DNA of 53,324 nt from a virus (lineage: Duplodnaviria > Caudoviricetes), in the IMG/VR virus record IMGVR_UViG_3300047562_004041, positions 1 through 53,324 of that record; one strand, given 5' to 3'. The notes under the pieces were generated by a model. It saw only the letters and a program-made list of their open reading frames with translations, did not search any database and was not told the DNA's origin. Position numbers and translations under genes: made by a program. Shown piece by piece: positions 1-53,324 of this stretch. Numbering within the stretch: position 1 is the first letter of the stretch; the number at the start of each line of letters is the position of its first letter.

Positions 1-283
1 CTTGAACACCTTGTGAACCTTGACTTCCTCTAGTGCCTTGTGTACCTTGTGCGCCTTGATTTCCAGTGCCACTTATACCTTGAACACCTTGTGAACCTTG
101 ACTTCCTCTAGTGCCTTGTGTACCTTGTGCGCCTTGATTTCCAGTGCCACTTATACCTTGAACACCTTGTGAACCTTGACTTCCTCTAGTGCCTTGTGTA
201 CCTTGTGCGCCTTGATTTCCAGTGCCACTTATACCTTGAACACCTTGTGAACCTTGACTTCCTCTAGTGCCTTGTGTACCTTG
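1..283. repeat. Exact 78-bp tandem repeat (~3.6 copies; 26 aa GISGTGNQGAQGTQGTRGSQGSQGVQ)
   Basis: Unit restarts at 1, 79, 157 and 235 with identical sequence. Confidence 0.95.
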
Positions 284-1993
284 AGTGCCTTGTCTTCCAT
301 CAGAGCCTTGAGTGCCTTGAGTGCCCTGTAGACCTTGTGAACCACCTTCACCACCTAATCCTTGGGTTCCTTGAGTGCCCTGTAGACCTTGTGTACCTTG
401 ACTTCCTAAAGTGCCTTGAGTACCTTGAGTGCCCTGTCTTCCTTCAGCACCTTGAGCGCCTTGGATGCCTTGGCTTCCTTGGGCTCCACCTGTACCACCA
501 AAACCTTGAGTTCCTTGGATGCCCTGGAGACCTTGAGTACCTTGAGTACCTTGTCTTCCTTCAGCACCTTGTAGACCTTGTGTGCCTTGTCTTCCTTCAG
601 TGCCTTGTGTGCCTTGAGTGCCTTGGATGCCTTGGCTTCCTTGAGCTCCACCTGAACCACCGAAACCTTGAGTTCCTTGGATACCCTGAAGACCTTGAGC
701 TCCTTGAGTTCCTTGAAGACCTTGAATTGATTCTCCCTGGAGACCTTGTGTACCTTGAAGACCTTGAGTGCCTTGTGTACCTTGCACATTTCCAGCAAGA
801 CCTTGAATTCCCTGAGTTCCTTGGGCTCCCTGAGTGCCCTGAAGACCCTGAGTGCCCTGAAGACCTTGTGTACCTTGGGTACCTTGAATTGACTCGCCCT
901 GGAGACCTTGTAGACCCTGTGTACCTTGTAAACCTTGAGTACCTTGGGTACCTTGAATTGATTCTCCCTGGAGACCTTGTGTGCCTTGAAGACCTTGAGT
1001 TCCTTGTGGTCCCTGTACATCTCCAGCAAGACCTTGAATTCCCTGAGTTCCTTGGGCTCCCTGAGTGCCCTGAAGACCCTGAGTGCCCTGAAGACCTTGT
1101 GTACCTTGTGGACCTTGTATAGATTCGCCTTGTAGACCCTGTGTACCTTGTAAACCTTGAGTGCCTTGTGTACCTTGAATTGATTCTCCCTGGAGACCTT
1201 GTGTACCCTGAGTACCTTGTAGACCTTGAGTACCTTGTGTACCTTGAATTGATTCGCCCTGGAGACCTTGAGTACCTTGAGTACCTTGTGATCCTTGTGC
1301 TCCTTCTTGTCCGCCAGTTCCCTGGGCTCCCTGGATGCCTTGAAGTCCCTGTAAACCTTGCGTTCCCTGTAAACCTTGCGTTCCCTGTGGACCTTGAGTG
1401 CCCTGTAGACCTTGTGAACCTCCCTGTCCACCAAGACCTTGTGTTCCTTGTACTCCTTGTGGTCCTCTTATTTTTCCTACATTTACCCACTGTTCTGATG
1501 GATTTATCCATACCCAAAATTCATCTGTGGCATCATCAATAATTCCATCGCCTGGCAATGTTGTATATGTGCCAATTGGCTCCACATTATTAATTACAAA
1601 ATCATTTAAAACTAAGTCTTCATTTCCTGGCCCAAAAGCTAAAACATCTGGCACCAAACCGATAATTTTTATAGTAGGACCAGAAGTTCCTTGTGTTCCC
1701 TGTGTTCCTTGAGTGCCTTGAGCACCTTGGGTTCCCTGAGTTCCTTGTACTACTAAATCTAAACTTGGAATCCAAAATCTTTGTCCAGTGTATCCTTGAA
1801 CCGCAGTTAATATATAATGTTCTTCAGTTAACTTTGATCCAGGTGGAAATGGATTTGTACCTATAGAAGATACTCCAACAAGAGGATCCCCAAGATCTGG
1901 TTCAGCTTGCTCCAAACCTAAAAATTGATATCGATCTGAAGTGATTCCAGATTGTGGGAATCTCTTTACTCTTCCTGAAGTATACTTAGTCAT
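2..1993 (-). CDS. Collagen-like (Gly-X-Y) tail fibre/virion protein; C-terminus runs off the window's left edge
   Basis: Translated by hand because it is absent from the ORF track (no stop in window). ATG at 1993 gives MTKYTSGRVKRFPQSGITSDRYQFLGLEQAEPDLGDP..., then a long G-[TSVAL]-Q triplet tract to position 2. Confidence 0.9.
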   Translation of the reverse strand, partial: MTKYTSGRVKRFPQSGITSDRYQFLGLEQAEPDLGDPLVGVSSIGTNPFPPGSKLTEEHYILTAVQGYTGQRFWIPSLDLVVQGTQGTQGAQGTQGTQGTQGTSGPTIKIIGLVPDVLAFGPGNEDLVLNDFVINNVEPIGTYTTLPGDGIIDDATDEFWVWINPSEQWVNVGKIRGPQGVQGTQGLGGQGGSQGLQGTQGPQGTQGLQGTQGLQGLQGIQGAQGTGGQEGAQGSQGTQGTQGLQGESIQGTQGTQGLQGTQGTQGLQGESIQGTQGTQGLQGTQGLQGESIQGPQGTQGLQGTQGLQGTQGAQGTQGIQGLAGDVQGPQGTQGLQGTQGLQGESIQGTQGTQGLQGTQGLQGLQGESIQGTQGTQGLQGTQGLQGTQGAQGTQGIQGLAGNVQGTQGTQGLQGTQGLQGESIQGLQGTQGAQGLQGIQGTQGFGGSGGAQGSQGIQGTQGTQGTEGRQGTQGLQGAEGRQGTQGTQGLQGIQGTQGFGGTGGAQGSQGIQGAQGAEGRQGTQGTQGTLGSQGTQGLQGTQGTQGLGGEGGSQGLQGTQGTQGSDGRQGTQGTQGTRGSQGSQGVQGISGTGNQGAQGTQGTRGSQGSQGVQGISGTGNQGAQGTQGTRGSQGSQGVQGISGTGNQGAQGTQGTRGSQGSQGVQ
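721..1290. repeat. Higher-order degenerate repeats in the collagen gene (~231-bp duplication)
   Basis: Block tccagcaagaccttgaattccc...gaagaccttgtgtaccttg at ~791-877 and ~1022-1108; cttgaattgattctccctggagacc recurs. Confidence 0.85.
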
Positions 1994-1999
1994 TTACTT

Positions 2000-2368
2000 T
2001 TATTTCTTAGCAGTTTCGAGGACACTTAGAATTAATTCGAGAACACCATTTTCATTACCTTGAATTTTAATCACATCATAAGTTTCTAATGCAAGTCTAC
2101 CATCTGGTATTAATGATACACTATCATTAGGTGGGATATCCACTTCATTTGCAAATTTATAATCAGCTTTTATTTCTGATGGTTGTATGACAAGATCACG
2201 AGAATGGACAGCAGTTACATTATATGTAGTTCCTGCAGTAGAAACATTTGTAACTTGAGATAAAATTATGATTGAAGCAACTCCAATGGGACATGTATAT
2301 ATGCCAACCATTTCGGTTGTAACTCCAACTCTAATTGTTTTAAATCTATTAAGAGCAATTGCTGCCAT
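2000..2368 (-). CDS. Small virion structural protein (122 aa)
   Basis: Tightly packed ORF in fibre operon; beta-rich; ends LSVLETAK. Confidence 0.75.
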   Translation of the reverse strand: MAAIALNRFKTIRVGVTTEMVGIYTCPIGVASIIILSQVTNVSTAGTTYNVTAVHSRDLVIQPSEIKADYKFANEVDIPPNDSVSLIPDGRLALETYDVIKIQGNENGVLELILSVLETAKK

Positions 2369-2369
2369 T

Positions 2370-5300
2370 TTACTTACCTAATGCAATGATTAAAGGTGTT
2401 ATAGTATTTAACAAACTTTGATCGAATGATCTTCCTGTGATGGTTCCAGTCAATTGATTTACTGTTATATCATCTCCAATTTTAAAGTTACCCGCTTGAT
2501 TTGTACTCGTATAAATTACTTGTCCGCCTTCTATTTTTACCACTTCATTGTCTGGATTTGTAATACCACCCAAGGCAGGTTTTGCGGTATCAATATTTGT
2601 TCCGGCTCCAACCCACTCAAATGAGATTGTTGTTGCAATTTGCAAGCTCAATCTACTAAAGTATACTGTAGTTCCGGATCCAACTGTATTATTTAGAGTT
2701 TGAGTTAAAACGATAGTTGAGACGCCATTTACTGGCTCAGTTGCAGTTGCGATGTTATAATATGTTGGATATAATGTTGCTCTAGCTGTAGCCTGTATGC
2801 CAATTCCCCCATTAGGAGGAGCAATTTCCACAGTAGGAATTCCTTTATATTGACTTCCAGTACTGATCACATCAATAGAAGTGACTCTACCAAATTGATC
2901 TACATTTGCGGATGCTTCTGCGCGAATTCCGCTTGGTCCCTCTGGGAATCCAATTGTTACTCTAGGTGGTAATCCAGGAAGATATCCAAGTCCTGGTTCA
3001 TCGACTACTATAGTTTGAACTGTATTGTATAGCTCGCCGAAGTACAATGCCTGTCCATCATAAGGACGATTGGTCCCAACACCGGAAACAACTATAGTGT
3101 CAGTTTCAATTGGGGCAGTGTCAACTATTTTTCCAGTATAGCGATAAATTGATTTTGATGTTTTATCTCCAACACCATTTGAATATAATCCATAATTACC
3201 AAATGAAGCATTTGAGTTTGTAAGATCGCATTGTCCACCAGATCCTGTATATATCGCAATATCATCACAAATAGTAAAGATAGATACTAACTGAGCATAA
3301 GCACCATTAGTAATAGATACGCCGATTCCATTTTGATTATATTGAGTATATGAGTCAACACTCATAGTTCCAGTTACACCAATGTCAGTTTGATCTCCTG
3401 GCTCAGCGGCAAATCCATCAACTTTCATTCCAATACTATCACCAATAAAATTAGTGCAGTTTCTTACATATGGACCCTGGGTGATTGGTCCAACTCCTCT
3501 GGAAAATTCTGGAATTGCTACGCCACCGGAAACATAAGTATGTGGGATCGTTGATGGTCCAACATTAATAGTAAATGTGTCATTAGCAGTATTTGTTCTA
3601 TTAATTGCAATTCCAGTTGTAGGAATGTATGTATGTGGTATTGTAGATTCTCCTACATTAACAGTAAATGTAGATCCAACAGAAGTTAATACTCTAAATT
3701 TATATCCATTATTTCCTGTTGGATAAGTTAAGTTTGGTGGACTATCAGGACAGCTGAATAATAAATCTCTTAATTCCACCAAATCATTATATTCTAAGTT
3801 TATTCCAGGAGCGGTAATGGTAGCTATTCCACTTATATTATCATATTCTGCATCTGTTACATTAAATGGCTTATCAGTTACAATATCAATAACTCTAAAC
3901 TCAAATCCATTATTTCCTGTTGGGTAAATTGTAGTTGTCCCACTTCCACTTGGACAAGAAAATTCTAAATCTCTTATTTTAACAAGATCTCCAGTTTCTA
4001 TCGATAGACCTTCGGCTGTGATTGTAGTAATTCCAGTGGCATTATCATATGTTGCGGTTGTTATTGCTACAACTCTATCTAGAGCTATTCCACCACCAGC
4101 ATAAGTATGTGGTAATGTTGATGCACCAACATAGACTTCAAATGATTGATCATCGTTTATCTTATCAACAAAGAAATCATATCCATATCTACCAGATGGG
4201 AACATTTGAGTTGATATGCCACCACCAGAATTACAACTAAATGATAAATCTCTCAATTCTATAGATTCGCCCTTTATAGCCTTTAGTCCAGGAGAAATTA
4301 TAGTTAATTTACCAGATACTTCATCGTAAACTGCAGAAGTAATTCCAATTGTACTTGTAAATCCAATACCAGAATTTCCAGGGTATGTAGTTCTGATTCC
4401 AACTGTTGTAAATGCCTCGGATCCAAATCCAACAATGCTAGTAACAACACCAACGCAAGATCTCATTGCAGAAACAACATTAGCACAACCATTTATACCA
4501 TTATTGAATCCAGTCAATGGATCAACTTGCATTCCCAAATCTTTTATTTGTGTAATTTCATCTTGGAAACTAGTGTATTTTTGTATTGTTCCACCAGAAT
4601 CATAAGTATGTGGAAGAGTAGACTGTCCAACAATAACTTCAAAGTGGTCGTCATCTACGACTTTTAGTACATTAAATATGTAACCTAGAGAACCTGATGG
4701 ATAAGTCACAATACCTGGTCCAGATGGGCAAGTAAATTCTAATCCAACAATCTTTACTGCATCATCTAATTCCAATCCATGGTTAATTGCAGTAATCGAA
4801 GTAACTCCAGTTATATTGTCATATACTGCATTTGTAATTTCCGTGCCAAGACCAACTGGATATCCACCCCAAGTTACATTGTTTATCACTGCACGAGCGA
4901 CATTGAAAGAGTAATCTACAGTTGCAATAGTTTGTTCAACTTCTTCTGGATTTTTTAGTATTTGTGGAATTAAATTCCAATCAGAATCGTAATATGCCTT
5001 TCCTGCATCAACTGAACGAGAGTTTCCTCCTCTTGTAATATCATGTATAGCACACTTCCAAATGTCTTTGATATCGTCTGCGCAATCATTGCTTTCTAAT
5101 CTTACTCCAAATTTAATTGGTGGGAGTACACTAGTGCTTCCGGCTCCAATTGCTGATGTGACAATCCCTACAAGTTGAGAAATAGTAGTTCCAACTGCAA
5201 CGCAGCCACCAGGAACAGTTATTATAGAAGGATTGAAAGTTTGTGAGACCTCACTTTGATATGATGTAGGAGGTGCAACATTATCTATAACTGATTTTGC

Positions 5301-6341
5301 TATACCTGCAGCATAATCTAGTGTTGCTATTGTCGCAGCTGAAACTCCTACTCCTGTAATATGAACTAATGCGCCAGAATCACTAAAGTATGACAATGCC
5401 GCTCCAACAGATTTACGATTACTATTCGCTTTTAAGTCATAAGAAACAGATCGGAAAATATCTCTAATGTCATCTGCACAATCTTCGGTTGTTCCTGGTC
5501 CAGGAACTGTAAAGTTGAGTCCAGATGGGGAGGTTAAAAATCCAACTGCTTCTGCTGCAATATAATCAATATTTGAATCGATCAATCTTGCTGCATCTTG
5601 TTCTCTATGATTTCCTGCAAACCCACTAAAACCACTTGTCAAAAATCCAACAGATTCTCTTGCAATGTAATCAAGATTAATTCTGACCATTCTTGCGGCA
5701 TCAAAGAATCTATCTACCGCAACACCTTGAAGTGGTTGAAGTGCAACGACAGCAGCACCATCGGTCATTTTTGGGCCAATGAAACTCATGTCAGTAATAT
5801 GACAACCATTATTTACATGGAATAGGTCTAGGTATGGAAATTTTGGTGTGACAACGCAGTTTCTAAGTTCAGTTCCTTCTACAGAAACAGTTTTTTTCAA
5901 TACTATTGGATTTTCTTCAACATAAACTCCTGGGTATACTTTAATAGTATCTCCAAATACAGCTACATTGGCTGCTCCTTTAATAGTTCTTTTAGCGTGA
6001 CTTTCAGTCAACCCAGTATTATTGTCATCTCCACTTTGAGTAACAAAAATTGTTTTGCCTAGTGGCTTATATGCCTGTACTTTTACTTCACCTTTATTTC
6101 CAGGAGTTTGAGATGGAAATAAATCAATTCCAATACCAGGAACTAAGTTAGTTACAATACCAACTAAATTTACGCCATCTCCATAATAATCCAATGCAGT
6201 TACAGAACTTCCAACACTTAAGTTGGTACTGATTGCAACTTTATTTGCAAAAATGTTCAAGTCATTTTGACTTGTAATGTTCGGAACCTCTTGTCCGCCA
6301 ATCAGATTTATTCTTCTTGCACCAAAGCTTTTATCCGACAT
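2370..6341 (-). CDS. Large virion/tail protein (1323 aa): pectin-lyase-like beta-helix with nested helical and beta-repeat insertions
   Basis: GDDNNTG..AKRTIKGA / GDTIKVYPGVYVE beta-helix cap; internal repeats; late promoter upstream. Confidence 0.85.
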   Translation of the reverse strand: MSDKSFGARRINLIGGQEVPNITSQNDLNIFANKVAISTNLSVGSSVTALDYYGDGVNLVGIVTNLVPGIGIDLFPSQTPGNKGEVKVQAYKPLGKTIFVTQSGDDNNTGLTESHAKRTIKGAANVAVFGDTIKVYPGVYVEENPIVLKKTVSVEGTELRNCVVTPKFPYLDLFHVNNGCHITDMSFIGPKMTDGAAVVALQPLQGVAVDRFFDAARMVRINLDYIARESVGFLTSGFSGFAGNHREQDAARLIDSNIDYIAAEAVGFLTSPSGLNFTVPGPGTTEDCADDIRDIFRSVSYDLKANSNRKSVGAALSYFSDSGALVHITGVGVSAATIATLDYAAGIAKSVIDNVAPPTSYQSEVSQTFNPSIITVPGGCVAVGTTISQLVGIVTSAIGAGSTSVLPPIKFGVRLESNDCADDIKDIWKCAIHDITRGGNSRSVDAGKAYYDSDWNLIPQILKNPEEVEQTIATVDYSFNVARAVINNVTWGGYPVGLGTEITNAVYDNITGVTSITAINHGLELDDAVKIVGLEFTCPSGPGIVTYPSGSLGYIFNVLKVVDDDHFEVIVGQSTLPHTYDSGGTIQKYTSFQDEITQIKDLGMQVDPLTGFNNGINGCANVVSAMRSCVGVVTSIVGFGSEAFTTVGIRTTYPGNSGIGFTSTIGITSAVYDEVSGKLTIISPGLKAIKGESIELRDLSFSCNSGGGISTQMFPSGRYGYDFFVDKINDDQSFEVYVGASTLPHTYAGGGIALDRVVAITTATYDNATGITTITAEGLSIETGDLVKIRDLEFSCPSGSGTTTIYPTGNNGFEFRVIDIVTDKPFNVTDAEYDNISGIATITAPGINLEYNDLVELRDLLFSCPDSPPNLTYPTGNNGYKFRVLTSVGSTFTVNVGESTIPHTYIPTTGIAINRTNTANDTFTINVGPSTIPHTYVSGGVAIPEFSRGVGPITQGPYVRNCTNFIGDSIGMKVDGFAAEPGDQTDIGVTGTMSVDSYTQYNQNGIGVSITNGAYAQLVSIFTICDDIAIYTGSGGQCDLTNSNASFGNYGLYSNGVGDKTSKSIYRYTGKIVDTAPIETDTIVVSGVGTNRPYDGQALYFGELYNTVQTIVVDEPGLGYLPGLPPRVTIGFPEGPSGIRAEASANVDQFGRVTSIDVISTGSQYKGIPTVEIAPPNGGIGIQATARATLYPTYYNIATATEPVNGVSTIVLTQTLNNTVGSGTTVYFSRLSLQIATTISFEWVGAGTNIDTAKPALGGITNPDNEVVKIEGGQVIYTSTNQAGNFKIGDDITVNQLTGTITGRSFDQSLLNTITPLIIALGK

Positions 6342-6355
6342 TTCTTTTTTTTAAA

Positions 6356-6362
6356 TATTTAT
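6356..6362 (-). promoter_or_regulatory. T4-type late promoter ATAAATA
   Basis: Motif 15 nt upstream of ATG at 6341. Confidence 0.6.
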
Positions 6363-8347
6363 TCTATTGAGATTCCGAATAATGAAAGTCCATCACCCTC
6401 TATAGTTAATTTAGTATATATGTCATCTACAGCTGGACCTGGTGGACCAGGAGGAGGTGGAGGTGGAGTTGGACCAGGAGGAGGTGGAGGTGGAACAAAA
6501 AAAGTCGAATATGGGTTGTAAATTATTCTTTTTTCAGCTCCTCTCATATTATATCTACCGGACCAATATGTTAAAGTATTTGGATCTGGATATTGGTCTA
6601 AATATTCATTGGTTAAAGTCACAGAACCTGATGTAAATAGCCAATCTTTAACTTGACTGGATGTCGAAGTTGGATTTAATTGTAAGTGTATTGCAACAAT
6701 TCCAGCCACAACTGGTGCAGCTGCACTTGTCCCGTTAAATAAACAATCACGAAATAATCCGTTGTCAGCTCTAACATATGGATCTAATCCTATACATCCT
6801 GCAGCTAAAGTTTCATCTGCAGGTGCCCAAACATCTACTCCTGGTCCGTTGTTAGAATAAAAAGCTTTTCTTTCTGCTCCATCAGATAGGCTAAAATCAT
6901 CCATCGCACCAACACATATTACAGGATGAAAATCTGCCACGGAATCATATCCCATTCCAGATGGTGTCAACCAATTTCTATGTCCACTAGGAATTGTTCC
7001 AGCTGGAAATTCTGGATTCGGGTCAAATGGAAATATAATATCAGTAAAATAATCTAACAAATGTGGATCATCAAGACCAATTCCCAATCTTTGATTGCTA
7101 TTTCCAGCTGATGCAACAAAAATTGCACCAGAATCCATGAGCTCACTTCCAGCCAAATCTGTACTAGCACTACGAGAACTACTGACATAGTTCCTATATT
7201 GTTCAGGTCTTGGAGTTAAAGATTCTTTAGCATATAATACAGGTTTAGTTGGATCTGCCGCTGGAGAGTTACCAATAAATGTTCCTACTTGCCCTTCAAA
7301 GCTATAAGAAACTACTGTAGTACCATCAAATCCACCAAGATATACCCAACTTCCACTAATAATAGTTGGATTTTTTATTCCAGTTGCTGGATTTATTGGT
7401 TTATATAGATGAAATACTTTCATCAAATCAAAAGTAAGTTCTATAGGAACACTAAATTTTCTATTTCTTGATACACAATAAATGCTCCAAATATTGGCAT
7501 TAAATGCAGTACCAAAATTTTTACCCGCAGAAAGAGATGCACATGAAGTCCCATGTGAATCTGTCAATCCATTTGAACCATCCAAATTTGTACCCAAAGT
7601 ATCATTTTCATTGTATGCAGCTGGTATTGTAAAGGTACCAATCGAAGAAAACTGTGGGGATCTAAGAGATGAGTTTTGCCACCAATTTTTTGCAGCAAGT
7701 TCCGTAATTCCTATTCTTCCATCTGGTTTTATGGTTGTCAATCCATTTATATTAAAGTATACTGGATCAATATAATATGGTCCATCTAAAATTACATCTC
7801 TAACTCTAGATTTTCCAGTGGAATCTAAAAATTCTGGATGGTATTGTAAAACACCAGAATCTTGTATTATAATGTCAGTGTTTGATCCATCAATTGTATA
7901 ATCTACATTTCCTAAAACAGGAGGTATGAATTCTCCAGTTTGTGTCCAAAAATCAGAACTTTTTTGCAGTACCGTTCTTTTGATTGCCCAATTAGTTCTG
8001 TTAATTTCTTCTGGTGTTGGGGTTGGAGAAATAGATGTATTTAAATCTCTGTATATTTTTACATCAGTTGGCCATCTTTTTGTACATTGAACTGGAGTGG
8101 GATACACTTCTGGGTGATGTATTGGGGACAATTCTATCCATTTTACATTAGGATGATTTAATAATTCTTGAACTTCCTCCTCGGACAATAAGAATGTACC
8201 TCTAGTTTGACTATGTTCTTTTTCATCAGAACATTCGACACATCTATTTGGAACATGTTCACACTCCGATTCATGGCATAATTGATTGTGAATCTCTTGC
8301 CAATATTCAGGTTGAGTTACACTTAAAGTATAATGCTTGTATTCCAT
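6359..8347 (-). CDS. Subtilisin-like S8 serine protease
   Basis: Catalytic motifs IIIQDSG (Asp), HGTSCAS (His), ASAGN (oxyanion Asn), GTSAAAP (Ser); Pro-rich C-terminal linker. Confidence 0.92.
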   Translation of the reverse strand: MEYKHYTLSVTQPEYWQEIHNQLCHESECEHVPNRCVECSDEKEHSQTRGTFLLSEEEVQELLNHPNVKWIELSPIHHPEVYPTPVQCTKRWPTDVKIYRDLNTSISPTPTPEEINRTNWAIKRTVLQKSSDFWTQTGEFIPPVLGNVDYTIDGSNTDIIIQDSGVLQYHPEFLDSTGKSRVRDVILDGPYYIDPVYFNINGLTTIKPDGRIGITELAAKNWWQNSSLRSPQFSSIGTFTIPAAYNENDTLGTNLDGSNGLTDSHGTSCASLSAGKNFGTAFNANIWSIYCVSRNRKFSVPIELTFDLMKVFHLYKPINPATGIKNPTIISGSWVYLGGFDGTTVVSYSFEGQVGTFIGNSPAADPTKPVLYAKESLTPRPEQYRNYVSSSRSASTDLAGSELMDSGAIFVASAGNSNQRLGIGLDDPHLLDYFTDIIFPFDPNPEFPAGTIPSGHRNWLTPSGMGYDSVADFHPVICVGAMDDFSLSDGAERKAFYSNNGPGVDVWAPADETLAAGCIGLDPYVRADNGLFRDCLFNGTSAAAPVVAGIVAIHLQLNPTSTSSQVKDWLFTSGSVTLTNEYLDQYPDPNTLTYWSGRYNMRGAEKRIIYNPYSTFFVPPPPPPGPTPPPPPPGPPGPAVDDIYTKLTIEGDGLSLFGISIE

Positions 8348-8348
8348 A

Positions 8349-9539
8349 TTACATTAAGGTACTTCTTGTAAACATGTAAGTTACTATTCCAACAGTTCCA
8401 GTTACAGGAGTAGCTAAAACACTACATGTGTTTCCAGATATTGTGGCGCCAATTGAAACTACTATACCAGGATTGTACATAATAGCATACTCCTCTGAGA
8501 ATGCTGTTGTTCCGTTTTGCATTAACAAAAGTTTTTGAGATTGTATGTTTTCTCCATTCTGTATATAAAATGTATATTCTGCTACTTTGAAATTTGATGT
8601 CAATAAATTATATGAGTCAATTGTTGCTGCAACGCCAACAGTCGCAGAAAATGTTGATGATGAATTTAAAAAGTTATAATTTTCTATTTGAAAATTAGTA
8701 ATAGATGGTGGACCACCAATTCTAAACGCAGTTGCTTCTATAGTTGAAGCAAAAACATTTTCTAGATTTGTGTCTCCGGGAGTTACAGTTAAAGATGTTG
8801 CTTCTGCTGAGGCAAGAGTAGACTCTGTAGTTACATCTAAAGCATCTACAGTCGCAGTTCCAGTAATTGAAGCATCTCCACTCACATCAAGTTCAACATT
8901 TGGAGTTACTCCAATTCCAAGTTTATTTGAAAATGGATTATACACTAACCCATTTGAATCGACTTTAAGAGTATTTTCTACTCCATCTTCTGGGTTTCCA
9001 GCAAATACTACATTATAATTTACATCATCATCATTTTGTTCAGTATTTATAGCTATTATATCTTCTATTTGCTTCCATTCTGGTCCCTCAAATTCCCCTC
9101 TAGATACCAATACATTATTTTCATTTCCACTAGTTACTCTTCTGTTAATACTAATTGTAAGAGTGGTTGAACCAATTCCATTTTTATGAGCTACATTTAA
9201 ATTTACAATAGAGGCTCCAATTGATACTACCCTAGTCGATGGTTCAAAGTATACATCATTTGATTCAGTTAAAGAATCATTTATTCTTATTAATGAAGTG
9301 TCAATTCCACTAATTACTCCAGGTGAAGTAGCTGATGCAATTCCAGTGGTAACTTTTACTAATGAACTAGTTACACCAACTAAAAAGAGATCGTCTAGTG
9401 CTAAATCACCTCTTACATCAAAATTATATTCCGGTACAGTAGATCCTATGCCAACCTTCTTTGTTGCCGAATCTGCATAGATTAAATCTAATCCTACCTC
9501 AAGACCATTTCTTATGACGAAGTTTTTGGTTAATGCCAT
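8349..9539 (-). CDS. Tail fibre-like structural protein (396 aa)
   Basis: KNFVIRNGLEVG N-terminus, VGIGST / LGIGVT fibre motifs. Confidence 0.75.
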   Translation of the reverse strand: MALTKNFVIRNGLEVGLDLIYADSATKKVGIGSTVPEYNFDVRGDLALDDLFLVGVTSSLVKVTTGIASATSPGVISGIDTSLIRINDSLTESNDVYFEPSTRVVSIGASIVNLNVAHKNGIGSTTLTISINRRVTSGNENNVLVSRGEFEGPEWKQIEDIIAINTEQNDDDVNYNVVFAGNPEDGVENTLKVDSNGLVYNPFSNKLGIGVTPNVELDVSGDASITGTATVDALDVTTESTLASAEATSLTVTPGDTNLENVFASTIEATAFRIGGPPSITNFQIENYNFLNSSSTFSATVGVAATIDSYNLLTSNFKVAEYTFYIQNGENIQSQKLLLMQNGTTAFSEEYAIMYNPGIVVSIGATISGNTCSVLATPVTGTVGIVTYMFTRSTLM

Positions 9540-9578
9540 ACTTCTCCTTTAAAGGTTCACTATCCCCTTTTTTATTAT

Positions 9579-11915
9579 TTAGTTGAATGTCAATGTTGCC
9601 GCTCCAGTGAAAACATGATATGCATAATTGATTGTTGGAGTTGTTCCGCCATTATTTGAAGTTCCATATGTTATGGTATTCGTGCCAGTATTTGTACTAG
9701 TAGCAGCTCTGGCACCGTTAGGCGCTGGATATCTCACTACAACAATTCCTTGTCCACCACTAGCTCCAAACCTGTTGCTGCCAGGAGTTGTTCCAACTAG
9801 TGCTCTTGATACTCCACCGCCACCACCACCACCAGTAAATGCTGCTCCCCCAGTAGCATTTACTAAGTTTGTTGCTCCACTTCCACCACCATTTTGACCT
9901 GGAGCTCCTGAAGCTCCTTGGTTGGCTGCTCCTCCACCACCTCCACCAGCAAATCCACTTGTTAAACTAAGAGATGCTAATGCTGTGCCAAAAAATTGTA
10001 ATCCTCCTCTTCCAGGACCTCCAGTGCCACCGGCTGTTGCCCCATTTACTAAACTTCCTCCAGCTCCAGAATCGCCACCACCGCCACCGCCAAGTCCAAA
10101 TCCAGCTGGGTTGTGTGCTCCATTTCCACCCCTTAAACTAATGCAGCCACCGACACCGGAATTTAAATTATTTGGTCCGCCACCACCACCACCACCACCA
10201 GATTGATTATCAGTGACGCAGTTTCCACCCGCCGCAGCAACCGGTCCGATAAATAATAAACTTCCAGTTCCACCACCTCCTCCTCCAACTGCTGTAAATG
10301 GTAAAGCTACTCCACTTACTGTAACAGTTGTAGTTTGACCATTTCCTCCTCTTTGTGATGGAGAACTAGAGCCAGCACCACCACCTCCAACAGTAGCACT
10401 AATAGTTCTATTACTGCCAGGTCCTGTGAGTGTAAATGCAACTGCAGAACCTGCGCCACCACCTCCACCACCTCCTCCAGCACCACCTGGAGCTGTACCG
10501 GCATCAGAAGAAGCATAGCCTCCACCACCACCCCCACCAACATAAAATACTTCTACTGTGAGTGGATATGTGACAGTTGGTGTAGGTGGTGGTGGTACAA
10601 CTGGTGGTGGTACAACTGGTGGTGGTACAACTGGTGGTGGTACAACTGGAGGTGGTGCAGGATCTGCCTGTGTAGTGATTGACCAAACTTGCTGACTCGT
10701 AGTTCCAACTGTAGCTGTAGTAGTGACTGCTGTACTATAAGTACTAGAAGATGTTAGTCTGACTCTAATAGCATCGCCATTGATTATCTGTATTGGTGGG
10801 TCGTCATATCCTTTTATTAAAGTTCCACCAGATGGTCTTCTAACTTCATAAGAAGCCCCAGATGTAAATGTAATATCAGTGGCTAAGCCAACATTTAGAC
10901 CATTAATTACAAAGGCTTCAGCTCGATTAGCTGGATAAGCACCTGTTGTATTATATAATGTGCTTATGGCTCTGTTAGTTAACGGAGTAAAGTTACTGAT
11001 TCCAGTGGTCTCAAATACTCCAGTCACAACATTTTGCTTGAAAAATGTGAAAGTGGCAGACAGATCTAATGGTTGGGTGGTTACATTCCAAGTTGTGGAA
11101 TATGTTCCAACACCAAAATTAATTGGTTTAGTTTGACCATAATCAGAAGAAATGGTATCTAAGTTAATAATATCTCCATTTCCAATCAAAGCATTCGTTA
11201 CAGACGGAGTAATTCCGTCGATAATTATACCACCATTCCCATCTACAATTGATGCAGAAAATTTAATGTTTGGCTCAAGTCCTGTGATGGTATATGATAA
11301 TGTTGTTACGCCTACGCCAGCAAGTACATCAAGAGAACTTGGTATTATTATGGGATCGGGTACACTATCGACATCTCTAACCTGTATAATCCAGTCTTGT
11401 ACACTTGTACCAATTGAAACTACAGAAGTATATGTTGACCCAAAAACATCAGGAATTATGTCTGTAGGTAAAACACTTTGACTTAATCTTGGATTGAGTT
11501 GATCGAATGTTATTAGATTTGAATCGAATGAAGCTGGAGGGAAAATTGGAGAAGGTATAGTTCTAGATAGCCTTATAGATTGATTGTTTCTAATAAAAGT
11601 AGAATCAGTAGTAAATCTAAGACTGGGATCTAAATCTTGTGAGAAATTTGCTTGTAAAGGAAAATCATTATCAAATGCAAGAGAATTGACATTTTGGTTG
11701 TCAAATACGGAAGCAAAAAGAGAATAGGAAGCACCAGGTTCTATTGTGACTCTGAGTTGACTTTTAATCCCTGTAATTTTTACATAGTCACTATAATAGG
11801 TCAATCCAGGATCAACATCAAATAAATCAATAAAATCAAATGGATCTGGAGAACTAACTAAATTTGAACGATATGCATATTCAGATGCATTTCCTATTGC
11901 TCCTATAATTGGCAT
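9579..11915 (-). CDS. Gly-rich fibre/receptor-binding-like protein (778 aa)
   Basis: Thr-rich beta repeats, PPPVV linker, C-terminal VGGGGGG...GGQGIVVVRYP Gly-rich domain. Confidence 0.8.
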   Translation of the reverse strand: MPIIGAIGNASEYAYRSNLVSSPDPFDFIDLFDVDPGLTYYSDYVKITGIKSQLRVTIEPGASYSLFASVFDNQNVNSLAFDNDFPLQANFSQDLDPSLRFTTDSTFIRNNQSIRLSRTIPSPIFPPASFDSNLITFDQLNPRLSQSVLPTDIIPDVFGSTYTSVVSIGTSVQDWIIQVRDVDSVPDPIIIPSSLDVLAGVGVTTLSYTITGLEPNIKFSASIVDGNGGIIIDGITPSVTNALIGNGDIINLDTISSDYGQTKPINFGVGTYSTTWNVTTQPLDLSATFTFFKQNVVTGVFETTGISNFTPLTNRAISTLYNTTGAYPANRAEAFVINGLNVGLATDITFTSGASYEVRRPSGGTLIKGYDDPPIQIINGDAIRVRLTSSSTYSTAVTTTATVGTTSQQVWSITTQADPAPPPVVPPPVVPPPVVPPPVVPPPPTPTVTYPLTVEVFYVGGGGGGGYASSDAGTAPGGAGGGGGGGGAGSAVAFTLTGPGSNRTISATVGGGGAGSSSPSQRGGNGQTTTVTVSGVALPFTAVGGGGGGTGSLLFIGPVAAAGGNCVTDNQSGGGGGGGGPNNLNSGVGGCISLRGGNGAHNPAGFGLGGGGGGDSGAGGSLVNGATAGGTGGPGRGGLQFFGTALASLSLTSGFAGGGGGGAANQGASGAPGQNGGGSGATNLVNATGGAAFTGGGGGGGVSRALVGTTPGSNRFGASGGQGIVVVRYPAPNGARAATSTNTGTNTITYGTSNNGGTTPTINYAYHVFTGAATLTFN
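10585..10656. repeat. 15-bp tandem repeat encoding (PPPVV)x4
   Basis: ggtggtacaactggt repeated. Confidence 0.9.
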
Positions 11916-11918
11916 ATT

Positions 11919-14900
11919 TTATCTACCGTAAGTTGATTGTGATGCTAATATTGTATATTGATCGTTTATAGTCCCAGTTATAGATTTTCTGAGTATAACA
12001 TATGTATACACATCAATTCCATTCGGATATCCAGAAGTGTATTGTGCACCACCATAATAATAAACATTAGTGAATGGATTCCCATCAATAGTTATATTAT
12101 TATTATATCTAGCAGTTGGTCCAATAGTTGCTAAGAATGCCACTGTAATTGACTGTCCAACCTCCAGCACATCACCCAATAAAGAAGTCGGACTTCCAGT
12201 AAAGTTTATAGTCCAATCACTTGAAGATGGTCGAGTATAATAGTAAACATTATTGTCACCAAGGTAAATGTCAACTGGCTCTAATGTTGGTGCGAGAATT
12301 GGCCAATCTATATCAACTATTGTGGCTTCTTCTATAATCTCAGTTACATTTAATAGTCCTTTTACTTTCAATTTCGACTTAGAATCAGCAGTAGTACCAA
12401 TTCCAACATTTGATCCAGTATAAATTCCAACTCCAGATTGAACAACCCATGTTGATTCCAATCCACTTAGTGATGATCCATCACCATAGAATGTTCCGCT
12501 CCATATTCCAACATATCTCCCATTTGAATCTTTAACTGGAGCAAATTCTCTCCATTGATTTTGGTTGGTAAACATCCAACCTGCAGATCCACCTTCATTT
12601 GGATTTGAATTAAATTCAATATCTCCTGCGTTTCCAATCAAAGTTGGAGTGGAAATCCCAACAGTAATTCTTCTAGATACATTTGCAGAACCCTGCAAGA
12701 ATAGAGAATTGACTTCAACTCCCTTATCGGAGGTTGAAGTTATTTTGTTGCTAAACACAACTGGACCATCAAACTTAGAAATAATATCTTTCCCAACTCC
12801 ACCTTCAATTTTAATAGACTTTCTTATGCTAATTTCTGATGTTGAAATGAGATCAACTTTATCTGATGTTAAGTCTTCGCCAGTTACAGTAGGAATTGGC
12901 GCATCATATATTTCTTCTTGTCCAGTTGCTGAACTTATTTTTTTATTTCCAATATAAAAATCACCATCATTATTCATTCCAGTAAATACTGTAATTCCAC
13001 CATCAGATTTAAATGATTGTGAGAGTAGCTCTTCTTGTGGTGAAATTAATCTATCTTGTGAGTCAGGGAGTGATGTAGAATAATTTCCTGGTCCAAATCC
13101 AACATATTCAAATGTATGTCCAGATGCTCTTAGAATTGAGTGCCTTCTAAACTCAATTGGAATTGGTGATACTTTTCTAACTACCGCACCAGACAAATGA
13201 GTCTCAATTACACTACCCAGTACACCCCTAATTACAGGAATAATATTAGAATTTACAGTAGAAGATATCTTAACAATCTCATTATCAATCAATAAGAAAT
13301 CACCAATCTTAAGTCCAGTATTTACTGCATTATTGATTGTAATTGTTGTGTTCGATAGAAGGACATTCGCTCCAAGAGTTCTTGTATTTCCATCATAAAT
13401 TGGGATCAATCTTGAACTAACTTTTTCATTTTCAGCAGAGATTGAACCAAAATTAGATGAATATGTATGAGGATATGAGTATATTGAAGATAATGTTGTA
13501 TTAGTTGTAGTGGTAAATCCAATATTCAACTCAAAAGAGGTCAAACTATTAATTTTTGATACGATAAAATCTTGATTATATTGTGATAATGTACTACTAT
13601 AAAGTCTAATTTTTGAATTTACTTTAAGACCATGTGCAGTTGTAGTGGTAACAATTCCAGTTGTAGCCTCTACAGGATGTAACAACGATGATACTAACAG
13701 CGATTTTGGTCCAAGTTCAGAAATTAAATTCGATGTAGAGGTTAATGTTGAAATTCCATTTGTAACTACATTTGAAATGTTGTTGGAAGAAATTACATCT
13801 ATAGATCTACTTGTTGTGATTCCACTAATTCTATAGAGATTATTATATCCTAGTATGGAATCTTCTTTGATTCCATCTACAAAGATCGTATCATCAATCG
13901 AATCATTGATATTATCGACTCTAACAACACCAATCACATGTGAGCCTGTAGTTGCAACCCCAACAACAGATAGTGTATTTCCTATTCCATAAGCACTACC
14001 TGGATTGATAACTTTTACATTGGAAATTGCGCCAGAGTTTACTCTAATGACTGCACTTGCTCCTTCACCAACAGTTGATCCAGCAAATCCAACCAAACGA
14101 GCGTTGTAAAGATCTCCAGTAAACCCAGCAATTGGACCATATGCACTTCCAGCATCAACAATACTGAGTCTAGTAATTCCATTTAGTCCATGATCAACAT
14201 CAGTATATATTGTATGTGATGTTCCAGATAATGATCTAATATTTGTTATATTGAATGTAGATTTGAAATCAGTTCTAAATTTCTCAAAGGTTTCTTTTGT
14301 AATGCTATTTTGTGTATCATCAATTACAACTTGTCCAATTGTATCTGATAGAGCATATGAAGTTGTAGACTTTGGATCAGATATTGGATAATCTCTATTT
14401 TCTTGTGGATATAAGTATTGAACTGGCTGAGTGAATTTTAGATCCGAAAATTCAACTACATTAGGGGAGTTGGAAGAATTCAAAACAATCAAATGATATA
14501 TTCCATCCTGTATATTTTGAATATAAGGTTGAATTTCTTGTGTTCTATAAATTATATAAGTTTGATTATATCTTTTACGACTAAAATATGGTAAGGAAGT
14601 GTCTCTAGAGGAAGTATTGTTTAAAAATGTTCCAGGAGATTTAGTAGTATCAAATGTAAATTCAATTGAACTTGGTACAGAAGTTACTGTATAGAGTCCA
14701 TTATATCCAGAATCGTATTCTGCATCAACATTATCGGATGAAGATACTTGTTGAATTTTTACTTGCGATCCAATCGAAAGATTGTGAGGAACTTCTGATG
14801 TTATTGTTACAACTCCACCAGAGAATGTTGCATTTGAAATGATCCTTATATTTTTTATGTTGTCTACTCTAGTCAACACATTGGTGTCAAAATCAAATTG

Positions 14901-17321
14901 AGATGACAATTCAAAATTAGACCCTATATTACTACTAGATTCTTGGATAACATATCCATCTAATGGTGGTCTTGCTTTTGTTTGTGAATCTTTAGGGATA
15001 ACATATCTAAATTTAAATATCTTATCATCCAAACTTCTTGTATCAACAGTTCTTTTAATGTAAGTTCTTGGAGTCACATCAAATGAATATGTTGATAGAG
15101 CGTTCCAAATTGGATTTGCACTCTGTACTTTCAAGTACCATTGTAGATTGGTGGGATCCCATTGCACTGGATGTCCAGGATCTCCTGAATTTTTATCAGA
15201 AACTCTACTAACAATTTTTAAATTCCCAGTTTCGATACTATAAATTGTTATGGCAGAATTTACATTAGCTCCATTTATTGCATCATTAAAAGTCTTAGCT
15301 AATCTAATCTGATTTTCCCCAAGAGAAGTAAATGTCGAATTCGTAATTACATAGTATAACTTATTATTTTCAATTCCGCTTGGTAGAGATCCATCTGAGC
15401 TTAGTATTCTTACAGATTCTCCGTTGATGAAATTGTGATTTTCAGTTAAAGTTATAGTGTTAGTATTAATTTCATTACTAATTCCATCTATTTTCTTTTT
15501 AACTTTAGCCGTTTTTTCATAGCTTGTTTGTGTGGTGCCTTGCATGACAATTGTAGCACCATACTCTTGGCCAGATAGCAGTACATTTAAGGTATCATTA
15601 GGCTTTGCTCCAATTCTATACCCATCGACAACAATTTGTGGTCTGACAGATTCATTTAATTGATTATAAAGATATAATCTATCTGAACTACCAACCAATA
15701 TGGTCTTGGCCTTATCAATAGAATTAAACTCGATAAAGGGAGATATTATTGTTTCTTGTGATCCTATTCTTTGTGGTGGTATAATATGTGTAATGTATCC
15801 AACATCATCTCGTGCAAATGAATCTTCTCTATATCCTCTAGCAACTAGTGACTTTGCACCAAAGTTGGAGTTCGAGTTGGTGATGGATTGATCTCCACCT
15901 GATTCAGCAACAAAATGCTCAGCATAACCAATAGCAAAAATTGATACAGCCTGAATAATTGCATCATTACTCGCTTTTACATGGTAATTTAAATAATTGC
16001 TTTTATATCTTGATCTAGAATTTGAATATAAGTTTGCAGTTGATGAATTAGTTCTATCTTCATATAATCCAGTCACTGGATTATAAATCACAAAAGCATT
16101 ACTATCTTTTTGTAGGGAAATTCCCGTAAACTGTGCAACTACAATACTCTTAAATCCATCTGCTTTCCTTCCATCCGCATGTAATCCAGACATTCCATAT
16201 ACCGAACGCAATGAAATATTAAAGATATATGGAGAAGCAGATGTCACTGTATCAACTACAACACTCAATGTTCCACCAGATCCACCATTTGTGATTACTG
16301 GTGCAACAGAAACATTGTATTGAATTTTATTCAAATCGACAACGGCAGAAACAACATATTGTCCATTGTAACCTTCTGTCAATACTCCGTCTATACGAAT
16401 GGGAGTATCTACCTGTAAATCGGGAGCATCTTCATCTAGTGTTACTGTAACTTTAGTTCCACTTGAAGTGATGCTAGTAATTCCAATTTGATTTCCTTTG
16501 GACCCTACAATTCGATATTCATCAATTTTTGGTTGAATGTCAATTGTATTTGGGTAAGTGGGTTCAATTCTTCTTCCACTTGAGTCACCATATGCGATAC
16601 TAATTTTTTCATAGTACATTTCAAGATCAGTTCTATCGAATGTACCAATATCTAAATCAACTTTATTCACACCATCTGCATATTCAAATGCAGTCAATTT
16701 GTGGTGAGAAAAATTAGGAACTGCTTTTGCAATCGAATAGTTATAGAAGCATTGTCCATTAGGATCAGCATCAAAAACTGTAAATTGCCACAGATAACAT
16801 GCACCAGTGACTCTAAATATCGCAGATCTATCAATTAAATCATTAGTTGGATCTGGAACATATTTTGGACGAATCTTTGTCTTACGAAGATCCATTCCAA
16901 CTATAGAGGTTCCTCTGGGAATTATGACCCCACCATTGACTGAATTTAGTTTATATAACTCATTATTGTCAGTAGTAATATCAAAATTACTTTGAGCTGA
17001 GAACTGAGTAAAATCTGTTGTAGTAGATCCGTTTCTAAAAAGAAAATTAGAACCATTGGGAATTAATCCAGGACGATTGTCAATTATGTGGTCTCCTGGA
17101 TATAGTAAAATACTAGTATTTCCAAATTTATCGTTATCTTGTCCAGGTAAATATGAAAATCTAGCTGCCTCTATCAAAGCTCTTTGAAGAGTTTTAAATG
17201 GTCGAGCAAGAGAAGTGCCAGTGTTCTCAATTGCATCTGTAGCATCTAGTGCATTAGGATCAACATATATTATATTGCCTCTAATACTACGAATAAAATT
17301 CTCTAGGCGACTTAATCCCAT
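11919..17321 (-). CDS. Giant virion structural/tail protein (1800 aa), cyanomyovirus-type
   Basis: N-terminus MGLSRLENF...ARPFKTLQRALIEAARFSY; beta-helix motifs; repeated HGL/HNL.xG..V.I beta modules; VGIGT fibre motif near C-terminus. Confidence 0.85.
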   Translation of the reverse strand: MGLSRLENFIRSIRGNIIYVDPNALDATDAIENTGTSLARPFKTLQRALIEAARFSYLPGQDNDKFGNTSILLYPGDHIIDNRPGLIPNGSNFLFRNGSTTTDFTQFSAQSNFDITTDNNELYKLNSVNGGVIIPRGTSIVGMDLRKTKIRPKYVPDPTNDLIDRSAIFRVTGACYLWQFTVFDADPNGQCFYNYSIAKAVPNFSHHKLTAFEYADGVNKVDLDIGTFDRTDLEMYYEKISIAYGDSSGRRIEPTYPNTIDIQPKIDEYRIVGSKGNQIGITSITSSGTKVTVTLDEDAPDLQVDTPIRIDGVLTEGYNGQYVVSAVVDLNKIQYNVSVAPVITNGGSGGTLSVVVDTVTSASPYIFNISLRSVYGMSGLHADGRKADGFKSIVVAQFTGISLQKDSNAFVIYNPVTGLYEDRTNSSTANLYSNSRSRYKSNYLNYHVKASNDAIIQAVSIFAIGYAEHFVAESGGDQSITNSNSNFGAKSLVARGYREDSFARDDVGYITHIIPPQRIGSQETIISPFIEFNSIDKAKTILVGSSDRLYLYNQLNESVRPQIVVDGYRIGAKPNDTLNVLLSGQEYGATIVMQGTTQTSYEKTAKVKKKIDGISNEINTNTITLTENHNFINGESVRILSSDGSLPSGIENNKLYYVITNSTFTSLGENQIRLAKTFNDAINGANVNSAITIYSIETGNLKIVSRVSDKNSGDPGHPVQWDPTNLQWYLKVQSANPIWNALSTYSFDVTPRTYIKRTVDTRSLDDKIFKFRYVIPKDSQTKARPPLDGYVIQESSSNIGSNFELSSQFDFDTNVLTRVDNIKNIRIISNATFSGGVVTITSEVPHNLSIGSQVKIQQVSSSDNVDAEYDSGYNGLYTVTSVPSSIEFTFDTTKSPGTFLNNTSSRDTSLPYFSRKRYNQTYIIYRTQEIQPYIQNIQDGIYHLIVLNSSNSPNVVEFSDLKFTQPVQYLYPQENRDYPISDPKSTTSYALSDTIGQVVIDDTQNSITKETFEKFRTDFKSTFNITNIRSLSGTSHTIYTDVDHGLNGITRLSIVDAGSAYGPIAGFTGDLYNARLVGFAGSTVGEGASAVIRVNSGAISNVKVINPGSAYGIGNTLSVVGVATTGSHVIGVVRVDNINDSIDDTIFVDGIKEDSILGYNNLYRISGITTSRSIDVISSNNISNVVTNGISTLTSTSNLISELGPKSLLVSSLLHPVEATTGIVTTTTAHGLKVNSKIRLYSSTLSQYNQDFIVSKINSLTSFELNIGFTTTTNTTLSSIYSYPHTYSSNFGSISAENEKVSSRLIPIYDGNTRTLGANVLLSNTTITINNAVNTGLKIGDFLLIDNEIVKISSTVNSNIIPVIRGVLGSVIETHLSGAVVRKVSPIPIEFRRHSILRASGHTFEYVGFGPGNYSTSLPDSQDRLISPQEELLSQSFKSDGGITVFTGMNNDGDFYIGNKKISSATGQEEIYDAPIPTVTGEDLTSDKVDLISTSEISIRKSIKIEGGVGKDIISKFDGPVVFSNKITSTSDKGVEVNSLFLQGSANVSRRITVGISTPTLIGNAGDIEFNSNPNEGGSAGWMFTNQNQWREFAPVKDSNGRYVGIWSGTFYGDGSSLSGLESTWVVQSGVGIYTGSNVGIGTTADSKSKLKVKGLLNVTEIIEEATIVDIDWPILAPTLEPVDIYLGDNNVYYYTRPSSSDWTINFTGSPTSLLGDVLEVGQSITVAFLATIGPTARYNNNITIDGNPFTNVYYYGGAQYTSGYPNGIDVYTYVILRKSITGTINDQYTILASQSTYGR

Positions 17322-17349
17322 CTTATTTTTTTATGAGTTCCTTATGACT

Positions 17350-17356
17350 TATTTAT
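17350..17356 (-). promoter_or_regulatory. Late promoter ATAAATA
   Basis: Upstream of ATG 17321, in the loop of a short inverted repeat cttatga/tcataag. Confidence 0.6.
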
Positions 17357-17379
17357 CATAAGAAAAAAGAATAAGATGA

Positions 17380-17547
17380 TTATTTTTCTTTACTCATCAT
17401 GTATTCTACGGTGGTTGCAACATCATTCATTGCAGCACGAAGGTCTGGTCGTTGGCCAGATTCTTGTCTTATGATAGTCCTAGAGCTATCAGTGAGAGTC
17501 CAGCGCCACTGCTTCATTCCCTCACAATACCAGAGCTTAATGTTCAT
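17380..17547 (-). CDS. Hypothetical protein (MNIKLWYCEGMKQWRWTLTD...)
   Basis: ATG 17547 chosen over the longer track start to avoid extensive overlap. Confidence 0.7.
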   Translation of the reverse strand: MNIKLWYCEGMKQWRWTLTDSSRTIIRQESGQRPDLRAAMNDVATTVEYMMSKEK

Positions 17548-17695
17548 TTTTGAAATATTCGAGTTCGACCCAGTTAAGGAGTGTTTGGAATGCTGTGATG
17601 GAAGCATCCGTACAATTATCGTCCTTTAGTTTTTGAACATAATATTCGAGAGCCTCGATGGCCATTTCGCGGTCTTTTTGTGAAATTAATGACAT
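17537..17695 (-). CDS. Hypothetical protein (MSLISQKDREMAIEAL...)
   Basis: ATG at 17695; the track start lies within the tRNA. Confidence 0.7.
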   Translation of the reverse strand: MSLISQKDREMAIEALEYYVQKLKDDNCTDASITAFQTLLNWVELEYFKNEH

Positions 17696-17715
17696 TTGGA
17701 GTTTTATAGAACTCA

Positions 17716-17789
17716 AGCCCCCCATCGGACTCGAACCGATGGCCGCCGCTTTACAAAAGCGGTGCTCTATCCAACTGAGCTAGAGAGGC
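17716..17789 (-). tRNA. trnT: tRNA-Thr(UGU)
   Basis: GCCTCTC acceptor, TAGCTCAGTTGGATAGAGC D-arm, CCGCT-TTTGTAA-AGCGG anticodon arm, GGTTCGAGTCC T-arm; no encoded CCA. Confidence 0.95.
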
Positions 17790-17791
17790 AT

Positions 17792-18061
17792 TTAATCAGT
17801 AGGTAACATTTCTGGATTTTCAAGATCCAATTCAAACATAAGAGGGTGACATTCTTCTAACATCAAATAATATGATGTTTGATAAAGATCTTCTGGTTCA
17901 AATCTTCTTTCGTTGTCTGCTAATTCAATTAGTTCTAAGTCGAAAAGACCATCATCAGGAACATCATCAAAAGTGAATGGAATTTGGTTTATGAAATACA
18001 TCAGAACAATTTGTGCTCCTCTATTATACCAAACATATCTGGTATCGATTCTGTACTTCAT
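17792..18061 (-). CDS. Hypothetical acidic protein (89 aa)
   Basis: ORF fills the gap between the two tRNAs. Confidence 0.75.
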   Translation of the reverse strand: MKYRIDTRYVWYNRGAQIVLMYFINQIPFTFDDVPDDGLFDLELIELADNERRFEPEDLYQTSYYLMLEECHPLMFELDLENPEMLPTD

Positions 18062-18105
18062 AGGATTGTTCCTATTACTTTTGTTTATTTAGAGGTTAAA
18101 CCTGA

Positions 18106-18179
18106 TAGGCGTGGTCGGATTCGAACCGACACTTTATTGATTTTAAGTCAATTTTCTCTGCCTGTTGGAATACACGCCC
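18106..18179 (-). tRNA. trnL: tRNA-Leu(UAA), short variable loop
   Basis: GGGCGTG/CACGCCT acceptor, ATTGA-CTTAAAA-TCAAT anticodon arm, GTCGGTTCGAATCCGAC T-arm, discriminator A. Confidence 0.9.
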
Positions 18180-18187
18180 ATAAAAAC

Positions 18188-18367
18188 TCAAAAAAGATTG
18201 AGTTGACTACCTGATTCTACCACATAAGTAGCAGGATGTAAAGTACAGTATTCATTAAATGTAATCTTCATTTCCTTGTTAGTAAGATTACAGTTTTTTG
18301 CTGCGGTTGGAATGTTCCACTTTGCAGTGAAAAGCATTTCCATTGATTCTCTTGTTTCTGGTCTCAT
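18188..18367 (-). CDS. Hypothetical protein, 59 aa (MRPETRESMEMLFTAKWNIPTAAKNCNL...), possible HTH
   Basis: Hand-translated; ATGA overlap with upstream ORF. Confidence 0.7.
   Translation of the reverse strand: MRPETRESMEMLFTAKWNIPTAAKNCNLTNKEMKITFNEYCTLHPATYVVESGSQLNLF
18214..18242 (-). promoter_or_regulatory. Sigma70-type promoter for tRNAs (TTTACA-17-TAGAAT)
   Basis: Spacer counted as 17 nt; ~35 nt upstream of tRNA-Leu. Confidence 0.65.
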
Positions 18368-18546
18368 AAGGGACTTACATAAGACAGAGTATCTTCATCA
18401 ACTGTCGAACGAACAAACTCTAGCACATTCATAAATTCTTGTACTGTCTCACAGGACACTTGCTTTTCTGTCCCTTCACTTGAATATAGGTAAACAATTC
18501 GCTTGATGGGATCAATTACACACCTTGACAGATATTCGTCTTGCAT
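18364..18546 (-). CDS. Hypothetical protein (60 aa)
   Basis: ORF directly downstream of an early promoter. Confidence 0.7.
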   Translation of the reverse strand: MQDEYLSRCVIDPIKRIVYLYSSEGTEKQVSCETVQEFMNVLEFVRSTVDEDTLSYVSPL

Positions 18547-18572
18547 TCGATTCGTTTCGTGATTGCCCAGGT

Positions 18573-18601
18573 ATCATACCACGGTGAAATGGGAATGTCA
18601 A
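18573..18601 (-). promoter_or_regulatory. Sigma70-type early promoter TTGACA-17-TATGAT
   Basis: Near-consensus hexamers, 17-nt spacer. Confidence 0.75.
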
Positions 18602-18987
18602 GTGGTTGAAGGAAGTTCGTGGAAGTCCCAGGAAATAGATTGTTCATTCCAAATATAATATCCTTTTTGTGGATCAAATTCTGGCATAGGAACTGGTGCT
18701 TCCCAATTGCAAGTTTCGGTATTTAAAACCCAAGAATTATGTGGTTTTGGTGGGATGAATGCATCTAGTGATTCATCATATGTATATCCACTTCCAGCAT
18801 AATTTTTTCTAAAATTAGCATTGTAACTGGTTTGTTTCCAGATTGTTTGTTCGCCATATAAAGATTTGCAGAAAGCGATGCCTATTTCTTCGCTTTCTTG
18901 TTTTTGTTCATTGAGAATAACTTGATTGTTTACTACAATAACACGAATAACAGTATTATTGCGATCGAGTTCTACAAAGTGTGCCAT
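18598..18987 (-). CDS. Fibre-associated protein (MAHF...WKQTSYN...FRKNYAG type), putative assembly chaperone
   Basis: Motif pattern; adjacency to Gly-rich fibre genes. Confidence 0.7.
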   Translation of the reverse strand: MAHFVELDRNNTVIRVIVVNNQVILNEQKQESEEIGIAFCKSLYGEQTIWKQTSYNANFRKNYAGSGYTYDESLDAFIPPKPHNSWVLNTETCNWEAPVPMPEFDPQKGYYIWNEQSISWDFHELPSTT

Positions 18988-18999
18988 GGTGTTTCTATA

Positions 19000-19803
19000 T
19001 TAATTGAATGTGATTGTACCTGAACCTAAAAATTCATACACATGATATCCAGTTCTAGTTGCAGTTCCTCCAGTGTATAAAATAGGATCTCCAGTAGTTG
19101 TTGCCAAAGGAAGTGTGTCTGGATATGCAATAATTACAACTCCACTTTGCCCTGCTGATCCGGTATTTGCTCCACCAAAACCTGTACCATTACTTCCATT
19201 ATTAACTATACCTCTTCCGCCTGCCCCTGCTCCATAAAAATAACCAGGACCCTTTATGATTGAAATTGCACCAGATCCACCACTGCCGCCTTGTACACCG
19301 CTAATATCAGCGCCGCCATTTGTTCCAGGTGAACCTGCTCCGCCACCACCACCAAAATTAGATCCCGAAAAACTTACTACTCCTCCTCCATCATTACCAC
19401 TACTTATAATATTAGTTGCATTTAATACATCATTTACTGAATATGTTCCAACAGTAGGAAATACTGCTCTACCAATGGGATTCCCCCCACCACCCGATCC
19501 GCCGGATGCAAGTCCGGCACCACCACCTTGTGAAATTAATGATCCAAAAGTACTATCACCTCCATTTGCAGATAAACCCCCTGCTCCACCTACGGTAATA
19601 TTATAAGTTACATTTCTTTCAACCAATAAATTGAATGCTTGTACGACTCTTCCACCAGCTCCACCAAAAGCATTTATAAAACCACTAATTCCATTACCAC
19701 CGCCACCAGCGACAATCAATGCATCAATATAAAATGCAGTATCTTTAATTCCAAGAGGTAATTTACTACCACTACCACCATAAAATTGACTTAGAGTGCT
19801 CAT
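19000..19803 (-). CDS. Gly-rich fibre-like protein (267 aa)
   Basis: LIVAGGGG...GQSGVVIIAYP...YEFLGSGTITF. Confidence 0.8.
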   Translation of the reverse strand: MSTLSQFYGGSGSKLPLGIKDTAFYIDALIVAGGGGNGISGFINAFGGAGGRVVQAFNLLVERNVTYNITVGGAGGLSANGGDSTFGSLISQGGGAGLASGGSGGGGNPIGRAVFPTVGTYSVNDVLNATNIISSGNDGGGVVSFSGSNFGGGGGAGSPGTNGGADISGVQGGSGGSGAISIIKGPGYFYGAGAGGRGIVNNGSNGTGFGGANTGSAGQSGVVIIAYPDTLPLATTTGDPILYTGGTATRTGYHVYEFLGSGTITFN

Positions 19804-19828
19804 TTAAATTATTTCCTTTTTTTTTATA

Positions 19829-19836
19829 TATTTATA
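19829..19836 (-). promoter_or_regulatory. Late promoter TATAAATA
   Basis: Exact T4 late consensus upstream of 19803. Confidence 0.75.
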
Positions 19837-19860
19837 TTGTAGTTTTTATATCTGACTCAC

Positions 19861-20871
19861 TTATCTAAAAGCATATATTATTACTCTTCCATTTCCTCCA
19901 TTTGCACCTGAATCGCCAAGTCCTCCTCCACCACCTCCTCCAGGAGATTGTCCAGATGTATTTGTGGCACCACCAGCACCCCCATAAGTAGATGGTCCAC
20001 CGTTACTTGGGGCTCCAGCGCCTGCACCTCCACCACCACCTCCCCAAAGAGAACTTCCACCAGAAGCAATGCTTCCAGACGCACCCAAATAACCTCCTCC
20101 TCCACCACCAAATACACTATCTCCGCCATTCTGAGAAGGATTAAGTCCACTTGCTAAATTGCCTCCACAAGCACCTCCACCATAAGAAGATCCTGCTAGT
20201 TTTACGCTAATAGTAATTGGTTGTAATTGAGTATATCCGACAATATCCGATCTAATTCTCGATATTCCTCCATCAGGTCCACCACCTCTTGGACTTCCGT
20301 CACCACCATAAACAGCTGTAGGAGCACTTAGAGTTCCACCGCCAGGACCACCAAATGATGGGTTACCAAAAGATCCTGGAGAATATGATGTCGATCCTCC
20401 AGCTCCGCCATATGCTATTACAAATGAACCAAAAGAAGAACTGCCACCAGCAGTTCCATCACCGCCACCGAGTCCAATAGATCCACCAGTACCTCCCTGA
20501 CCAACTGTTACTGTTACTGTGCTTGGTATGGATGAAGCAGGAATTTGAATATAATTACATGCACCCCCACCGCCGCCGTTACCACCGGGTCTAGGTCCAG
20601 CTGAAATATCTGTAGATTGTCCTCCCCCACCACCACCAGCTCCCCAAACACGAATTAAATAAAACTTATCAAGTGGATCTTTAGTGAAAGTAAAAGTACC
20701 AGGTGTAGAGTATGTAGTTGTTACTATGCCAATGCCACTAGAAAAAGTGGTTAAATTGTTTCCATCACCAAAAGTAGTGTAGAGTTCTTCAAAATTACTA
20801 TTAATCTTTAGTGCTCCCTGATATAAACTATCGGCACTACCTACATCAGTAGTTATTCCTTGATATGCCAT
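19861..20871 (-). CDS. Gly-rich fibre-like protein with gp9/gp10-like N-terminal motif (336 aa)
   Basis: DSLYQGALKINSNFEELY; VWGAGGGGG...GGNGRVII. Confidence 0.8.
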   Translation of the reverse strand: MAYQGITTDVGSADSLYQGALKINSNFEELYTTFGDGNNLTTFSSGIGIVTTTYSTPGTFTFTKDPLDKFYLIRVWGAGGGGGGQSTDISAGPRPGGNGGGGGACNYIQIPASSIPSTVTVTVGQGGTGGSIGLGGGDGTAGGSSSFGSFVIAYGGAGGSTSYSPGSFGNPSFGGPGGGTLSAPTAVYGGDGSPRGGGPDGGISRIRSDIVGYTQLQPITISVKLAGSSYGGGACGGNLASGLNPSQNGGDSVFGGGGGGYLGASGSIASGGSSLWGGGGGGAGAGAPSNGGPSTYGGAGGATNTSGQSPGGGGGGGLGDSGANGGNGRVIIYAFR

Positions 20872-20915
20872 CAGACTATGTTGTTAATTAATTATATTTA
20901 TTTGTAAAAGCATAA

Positions 20916-21338
20916 TCAAGCTATTCTCCAATCAAAACTACTTGGAGTGCCAGAAATAGTTTGAATTCCAACAAGTGTAACAGTTACATTCGATTGATCT
21001 ATAGTCAAATTTTCTGCTAGACCCATGATTTTCACTCCATCACCAAGACCAGGAGGTCTAAGTATTGTAGTGTTTGTGTATGCTCCTGCAATACAAACTT
21101 GAACGGTAGATCCATTAGTTTGAACTGATGGCAAAGATAATTGCACATTTGATGCAGTTACTGTACAAAATTCATTCAAACCAAGAACTTTACTAGTATC
21201 AGTAACAGTGTAATTTTTTACTCCAACACTAGCATATAATTCTTGGAATTGTTGATTTATTTTTACTGCGCCATCAATTAAAGTATCACCCGTTCCATCA
21301 TTTGGTGTAGTTCCAGTATTAATTCCTATGTATGGCAT
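20916..21338 (-). CDS. Baseplate/fibre protein with T4 gp9/gp10-like N-terminus (140 aa)
   Basis: INTGTTPNDGTGDTL..GAVKINQQFQELY motif. Confidence 0.75.
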   Translation of the reverse strand: MPYIGINTGTTPNDGTGDTLIDGAVKINQQFQELYASVGVKNYTVTDTSKVLGLNEFCTVTASNVQLSLPSVQTNGSTVQVCIAGAYTNTTILRPPGLGDGVKIMGLAENLTIDQSNVTVTLVGIQTISGTPSSFDWRIA

Positions 21339-21360
21339 TTTATATTAACACTTTTATAAG

Positions 21361-21615
21361 TTATTTAGGTTGCGCAAACACATGATAGTAACATTGAATT
21401 GGAATATTTCCGTTTGACTGTATGACAACTTCTTCCGAATCTGCTCTTTTTACAATCAAATTCTGATGTGATCCAATTGGCGTCAAACAAACAGTGATTG
21501 TTCTTGGGTCTACTAAATCTTTCCAAGATGTGGGCAATTCAATTTTATTTGAATGTCTTAATTTACCTCTAACTGATACAGTATTTTCTGTGACTTCGTA
21601 AATTGTATTTTTCAT
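21361..21615 (-). CDS. Small protein paralogous to the C-terminal domain of 23066..23980
   Basis: IELPTSWKDLVDPRTITVCLTP vs ISLPDYWRGLVDPESISVQLTP. Confidence 0.75.
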   Translation of the reverse strand: MKNTIYEVTENTVSVRGKLRHSNKIELPTSWKDLVDPRTITVCLTPIGSHQNLIVKRADSEEVVIQSNGNIPIQCYYHVFAQPK

Positions 21616-23063
21616 TATTCTACGCAGTTGGATGACGATTTACCATCAATGATGGGTGAACTCTGTTCTAAGTATATATCAAGAGCCTCTAATTCATCTA
21701 GTTCATTATTTTGATTTCCAATGGATTGTCTCATTCCCCATATTCTAAGAGCATATTCACTTCTTTCATTTCTCATTGCATTTGCCGCGTCCTCTATATT
21801 TGCAACACATGGACCAGATATAGAAGACTCTTTTGCTGCTTGATTTGAAGCTGCTGTATTTACAGCATTATTCACTGCAGCCGTACAAGATGGAGTTGAC
21901 TCATAATAATTTGCTAATAATGCAATATCAATTCCACTAAGACTAGTTCCTTTTGATGCTGGTACTCCTGGCGAAACGACTGGGCGATATGCAAAACCAG
22001 TAGGGAAAAATATCTTACCACCACCAACATTAGGTTCTTTTATCGTTTCTCCTCCAATTTCGGATCCTTTTAATTCTGGTTTCCATTCTTGAGTCGCTGA
22101 AGGACTTCCAGAATTATCTAGTTTTACTTTGTAACCAGTTCCTGCTGTGGTTGTATCTAAAATTCCAATTGTTTCTGGTGAAAATGGATTCTTAGTGAAT
22201 TTTTTTCTTTTATTGCTATTTTTAGATACCTTAAGTTCATATTTAAATCTTGGTTTCTCTGCTTCAAAGTCATCAGGTGAAATCACAACGGTATAATCAA
22301 CATAAGATCCATCGGCTTCTGGTAGAGAAGAAAATCCAATCGTAGCGTCTTTTAAAATAAGAGAGATAGTATAAAATGGATCTGTTGAAATTCCAATAAG
22401 TTCATTCAAAGAAGTAGAGATTCCACTTATTGTTGTTGTACCAAATCCTACAATTGTATTTGTGGTTGAGGGAAAGACTCCTTGCTTTGAACATGTGATT
22501 ACATTTCCAGTATCAAATCCAACAATAAGTTCATCTGGATCTTGAGTTATGATTGTAAGTACAGTTGAACCAAGTCCAATTTGACCAACAAAAGTTCCAA
22601 GTGTTGTATCTCCAATATCTTTAAGGTATGGTTGATCAAAATATTTTAAACCATACAAATTTTGAGTAGTAAGTCCAACTTTTGCATTTTCTTCATATGA
22701 GATGATGTTGCCGGTAACTGGCTCAATGTAAAAAACTGGCTCACCATAGCCAGATCTAGTAGATTGATCTACAACAATATCAACTGTAAGATCTCCTATA
22801 GTATAGTTTACTGCTCTCCAAAATAAATCACTATAACAACCAGAATCCATTCTAGCTTGATATGCCGCCTGAGTGTCATACATTGATTGATTGACTACTT
22901 CAATAGAAGCTAGTATATCAAGATCTAACTGTCTAGTTGCAATATCATAAGGTTCTTTTTCTGCATCAACAACTAATAATTCTTGTTTATAATTTTCAAT
23001 ATTTTTTTCTTTTTGTTTTCTTTTTTTACTAATATCGTCTTTAATTTTTTTTGATACTGCCAT
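21615..23063 (-). CDS. Virion structural protein with terminal coiled coils (482 aa)
   Basis: Long ORF in late operon. Confidence 0.75.
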   Translation of the reverse strand: MAVSKKIKDDISKKRKQKEKNIENYKQELLVVDAEKEPYDIATRQLDLDILASIEVVNQSMYDTQAAYQARMDSGCYSDLFWRAVNYTIGDLTVDIVVDQSTRSGYGEPVFYIEPVTGNIISYEENAKVGLTTQNLYGLKYFDQPYLKDIGDTTLGTFVGQIGLGSTVLTIITQDPDELIVGFDTGNVITCSKQGVFPSTTNTIVGFGTTTISGISTSLNELIGISTDPFYTISLILKDATIGFSSLPEADGSYVDYTVVISPDDFEAEKPRFKYELKVSKNSNKRKKFTKNPFSPETIGILDTTTAGTGYKVKLDNSGSPSATQEWKPELKGSEIGGETIKEPNVGGGKIFFPTGFAYRPVVSPGVPASKGTSLSGIDIALLANYYESTPSCTAAVNNAVNTAASNQAAKESSISGPCVANIEDAANAMRNERSEYALRIWGMRQSIGNQNNELDELEALDIYLEQSSPIIDGKSSSNCVE

Positions 23064-23065
23064 TA

Positions 23066-23980
23066 CTATCTCCTTTTCATTTCAGTTCCAATATATTCTA
23101 TTTCTAAATCTGGTACATCCTTTCTCTTACCAAAAACGACATAACTACAATTAACTGGACCACCTGAATTATTAGTTATAATAATTTTAGATCCCCATTG
23201 AATTTCTTTTACATATAGTTCTTGATAACATTCATGCGGTGTCAATTGAACTGATATTGATTCTGGATCGACCAATCCTCTCCAATAGTCTGGTAAAGAA
23301 ATTATATGCTCATTATTTAATCTTCCACGATAATAAACTCCAATTTCAGGTCCCTCTAGACATGCATGAGCCAATCTATGATTTGCTTTTGTTGGATGTG
23401 GAATATCAAATTCTTTCCATCCTTGAACATTGATAGTACCAACCAGATCAACATTTCTACAAAATAAGCTACCAATGACATCTAGATTTCCATTAATGAC
23501 CGTAGATCCATTGATTGCCTTTAATCCAGACCTTGCTTCTGCTCCAGTTTGAGCTTTTGCTCCAGTGATTGTTTCTGCACCAAGTAAGTTTTTAATTCCA
23601 GTCCAATTAGACAACGGAGAAGCAACATTAATCGAAGAAGCATTTAATATATTAATAATCAACGAATTGACTGCAATTCCAACTGGACCAACTGGATCAC
23701 CTAAAACAACATCTCTTGGTGTTGGTGGATCTGGTGTGCTTCTAACATAAAGCATCGGTAATGCTTTTAATTTTAGATCGGAACTCCGACCAATCATCAC
23801 ATTTCCTAGTGGTGCAGGATATACCAAAGGATTTCCAAGTAGAGATGCAGTACTTACATGTAGAAATCCACTTAAAGTATTAAATGTAATTGGAATAGGA
23901 ATTGGTGGTCCAATACCAGTTGGGTTTGCTGATATTGATAGTTGATCGCTAACATTAATCGCGCAATAATCTGCTGACAT
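23066..23980 (-). CDS. Tail spike/fibre-associated protein with C-terminal chaperone-like domain
   Basis: FDIPHP...L.HACLEGPE.GVY.RG motif. Confidence 0.7.
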   Translation of the reverse strand: MSADYCAINVSDQLSISANPTGIGPPIPIPITFNTLSGFLHVSTASLLGNPLVYPAPLGNVMIGRSSDLKLKALPMLYVRSTPDPPTPRDVVLGDPVGPVGIAVNSLIINILNASSINVASPLSNWTGIKNLLGAETITGAKAQTGAEARSGLKAINGSTVINGNLDVIGSLFCRNVDLVGTINVQGWKEFDIPHPTKANHRLAHACLEGPEIGVYYRGRLNNEHIISLPDYWRGLVDPESISVQLTPHECYQELYVKEIQWGSKIIITNNSGGPVNCSYVVFGKRKDVPDLEIEYIGTEMKRR

Positions 23981-23983
23981 TTA

Positions 23984-24589
23984 TTATAAAAAGGTAGATA
24001 ATATTTTCTTTATTGTTTGTATTGTTTCCAGAGGTCCAGTATTTCCAGTAAAAGATGGTGGAATTTTAACAGTTGCTGCAGTTGCATTTTTCATAAATGC
24101 TGCACTTTGATATAAAACATTACTTACTGTGATATATCCATTTCCAGAACTGACGAATTTCATTGCTGCAGTTGCTTTTACATTAACTTGCTTTCCATCA
24201 ATATTAACATTATTATTTGCTGAGATATTTATGTCTCCTTTTAATGTACCTGCTCCAGTTGCGATGATATCGACAGTTTCTCCAAATATCCTAACTCTGC
24301 CACTTGGTGCGCCAATAATAATATCTCCATCAACAGCATGTAAAACAAATCCAACTCCTTCTACTGGATAATCTCCACATTTAATCTGATATGTCCCAGG
24401 ACAACGGTTTGTAGTTCCACCAGCAAATTTTCCAGTTGAATTTAGTTGGGTATAATGTCCAATTGGAAATGGAAATCCATTACGAATGCTCACTCCAGAT
24501 AGAGTATTGTTTTTATCTACATTTCCAAATACAATTTCACCATCTTTATTTCCAACCCTATGTGCATAAACATTTTTTTCTTGTGCCAT
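23984..24589 (-). CDS. gp5 C-terminal-like spike protein (201 aa)
   Basis: Beta-strand repeats GDIII.A..G / GDINISANNNVNIDG; follows gp5. Confidence 0.6.
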   Translation of the reverse strand: MAQEKNVYAHRVGNKDGEIVFGNVDKNNTLSGVSIRNGFPFPIGHYTQLNSTGKFAGGTTNRCPGTYQIKCGDYPVEGVGFVLHAVDGDIIIGAPSGRVRIFGETVDIIATGAGTLKGDINISANNNVNIDGKQVNVKATAAMKFVSSGNGYITVSNVLYQSAAFMKNATAATVKIPPSFTGNTGPLETIQTIKKILSTFL

Positions 24590-27321
24590 TAATTTCTACC
24601 TACACAATCAATTACAGATATAATTTGTTGTCCACTATATCTATTTACATCGTCTTCCAATAGATCTCCAACTCTCTCGACACATAATTTTGGTATCAAT
24701 TGTGCATTGAATCCTGTCTTAGAATTTACTGTAATACTTGGGAATTCTAAGAATCCACTACCAGAAGAAATAATATTAACTTTTATCAAAGAACCATTTT
24801 TATCAAATGTTGGCTGCAATTGTGCCCCATTATCTGGTGTAACAGTGATTGTATCTGTTGGGGAATATGCACCACCAGCATTTAAAATTTCTACCTCACA
24901 AATGTAAAGTACAACTCCATAATCACCATTTTCAAAACTAGGTGATATCCCACGAGTTATTGTATCATATCCAAGTGGAGGTTCTGGTGTAATATATTCA
25001 GTATCTTCATCTGGTCTAAATGGATCTTCTCCTGGTGGGTTGACATAATCGCATTGATTCAATTGAACTACAGAATTTGGAGGATACGGCAAATCATATT
25101 TTCCATCTTTTCTTCTTACTATTGTATCTTCTGGATTTGCCCAAGTCCTTCCTTCCCCACCAAGACTTCCATCAGGAGTTGCAAGATATTCATATCCTGG
25201 CTCCACAACCAAAACTGAAACTACTCCAAGATCTTCTGGATCTATTTCGATTGGAGGTCTACGAGTTGAAATAAATGGTTTTAATGGGGGACATTCTCCA
25301 CTACCGCCACCATTATCACCGCCACCATTATCACCACTACCATCACTTCCTCCATTACCACCACCATCACTGCCATTATCACCTCCACCATTATCACCAC
25401 TGCCATTATCGATTTCAGAATCTATTGGTGGATTTATATTATCTGGATCTATTGTAGTGAAAATATCAGGGTCATATTCAATAGCATTATTATTGACTCT
25501 TACTAAAAGAGATTTTTGTCTGTATTGACCATATTTTCCTATTGCTTTTACTGTATATTTTGTATCTTGTGTTGGAGTAACACTGGTGGTACCAGAAAGT
25601 TCTGTTGACCCAAAATTAGTTTCAACTACTTTTGCTCGTTTTGTCTTCCATTTTAATTGTACAGCTCCACCCGAAAGTGGGGTTGCAATGAATTCCAATT
25701 CTGGTGGGATAATTCCAATTTTAGGTTTTACTACAGCACCACTACCTTTTCCGCATTCATCTACAATTGATGCAAATGGAGTGTCAGAATATCCCGATCC
25801 AGTATTAGTTATATCAACTCCTAACAATTCACCAGCAGAACTAATAATTGTGTTACCTGCGGCACCAGATCCATTGCCACCAAAGAATGTAATTTTAGGT
25901 GGACCACAAAGAAGAGGAGTTCCTTCACAACTTAAATCACTTAATACATCATTTAAATCGAAACTAAAATCGTCAATATCAACTCCCAATAATTCTCCAG
26001 TGTCTGGATCATATACTAATTTTGTAATGTCTGTAACTTGTTGCGCAAAACTTTCTGCTTGTTTTAAAATTGAATTGATATCTAATTCAAATCCTTCTGC
26101 ATTATCTCCAGCGCCCTCAAGTAAATTCCATTTATTTACATCTGGACATTTTTTTGGTGGTTCGCAATCAAATATTGACAGCAGATCAATCACAAAACCC
26201 AATACTTGATCTACTATTCCAGCAACTGCGCCGATTAATGATGCAATAGATCCTAAAACAGATGTAAGAAGTCCTAATATTTTTGACAATATAGACTGCA
26301 ATAAATTCTCAATGGCACACAATGGAACTATAATAAATCTATCAATTAAATCCTTCAATAAATTAACTATTGCATCTGTAATTTTGTCTAATATTTTATT
26401 AAAAAGACAGTATATTGCTTGCACTAATATACTTTGACCCTCTCTAATTGGGAATCTAGAATTCAATGATAAAGCATTTGCTGTCGATACGGATGCAGCA
26501 TTTATTCGTTTTAATATTTCTTCTTGTAGCCATTTTATTTTAGCTGAGATCCAACCGGAAACAATCTCTGCGTATTTGTCTATTTTTAATTGTACTTCAC
26601 CAACAAATTGCAATCTATTTTGAGCAAATTGAGCAGCATTTTTTCTAAAGTTCTCTATTTCTTTTATTGCATTTGATAATGCAGTCTTTACTTCCGTGGC
26701 ATCTTCGACTTCGCCTGCACATGGAATAGCCAAATCGGTTTCGAAAGGTTGTATATTACTATGAAAATTTTCTGTTACAGAATACTCTACGGCATTAAAA
26801 TTATAAACACTATTTCCCTCAAACCCATAATTTGGAATTACTACATTTAATGTAGGAGAAAATGAGTTTAGTGCATTTTTTGGATCAAATTCTCCATATG
26901 AATTTTCATAAAATGTTCTGCTTTTAACTCCAGTTACAACTGGTTTTGTTCTATTGCCATTTCTGAATCTTATTATAACTGAATCACCTGGAGAAATCTG
27001 TGCAATATGTCCGGTAAATAAAAATCCACTTCCACTGCTTGCTGGTGCGGTTATTTCTGCCCAAGGCAATTTATTGTTAGGTAATTTAGTTGCATCAGGA
27101 GAATGGATGCCATTTATTCTAACTCTTACTTTTCTTTTGGCAGGTTTTTTTGTATTACCAGAAGAATCTTTTTCTCGCTTCTTTTCTAACGATTCTTTCT
27201 TTCCAGAGTTTTTCTCCGAAATCCAACTACATTCGACTACAACCGCATCATAATCTCCATAAAATCCATAATCATTCGCATTTGAATATCGTCCACTTCG
27301 TATGCCACGACTAATTCCCAT
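24589..27321 (-). CDS. gp5: Baseplate hub subunit gp5-like (N-terminal OB fold)
   Basis: KVRVRINGIH...LPWA...GDSVIIRF..G....PVVTG; ATG 27321 (track TTG 27327). Confidence 0.75.
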   Translation of the reverse strand: MGISRGIRSGRYSNANDYGFYGDYDAVVVECSWISEKNSGKKESLEKKREKDSSGNTKKPAKRKVRVRINGIHSPDATKLPNNKLPWAEITAPASSGSGFLFTGHIAQISPGDSVIIRFRNGNRTKPVVTGVKSRTFYENSYGEFDPKNALNSFSPTLNVVIPNYGFEGNSVYNFNAVEYSVTENFHSNIQPFETDLAIPCAGEVEDATEVKTALSNAIKEIENFRKNAAQFAQNRLQFVGEVQLKIDKYAEIVSGWISAKIKWLQEEILKRINAASVSTANALSLNSRFPIREGQSILVQAIYCLFNKILDKITDAIVNLLKDLIDRFIIVPLCAIENLLQSILSKILGLLTSVLGSIASLIGAVAGIVDQVLGFVIDLLSIFDCEPPKKCPDVNKWNLLEGAGDNAEGFELDINSILKQAESFAQQVTDITKLVYDPDTGELLGVDIDDFSFDLNDVLSDLSCEGTPLLCGPPKITFFGGNGSGAAGNTIISSAGELLGVDITNTGSGYSDTPFASIVDECGKGSGAVVKPKIGIIPPELEFIATPLSGGAVQLKWKTKRAKVVETNFGSTELSGTTSVTPTQDTKYTVKAIGKYGQYRQKSLLVRVNNNAIEYDPDIFTTIDPDNINPPIDSEIDNGSGDNGGGDNGSDGGGNGGSDGSGDNGGGDNGGGSGECPPLKPFISTRRPPIEIDPEDLGVVSVLVVEPGYEYLATPDGSLGGEGRTWANPEDTIVRRKDGKYDLPYPPNSVVQLNQCDYVNPPGEDPFRPDEDTEYITPEPPLGYDTITRGISPSFENGDYGVVLYICEVEILNAGGAYSPTDTITVTPDNGAQLQPTFDKNGSLIKVNIISSGSGFLEFPSITVNSKTGFNAQLIPKLCVERVGDLLEDDVNRYSGQQIISVIDCVGRN
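25300..25410. repeat. GGDNG/GSDG low-complexity repeat within gp5
   Basis: ccaccattatcacc units. Confidence 0.8.
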
Positions 27322-27323
27322 AC

Positions 27324-27536
27324 TCAATCCTCATATACTCTACATTCCAATGCATCTGGATTTTCATCACAAAATAATTCTAGTGGACTTGGAGTGTATT
27401 CTGCATCTGGATGGTGTTCAATGTACTCAAGTAGTCTTTCTAACTCATTTTCCAGATGTCTTCTTCTTTGCTTTGAACATTCCGTGTCCAATTCTTTTTC
27501 TATTTTTAGAATTGTCTCGTAGATTTTTGTTTTCAT
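27324..27536 (-). CDS. cp12: Phage CP12 (Calvin-cycle inhibitor)
   Basis: C-terminus LELFCDENPDALECRVYED. Confidence 0.92.
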   Translation of the reverse strand: MKTKIYETILKIEKELDTECSKQRRRHLENELERLLEYIEHHPDAEYTPSPLELFCDENPDALECRVYED

Positions 27537-28825
27537 TGATTGATTCTCCTGCCATATGAATCTCTAGTCAATTTCAATACCGTATAAGATGGACCATTAG
27601 TTGAGATCTGGTGGCATAGGTCTACTATCATATATAGGCCAGATTTCTTTGAACTAGTTTTATTGTCATTAGAAATCTCTGGAAATAAACACTCAACCAT
27701 ATCACCTGCATGTAAAGTCAAATCCGCAAATATAGTAAATTGAACTTCAATTGCAAATAATTGTTGATATCTCATCTGGGATTGATTTATTATATCTTCT
27801 ACAATTAAATTTTCTTCATTCGATCTAGCTAATTGTTCTTCTGCACTAACTCCAGGGAGCATAGTTAAATCTTTAGTTGTGAAGTTTGTTTTAGTAGTTC
27901 CAGCAAAATCTGGATCTATAAAGTCTGGCATATTTTTCCCTGCCATTGATATCCCAGATTTTTGGTCAGATTTATCAGTAGTAGTCGGTTTAACTTTATC
28001 ATATACCGGATCATATACATAAGTTAAAGAATTATATGCTCCTTGTTTTATAAGATTTACTGCATTCACTGAACTCTTAAACATCGGAGTAGTCAAAATT
28101 CTAGCATCACATCCTTTAGGAGTATCAACTGAATTCGTATATATGAATGTTCTCTTTTTTTGTTGGCCCAATAAAACATCTATTGATTTAAATTTAAATC
28201 CTTCTGATGTTTCATAAAAGAAATATCCAGCTGTTTTCCCTTTTGCTGAAGGTAAATTTGGAATAGATTGTGGGGCAAGCCAAAGTAGAGCATCTTGTGC
28301 AGTCCAATCTACGCAACCATCGAACCTCAATGGATTAATTGTTTCATCAATATATACTGGTTTTTTAGTTTTTAAATCTGCTTTTAATATTTTATTTACA
28401 GAGTCTGATATTTTTCCCTCATAAAATCCAGTTACATAATAGTCGCTATAAAATTTTTTAAGATATTCTGTGGTACATAAATTAAAAGAAAGAACTTCCT
28501 TTTTTGTATCCGATAAAACTGGATTACCATCATATATTCTAAATGCAGTCGTATCTGTATTAAATCTTATTTGATTATTATCCTCATCATAAAAAGATAC
28601 ATATATTTTTTCTGTTCCTACAATATCAAGACCATTAGACTCTGTACCAGACCCTGAATTTGCGGTGTTTCTATTTCCAGTGTCAACATAAGTTACGCTT
28701 GCTTGTATGGAGGTAGAAAGAATACTTTCCCAGTAACTAAATGTTGTAATAGAAGTCTCAGCATATTCTTCAACTTTACCGTCTCTACTTCTAATTCTAA
28801 ATTCTCTTGGGTTTATTTTATTCAT
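27533..28825 (-). CDS. Tail/baseplate hub protein (gp27-like)
   Basis: GYFFYETSEGFKFKSID; LHAGD...SGLYMI..LCH motifs; position upstream of gp5. Confidence 0.7.
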   Translation of the reverse strand: MNKINPREFRIRSRDGKVEEYAETSITTFSYWESILSTSIQASVTYVDTGNRNTANSGSGTESNGLDIVGTEKIYVSFYDEDNNQIRFNTDTTAFRIYDGNPVLSDTKKEVLSFNLCTTEYLKKFYSDYYVTGFYEGKISDSVNKILKADLKTKKPVYIDETINPLRFDGCVDWTAQDALLWLAPQSIPNLPSAKGKTAGYFFYETSEGFKFKSIDVLLGQQKKRTFIYTNSVDTPKGCDARILTTPMFKSSVNAVNLIKQGAYNSLTYVYDPVYDKVKPTTTDKSDQKSGISMAGKNMPDFIDPDFAGTTKTNFTTKDLTMLPGVSAEEQLARSNEENLIVEDIINQSQMRYQQLFAIEVQFTIFADLTLHAGDMVECLFPEISNDNKTSSKKSGLYMIVDLCHQISTNGPSYTVLKLTRDSYGRRINQ

Positions 28826-28848
28826 TTTCTGTTCGTCTTATGTATTAT

Positions 28849-31800
28849 TTACGCAGTTTGAATTTTATTTACTACCAAAAGATGCGTATTCACAATCTGA
28901 TCTTCGGATGACTGATCATATTGTTGAATCATGTCCATTGTATTTTTTATTGGTAAAGGAGTGAATTGTGCTTGTGCAACTAAAGAAGATGGAATATTAT
29001 TTTGAATAGAAGCATTTCCACCTGCATGAAGATTTATCCACTTTCCACCTGTAAATTTATAGTAAACACCATTTGCTGCTCGTTTTATTTCTCCTTCTTT
29101 TCCTCTACCCAATCCAAAGGTTGGAATTTGTCTAAGTTGCGTATTATTTCTATCGGTCACATCTATTTCTTGATCAAATCCAAATGGACCAAGTTTATAA
29201 AACTTTCCATTTTTAAATATGACACCTTGATTTTTTATTGGTTGGTTTGGTTGTGGTGGATTTTGGGCAGGTGGTTGTGGTGGTGGATTTTGGGCAGGTG
29301 GTTGTGGTGGAGTTTGCGTTACAACTCCTCTAAATTCGAAGTGAACATCATCACCTGGAATTGCAGCATAATACCAACCATAATTTGGTCCATTAGTAAC
29401 AAACCAGTTCCAACCTTTTGTTGAAGGTCTAATATCAAGTGCTCTACCTTCACCATGCTGAGAAGTTCCTGGTGCACCTACAACTGAATATATTCCTTGT
29501 AATGCTCTTTGATGCTCTAAACTTCTGTATGCAGAGGTAAGTATCAATGTAATTCCTTGTTTACTTGCATCTGATTTTGCTTTAAGAAATTGTCTGGCAG
29601 CATCGTGTCTTAGGTATGCCCCATTACCATACCAATCGTTATAATCTGGAGGATCAGCAAGTGTACCTACTCTAGTAAGTTGTGATGGTTTTAGTCTTCC
29701 ATTTTCTCCAGTCAGAGGAAGTCCACCCCTACCAGTTTGAGTTACAGTTCCTCTAGTTTGAGATGAAACTTGAGCTGGAGATAGTTTACCTGCCTTAAAT
29801 GCAGCAATCTGTGCCCCACCAGGTTCAAATCCAAAAATATGCCCATGTCTAGTAACTTCAGTACTATCATCTAATTGATTATATAATCTATTCTCATGGG
29901 TCGTAGCTCTGAATGCATCTCTTGGTCCAACAAAAGTTCTAGCTGATCTTTGTCTATTTGTATCTAATAAAGCAGCTGCCACTGATTCTAATCCAGCTTG
30001 TGTTTTTCCATTGGATGTAGCGAATCTAATAGCGTCTTCCTTGGTTATAATTTTTGACCAAGCTGAGACACCACCATATCTACTTACTGGCGTAAATTGT
30101 GCTGGCGATAATATAGCAGCTCTCATACTCCCATTTGTCTTCCAAGGATCACCAGGAGCAGATACTCTATTATAAATTACTTGTGCCACATCAGCTGCAC
30201 CTTGAGGATCAGAATTTTCAAATAGTGCTCCAGTTGCAAGTAACCAAAAATTTGGGCTATTACTACTTACAATTATATTTCCAGGACCACCACCAGGTGG
30301 TGTACTTACTCCAGGTCCATCGCCTTTAAGTCCCATCTCTTTTCTAAGACTTTGAAATATCTGATTAGTTCTATTGTCAAGAGCATTTTTAAATGAACGA
30401 GATATTGCATCACCTAATTGCTGCCCAATTGTTGGTCCATTTTTATTAATTGTTCTTTGAACTGGAACTACACCACCTTGTGCTGCTGTAAAAATTGATC
30501 TACCAATTTGATTAACATCTTTTGCTGATTGTGCTGCGATTGCATTGTCAATCAATGCAGCAAAATTATTTTTAATTTCTTGATTCAATAGGGGATCTGG
30601 CTTTTGACCCAAAGGTAAATTTGCAGTCGCCATCATGATTCCACCAAAAAGTGGATCACGGTTTTTATTCATAATTTCTGATATAGTTTTTAATGCTCTT
30701 AGTGGATTTTTCTTTCCTGATTTTTTTGGTGATGGAAATATTTTTTTAATTTGCTTCAGCCCACCAATATTTTTTCCAGGCTGGGGTGGTTGGCCTTTTG
30801 GTTTTTGTAAAGTAGATTTTCTTCTCGAAATAGTTCTTTTGATTGTTCTATTTGGTGATCTATTGCCCCTAGTAATTGTACCTCCTGATGCTCTTTTTTG
30901 TATTTTTTCACCTTGACCTTGCATGGATGTTGCGGCATCAAATAATGATCTACCAACAATATCTCCAAGAATTCCACCCCAAATTGGACCACCAAAGGGA
31001 ATCAAAGCAGGAAAACTTCCAAGTGCTGCTCCAACGGCACCACCAACAGCACCAGCAGCAGCTCTATCTGGTCTTTCCTTAAATATCAATGTACTAATTA
31101 AAAAGTCCGCTATTGGACCTATAATTGGAATTTTGCCTAATATTTTTGTGCCAGCTTTTCCAAATAATTTTAATGATGTACGCTGCTGTATCTTTCCTAA
31201 TCCTCTTGCTCCAATTCTACCTGAAGTTCTTCCTTTTCCAGCCAATCCAGCAGCAGGAATAGCTCTTGGTGAAAATCTTTCTCTGACTGCTTCTAATGCT
31301 TTAGCTGGAGTTAATCCTTTATTAATTTTGTCTTGATATAGTCGTGCTGCATCAAATCCATATTTTTTTGTAACTGCCTCTTGTGCGCGAGTCTGACTAA
31401 AATATTGACTTAATCTTGTTGACCCACCAGGTCCACCTACACCAGATCTAGGGGAGATTCTTGTGGGTAACTTTTTACCTCCACCACCTCCAACTGCACC
31501 AGAACCAGCAATTGCCAATCCAACAATAATTGCGGTATTTAAAAATTTGTTTAGAGCAGATGAAAGGTCATCAAATTGCTTTTCAAATTTTTCTCCACCG
31601 ACCTGTTTTGCTAATGATCTTACTTTATCATATTGTTCATAACCAAGATCAATGGCATCTACAAAATTTTTAAATACAGATCCAACAAAATTTTCTGTAA
31701 ATTTTATAAAAGGATCTATAAACTTTAATGTGCTTAATATTTTTGGGAGAAACTTCACTAGTTTAGTGAATGCAAATCCCATAAAAGTATAGAGAATAAA

Positions 31801-32139
31801 ATTACGAATTGCATCTAGGAATCCAGTTTTAGGTAATGCTCCCTGTAGATATTTTAATGGATTTACGAGTTTTGGTGTTTCGGATTGCTTTTCCTGTTGT
31901 TGTCTTGTCTGCGTTATTGCTCGTCTTCTTTGTTGCTCTTTTTGGTTGGACAAAAGGGAAGAATTAAATTTAACCAAAGTTTCAATTTTCTTTAAACTTT
32001 GGTGAATTGATGTCAAAATACTCAAAGGTGCATTTCCACCTCCACCTCCACCTCCACCTGGTCCAACTCCACCTCCACCAGGTCCTCTTCTTGACCCTGG
32101 TATGATAGGTGTAGTTGGAGTTACATTATTTTGCGCCAT
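28849..32139 (-). CDS. Tape-measure/hub-like protein with cell-wall hydrolase and M15 (VanY-like) peptidase domains
   Basis: E...ADVAQVIYNR...QF; SAYRS..HQ...SQHGEGRALD...DDVHFE. Confidence 0.8.
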   Translation of the reverse strand: MAQNNVTPTTPIIPGSRRGPGGGGVGPGGGGGGGGNAPLSILTSIHQSLKKIETLVKFNSSLLSNQKEQQRRRAITQTRQQQEKQSETPKLVNPLKYLQGALPKTGFLDAIRNFILYTFMGFAFTKLVKFLPKILSTLKFIDPFIKFTENFVGSVFKNFVDAIDLGYEQYDKVRSLAKQVGGEKFEKQFDDLSSALNKFLNTAIIVGLAIAGSGAVGGGGGKKLPTRISPRSGVGGPGGSTRLSQYFSQTRAQEAVTKKYGFDAARLYQDKINKGLTPAKALEAVRERFSPRAIPAAGLAGKGRTSGRIGARGLGKIQQRTSLKLFGKAGTKILGKIPIIGPIADFLISTLIFKERPDRAAAGAVGGAVGAALGSFPALIPFGGPIWGGILGDIVGRSLFDAATSMQGQGEKIQKRASGGTITRGNRSPNRTIKRTISRRKSTLQKPKGQPPQPGKNIGGLKQIKKIFPSPKKSGKKNPLRALKTISEIMNKNRDPLFGGIMMATANLPLGQKPDPLLNQEIKNNFAALIDNAIAAQSAKDVNQIGRSIFTAAQGGVVPVQRTINKNGPTIGQQLGDAISRSFKNALDNRTNQIFQSLRKEMGLKGDGPGVSTPPGGGPGNIIVSSNSPNFWLLATGALFENSDPQGAADVAQVIYNRVSAPGDPWKTNGSMRAAILSPAQFTPVSRYGGVSAWSKIITKEDAIRFATSNGKTQAGLESVAAALLDTNRQRSARTFVGPRDAFRATTHENRLYNQLDDSTEVTRHGHIFGFEPGGAQIAAFKAGKLSPAQVSSQTRGTVTQTGRGGLPLTGENGRLKPSQLTRVGTLADPPDYNDWYGNGAYLRHDAARQFLKAKSDASKQGITLILTSAYRSLEHQRALQGIYSVVGAPGTSQHGEGRALDIRPSTKGWNWFVTNGPNYGWYYAAIPGDDVHFEFRGVVTQTPPQPPAQNPPPQPPAQNPPQPNQPIKNQGVIFKNGKFYKLGPFGFDQEIDVTDRNNTQLRQIPTFGLGRGKEGEIKRAANGVYYKFTGGKWINLHAGGNASIQNNIPSSLVAQAQFTPLPIKNTMDMIQQYDQSSEDQIVNTHLLVVNKIQTA
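29250..29311. repeat. 24-bp repeat (PPQPPAQN) linker
   Basis: ggttgtggtgg...ttttgggcaggt duplicated. Confidence 0.85.
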
Positions 32140-32140
32140 T

Positions 32141-34627
32141 TTATGTCAACCCATATGCAGAAAGTGTAATTTCTCTTTCTTCTCTATTTGGGGGAATCGG
32201 AGAAAGTGCAGGGACTTGGCTTCCATTCTTAGCTCCTGGAGCTATATTTTGATTGGAAGAAACCATTACTGGTGGCAATTCTGTGATGGTAAAATTACCT
32301 TTACCTTGAACTCGTTTTCCAGGTTGCCTTACATTTGGAGTAACTGGAGCCAGTGATGCATCAGAGGTTTTAAGACCAGTAAATCTTAGAATATTATTCC
32401 ACAAAGGCTCTAAGAATCCTTGGGGTTTTGGTTTTGGTTTTGGTGGAGGTGGTGCCTGGAATTGAGCTGGAATTGGCGCAGGTTTATTTCCATAGTTTCC
32501 TTCATGGATAAAGAAATTAGAATCTTTATTTCTTAGTACATCTCCTTTGTCTGGTCTCATATGAGGTTGTTGACTTGTTCCATAAAATCCAGTTCTAGTG
32601 CCAATAAATCTCTGCGCCTGTTGCTGCAATTTTACATTCTTTAATGCTTTTTCTGTATCAGATATTTGTCTTAAAGCATCTTTCATATTCCACTTATAAT
32701 CTTTTCCTTTTGTGGAATTCATTACTGCAAGTGCGGCAGTTTTTCTGTCCACAATGTTTTGCCAGTCTGGAATATTACCAAATATTGGTTGATATTGATC
32801 TTTAGCAATAATAATATCTTTTACTGTATTTTTTCGTTGATAAAAATTTGCACCATAATTATTTGCTGCCTGCAATCGATTGTATATTGATTGGGCAACA
32901 TCTGCCCTGCCTTGTGGAGTATCATCTTCTAATGCTGAAATTGCAAGTAAAGAATTATAATCGGCTGCGCTTAATTTACCACCACCAACAATACCTCCAT
33001 CTTTTGCCATCTGAATGTTGTTGGCATATTTTGGCTTTCTTCCTGCCACAAATTGATATAAATTCAATCCAGTTTTATTTTGAATGTCCTTTGCATCTTC
33101 TGGGGTTACAACAATTTCACCTGGTCTGGCTGCAACTAATTGAGTATCAGGTCCAGCACCAGTGATATCCAATCCAGAATTACTAGTGATTTGTTGACTT
33201 CCATCCAAAGCAATCTTTTCTATTGGAGTAGAATTTCGTTGAGGAATTATACCACCTCTATTGAACGCATAAGAAGGCGGCAGTGGTTGTGGTTTTATCT
33301 TTTTTTCTTCTGGACTACTTTGTTGTTGTGGTTTTGGTTGTTTTATTTTTTCTGATTCATTTTTTGGTTTTAATAATTGATATCCACCGTATGCTGCAGC
33401 AACTGCTGCTCCAGCATATAAAGAACGAACTCCAAAGGTCTTTAATAATTTTAATATTCCTGGTATACCAATTGCACGAATATATTTTGTAAGATTTATT
33501 GCTAATCCTACTGTAGATCGTATGAATTTACCAAATCTTGTTCCAAATAATATGAATGTGCCAAGAATCGCTGGCCACCAATCTTTAAAAAATCTCTTTA
33601 AAGATTCTATTTTTTTCTTATTTTTTGGGTCAGATATCCATTTAACTAATTCAGTGAAAGCTTTTCCGAGTAAAGTATAAAATATAAAATCAAAAATGCG
33701 ATCCAATATTCCTTTTACAGGAGACATCACTTTTTGAAATGAATCATATGTTTTTTTCGCAGAAGACTCTAATTGATTTTCTGCTTCTTTTCTTTTATTT
33801 TGCTCTTGTGTTATTCTCTCAACTCTTTGTGTTCTTATGGTCGTTGCTCTCTGCGCTGAAAGAACAGCTAATATATTATCTACTGATTTTTGTATTTTCA
33901 ATAATATTTGCACTATTGGATCGTTTGATCCACCACCGCCACCACCGCCACCAACTCTTCCATTATTTCCTCCGCCCCCACCATTATCGATTACTGCACG
34001 AGATCTTTCTAGTGTTGTTCTAGCGATTCTTACATTCCTAGTCCTAAAATTAGAAGGACTCACAAAGGTACTTGCTGACCTTGAAGTTGGTCTTGTCCTT
34101 GGACCAGGTTCTTTTTTCTGTAATTGGATTGCTCCTCTTTTTATTTCACCTAAAAGATCTTCTATTTTATCTTTTATATCTTCGCAACAGGTTTCTTTGT
34201 TCTGAGTATCTACATTTGTGGACGAAGATACTTCCGAAATTGGGTTTTGATTTTTATTAGCAGTTGATTTTCTTTGTCTTTGTCGTGTAGGTGATTTTTT
34301 AGTTGGTGCTTTTGGAGGTCTTTTTGATGCGGTTGGTTTTTTATTTTTCTTCTGTTCTTTTTGATAGGCTTCTATTTCTTTTAATACTTTATCATGAATT
34401 TTTCCAAAATCTCCCTCTAAAGAATCCTCTTCAAATTCGTCATATTCATTTTCTGATATTGGAAACTCGTCTCCTGTATTCGTTTCTACATACCATTTTA
34501 TGACATAATAATATAGTTCAGGGTCAGCTGCTTCATTGATACCTAAGTTTCTAGCAAAAATTATAGCCTGATTTTTTGGCCTATTTCTAGGAAATTTAAT
34601 GCTAGCAATAGACCATTTTTTTGCCAT
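32141..34627 (-). CDS. Second tape-measure/hub-like protein with cell-wall hydrolase domain
   Basis: LEDDTPQGRADVAQSIYNR...QYQP; G.DT......PGE.V motif. Confidence 0.78.
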   Translation of the reverse strand: MAKKWSIASIKFPRNRPKNQAIIFARNLGINEAADPELYYYVIKWYVETNTGDEFPISENEYDEFEEDSLEGDFGKIHDKVLKEIEAYQKEQKKNKKPTASKRPPKAPTKKSPTRQRQRKSTANKNQNPISEVSSSTNVDTQNKETCCEDIKDKIEDLLGEIKRGAIQLQKKEPGPRTRPTSRSASTFVSPSNFRTRNVRIARTTLERSRAVIDNGGGGGNNGRVGGGGGGGGSNDPIVQILLKIQKSVDNILAVLSAQRATTIRTQRVERITQEQNKRKEAENQLESSAKKTYDSFQKVMSPVKGILDRIFDFIFYTLLGKAFTELVKWISDPKNKKKIESLKRFFKDWWPAILGTFILFGTRFGKFIRSTVGLAINLTKYIRAIGIPGILKLLKTFGVRSLYAGAAVAAAYGGYQLLKPKNESEKIKQPKPQQQSSPEEKKIKPQPLPPSYAFNRGGIIPQRNSTPIEKIALDGSQQITSNSGLDITGAGPDTQLVAARPGEIVVTPEDAKDIQNKTGLNLYQFVAGRKPKYANNIQMAKDGGIVGGGKLSAADYNSLLAISALEDDTPQGRADVAQSIYNRLQAANNYGANFYQRKNTVKDIIIAKDQYQPIFGNIPDWQNIVDRKTAALAVMNSTKGKDYKWNMKDALRQISDTEKALKNVKLQQQAQRFIGTRTGFYGTSQQPHMRPDKGDVLRNKDSNFFIHEGNYGNKPAPIPAQFQAPPPPKPKPKPQGFLEPLWNNILRFTGLKTSDASLAPVTPNVRQPGKRVQGKGNFTITELPPVMVSSNQNIAPGAKNGSQVPALSPIPPNREEREITLSAYGLT

Positions 34628-34632
34628 TTATC

Positions 34633-34800
34633 TTAAAGCGACGCCTTCTTTAATTTTGCTTCTTCTTCTTCCAAATGTTGATTTAAGAGTGCCACATAGA
34701 TATCTCTCTCCCATGGCATCAAATTTTCAATCTCAGTTAATGAATATTTATGATATTGCATGAGAGCAAAATTTAACTTAAAGTAATTCTCAAGGTCCAT
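34633..34800 (-). CDS. gp51: Baseplate hub assembly catalyst gp51 (55 aa)
   Basis: Hand-translated MDLENYFKLNFALMQYHKYSLTEIENLMPWERDIYVALL. Confidence 0.88.
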   Translation of the reverse strand: MDLENYFKLNFALMQYHKYSLTEIENLMPWERDIYVALLNQHLEEEEAKLKKASL

Positions 34801-34811
34801 ATGGCAAAGAC

Positions 34812-35531
34812 CTATGCGAAAAAACTAGATAACCCTTCAAGAACAACTTCTGATTCAACTTTTGTATTTGGATTTTTTACTTTTACTGTATGGGATAATT
34901 TTGGCATAGTCTCAAAGAAAGTCTCAATCTGTTTAAATTGAGATGAATTCATTTGATCTAAAAATTCCACTATTTCTTTTTTGGTTACATCAGATGAAGT
35001 CCAAACTTCTTCCTCAGTATAAATTTTATCCACACAATCGGCAATCATTTCAAATGATTGTTCGGTTGCATTTTGACCGGAAAAATCAAAATTATTTTTA
35101 ATAAATTGATCCAAAGATGGGTATCTCATTTCCATCATAATTGAATCATCTACTTTAATTTTATTTGTATGATTTTCATTTTTATGAATATGAATATCAT
35201 CGATATCAATTTTAACTGGAACTGCAGTCTCTCCATCATCTGGACATATAATAGATAATTCCACTTCTTCCCCAACTGATTTCGAACGAATATTTAAAAA
35301 CAAATATTCAATATCAAATGTAGGAAGAGCTTCTACCTTTATTCCTCTAGTTTCTATACAATTTTTAATTACTGTCTTAATTGCAGTAGTAATTTGTTTT
35401 GTATCTTCTGATTCTAATGCGAGCAATAAAAGTTTTTCTTCTTTTACTAAAAATGGTCTGTACTTGATTGTTTGTCCAGTTGACGGTAAATCCAATTCGA
35501 AGACTGGTGTAGCAATTTTTGGTAAAGGCAT
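34812..35531 (-). CDS. gp26: Baseplate hub subunit gp26
   Basis: MPLPKI.TP...LPSTG..IKYRPFLVKEEK; FDIEYLFLNIR.KSVGE. Confidence 0.93.
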   Translation of the reverse strand: MPLPKIATPVFELDLPSTGQTIKYRPFLVKEEKLLLLALESEDTKQITTAIKTVIKNCIETRGIKVEALPTFDIEYLFLNIRSKSVGEEVELSIICPDDGETAVPVKIDIDDIHIHKNENHTNKIKVDDSIMMEMRYPSLDQFIKNNFDFSGQNATEQSFEMIADCVDKIYTEEEVWTSSDVTKKEIVEFLDQMNSSQFKQIETFFETMPKLSHTVKVKNPNTKVESEVVLEGLSSFFA

Positions 35532-35616
35532 ATTAAATGAATAATATTAAATTCGTTTGATTATTTATTCTTAAAGTTCGAATGTATATCCACCAATAGT
35601 ATATTCTTTAAAGATA

Positions 35617-36480
35617 TTAGCTACCGGAATATAAATTTACTCTATTAATAGTCCTATTATTAGAACCATTAGCAGGACCATTAGTAACACTATTAGTGGC
35701 ACTAGTTGGGGCGGCGCTGGCAGGACCATTCGCACTAGACTCTTGTGGTTTTGGGTTTGGTTTATCTATAGTATCAATTGCACTTGGTAATAATATGTAC
35801 CTAGTATATGCAAATGATATAGTACATTTTAATAGTTGAGAAGATTCATAACTAACAGGCATTGACATAATTGATATTGGATATGCATCAATGTATTTGT
35901 ATGTTAAAGATTTTCCAGAGTTGTCCCCAGATAATCCACCATAATCTCTTTCAAATTTAGTCAAATGGATATCCGTTCTATATCCTCTCGATACATCATT
36001 GGCTTTTCCAGTTCCATCTGGGTATGCCATCCTATAAGAGTACTCGGATTTAATAAATTTTTGGTTATTATAATCTTTTGTATATTGTTCATTTGCAATA
36101 TATTGCATCCAAAATTCAAAATATTTAATAACTTCATATTCTCCATCTACATAAAAAGTAAAATCAGCACGATCATCATATACTCTTCTATATGGAATTT
36201 TTTCTGTAACTCCAGTATAATCCATTACATCATGAGTATAGAATGTGGACCCAGGCATTGTGGCATCACAACAAGACAAATAAATTAAACCCTTGTCAAA
36301 ATTCTTATTACCTTCACCAAATGCTATCCTCTTATCTGTGGTCCACCCACCAGAAACAGAAGGTGGGGGTAAAAATTCACAAGAAAAATGGGAAGTCAAA
36401 GCTGGTCTTAATAGCTTTGTCTTTATGGTGCTCATTGACTGAGGCGAATTGAAAGCAGGTTGATGTCTATTCTCTGCCAT
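35617..36480 (-). CDS. Tail-tube-like protein (gp54/gp19 family)
   Basis: KIPYRR.YD...FTFYVD...FE.W; DAYPISI...VSY; FAY. Confidence 0.75.
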   Translation of the reverse strand: MAENRHQPAFNSPQSMSTIKTKLLRPALTSHFSCEFLPPPSVSGGWTTDKRIAFGEGNKNFDKGLIYLSCCDATMPGSTFYTHDVMDYTGVTEKIPYRRVYDDRADFTFYVDGEYEVIKYFEFWMQYIANEQYTKDYNNQKFIKSEYSYRMAYPDGTGKANDVSRGYRTDIHLTKFERDYGGLSGDNSGKSLTYKYIDAYPISIMSMPVSYESSQLLKCTISFAYTRYILLPSAIDTIDKPNPKPQESSANGPASAAPTSATNSVTNGPANGSNNRTINRVNLYSGS

Positions 36481-36481
36481 C

Positions 36482-36515
36482 TATAAATATTTTTAATGTC
36501 TATTGATTATTTATA
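36482..36515. promoter_or_regulatory. Pair of opposed late promoters TATAAATA (+36482-36489; -36508-36515)
   Basis: Exact consensus on both strands between divergent genes. Confidence 0.8.
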
Positions 36516-36517
36516 GA

Positions 36518-36964
36518 GTGCCTAAGAATTATATACAAGGATTTTACTCTCCAATAAATCCAAAAAAATATTCTGGAAATCCAGCTCAAATTGTATATCG
36601 TTCCTCTTATGAATTGAGAGCATTTAAATGGTGTGATTTATCAGAAAGTATTATTTCTTGGGGATCGGAAGAAGGTTGGGTGCCATATAGGAATCCAATT
36701 ACTGGAAAAGTGCATCGTTATTTTCCAGACTTATTCATAAAAATAAAAGAATCAAATGGAGAAATAAAAAAATATCTCATAGAAATAAAGCCAAAACGAC
36801 AAACTATTCCACCAAACCCAACACCAAAAAAGAAAACAAAAACTTGGTTGAACGAAATGAAAACATACCAAATAAATCAAGCTAAATGGGAAGCAGCAGA
36901 AAAATTTTGCCATGAAAACGGAATAGTATTCAAAATAATCACCGAAAGGGAATTGGGAATCTAA
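36518..36964 (+). CDS. gp4: Head completion nuclease gp4
   Basis: P.NP.KY.G....IVYRSS.E; RYFPD; IEIKP; NQAKWEAA; ITE.EL; GTG start inferred. Confidence 0.92.
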   Translation: MPKNYIQGFYSPINPKKYSGNPAQIVYRSSYELRAFKWCDLSESIISWGSEEGWVPYRNPITGKVHRYFPDLFIKIKESNGEIKKYLIEIKPKRQTIPPNPTPKKKTKTWLNEMKTYQINQAKWEAAEKFCHENGIVFKIITERELGI

Positions 36965-36965
36965 A

Positions 36966-37574
36966 ATGTTTAAACCTTTAAGTAATCAAGCAAGAAGATT
37001 GTGGACTATATTTGGTACAGTTAGAACTTGGTTTTCTACTCTGGGAAAAGCAACGGAAAGAAAACTACAAAGAGAAGAACAGGAAATAATATTTGAAGAA
37101 CAAAAATTAAAAAAAGAAAATGCAAAAGTATATGTATATGAACAACTACAAAAAAGAAAAAGAGATTTAGAAAGACAAAAAGAAGAATTTTATAGTTTCA
37201 AAAATTTAATCGATAACTTACCCAAAAATAAATCTCCAAATTTTTACTATAATGCTCTGGTAGATATTCTTGCTAGAATGGGAAGAACAGAAGAAACAAT
37301 AGAAGTTGGAAAAATTTACACTTTCAAATACATTGGAATTACTCAAGGAAAATGGTATGATGTCCACCCAGTAAGTCTAATCACATCTAAAGAAAATAAT
37401 TATTACAAAGGAGTAAATTACCATTGGCAAAGAAGACCAGAATACATCGAAAGTCCAATAAGAACTTATAATTATTCTAGAATACAATCGATGTTTTATA
37501 GAATAAAGCCACAAGAATTAGAATATGTTTTGAGGGTACCTTCTTTTTATCCAGTATTGATTTCTAAACGATAA
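36966..37574 (+). CDS. gp2: DNA end protector gp2-like
   Basis: GKIYTFKY...WYD.HP...GVNYHW; follows gp4. Confidence 0.7.
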   Translation: MFKPLSNQARRLWTIFGTVRTWFSTLGKATERKLQREEQEIIFEEQKLKKENAKVYVYEQLQKRKRDLERQKEEFYSFKNLIDNLPKNKSPNFYYNALVDILARMGRTEETIEVGKIYTFKYIGITQGKWYDVHPVSLITSKENNYYKGVNYHWQRRPEYIESPIRTYNYSRIQSMFYRIKPQELEYVLRVPSFYPVLISKR

Positions 37575-37596
37575 ATAGATATAAAAAATAATATAA

Positions 37597-37659
37597 ATGT
37601 CTCATACTCTACAAAAAATTGAGATGATTGATCCTCTTACATTTGAGGGGGATTTCTGA
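37597..37659 (+). CDS. 20-aa leader ORF MSHTLQKIEMIDPLTFEGDF
   Basis: After late promoter ATAAATA (37571-37577); TGATG overlap with gp48. Confidence 0.4.
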   Translation: MSHTLQKIEMIDPLTFEGDF

Positions 37660-39017
37660 TGGATTATACCTGGCAAATTTCAACGCCAAATATAGGAACT
37701 GGCATTGGTGTTGTAAGTTCTGCATATAACGATGAAGATGGGAAAAATGTACTAACAACAATAACGGCAAGTAATCCATCAGGATTCGTTAAGGCTTTTC
37801 CCAATACTAGTTCAACTGATCTGAATATAAAAAATCTTGAGTTTGTAATAAGAACTGATGGGCAAATAGTGTATAGGGTTTTAGATGGCACTCAAAATCC
37901 ACAAATATATGACAGCCTACAAGCACTAGCTAATCGGCGTGGCGGTTGGACTGGTGCAACTACTACTACAGTCCAATCGCAAATTAATTCTACAATATTG
38001 GCCAAAGTAGATGCATATAATAGAAATAATCCAAATGCACAGATAGGTCCTGGGGTAAGCAATAACAATGATGACGAACTTCCCACTGATTTAAATACAG
38101 CAGCTTTACCAGAACAAATAGATATAGTAAAAACAAAAGATTTTGATACTCTTATATATCCAGAAAAAATAGAAAAGAATGGACAAGATTTTATACAATT
38201 TAAAGTTTTTGAATACATTTCACAGAAACTATCCAGTAACAATCTTCTGTTTGACCCAAGAGGTAAATATGAAGATACTAAAGATGAAAAAAAATCAAGA
38301 GGTACAATAATTCTTCCCATACAACCAAATATAACAGATACAAACACCGTTTCTTGGGGAGATTCGAAACTTGGGATATTAGAAATGATGGGAGCAAATA
38401 TTAGCTTAAGTGGAATGAATGCTGGAAGCAATTATCTAGAAGACATGGCAAATAAATTTGGCCAAACCATAGCACCACAAGATAAAATAACTCCAGAAAT
38501 AGTTACTGCAGTTCAGAATTATTTGGCAAAAATGGCAATTAGTTCAAACACTAATTTATTATCTAGAACAGGTGGTGCAGTAACAAATCCAAATTTAACT
38601 TTATTGTTCGAATCACCAGATCTTAGAAATTTCACCTTTAATTTTAAGCTAACTCCAAGAACAGAAAAAGAAGGAACAGTAGTAAGAAAAATTATTAGAG
38701 TATTTAAACAATATATGGCTGTCCAAAGAAGTGCTGGAAATCTATTTTTAGAAACTCCAAATGTATTCGATATAAAATACATTAGAGGAGATGACATAAA
38801 AACAAAAAAAGTTGACACCCACAAGTCACTAAATTTATTTAAAACCTGCGCATTAAGAAATTTTACAGTAAATTATACACCTTCTAATACATACATGACA
38901 TATAATGATGTAGCAGGTACTATGACTTCATATGAACTATCCATGTCATTTACTGAATTGGATCCAATATATTATGATAACTACGAAGCAATAGCAGAAG
39001 ATTCAATAGGTTACTAA
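37659..39017 (+). CDS. gp48: Baseplate tail tube cap gp48
   Basis: NPNLTLLF..P.LR.F.F.F.L.PR; C.L....VNYTP; F.EL.P. Confidence 0.88.
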   Translation: MDYTWQISTPNIGTGIGVVSSAYNDEDGKNVLTTITASNPSGFVKAFPNTSSTDLNIKNLEFVIRTDGQIVYRVLDGTQNPQIYDSLQALANRRGGWTGATTTTVQSQINSTILAKVDAYNRNNPNAQIGPGVSNNNDDELPTDLNTAALPEQIDIVKTKDFDTLIYPEKIEKNGQDFIQFKVFEYISQKLSSNNLLFDPRGKYEDTKDEKKSRGTIILPIQPNITDTNTVSWGDSKLGILEMMGANISLSGMNAGSNYLEDMANKFGQTIAPQDKITPEIVTAVQNYLAKMAISSNTNLLSRTGGAVTNPNLTLLFESPDLRNFTFNFKLTPRTEKEGTVVRKIIRVFKQYMAVQRSAGNLFLETPNVFDIKYIRGDDIKTKKVDTHKSLNLFKTCALRNFTVNYTPSNTYMTYNDVAGTMTSYELSMSFTELDPIYYDNYEAIAEDSIGY

Positions 39018-39018
39018 T

Positions 39019-40011
39019 ATGTCACTATACTTCAGAGATATTCCAAATTTTGATTATGTGAGTCGCCTACCAGGCGCAAAAATATCAGATTACATCACAG
39101 TAAAAAATCTCTTCAAAAGAGGGAAAATTCGTGAAGATATATTTGGTGACTTGCAATATTTTACAAAATATAAAATTATTGGAGATGAAAGACCAGATAA
39201 TGTAGCATTTAAAATATATGGCGATGAGAGATTAGACTGGTTGATATTGCTATCTAATAACATCTTAAATATCCAAACAGAATGGCCATTACCACAAACT
39301 GCTTTTGATAAAATATTATTAGAAAGATATGGATCTTATGATAATCTTTATAACGGTATTCACCACTATGAAACAAAAGAATTAAAAACTTCTTCTGGTG
39401 ACATACTATTAAAAGAAGGTATCATAATCAATGATTCTTGGGGATCCAATGGTAACTTTATTTCTGGCATAGAAACTTCTTTTGGATTATTCTTTTATAT
39501 CGAAACCGACTCTACCGTAAAAACATACCTACGACAAGCAATTCTAGGATTAGAGGTAGGCGATGAAATAGAAGTTAAAAATTTTGATGATGGCAACTTC
39601 AATGGAAAATTTAAAGTAACTAAAGTTGTAAAAAATGGAAATAACTACACTGATTATATTGAATATAAACTTCCAACAAATGCAGAAATCCCAACTTTAA
39701 ATGGAACTGAAAAAATAAACTATATTTCAACCATAGAATCTGCAATTGGAAATATATATTACTATCAGTATTATGATTACAAAATAGAAGAAGTTGTCAA
39801 TGTTCCTATTGCAAACTTCATAACACCAATAACAAATTATGAATATGAAGCAAAAATTGAAGATGATAAAAGAAATATATTTGCACTCAAATCCAATTAC
39901 TTAAATGTAATATTGAACGACATTGAAATAAATTACCCCTACAAAGAAGGTGGACAACAATATGTAAACGAAACCCTGAAAAAAGGAGAGAATATAAGAT
40001 TAATGAATTAA
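39019..40011 (+). CDS. gp53: Baseplate wedge gp53
   Basis: YF..IPNFDY; VKNLFKR; ERPD.VA..IYGD..LDW..LL.N; WP; HHYET; TNYEYE. Confidence 0.92.
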   Translation: MSLYFRDIPNFDYVSRLPGAKISDYITVKNLFKRGKIREDIFGDLQYFTKYKIIGDERPDNVAFKIYGDERLDWLILLSNNILNIQTEWPLPQTAFDKILLERYGSYDNLYNGIHHYETKELKTSSGDILLKEGIIINDSWGSNGNFISGIETSFGLFFYIETDSTVKTYLRQAILGLEVGDEIEVKNFDDGNFNGKFKVTKVVKNGNNYTDYIEYKLPTNAEIPTLNGTEKINYISTIESAIGNIYYYQYYDYKIEEVVNVPIANFITPITNYEYEAKIEDDKRNIFALKSNYLNVILNDIEINYPYKEGGQQYVNETLKKGENIRLMN

Positions 40012-40035
40012 AAAAAGGAGCCTTTCGGCTCCTTT
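40011..40035. terminator. Intrinsic, probably bidirectional terminator between gp53 and gp32
   Basis: aaaggagcc-tttc-ggctccttt hairpin with A-tract. Confidence 0.85.
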
Positions 40036-40039
40036 AATA

Positions 40040-40969
40040 TTATTCAGCTAGTTTGCTAAAGTATGCTAGAGCATCATCTTCGTCTTCTTCGGTTTCAACT
40101 GAAACAGAAGAAGATTTTGTTTTGGCATAAGAAGCTTCAAGTTCTTTCATGATATCATCTTCATTTGAAGATTTGGATGAGGAAAATACTTCAAGATCTT
40201 CTTCTTGTTCACGAATAGATTTAGAAGCAGAACTAGTACCAAGAACATAGCTTAGACGCTTTTGTAGTTCTTCTGCTGGTTTAAACTTATCACGAGAAAT
40301 CAATTCTTGTAGAGAATATTCTGACTTCCATAGTTTTTCAAGTTCTTCATCATCTCCATTCATTAGAGGCGATGGCGATTCAAATACACTATCGTCATAA
40401 TTTGGATAACCAGCAACTTGCTTCACTCGAAGTCGGAAGTTAGCGCCATTCCAGAAATCAAAAGGATCAATCACTGGATCATCTTCAAATTCTGGCTTCA
40501 TAGATGATTTGATTTTATCAAATACTTTTGCGCCAAACCTAAAGATTTTTACCTGACCTTCAAGTGAGGGATCAGCAGGATTACTTACAATGTAAACATT
40601 GGCATAATAACTTAGCTTACGCTTTCGTGTGCGAGCGACTTCTTTATCAGAGTCTAGTCCAGTATTCCAAAGTTCACCATTTGACGCGCATACACAACAT
40701 TCTTCGCCAAGTGTTGTTGGGCAATTTTCAATAAACCAACGACCGTTGAATTGAAAACCATGATTATAGAGTTTAATAAAAGGTAGATCCTCATTAGGAG
40801 GTGCAGGTAGGAACCGAATTACTGCTCGTCCATTTCCTGCTTTATCAGTTTCTAGTTTAAAAACATTTTGGTTTTCTCCAGTGCTGGAGCCCATTTTTTC
40901 TGCTTCTTTTAGTAGCTTTTCAGTTAGACTACCAAGAGAAGATTGCTTCTTAAGATCTTTAAAATTCAT
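40040..40969 (-). CDS. gp32: Single-stranded DNA-binding protein gp32
   Basis: DKAGNG.AVIRFLPA; WFIENCPTTLG; KRKLSYY.N; GANF.L; acidic tail ..YFSKLAE. Confidence 0.95.
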   Translation of the reverse strand: MNFKDLKKQSSLGSLTEKLLKEAEKMGSSTGENQNVFKLETDKAGNGRAVIRFLPAPPNEDLPFIKLYNHGFQFNGRWFIENCPTTLGEECCVCASNGELWNTGLDSDKEVARTRKRKLSYYANVYIVSNPADPSLEGQVKIFRFGAKVFDKIKSSMKPEFEDDPVIDPFDFWNGANFRLRVKQVAGYPNYDDSVFESPSPLMNGDDEELEKLWKSEYSLQELISRDKFKPAEELQKRLSYVLGTSSASKSIREQEEDLEVFSSSKSSNEDDIMKELEASYAKTKSSSVSVETEEDEDDALAYFSKLAE

Positions 40970-41029
40970 TTTACGGTGGATACGGTATGTACTGTTTGGC
41001 GACTTTCTTGGGTTCCAAAGCCCATTGCA

Positions 41030-41058
41030 ATCATAGCACAGAATCAGGATTCGTGCAA
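41030..41058 (-). promoter_or_regulatory. Sigma70-type promoter for gp32 (TTGCAC-17-TATGAT, extended -10 TG)
   Basis: Spacer counted as 17 nt. Confidence 0.6.
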
Positions 41059-41376
41059 GTCCATTTTGACCGTCTCAATAACTTTTTCGAGTTGAGAAAA
41101 AACATTGTTTACATTTTTATCTACATCCACTCCCATCATTTTCACGGATTCATTTAACCTTTCTTTCATCTCAATAGCACTTGGGTCATCAGAAAGACTC
41201 AATCTAGCGTATAATACTTTTTGTTTTTCTAATAAATCTTCTAAAACTTTTATGTAATCAACTTTTTGTTGTCTTGTCATTGAATAATATGATAAAACAT
41301 TCGAAGATAATTGCTCTTGTAAAAGTTTTATTTCATTCAATTCATTTTTTACTATTTCGGATCCAAAAAAACTCAC
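41044..41376 (-). CDS. Conserved cyanophage hypothetical protein (110 aa)
   Basis: MSFF.SEIV..E...LLEKQ..LY.RLSLSDDP.A. Confidence 0.8.
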   Translation of the reverse strand: MSFFGSEIVKNELNEIKLLQEQLSSNVLSYYSMTRQQKVDYIKVLEDLLEKQKVLYARLSLSDDPSAIEMKERLNESVKMMGVDVDKNVNNVFSQLEKVIETVKMDLHES

Positions 41377-41969
41377 AGCAATACCTTCCTTACAATGTCT
41401 TTGTATTTATTCAAATCTATCTTTAAAAAAGGAGAATATTTTTTTATTTTTTTAGAAGTCAGTTCCCAAACTGGATCCAACAATTTTAAATCAAATTTTT
41501 CTCTATATTTGAGCATTTGATCTAATATTACCATACTTTCTAGCATTATATTTCCAGCCAAATATTCTTTCAATATTTTTGGATGCTTATTGCCTTCAAT
41601 TTTTAAAAAATCTAAAAAATTCTTTCCCTCAAATACTTTTTTCAAATCTTGCTCAAAAAGATAACTCAATGACTGTGTTTTCTTTTGCCATTCTAAGTAG
41701 TTATCATTTCCATTTTTGATGATATCGCCAATCCACAAAGAAGATGGGTCAGATGAAGAAACAAAATTCGAAACAAAAAACTCTACAATTTCCTCGTCTT
41801 TGTTTTTTCTCGATAACTTTTCGAAAAAAATACGATCTTTTCTTTTGTGGAAAGATTCAATAGATGCTTTTATTTTACCATTATATCTAATGAAATCATA
41901 GCTTTCATTTGTAAAATGTTGTTTTAATGCAAGATAAGTCTTGTAAGTATCATGTGGCGTCACTTTCAT
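41373..41969 (-). CDS. gp59: Helicase loader gp59
   Basis: Y..YLALK.HFT...YD...YNGK; F.KRKDR.FFEKLSR; start MKVTP. Confidence 0.9.
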   Translation of the reverse strand: MKVTPHDTYKTYLALKQHFTNESYDFIRYNGKIKASIESFHKRKDRIFFEKLSRKNKDEEIVEFFVSNFVSSSDPSSLWIGDIIKNGNDNYLEWQKKTQSLSYLFEQDLKKVFEGKNFLDFLKIEGNKHPKILKEYLAGNIMLESMVILDQMLKYREKFDLKLLDPVWELTSKKIKKYSPFLKIDLNKYKDIVRKVLL

Positions 41970-42549
41970 CTTTAGAATAATAGTTTTCAATTGAATAAGA
42001 TTCATCTTCAGTGAAAAAAGCAGATATTGTATATCGTATTCCTTTTTCTACTTTCTTCACACCATGATTAAACTTTAAATTTCCAGGGTGTACAACCAAC
42101 ATTCCTGGTCTGGGTTGAACTTGAATATTTAAATTAGAATAATATAGTTGGCCCCCTTCAAAATTGTCGTTTAAATATAAAACTCCACCATATGTTCTAT
42201 GTGGAGATCTGTTGGGGGTTATGCCATCTTGTTCTATATTGTCTGCATGTGGAGGTAATTCATTTCCTTCTTTCCACCTAACAAACTGAGGAGGTTCTAT
42301 AAAAATTGTTTCACAAGGAGAATTCATGCGAATAAACCTCAACATACCCTGAGAAATCTGATATAATATATTTTTTATTTTTTTATCCTTAATAGCATTA
42401 AAGTATATACATTTCCCACTCCAATATTCAACATCAGAGTTGTGTTGATCATGTAAATTGTCGTTTGTTTTTGCCCAATTTAATATATAATCAATTGCTT
42501 CTTGAGTTAAAAAATTTTCAGCAACTAAAGGAAAAATCTCATCAGTCAT
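41950..42549 (-). CDS. 2OG-Fe(II) oxygenase (prolyl-4-hydroxylase-like)
   Basis: HAD...LYLND.FEGG...HGV..V..G.RY. Confidence 0.92.
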   Translation of the reverse strand: MTDEIFPLVAENFLTQEAIDYILNWAKTNDNLHDQHNSDVEYWSGKCIYFNAIKDKKIKNILYQISQGMLRFIRMNSPCETIFIEPPQFVRWKEGNELPPHADNIEQDGITPNRSPHRTYGGVLYLNDNFEGGQLYYSNLNIQVQPRPGMLVVHPGNLKFNHGVKKVEKGIRYTISAFFTEDESYSIENYYSKDESDAT

Positions 42550-42809
42550 AAAGGTAATTTAGCTCTAGATGTCTTTTTCAAAAAGTTTAATTGAACTGCG
42601 TCCCACTTTAGTTTTTCCTTTAATGGCTTTGAAATCAGCTTGGGAACAGTCTCTATGTCAATGTTATTCTTATCGCAATACTCAACGATAGCATTAATAT
42701 AATTATACTCTGGATTCTTTTGGACCAAAGTTTCAATTTCTTGTGCAAATTTATCTTGACATAGAAATTTCTTTTGCATTTCTTGTTTTAATTCTTCAGA
42801 CGGATTCAT
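42546..42809 (-). CDS. gp33: Late transcription coactivator gp33
   Basis: F..EIE...YI.AIV.YC....ID.E...KLISKPLKEKL..DA..LNFL. Confidence 0.9.
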   Translation of the reverse strand: MNPSEELKQEMQKKFLCQDKFAQEIETLVQKNPEYNYINAIVEYCDKNNIDIETVPKLISKPLKEKLKWDAVQLNFLKKTSRAKLPL

Positions 42810-43521
42810 ATTCTTTTAACTTATCTTGGGTGAATTTTTTTACATATTTTACAAGAAGTTTGATGTATTTTTCAATATCAGTTTCAATATATGTCACTAC
42901 TTCTCCATTTTCACATGCCATAATAATTACAAGTTGCTCTGCTGATTTTCCTGTCAATTCCTTTAACATGAAACAATATGCCGCAGCCTGAACAAAATAA
43001 TTTTCAATCCATTCTTTTGGTTTTGGCTTCTCAGAAGATTTATAATCAATAATACTCAGTTTTCCATCATATTCAGCAATTGTATCGACAGTTCCTGCAA
43101 TTTTAAAGTAATTGCTATACATTGAACTTTCAATTGCAATAATATTGTCTATTTTATCTAATTCAGATTTTGCAACATCAAAAAGAAATTTGGGAAGAGG
43201 AGTAGATTTTGGCAACTCATCATTTAACAAGTAGTTTTCGATGAGAGAATGCATTGCAGTTCCACGATTAGTAGAAGCTTTTGTAATTCGATTTGCCTCT
43301 TCTTCCCCTACTCTTTTTCTCCAGCTAGCAAATTTTTCTTTATTATAATGTGAAGTGACTGAAGTTACTGAAACAAATCTTTTTAATTCTGTTTCACCTT
43401 CAGTCTCAATTTTATAAAACCTAACTCCATTGATAGTTTCTCTTTCAAGTTTTGGCAGATTAATATCAATGTGTGTGAATGTTTTTTTGCTTTTTGTTTG
43501 CCAAGGACTGCTCATTTCCAT
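42796..43521 (-). CDS. PD-(D/E)XK exonuclease
   Basis: SVTSV; RGTAMH; AGTVD.I; IIDYKSS; Q.AAY. Start moved from 43536 because the promoter -10 lies at 43539-43544. Confidence 0.88.
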   Translation of the reverse strand: MEMSSPWQTKSKKTFTHIDINLPKLERETINGVRFYKIETEGETELKRFVSVTSVTSHYNKEKFASWRKRVGEEEANRITKASTNRGTAMHSLIENYLLNDELPKSTPLPKFLFDVAKSELDKIDNIIAIESSMYSNYFKIAGTVDTIAEYDGKLSIIDYKSSEKPKPKEWIENYFVQAAAYCFMLKELTGKSAEQLVIIMACENGEVVTYIETDIEKYIKLLVKYVKKFTQDKLKEYESV

Positions 43522-43538
43522 TCCAAAAACTTTCATCC

Positions 43539-43567
43539 ATTATAGCAGAAACTCGACCTGATGTCAA
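43539..43567 (-). promoter_or_regulatory. Perfect sigma70 promoter TTGACA-17-TATAAT
   Basis: Exact consensus with extended -10 TG. Confidence 0.85.
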
Positions 43568-44325
43568 AATCCCAAAGAATGTTTTGCGATCAAATATTCT
43601 TTGACTAGACCAGATCTTACAACATCTTCCACATTAAATTCTATAGTCTCGAATGATGGCATAACATTCAAGATTTTCATGAAATCATGAATTCCATTTT
43701 TTTCGTTTTGTCTAACTAGATCACTTTGTGATGCATCACCACTAAACATTATTTTACAGTTTTCGCCAACTCTTGTAATAATAGAATCATGTTCATGTCC
43801 ATTCATGTTCTGAAACTCATCTACAATAATAATACAGTTATCAAATGTAGTTCCTCTTAAGAAACTCGAAGACCAAAATTTAATTGTTTCTTGGGATTTC
43901 AAATTACCATAAAGCATTTCAAAATCTTCATCTGATGGAAGTTGGAACATATATTTCACCATATTTTTATATGGAATCTCAAATAATGCGCTCTTATCTT
44001 CGTGTCCACCAGGCAAAAATCCGATCTCACGAGTTTGAACTAGTGATCGAATGATATAAATTTTTTCATATGGAGTTTTTTCATTTAAAACTTCCTGTAA
44101 AGCTTTATATAAAAGAACAAATGTTTTTCCAGTTCCAGCAGCACCATAAGCTAAAATATGTTTCCCATCATCATAATAATCAAATAATTTTTTCTGATTA
44201 TCTGTGAGTGGTTCTATATCAAGTAACAACTCAGAATTAATTGGTTTCCTTCTTTTCATCTGCTTTGTTGTCATACCAACGCCAATTGGTTGATATTCAT
44301 CAGATGTCTTTCTTCTTCTTGCCAT
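43564..44325 (-). CDS. phoH: PhoH-family ATPase
   Basis: GAAGTGKT; IGFLPG; FLRGTTF; DEFQN; TRVG; GD..QSD. Confidence 0.95.
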   Translation of the reverse strand: MARRRKTSDEYQPIGVGMTTKQMKRRKPINSELLLDIEPLTDNQKKLFDYYDDGKHILAYGAAGTGKTFVLLYKALQEVLNEKTPYEKIYIIRSLVQTREIGFLPGGHEDKSALFEIPYKNMVKYMFQLPSDEDFEMLYGNLKSQETIKFWSSSFLRGTTFDNCIIIVDEFQNMNGHEHDSIITRVGENCKIMFSGDASQSDLVRQNEKNGIHDFMKILNVMPSFETIEFNVEDVVRSGLVKEYLIAKHSLGF

Positions 44326-44326
44326 A

Positions 44327-44578
44327 TCAATATTGCATTTTTGATTTACTTCCACCCGATTTGTCAGCTTTTTTCAAAACTTCTCCCCAACCAGGATGCT
44401 TGTTTACTAAACGATTTTTCCAATCTCCAACTTCTCCAGAACCTGGACAGGTTGATGGATCAGACCAATCTCTTTCCCAATCTGAATTATCTAATTTCCA
44501 TTTATCCCAATCATGAATACTCAGAGTAATTTCTTTTTGTTCACCAGTTTTTTTATTAATTATTGGATATGTAGGCAA
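44327..44578 (-). CDS. Conserved hypothetical protein upstream of phoH (MPTYPIINKKTGE...)
   Basis: GGAG SD then TTG start. Confidence 0.75.
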   Translation of the reverse strand: MPTYPIINKKTGEQKEITLSIHDWDKWKLDNSDWERDWSDPSTCPGSGEVGDWKNRLVNKHPGWGEVLKKADKSGGSKSKMQY

Positions 44579-44608
44579 AATCAAAACTCCTTATAATATC
44601 TTTTATAT

Positions 44609-44767
44609 TTATTCTATACAAATAGAAGGTGCATCATCGCATTCAATACAGTCAATACATTCATCAATATCAGGATATTTCCTTAATAATTCTTGAAACT
44701 CTTCCTCCGTAAGAAGGACTTTAAATACATGACCCGTTAAATGATCTTTGACACACCAACTTTTCAT
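44609..44767 (-). CDS. 52-aa Cys-containing protein (MKSWCVKDHLTG...ECIDCIECDDAPSICIE)
   Basis: Hand-translated; fills the gap after thyX. Confidence 0.7.
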   Translation of the reverse strand: MKSWCVKDHLTGHVFKVLLTEEEFQELLRKYPDIDECIDCIECDDAPSICIE

Positions 44768-44773
44768 TGTTCT

Positions 44774-45526
44774 TTATGGAGATAGTCTTGCTCTATGTAG
44801 ACGCTTTTCTTCATAATATTTCCAAACATTTGGTGCCCACTTTTGTAGGTGGGGAACAAACTGTTCGCAAAGTGCCTGGATTTCCAATTGGGCATCCATC
44901 TTTGCTCGAAGATCCATAATATGAAGAACGGATCGTAGGTTAAAAGAAACTACAAAGTTTTGACGAATTGCTTGTGCTAAGTAATCTCTAATGTGTTCTT
45001 CGCACATTCCTTTTTCATATTTTAAAGCATAACGCTTACAACCTTCGAGAATAAAATTCAATTCATCTTGATAATCATCTTCGGTCCAATCATATTTTTT
45101 ACCATAACGATTGGTATAAAACCCAGGAGGACGAACATAAAAAACATCTTCTGGTTTTAGTTCACCACTTGCTACTTTAATGACTCTTTTTCCAGTATAG
45201 CGTTGTGATTGAACATCGAAGCTAACTCCAACTCTATGAGTTCTTGCTTGCATTGCAACATTGTGGACATACCCAGAAACAGAAAATGTAATTGAAGGGT
45301 GTTCCAGGGGTCCCCAGTGTCCCTTCTCGTTACTTAAAAGACGCTCTACCACCCAAACACCACATTCAGATGGACTAGGAATTTTTTGATTGTGAATCGG
45401 AGTTTCGGAGTAGTCGCATTTTCCCGCTTGATAAATGACTTGCTCTGGAAGTGAGTAGCATTGAAGCATTACTACTTCAAGATTTTTATCAAGTTCTAAC
45501 AGGTCTTTTGCTTTAATTGGTTTCAT
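44774..45526 (-). CDS. thyX: Flavin-dependent thymidylate synthase
   Basis: GHWGPLEH; RTHR..SFDVQSQRY; NLRS..H..DLR....AQLEI. Confidence 0.95.
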   Translation of the reverse strand: MKPIKAKDLLELDKNLEVVMLQCYSLPEQVIYQAGKCDYSETPIHNQKIPSPSECGVWVVERLLSNEKGHWGPLEHPSITFSVSGYVHNVAMQARTHRVGVSFDVQSQRYTGKRVIKVASGELKPEDVFYVRPPGFYTNRYGKKYDWTEDDYQDELNFILEGCKRYALKYEKGMCEEHIRDYLAQAIRQNFVVSFNLRSVLHIMDLRAKMDAQLEIQALCEQFVPHLQKWAPNVWKYYEEKRLHRARLSP

Positions 45527-45714
45527 TCGTTTGTATTCTCCCAGGTATCTTTTTCTTTTTTACGAAGTTTTTTCAACTCTTTGATCATATCTTTAATTTC
45601 TTGATATGCTGTCTCTGGGCTGATTTTATCACTAATTTCAAGTCCAACAACATATTGAACTTTATCACCGAAGCGAGCAAGTGCTCGCTCGAAAGCAGTC
45701 AATTCTTCATACAT
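45523..45714 (-). CDS. Hypothetical protein (63 aa)
   Basis: Overlap-coupled ORF. Confidence 0.75.
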   Translation of the reverse strand: MYEELTAFERALARFGDKVQYVVGLEISDKISPETAYQEIKDMIKELKKLRKKEKDTWENTNE

Positions 45715-45890
45715 TATGGTTCCTCATAATAATCTGGTTCGTAGTCATTCGATATATCAGAGGGTCGTTTGGATAAAAGATCCTCAAATTTAATTATATT
45801 ACTTTCCTCGGTCTCTTCCATTTCCAATTTAAGGGACTCAAGTAAAAGTTCCATGTTTTTAATGATTAGATTTATTTTTTTCTTATTCAT
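45714..45890 (-). CDS. Hypothetical protein (MNKKKINLIIKNMELL...)
   Basis: ATG downstream of promoter at 45915-45943. Confidence 0.7.
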   Translation of the reverse strand: MNKKKINLIIKNMELLLESLKLEMEETEESNIIKFEDLLSKRPSDISNDYEPDYYEEP

Positions 45891-45914
45891 GATAAACGAA
45901 TCATGTCCATTCAC

Positions 45915-45943
45915 ATTCTACACAAAAAAAGGGGGGTTGTCAA
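45915..45943 (-). promoter_or_regulatory. Sigma70 promoter TTGACA-17-TAGAAT embedded in a terminator
   Basis: -35 sits in the hairpin loop. Confidence 0.75.
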
Positions 45944-45950
45944 TCCCCCC
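45924..45950 (-). terminator. Intrinsic terminator GGGGGG-ATTGACAA-CCCCCC-T7
   Basis: 6-bp GC stem plus U tract. Confidence 0.85.
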
Positions 45951-45977
45951 ACATGATTAATTATTTTTTTAAATTGT

Positions 45978-46079
45978 TTATGCTATTTGTGGCTGTTTTG
46001 CCATATTCAATTGTGCAATTAAAAGTAGTTTTTCTTTTTTTGCTTTTTTCTTTAAATAACTAACAAAATAGCTATTCAT
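45978..46079 (-). CDS. 33-aa basic peptide MNSYFVSYLKKKAKKEKLLLIAQLNMAKQPQIA
   Basis: AAGGAGG SD upstream; starts just after the DUF4278 stop. Confidence 0.55.
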   Translation of the reverse strand: MNSYFVSYLKKKAKKEKLLLIAQLNMAKQPQIA

Positions 46080-46080
46080 C

Positions 46081-46215
46081 TCATCTACCCTCCTTAACAA
46101 ATTTAATTCCGCGATAAACTTCATTATATTGTTGTGGTTGCTGTTGATTTTGTTGATGAGCTTGACGACGAACTTCGGTGTCATATTCAACACCTCTATA
46201 TACGACTTTAGACAT
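46081..46215 (-). CDS. DUF4278-family peptide (44 aa) MSKVVYRGVEYD...EVYRGIKFVKEGR
   Basis: Two YRG motifs; AAAGGAG SD; hand-translated. Confidence 0.85.
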   Translation of the reverse strand: MSKVVYRGVEYDTEVRRQAHQQNQQQPQQYNEVYRGIKFVKEGR

Positions 46216-46244
46216 TAGGTTTGCTCCTTTACTATTAGTAAATT

Positions 46245-46293
46245 TGCGTTGCTTCTCCTAATGGATACTTCCGCTGGTTGTCCAGTCAACGAT
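46245..46293 (-). ncRNA. Glutamine riboswitch (glnA RNA motif, class I)
   Basis: ATCGTTG-A-CTGG-ACAA-CCAG-CGGAAGTA-TCC-ATTA-GGA-GAAG-CAACGCA: P1 CGTTG/CAACG, P2, E-loop AGTA/GAA, P3. Confidence 0.85.
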
Positions 46294-46299
46294 AGAAGT

Positions 46300-46328
46300 A
46301 TTATACTTCCTAAATTTATATATGTCAA
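46300..46328 (-). promoter_or_regulatory. Perfect sigma70 promoter TTGACA-17-TATAAT; predicted +1 at riboswitch 5' end
   Basis: Exact consensus. Confidence 0.88.
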
Positions 46329-46332
46329 TAGT

Positions 46333-46346
46333 GTAGCAATTTATAC
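46333..46346. promoter_or_regulatory. NtcA-like box GTA-N8-TAC (GTAGCAATTTATAC)
   Basis: Consensus match immediately upstream of the -35. Confidence 0.55.
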
Positions 46347-46377
46347 TATTTTGTATAGTGTTTATACAAAATAGTAT
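46343..46377. repeat. Perfect 15-bp inverted repeat, 5-nt loop
   Basis: atactattttgtata-gtgtt-tatacaaaatagtat. Confidence 0.9.
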
Positions 46378-46394
46378 TAAGATTTGTAACTGAT

Positions 46395-46721
46395 TTATCG
46401 TTGGATAAATTCCAACTTAAATCTTTGTGGTTTCAACTGCTCAATAATCACATCACATCCAATTTTAGGGTCGCAATTTCCGCAGGTAAATATATCAACT
46501 GCAACATCGCCATTCTCTGGCCAAGTATGAACTGATATATGACTTTCAGACAGCAAACATAAAACAGTAACCCCATGTGGATCAAATTTTTTAAATATGG
46601 TTTGACAAACAGTTGCACCACTGATTGATGCAGCATTTTCTAACAAATCTACAAGAAAGTCTACATCATTTAAATGTGAATATTTACAACCATAAAGATT
46701 TAAAAGATAATGCTTCCCCAT
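46395..46721 (-). CDS. speD: S-adenosylmethionine decarboxylase proenzyme family
   Basis: F.PHGVT...LSESHISVHTWPE...DIFTCG. Confidence 0.92.
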   Translation of the reverse strand: MGKHYLLNLYGCKYSHLNDVDFLVDLLENAASISGATVCQTIFKKFDPHGVTVLCLLSESHISVHTWPENGDVAVDIFTCGNCDPKIGCDVIIEQLKPQRFKLEFIQR

Positions 46722-46915
46722 TAGTCCACTGGATTATCTTCATATTCTTTTAGTAGTTCTGATACCAATTCTTCGGTACCGTCCATGGTTTTAATTTTAT
46801 ATATTGATGATTTCATATATTTTTTAATTTTTTTATATTTTTTGATTAAATTTTCTACTTCATCTTTATAGATTACTACATTAGTATTATCTTTGCTACT
46901 GAATCCCAAACTCAT
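46721..46915 (-). CDS. Hypothetical protein (64 aa)
   Basis: Overlap-coupled ORF. Confidence 0.7.
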   Translation of the reverse strand: MSLGFSSKDNTNVVIYKDEVENLIKKYKKIKKYMKSSIYKIKTMDGTEELVSELLKEYEDNPVD

Positions 46916-47247
46916 CTTTTTTTCTTGCTTTCTTTACCTTGAACTCCCCAAAGCCTTGGGTTTACTCTACCGTAACCAAAATCAATCTTGGTTACTTTTT
47001 TTTCTTTATACTTATCGTAATATAAGTCAAAAATATCTACTCTTTTTCTTCCTCTACAAACATCTATATGATTATCATCATCTATTTTATAATAAACAAG
47101 ATAAGCATCGCTAGGTGATGTTGTATCTTTTATTTGTTCTATTGTCGCCTTTTCATATATTAATTCACAACCATAATTTAAATTTATTTGTATCTTTTCT
47201 TCTTTTGTCCATTCTGCCATTTTATCTTTATCTACAATGGTTTTCAT
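46912..47247 (-). CDS. Hypothetical protein (111 aa)
   Basis: ATGA overlaps at both ends; IFD.YYD...GYG..NP.LWG. Confidence 0.78.
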   Translation of the reverse strand: MKTIVDKDKMAEWTKEEKIQINLNYGCELIYEKATIEQIKDTTSPSDAYLVYYKIDDDNHIDVCRGRKRVDIFDLYYDKYKEKKVTKIDFGYGRVNPRLWGVQGKESKKKR

Positions 47248-47804
47248 GATCTACCTCCCCATTGGATGTCAGGATATGCTTCGCTAACAATAGGAAGTGT
47301 TATCTTATATTTAGAAGAAAGTTGCTTGTCTTTCGTCAAGATTAAAATCTCAGCTTCCAAAGGATGTAATCCTTCCAAAAGATTTATAAACATAGTTTCT
47401 TTTCTGAGTTTAGAAATCTGATCATTTCCACCAACAATAAAGTTGTAAAAAATACCAGCTTCTTTTCTCAATGAAGTTCTTTGTGCGTTACTGTATGTAT
47501 CTACAATTTGAGGGCTGTTTAATTGTTTATCAATACTGGAAGACAGTGTATCATTTCCAGAAGTTTGTTCTTGTATATTTGAATATGGCACTGGACCTTC
47601 AGGGATTGCAGATCGTATGCTATCATCAAAATTCCAAATTAAAATAGAAACGAGAGCATCATTGCGATACTCTCTAAGAATTTCTATTTTTTTATCTTTA
47701 GTTCTTTGCTTTGAAACAAGCTCAAGTATTTCATGTTGAAACGGATTTGGCTGCAACTGAGTGGGTTGAGCTTCATTCTTTTTATTAATTGTTTTGGTTG
47801 TCAT
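47244..47804 (-). CDS. Conserved T4-like hypothetical protein (186 aa)
   Basis: WNFD..I...PEG.VPY; RKE.MFI.LLEGLHP.EAE. Confidence 0.82.
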   Translation of the reverse strand: MTTKTINKKNEAQPTQLQPNPFQHEILELVSKQRTKDKKIEILREYRNDALVSILIWNFDDSIRSAIPEGPVPYSNIQEQTSGNDTLSSSIDKQLNSPQIVDTYSNAQRTSLRKEAGIFYNFIVGGNDQISKLRKETMFINLLEGLHPLEAEILILTKDKQLSSKYKITLPIVSEAYPDIQWGGRS

Positions 47805-47850
47805 TGTTAGTAAGTATCAATCTAAATTAAAAAAATATCAGTCGTAATTG

Positions 47851-48075
47851 TTATTCATCTTCATCATCTTCGTCTTCAAAATAATCAGGATTAAACGATA
47901 TTGCAACTACTTCATCTGGGATAATGTTACCATTATGATCATAAAATTCTGGATGTAACTTTGGAATTTCTCTGTAGTTCATCATATATTCTCTAGCTAC
48001 CCAACCCCCAATAATTCCAATAAGAAAAAACATCAAAACTAAAAAAGACCCAAAAACTAAACTAGTTGCTAACAT
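47851..48075 (-). CDS. Small membrane protein (74 aa)
   Basis: N-terminal TM helix; HPEFYD.NGN; acidic tail. Confidence 0.78.
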   Translation of the reverse strand: MLATSLVFGSFLVLMFFLIGIIGGWVAREYMMNYREIPKLHPEFYDHNGNIIPDEVVAISFNPDYFEDEDDEDE

Positions 48076-48085
48076 ATAATTTCTC

Positions 48086-48274
48086 CTAAGAACTTCTTTT
48101 TTTAAGATGTAACTCTACGCGAAAATGAAGTTCTCTTCTGAACAGAGAAACCATCTTAGCGTAAATAAAGCTAAAAATTTTTGGCTCCTCCTCTTTACTT
48201 TTTAAACTTCGGAGCATAAGCTCCGTACCTTTATTTATTCTAGGTTTTCTTTTTTCTTCCCGGTTTCTTGTCAT
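48086..48274 (-). CDS. Hypothetical basic protein (start uncertain)
   Basis: Track ORF; a late promoter motif at 48232-48238 suggests an internal start. Confidence 0.55.
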   Translation of the reverse strand: MTRNREEKRKPRINKGTELMLRSLKSKEEEPKIFSFIYAKMVSLFRRELHFRVELHLKKRSS

Positions 48275-48584
48275 GAATGTATTTTTCAGCGTCAGTCAAG
48301 ATAGAATGTATGTAATTACGAATCTTCCTTATAAAAGGTTTTGATAGGTGTCCATAAGCCTCTCTAAGCTGCCTATGAGCACTATCTTGTCCACCCTCTA
48401 AATACTCGTCCAATTCATCTATTAGATACTTTAAATTGATAGCAGTAATACTATCTAAAAATTGTTGAGTCTCAATTCTCTTTGCATCTTTACCTCTCAA
48501 ATATTGATAGAAATTCATTACAAATTTTTGCTCAACAAAAGCATAATCAATTGCTTTTTCTACATCATAACAATACTCGTACAT
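48240..48584 (-). CDS. Hypothetical protein (114 aa)
   Basis: YLEGG...QLREAYGH..KP..RKI. Confidence 0.8.
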   Translation of the reverse strand: MYEYCYDVEKAIDYAFVEQKFVMNFYQYLRGKDAKRIETQQFLDSITAINLKYLIDELDEYLEGGQDSAHRQLREAYGHLSKPFIRKIRNYIHSILTDAEKYIHDKKPGRKKKT

Positions 48585-48821
48585 CTATACAATTCCCTTT
48601 TCTTTTAAGTATTGAACAGTATCAGTACATCCACCAAGATGGTGTTCGTCCATTATCACTTGTGGAAATGTTGATCCTTTGCCAAATTCGGAATAAAATT
48701 CATCCCTTGTAAAATTTTCGCCCAATGTATATACTACATGATCAAGATTAGTTAATTTCATAACTTGCTTAATCTTATCACAATATGGACAACCCTGTTT
48801 TGAATAAATTGTAAATTTCAT
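48585..48821 (-). CDS. nrdC: Glutaredoxin
   Basis: CPYC; TFPQV; GGCTD. Confidence 0.93.
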   Translation of the reverse strand: MKFTIYSKQGCPYCDKIKQVMKLTNLDHVVYTLGENFTRDEFYSEFGKGSTFPQVIMDEHHLGGCTDTVQYLKEKGIV

Positions 48822-48828
48822 ATCTTTA

Positions 48829-48996
48829 TTAATAGTTAGTTGGATCTAATTTTTTTACTAAATTTCCTTTCCCTTCCAATGTCTTTACAAATAATTCTGT
48901 AAATCTTTCCATCTTATCTGGATGTACAGTAGCAGGATATTCATCTATTGCATTCTTTAGTGAATTTAATTCTTCCCATTCTTCAATGGTTAACAT
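48829..48996 (-). CDS. Hypothetical protein, 55 aa (MLTIEEWEELNSLKNAIDEYPATVHP...)
   Basis: Hand-translated; fills gap. Confidence 0.7.
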   Translation of the reverse strand: MLTIEEWEELNSLKNAIDEYPATVHPDKMERFTELFVKTLEGKGNLVKKLDPTNY

Positions 48997-49033
48997 AAGC
49001 CTAAGATCACATAATTACATTTATATTTAATTA

Positions 49034-49273
49034 TCAAAACATTCCACCAAAGAATGATGATCCATTATTCCCGTCTTTTTTCATTTTATCGATCATGTCC
49101 TCAAGTTTGTCAGAAAATTCTTCTGTTTTAATGATTCTATCAATAGCTACAAGAAGTTCAGAAATATTATAATTTATATTAGATTTTTCAGATCGAGCTG
49201 CATGTGCAAGAGCAGCTCGTAGAGATCCCTTTGCTTCTTCTAAATTCTCGATAACATTTTTAGATAATGCCAT
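49034..49273 (-). CDS. Hypothetical protein (79 aa)
   Basis: AAGGAG SD; clean ORF. Confidence 0.78.
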   Translation of the reverse strand: MALSKNVIENLEEAKGSLRAALAHAARSEKSNINYNISELLVAIDRIIKTEEFSDKLEDMIDKMKKDGNNGSSFFGGMF

Positions 49274-49341
49274 AATTCTCCTTTTTTTTACATTACTATT
49301 TTATCAAAAATTAAATAAAATTACAATAGGGAAATCCGTAC

Positions 49342-49557
49342 CTAATTAATTTCAATTTTATTATATATTTCATATATTGTATTACAAGTTTCAATTGACT
49401 CAGTTTCAAGAGATTCAATTCTTTTTTCTTGTTCGTCCAATCTTCGAATTATATTTACCATTGTATCCATTAAAGAATAATCAACTCCAGTTACTTCATC
49501 AGTAATCTTCAAGTTCACATTTTCATAATCCTTTAAAAATTTATCAAAAAAATTCAT
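49342..49557 (-). CDS. Hypothetical coiled-coil protein (71 aa)
   Basis: ATGA overlap. Confidence 0.7.
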   Translation of the reverse strand: MNFFDKFLKDYENVNLKITDEVTGVDYSLMDTMVNIIRRLDEQEKRIESLETESIETCNTIYEIYNKIEIN

Positions 49558-49850
49558 GGTTCTTTAATTTGTCTGAATGGAATGTTTAATGTCATCTCAT
49601 ATTTAACTGGGCATCCATCAGTAGACTTATACTTAGACACCCATTTATTTAACATAATCTTAGCATATGTTGGACGAACCGAAAATGCTTTTGTTCTAGC
49701 ATTAAAATACTCCTGAGATTTTTTTGGAAAATTTTCTGATTCGACCAACAAAGAATATTCTAATAAATTTAACTGAGATTCAAACTCTTTTTTATTGGCC
49801 TCAGTTGGATGTTCTACAACTAAATCAATCAATTCTTCAATCATTTTCAA
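49554..49850 (-). CDS. Hypothetical protein (98 aa)
   Basis: Packed ORF. Confidence 0.7.
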   Translation of the reverse strand: MKMIEELIDLVVEHPTEANKKEFESQLNLLEYSLLVESENFPKKSQEYFNARTKAFSVRPTYAKIMLNKWVSKYKSTDGCPVKYEMTLNIPFRQIKEP

Positions 49851-50046
49851 TGTAGTAAAATTTTTTCTCAGGAGTTTTTAATTGTTTTTTAATAAACTTT
49901 GTTGCTGATTCGAGTGAATAAAATTTAATCATTTTTGGAAAAATTTCCATCTCCATAAAATTCCACCAAATAAAAAACTTTTTATACTGTGGAAAAAAAC
50001 AGACTTCGCCTGATAAGTCTGATTGTTCTACTATTCGGTATTTCAT
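49837..50046 (-). CDS. Hypothetical protein (MKYRIVE...FFPQYKKFFIWW)
   Basis: ATGA overlap. Confidence 0.72.
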   Translation of the reverse strand: MKYRIVEQSDLSGEVCFFPQYKKFFIWWNFMEMEIFPKMIKFYSLESATKFIKKQLKTPEKKFYYIEND

Positions 50047-50273
50047 TGATTTCTATTGATTGTTGGTACAGTATACTCTACATTATTCCAATGTCGAACT
50101 ACACCAGCAACAATGAAACAATTTGTAATAAGGTAGGTAAAAAAGATTATCGATCTTACCACTGCAATTATGTCAGACTCACGATCACATTTTGATGCTT
50201 TTTCTCCTAATGCTTTTGCCCACCATCTCCAGGCATTCTTAGACTTTTTCTTTTTTTGCTGACTCATGTCCAA
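50043..50273 (-). CDS. Small membrane protein (WAKALGEKA...D..A..R motif)
   Basis: TM segment; packed ORF. Confidence 0.72.
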   Translation of the reverse strand: MDMSQQKKKKSKNAWRWWAKALGEKASKCDRESDIIAVVRSIIFFTYLITNCFIVAGVVRHWNNVEYTVPTINRNQ

Positions 50274-50427
50274 GTTCCCATGCAGTTTTTAGCCATTGCG
50301 TTAAAATTTCATTTTTTTTAAATGGGTCTGGACATTTGACATCCCCAAAAAATCTTTCAGATCTAGAAGAAAAATTTTCTGATTCATAAAACCAATCATC
50401 AAACTTAGTATAATCACTCATTTTCAA
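50239..50427 (-). CDS. Hypothetical protein (62 aa)
   Basis: FDDWF.E.E.FS.RSERF. Confidence 0.7.
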   Translation of the reverse strand: MKMSDYTKFDDWFYESENFSSRSERFFGDVKCPDPFKKNEILTQWLKTAWELGHESAKKEKV

Positions 50428-50665
50428 TTTTCCTTGGTTTTGTTTTAGTAACAGTGTAGTATTTTTTATTTAACTTATATCTAGAAATATATTTGTCCAA
50501 ATGCTCCTTACAAACAAAATAACAAACCTTCTCTTCTTTTCCATCTTTATGAACCAAAGTTAGAGGGAAAGTTTCATGAAATGGTAAGGTTTCAATTACA
50601 ACTTCTTCTTTAGGTTTTTCTCTTTTAGCCTGCGGTTTTAGTTTGACTGGCTTTTTCTTTGTCAT
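50414..50665 (-). CDS. Hypothetical protein (83 aa)
   Basis: K.CYF.C.EHLDKYI.RY. Confidence 0.72.
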   Translation of the reverse strand: MTKKKPVKLKPQAKREKPKEEVVIETLPFHETFPLTLVHKDGKEEKVCYFVCKEHLDKYISRYKLNKKYYTVTKTKPRKIENE

Positions 50666-50795
50666 TTAAAACTGATTTGTAATAGCGATTGTAGGAAAGA
50701 AATCGATTCATACTAGGGACAACTCCCAAAGAATCGCAGCATCTAATATAAGATACAAACTCAAACCAAGGAGAGGTAGGATCTGTATCGCTCAT
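50625..50795 (-). CDS. Hypothetical protein, 56 aa (MSDTDPTSPWFEFVSYIRCCDSLGV...)
   Basis: Hand-translated; ATGA overlap. Confidence 0.65.
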   Translation of the reverse strand: MSDTDPTSPWFEFVSYIRCCDSLGVVPSMNRFLSYNRYYKSVLNDKEKASQTKTAG

Positions 50796-51022
50796 AGTTT
50801 GTATTCAACCGATCCTTCATGTACAGATCCCTCATCATCCCAACCTTCTTGTTTCTTTTTAAGATACCATCGAGTTGATCGAATACAATCTTCTTCTGTA
50901 AGGCTAGTGATAACTCCGTTACCATCTTTATCTGTACTTTTCCAAGTTCCCCAACGAGCCTTCTCTACTTTGAAAGAATCATCAATCCAATTTACTTCAT
51001 CAGAATTGTTTTGGTGTTCCAT
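50792..51022 (-). CDS. Hypothetical protein (MEHQNNSDEVNWIDDSF...)
   Basis: ATG 51022 avoids long overlap. Confidence 0.7.
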   Translation of the reverse strand: MEHQNNSDEVNWIDDSFKVEKARWGTWKSTDKDGNGVITSLTEEDCIRSTRWYLKKKQEGWDDEGSVHEGSVEYKL

Positions 51023-51611
51023 AATAAGCTTTATCCTCTCTGTATCGTGTAATAATTGCAGATGCAAATTCAACAAAATTATCCATATTAGTTTGAATTT
51101 GCATCTCACTGTCATCAAAATTGTTAGTGATGCTTTCAATCATATCTTCTGATGGAATCTGGGACATCAAAAGGGCAAGAACTGCAATAATATACGAAGC
51201 AATGCTGTGCGCAGTACTAACATCTCGCATAGCAAGAATAGTATCAAATGTACTAGGAATTCCTTCTTCTTCGTTGCCATCTTCATCGGCACCATAAGAA
51301 GCAATTGCACCCATACCACAAATCCAGATTAGTTCAAAACACATAAAGTTTTGAACATCAGGTGAAATTAAAATCAATTCTTCTTTGGTTGGAATTTTTC
51401 CTTTTTGTAGGGTGTCAATGATATGATCCGGAACATCTTCCAACTCAAGTTCTTCAGACAGACATTCATTGAGATCATGCCTTTCCATTAGACACTCAAG
51501 AAAATCATAAGTAAAATCTGTAATCTCTTCTCCTTCCTTTTTGATTTCGTTAATCCTGGATTGAAGAGACTTTAGGTCAATTGAATTTGATTCTGTGCTC
51601 ATAGCATTCAA
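51000..51611 (-). CDS. Acidic hypothetical protein (203 aa)
   Basis: Long ORF; no recognised motif. Confidence 0.75.
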   Translation of the reverse strand: MNAMSTESNSIDLKSLQSRINEIKKEGEEITDFTYDFLECLMERHDLNECLSEELELEDVPDHIIDTLQKGKIPTKEELILISPDVQNFMCFELIWICGMGAIASYGADEDGNEEEGIPSTFDTILAMRDVSTAHSIASYIIAVLALLMSQIPSEDMIESITNNFDDSEMQIQTNMDNFVEFASAIITRYREDKAYYGTPKQF

Positions 51612-51874
51612 GTTTCAGATTCTACCTTACCAGATTTTTCTCCGCCTGTCAACTCCTTGTGTAGCTCTCGTGCCAGTTTTTCATATTTTCTTCTCATAAT
51701 AAAATTTGTTATTGGATTTTGTGGGTGAAAACGAATCATCCAATATAACCTTTCTATTTTAATTGAGATCAACTTAAAAACTAAATTTATTCCATCGGAA
51801 ACATTTTCGTCCACAACCATCATATAAACGATGATCCCAAATATGATTAATATAGTTGATTGGTATGTGATCAT
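51608..51874 (-). CDS. Membrane-anchored hypothetical protein (88 aa)
   Basis: N-terminal TM; HP.NP. Confidence 0.72.
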   Translation of the reverse strand: MITYQSTILIIFGIIVYMMVVDENVSDGINLVFKLISIKIERLYWMIRFHPQNPITNFIMRRKYEKLARELHKELTGGEKSGKVESET

Positions 51875-51876
51875 AA

Positions 51877-52065
51877 TTATAATCTGGTTTGACCTTCAAT
51901 CGTTGATCTAATATTACGAAGATAATCTAGGACAAGATTCTGGTAAATCAACAATTCTTTTTCACATTGTTGATTCTTTGCTTGGATTCTAATTTTACTA
52001 TGTGGAGTTTTAAGATCTTCTATAAGAAGATCAATTGATTCTAGATTTTTATTTTGATGTTTCAT
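51877..52065 (-). CDS. Hypothetical protein (62 aa)
   Basis: Packed ORF. Confidence 0.65.
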   Translation of the reverse strand: MKHQNKNLESIDLLIEDLKTPHSKIRIQAKNQQCEKELLIYQNLVLDYLRNIRSTIEGQTRL

Positions 52066-52096
52066 TTTAGTTTATGCCTTCCATATTATCTAACAT

Positions 52097-52408
52097 TTAG
52101 TCTCTTCGCATGGAATCATCATCATTTCTAAAGAAATTATAGAGATCATCAACAGTCATATTTGAGTCTAAATGTGTAGATGGATCAGGATTTCCTAAAT
52201 CCATAATTTGCATAAATTCGTCTAAACTACCTTTTTCTCCTTCTCCTTGTACTGCTATTCTTCTTGCTTTTCTTATAATTTCAGCTGCAGATCTATTTGC
52301 TTTAGACCATTTTTCGGCAAAGATCATATCTTCTAAACTTACTTCGTCTCCCTTTTTGATGCAATCAGCAATTTTTTCCAAACGAAGTCTTACTTGAGTT
52401 GAGAGCAT
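52097..52408 (-). CDS. Conserved cyanophage hypothetical protein (MLSTQ.RLRLE...)
   Basis: AGGAG SD; LD.F...MDLG.PDP..H. Confidence 0.8.
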   Translation of the reverse strand: MLSTQVRLRLEKIADCIKKGDEVSLEDMIFAEKWSKANRSAAEIIRKARRIAVQGEGEKGSLDEFMQIMDLGNPDPSTHLDSNMTVDDLYNFFRNDDDSMRRD

Positions 52409-52431
52409 GTTATTCTCCTGTTAAAAGGTAT

Positions 52432-52647
52432 TTATCTAGATTTTCTTTTGCTTTTGGGCTTGTTTGTATTTCCTACAAAAACTGTACCCACTCCTGCTGA
52501 TGCTGCTCTATGTGCTTCAATAAATTTTTTTGCCTGTAATTCAGTATTAACAACTTCTAATTGCTGACCATTAAAGATTATGATTAGCTGCTTTTTACCG
52601 AATGGAACTGCAGCATAATAATCTTGTGTGATAAATCCTTCTTTCAT
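52432..52647 (-). CDS. Hypothetical protein (71 aa)
   Basis: ATGA overlap. Confidence 0.72.
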   Translation of the reverse strand: MKEGFITQDYYAAVPFGKKQLIIIFNGQQLEVVNTELQAKKFIEAHRAASAGVGTVFVGNTNKPKSKRKSR

Positions 52648-53012
52648 AACATGTTTTTACGAGGTCGATATACTTTTAATTCTTGTCTTGACAATTGAGT
52701 TCTCCATTTTTCAATTTCATTTAGCTTTCCATCTGAATAAAATTGCTGCCTATAGAACCAGTCATAAAAATCACTATGTGCTTTAGATCGATTGCAAGAT
52801 TCACATGCACAAACTACATTTGTGATATGATCTGTCCCACCTTTTGCTTGTGGTATGATATGATCTATTGTTAGATTTTCTTCAGATTCACAATAAGCAC
52901 ATTTATGTTCCCATTTTTCTTTAATTGATTTTCTCCACAATCTTCTTGCTTCTGATGGAGATGATGTTTCTAGGTTGTAAAGATAATCTTCTGATGAATT
53001 GTAAAGTTGCAT
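52644..53012 (-). CDS. HNH endonuclease
   Basis: CAYC...LTIDHIIP..KGG....NVVCAC..CN..K. Confidence 0.92.
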   Translation of the reverse strand: MQLYNSSEDYLYNLETSSPSEARRLWRKSIKEKWEHKCAYCESEENLTIDHIIPQAKGGTDHITNVVCACESCNRSKAHSDFYDWFYRQQFYSDGKLNEIEKWRTQLSRQELKVYRPRKNML

Positions 53013-53104
53013 TCTTTAAATGAGAACTTATAATATCTATAGTTTCTTTGATCGTAATATAGATGTAAATGAATTCTATATGATACGAAATATCTTGATC
53101 TCTT

Positions 53105-53302
53105 TCAAGAAATTTTTGAATTCTTTTTAGCACAAGCACTCCTCGCCCAAGCACGACTTAAACTATTTACATAAGAACAAGATTTTTGTTTTTTGCCACA
53201 ATAGGGACACATTTCATTCGGTGGATCTGAAATATATCCCTCGGGAGTATACATCTTCTTCTTTTTTTGGTTCTCTAATTGTTTTCTTTTCCTATGATTC
53301 AT
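53105..53302 (-). CDS. Small Cys-rich basic protein (65 aa)
   Basis: CPYC....C...C. Confidence 0.65.
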   Translation of the reverse strand: MNHRKRKQLENQKKKKMYTPEGYISDPPNEMCPYCGKKQKSCSYVNSLSRAWARSACAKKNSKIS

Positions 53303-53324
53303 ACAATCACTGGTTCTTGCGATC

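Follow-up and report, generated by a model that had tools for sequence, protein, structure and literature searches.

Phycobiliprotein-like domains nested in a tail-fibre-type protein of a T4-like phage, and the possibility that they take up host bilin

The window analysed here, the whole stretch of 53,324 nucleotides, belongs to a T4-like phage, the closest relatives of which in culture are phages of Synechococcus. In one of its virion proteins the first-pass annotation had placed two phycobiliprotein-like domains with the bilin-attachment Cys, which raises the question of whether these domains are related to phycobiliproteins and whether they may carry a pigment. Phycobiliproteins are known as antenna proteins in cyanobacteria, red algae and cryptophytes, in which Cys84 attaches the bilin, Asp87 contacts its pyrrole nitrogens and Arg86 contacts a propionate.

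The ORF in question (Table 1) is neighboured by baseplate and tail-fibre genes (gp9/10-like, baseplate hub, tail tube and other fibre genes), and its product, P0001, matches the PHROG profiles phrog_3442 (1.9e-295) and phrog_17885 'tail fiber protein' (2.8e-287). The profile match over the protein, together with its tail/baseplate gene position, assigns it to a cyanophage tail-fibre/structural family. All four peptide strings quoted in the first-pass annotation are present in the minus-strand translation of ORF 2370-6341, namely DAARMVRINLDYIARESV (aa 214-231), DAARLIDSNIDYIAAEAV (aa 249-266), EDCADDIRDIFRSVSYDLKANSN (aa 286-308) and NDCADDIKDIWKCAIHDITRGGN (aa 418-440). The annotated span of 4420-5712 corresponds to aa 210-641, and the two Cys codons were correctly placed, these being C288 (5478-5480) and C420 (5082-5084).

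Two units, one nested within the other

The two units are paralogous beyond chance, as had been proposed, according to both phmmer within the same protein and the family HMM. With aa 245-405 as query, phmmer matched aa 417-490 (E 5.4e-10) and aa 213-237 (E 2.5e-4) of P0001, while the family HMM detected four pieces in the protein. The claim of two units therefore stands, but their arrangement has to be corrected from tandem to nested, since with a chain order of H1', H1, CADD, CADD' unit 2 encloses unit 1. The outer domain is split twice, with the whole inner domain lying between its helices B' and E' and a beta-barrel between its helices G' and H'. This barrel shows VIA Z scores of 9.7 to phi92 endosialidase and 9.6 to the E1 first catalytic cysteine half-domain, and it recurs at aa 666-752, 759-828 and 828-906 of P0001.

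Table 1. Position of the ORF, its domains and residues of interest in the window (AF2 helices and strands in model numbering)
Feature	Position	Strand	Protein residues	Basis
Tail-fibre-type virion protein bearing the domains (P0001)	2370..6341	(-)	1323 aa	
Unit 2 piece a, helices A'/B' of the outer globin-like domain	5616..5711	(-)	aa 211-242	Family HMM positions 2-33; phmmer against unit 1; AF2 helices 2-17 and 19-31
Unit 1, complete phycobiliprotein-like globin domain	5127..5609	(-)	aa 245-405	Family HMM, full-length match, 9.1e-47
C288, equivalent of bilin-attachment Cys84 (alpha)/Cys82 (beta)	5478..5480	(-)		A2 and A3 profile/hhalign alignments
D290-D291, Asp replacing Arg86, then Asp87 equivalent	5469..5474	(-)		Translation; orthologue alignment
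C380, second Cys just before unit 1 helix H, candidate beta-Cys153 equivalent	5202..5204	(-)		Global hhalign
Unit 2 piece b, helices E', F', G'	4872..5102	(-)	aa 414-490; C420 (5082-5084), D422-D423 (5073-5078)	Family HMM positions 33-135, 6e-26; phmmer; AF2 helices 214-233, 237-244 and 262-282
Beta-barrel between helices G' and H' of unit 2	4572..4862	(-)	aa 494-590	AF2 strands 290-386
Unit 2 piece c, loop and helix H'	4404..4544	(-)	aa 600-646; C619 (4485-4487), C629 (4455-4457)	Family HMM positions 108-150; AF2 helix 416-442

Relation of the units to phycobiliproteins

The units are in all likelihood remote homologs of phycobiliproteins, among which they are closest to the beta subunits. 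A profile of 32 diverse units (alignment A2) gave 129 matches at E <= 10 against PDB sequences, the best being CpcA (9.7e-6), and 59 of the best 60 of these 129 are named phycobiliproteins or phycobilisome components. In the alignment with CpcA, the K-C-x-R-D of the unit sits on K-C-A-R-D. The profile of 11 two-Cys units, those of the window included (alignment A3), matched R-phycoerythrin beta (1.7e-5, unit positions 2-139 against chain 36-175). With hhalign the three E values against CpcA/CpcB were 2.3e-7 (A2 with CpcA, probability 93.5), 1.6e-5 (A3 with CpcB, probability 78.9) and 1.5e-7, and the global mode aligned unit positions 1-152 of A3 with CpcB 35-172 at a probability of 90.8. Among giant homologues, P0130 and P0131 pass the 22.2-bit cut-off of the Pfam phycobiliprotein family PF00502 (29.7 and 35.8 bits), and 12 of the 32 single units match this family at E <= 1.

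The window's own units alone do not reach the Pfam gathering score. Searches with P0001, with its 446-aa fragment (aa 205-650) and with unit 1 found no Pfam family at E <= 1, a PF00502 search of the window's six frames gave no match, and neither did phmmer of the unit against the PDB at E <= 10. This bears on the by-eye alignment with alpha-phycocyanin made earlier, of which the alpha-phycocyanin string does agree with CpcA KCARDIGYYLRMVTYCL and has 8 of 16 residues identical in register with CADDIRDIFRSVSYDL, but which is insignificant as a pairwise match, significance being reached with profiles only. These profiles match phycobiliproteins and not heme globins or globin-coupled sensors. They place the unit Cys on Cys84 and its Asp on Asp87, in keeping with the proposal of a globin-like phycobiliprotein fold recruited into a virion protein.

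Structure prediction, suggested earlier as a check, likewise returned a globin-like fold with phycobiliproteins as the best matches. The AF2 model of unit 1 (pLDDT 93.6, pTM 0.90) has six helices, and in a VIA search of 48,161 chains its top eight matches are phycobiliproteins or ApcE with Z scores of 12.4-15.4, although helical models can reach a Z of about 14 through arrangement alone. Phycoerythrin beta is first (Z 15.4, rmsd 2.7 Å, 145 residues), unit 1 superposing on it through helix H to the chain end, while the bilin domain of ApcE (PDB 4xxi) gives the lower rmsd (Z 14.3, 2.1 Å, 116 residues). Among the 33 Foldseek matches listed, all but one 'bacterial fluorescent protein' are phycobiliprotein entries, with TMq values of 0.51-0.70 to phycobiliprotein chains. 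The 446-residue model gave the same fold result. By structure alone, phycobiliproteins and sensor globins cannot be told apart, the eighth and ninth VIA matches having Z scores of 12.4 and 12.1. The X-Y helix hairpin, which forms the alpha-beta monomer, is absent, as all alignments start at chain residue 33-38; directly ahead of unit 1 the AF2 model has helices of unit 2.

Attachment-site residues and the case for a bilin

Conservation of the Cys and Asp, another check proposed at the outset, was confirmed in 47 orthologous modules, in which C288 and D291 are kept in all 47, C420 in 45 and D423 in 46. Like C288, C420 lies in the aligned Cys84/82 column. The earlier caveat about Arg86 also holds, its equivalent being Asp in both units (D290, D422) and position 290 being D or E in 46 of 47 orthologues; loss of this Arg would remove one propionate contact. 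In the wider family, 347 non-redundant units (<50% identity) from 95 proteins were counted, of which 337 keep the Cys, 303 the Arg(+2) and 342 the Asp(+3), and in A2 the columns N13, C44, D47, G62, G63 and Y74 are invariant or above 90%. The window's units are of a minority type, in which Asp stands at the Arg86 position and there is a second Cys.

This second Cys (C380 in unit 1, C619 in unit 2) appears to lie where beta subunits have Cys153, making it a candidate equivalent judged from alignment. In the forced, global hhalign of A3 with CpcB, C380 falls on the Cys of GDCS, in a stretch of low confidence; a weak stretch of a HMMER alignment puts it on the same Cys of phycocyanin beta, and another HMMER alignment on a later Cys of R-phycoerythrin beta. 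C380 is Cys in 47 of 47 orthologues, and C619 and C629 are kept in 46/46 and 43/46, respectively, of those with a residue there. In the 819 units covering both sites, an acid at +2 goes with the second Cys, which is found in 142/155 acid-type and 147/629 Arg-type units, or in 10/16 and 38/250 once redundancy is removed.

A jackhmmer search found 1493 units in 266 proteins, and giant proteins of 2,000-7,000 aa hold as many as 29-34 of them. When the module was compared by tblastn with 50,697 phage records, 347 were matched, every one of them named Synechococcus, Cyanophage or Prochlorococcus, and with a canonical unit 295 of 296 matched records were cyanophage-named. The unit-bearing proteins are annotated in these records as structural, tail or tail-fibre, and the BFVD holds the same fold in tail/structural proteins of S-PM2, S-ShM2, S-WAM2 and S-SCSM1. 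Such a restriction among cultured phages fits dependence on a bilin-making host, but also a mere origin by gene capture.

The explanation that we tentatively prefer is that the tail-fibre globin domains are phycobiliprotein relatives which take up host bilin at the kept Cys. The domains would form rigid beads of the fibre and, during assembly in the infected cell, would take up a linear tetrapyrrole made by the host, to be held by thioether at C288, C420 and the second Cys C380 and C619, so that the fibre would bear a pigment. This pigment may do no more than stabilise the fold, or it could render the fibre responsive to light, for instance in light-dependent adsorption. For the C-x-R-D majority of the family, the chances of bilin binding appear evenly balanced, while for the C-x-D-D units of the window it is conceivable but rather doubtful. 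The fullest version appears unlikely, namely covalent bilin at C288, C420 and perhaps C380 and C619 in the manner of beta subunits at Cys82 and Cys153, a pigmented, light-absorbing virion, the long-sought photoreceptor for cyanomyovirus adsorption and a substrate explaining the bilin-synthesis and T-type lyase genes of cyanophages.

Against the preferred explanation stand the Asp at the Arg86 position, the missing X-Y hairpin, the failure of the window's units alone to reach any threshold, and the gene content of relatives. A relative with an 80%-identical module has a genome of 249,820 bp that has terminal repeats and is 100% complete, and in it none of five sought genes (CpeT, CpeS, bilin reductase, heme oxygenase and psbA) was found, nor was any of the five in each of four partial relatives. 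The phage would therefore need host pigment with host lyases, or autocatalysis, the host being presumed to be cyanobacterial. Light-dependent adsorption of cyanomyoviruses is described in PMC6628666 as independent of host photosynthesis and is attributed there to light-sensitive receptors and/or tail fibres. According to PMC2984593, it is unclear why bilin genes are present in phages whose hosts lack standard phycobilisomes. Both the light sensor in adsorption and the reason for these genes become testable, as does the presence of a bile pigment on the virion.

The domains could also quite plausibly be beads without pigment, the fold having been captured from a phycobiliprotein gene to serve now as a rigid spacer in the fibre. 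In that case the conserved Cys, Asp, Asp(+14), Asn(+20) and Tyr would serve folding or chain packing, and residues outside the bilin triad are indeed specific to the family (Asp(+14) in 331, Tyr74 in 344 and Asn(+20) in 277 of 347 units). The many copies in giant proteins, as in other fibre beads, speak for this explanation, as do the missing Arg86 of the window's units and the complete relative lacking bilin and lyase genes. In the openly accessible literature that was searched, no report was found of phycobiliprotein-like domains in phage virions or of pigmented phage particles. However, a pigment-free bead gives no reason why the exact chromophore triad should be kept while the rest drops to 20-30% identity, nor why 196 of 299 Arg-type units should have the attachment Cys alone, without a partner. 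The restriction of the module to cyanophage-named records would suit a bilin-dependent fibre, though gene capture would fit this too.

A disulfide-locked C-x-D-D variant is improbable. Here, as the first-pass annotation had already considered, the Cys84 equivalent would be tied up in a disulfide and bind no bilin, C288 pairing with C380, and C420 with C619 or C629, once released into oxic water, as might suit the joint occurrence of the acid at +2 with the second Cys and the retention of C288, C380, C420, C619 and C629 in orthologues. Against it, the second Cys aligns with beta-Cys153, albeit at low confidence, and the model superposes on phycoerythrin beta as far as the chain end. In phycobiliproteins and globins generally, helix B has the start of helix E at one end and that of helix H at the other, and the two bilin sites of phycobiliprotein beta are tens of angstroms apart, which would be too far for a disulfide. 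Moreover, 38 of the non-redundant Arg-type units also have a second Cys, and C629 remains Cys when position 430 is not, so a pair between C629 and position 430 is not obligatory.

Another cofactor, either heme as in sensor globins or a metal held by Cys and Asp, is very improbable; globin-coupled sensor domains do follow closely in the fold search (Z 9-12), but the A2 columns hold no conserved His across the unit family and the profiles match phycobiliproteins rather than heme globins. Least credible of all is a chance or convergent helical bundle with a C-x-x-D motif unrelated to phycobiliproteins, for although the window's unit alone matches nothing and helical folds easily score high, independent approaches concur (both unit profiles, the Pfam model, hhalign with CpcA/CpcB and two structure aligners) and the same residues stay in register over 60-140 positions.

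Comparison with known systems

That phage tail fibres should be built in part from a phycobiliprotein fold, with its chromophore Cys and Asp kept, is unexpected. To this the window adds a subtype resembling beta subunits, with two Cys and an acid where Arg86 would be, an architecture of one domain inside another, and a lineage whose complete relative lacks bilin genes.

With phycobiliprotein beta subunits (CpcB, CpeB; PF00502), the units share helices A, B, E, F', G and H, Cys 82/84 and Asp 85/87, and the two-Cys subtype also shares a P-G-G-N-like stretch before helix E and a D-P...C stretch before helix H, of which the Cys is aligned with Cys153 at low confidence. Unlike beta subunits, the window's units have no X-Y hairpin, have Asp instead of Arg at 84/86, score below the Pfam cut-off and are embedded in a 1323-aa virion protein, with one domain split by two inserted domains.

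The tightest structural match, the bilin domain of ApcE (PDB 4xxi), is likewise a phycobiliprotein-type domain within a large multidomain protein. In ApcE a loop is inserted after helix B and ahead of helix E, at what we take to be the place where unit 1 is inserted in unit 2, and the bilin of ApcE is attached without a lyase. However, ApcE is a cellular phycobilisome anchor which keeps Arg-Asp, whereas here the insertion is a whole globin domain and the setting a phage fibre.

The general fold is also shared by the globin domains of globin-coupled sensors and the stressosome (RsbR), but these show no sequence-profile similarity to the units, which lack a conserved His. The giant C-x-R-D proteins of cyanophages and uncultured phages (phrog_3442, phrog_5342, phrog_18802; S-PM2 Q5GQW5) belong to the same unit family, with BFVD TMq values of 0.7-0.88. 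Their units are mostly tandem with a single Cys and Arg(+2) kept (303/347), while those of the window are two, nested, with an acid at +2 and a second Cys.

The fibre protein and its nested units

The long ORF containing the phycobiliprotein-like units is predicted, from homology and annotation, to encode a virion protein (P0001). It matches the cyanophage structural and tail-fibre families phrog_3442 (E-value 1.9e-295) and phrog_17885 ("tail fiber protein", E-value 2.8e-287), and it is surrounded by genes of a T4-like phage for fibres, baseplate, tail tube and tail lysin. With tblastn the whole protein matched 300 phage records (251 Synechococcus, 28 Cyanophage, 12 Prochlorococcus and 9 Marine), each at less than 60% identity, and the gene had no megablast match among phage records. 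The gp32 homolog of the window is nearest to those of Synechococcus phages B23 and B3 (58.7%). The record itself is a 53-kb fragment with an estimated completeness of 25%.

The first-pass annotation had described two paralogous units, each with a bilin-attachment Cys. Its four quoted segments were located by script at aa 214-231, 249-266, 286-308 and 418-440, and its Cys codons are in place (C288 at 5478-5480, C420 at 5082-5084). The paralogy is borne out by phmmer, in which an aa 245-405 query matches aa 417-490 (E-value 5.4e-10) and aa 213-237 (E-value 2.5e-4) of the same protein. The repeat is real, and the pairing of its segments needs correcting in one respect: their order along the chain is H1', H1, CADD, CADD', and therefore the second unit encloses the first. 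Within the window the family HMM matches this ORF only, in four pieces. Together with the structural model, these show the predicted A'B', E'F'G' and H' helices of the outer domain (unit 2) to be parted by the complete inner domain (unit 1) and by a beta-barrel. This barrel has a likeness to phage endosialidase barrels (Z 9.7, structure search with the aa 205-650 model) and is repeated three times downstream in the same protein. All four barrels possess conserved F-[ST]-C-P-S-G and P-H-T-Y motifs with one conserved Cys apiece, and they also resemble the E1 first catalytic cysteine half-domain. The tail fiber family phrog_9851 covers aa 98-1071 of the protein as two stretches; aa 90-210 and approximately 930-1070 look like a single beta-helix-type domain, interrupted by an insertion of about 720 aa consisting of the globin units and barrels.

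Features of the window and of the fibre protein P0001
Feature	Window position	Strand	Residues	Family HMM
Long ORF with phycobiliprotein-like units, 1323 aa	2370-6341	-		
HMM piece			211-242	2-33
HMM piece, entire unit (unit 1)			245-405	E-value 9.1e-47
HMM piece			414-520	33-135
HMM piece			600-642	108-150
Beta-barrel of ~90 aa, four copies	3624-4346, 4572-4862	-	494-590, 666-752, 759-828, 828-906	
Collagen-repeat tail-fibre protein	2-1993	-		
Subtilase (Peptidase_S8, 1e-16)	6359-8347	-		
tRNA-Thr (TGT)	17716-17789	-		
tRNA-Leu (TAA)	18104-18180	-		
VanY-type protein, 1096 aa	28849-32139	-		
TnsA-like endonuclease	36503-36964	+		
Host-like genes	41044-47804	-		
HNH endonuclease	52644-53012	-		

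Immediately upstream of the fibre gene lies a subtilase gene, the product of which has a Pro/Gly-rich C-terminal tail (PPPPPPGPTPPPPPPGPPGP) and may act as a protease in the virion or in maturation of the fibre. The gene for the collagen-repeat tail-fibre protein extends past the window end and has a local G+C of 47% compared with approximately 35% elsewhere. In the baseplate region there is also a protein with a VanY-type peptidase domain (E-value 1e-07), likely a tail-associated cell-wall hydrolase. The TnsA-like endonuclease gene is flanked by tail-tube and baseplate genes, and both it and the HNH endonuclease gene are likely mobile or homing elements. The two tRNA genes sit between an 1800-aa fibre gene and the following ORF. 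Host-like genes typical of cyanomyoviruses are those for DUF1825, 2OG-Fe(II) oxygenase, PhoH, ThyX, S-adenosylmethionine decarboxylase and DUF6433.

Relationship to the phycobiliproteins

The repeat unit is widespread. A search with the aa 205-500 region gave 1070 proteins at E ≤ 0.001 out of 5955 candidates, the best 120 of these having 66-93% identity across the module and lengths of 912 to 2260 aa. When 1.84 billion representatives were searched exhaustively, 325 proteins came up at E ≤ 0.001, and many of these were giants of 2,000-7,000 aa in which as many as 29 stretches matched. With jackhmmer, a search of 267 proteins identified 1493 units, from 266 proteins. The unit consensus is ...K-C-K-R-D-V-G-L-I-V-D-A-V-A-Y-D-L-L-Y-G-G-N.... 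The named clusters of the ESM Atlas gave no usable match.

Searched by itself, the window's sequence has no match in Pfam or among PDB sequences: Pfam gave no family at E ≤ 1 for the whole of P0001, aa 205-650 or unit 1 alone, phmmer found no PDB sequence with the whole protein or unit 1, and the Pfam phycobiliprotein family (PF00502) had no match in the six frames of the record. For the unit family, however, the phycobiliprotein signal is clear at the level of sequence profiles. Two giant homologs exceed the PF00502 cut-off of 22.2 bits (29.7 and 35.8 bits), and 12 of 32 single units match this family at E ≤ 1 (best 8.2e-6). Profile A2, made up of the window's unit and a single fragment apiece from 31 proteins, picked from 37 units with less than 45% identity, gave 129 matches to PDB sequences at E ≤ 10, with CpcA at the top (9.7e-6); the 60 matches listed comprise 59 phycobiliprotein or phycobilisome chains and one "bacterial fluorescent protein alpha". 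Its alignments place K-C-x-R-D of the unit over K-C-A-R-D, these being Cys84, Arg86 and Asp87 of the bilin site. Profile A3, of 11 units with a second Cys including that of the window, matched R-phycoerythrin beta (1.7e-5, unit 2-139, chain 36-175), and phycobiliproteins account for 58 of the 60 PDB matches listed. For a residue-level check, hhalign was run against CpcA and CpcB as encoded on an Acaryochloris plasmid. A2 aligned with CpcA (prob 93.5, E-value 2.3e-7) and A3 with CpcB (prob 78.9, E-value 1.6e-5; in global mode prob 90.8, E-value 1.5e-7, unit 1-152, CpcB 35-172).

AF2 models were obtained for aa 205-650 with 47 homologs (pLDDT 88.5, pTM 0.83) and for unit 1 alone with A2 (pLDDT 93.6, pTM 0.90), the latter possessing six helices. 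With VIA-align, in which helical models readily reach high scores, ranks 1-8 for unit 1 among 48,161 chains are all phycobiliproteins or the ApcE bilin domain, examples being phycoerythrin beta (Z 15.4, rmsd 2.7 Å, 145 residues, chain 33-184), allophycocyanin (Z 14.7) and the ApcE bilin domain (Z 14.3, rmsd 2.1 Å), and the larger model had the same outcome. With Foldseek, every row but one for unit 1 is a phycobiliprotein entry (TMq 0.51-0.70, E-values from 3e-3); the 446-residue multidomain model gave weak rows only (phycoerythrin beta, E-value 0.02, TMt 0.57), the result being clearer with unit 1 folded alone. The unit 1 model is thus globin-like with phycobiliproteins foremost, as the first-pass annotation had proposed. 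Sensor globins come next in the VIA-align ranking (Z 9-12.1, the highest less than 1 below rank 8); because of this, and of the ease with which helical models score, the predicted fold by itself is "globin-like" and the assignment as phycobiliprotein comes from the profiles.

The candidate pigment site

The 887 units with a length of 120 aa or more were thinned to 347, from 95 proteins, that share less than 50% identity (identities taken from the alignment). The attachment Cys is present in 337 of the 347 and, counting from it, Arg(+2) in 303, Asp(+3) in 342 and Asp(+14) in 331, with Tyr74 in 344; in 196 of the 299 Arg-type units the attachment Cys is the sole one. An acid at +2 is the minority form (25/347), to which the window's units belong. 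Across 47 orthologous modules C288, D291 and C380 are invariant and an acidic residue, D or E, occupies position 290 in 46, while unit 2 has C420 in 45, D423 in 46 and K or R at +5 in 44, so the Cys and Asp of the proposed site are conserved. Putative bilin binding would be the most economical account of the family-wide conservation of the site; for the window's acid(+2) variant it is less likely.

Among 819 units spanning both sites, a second Cys just before helix H is present in 142 of 155 acid(+2) units versus 147 of 629 Arg-type units (10/16 versus 38/250 with redundancy removed). Cys occurs in at least 3% of units only in alignment columns 44, 54, 56, 67 and 136. The rival reading is that the attachment Cys pairs with this second Cys as a disulfide, which the first-pass annotation had itself set against its claim; the Cys patterns of the orthologs favour no particular pairing. 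Against the disulfide, the global alignment of A3 with CpcB places the second Cys over Cys153, at low confidence in that stretch, with the preceding D-P also aligned. HMMER, in a weakly aligned stretch of phycocyanin beta, places it likewise, although that of R-phycoerythrin beta disagrees. In beta subunits one bilin site lies far from the other; if the second Cys is homologous to Cys153, it would likewise be far from the attachment Cys. Heme binding was set aside, as A2 has no conserved His.

Host, pigment supply and comparison with phycobiliproteins

The module matched 347 of 50,697 phage records, all named Synechococcus, Cyanophage or Prochlorococcus, as were 295 of the 296 matched by the canonical unit. 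BFVD has the same fold in cultured phages including S-PM2, S-ShM2, S-WAM2 and S-SCSM1, the proteins concerned being tail or structural ones. Genes for pigment supply, and psbA, were searched for in the five longest records of 16 related viral loci, one complete (249,820 bp) and four partial. None of the five yielded CpeT, CpeS, bilin reductase, heme oxygenase or psbA, which speaks against a phage-borne pigment supply, although for the four partial records the negative does not amount to absence. In the complete relative (G001, the record behind locus L013) the module is 80% identical, with the units in one 1712-aa frame, and psbA (Photo_RC) was not found. Nearly all known cyanomyovirus isolates carry psbA; its absence from G001 is thus unusual for a T4-like cyanophage and casts some doubt on the host of this lineage.

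Light-dependent adsorption is among the matters treated in PMC6628666, and a section of PMC2984593 calls the benefit of phage bilin genes unclear. Searches of the freely accessible literature found no published account of phycobiliprotein-like domains in a phage fibre.

The domains are remote phycobiliprotein homologs within a phage fibre protein, retaining the attachment Cys and Asp. Phycobiliproteins possess an X-Y hairpin and Arg86 whereas the window's units have neither; for this reason, and because its sequence falls below the Pfam cut-off, these domains stand outside the phycobiliproteins in the strict sense.
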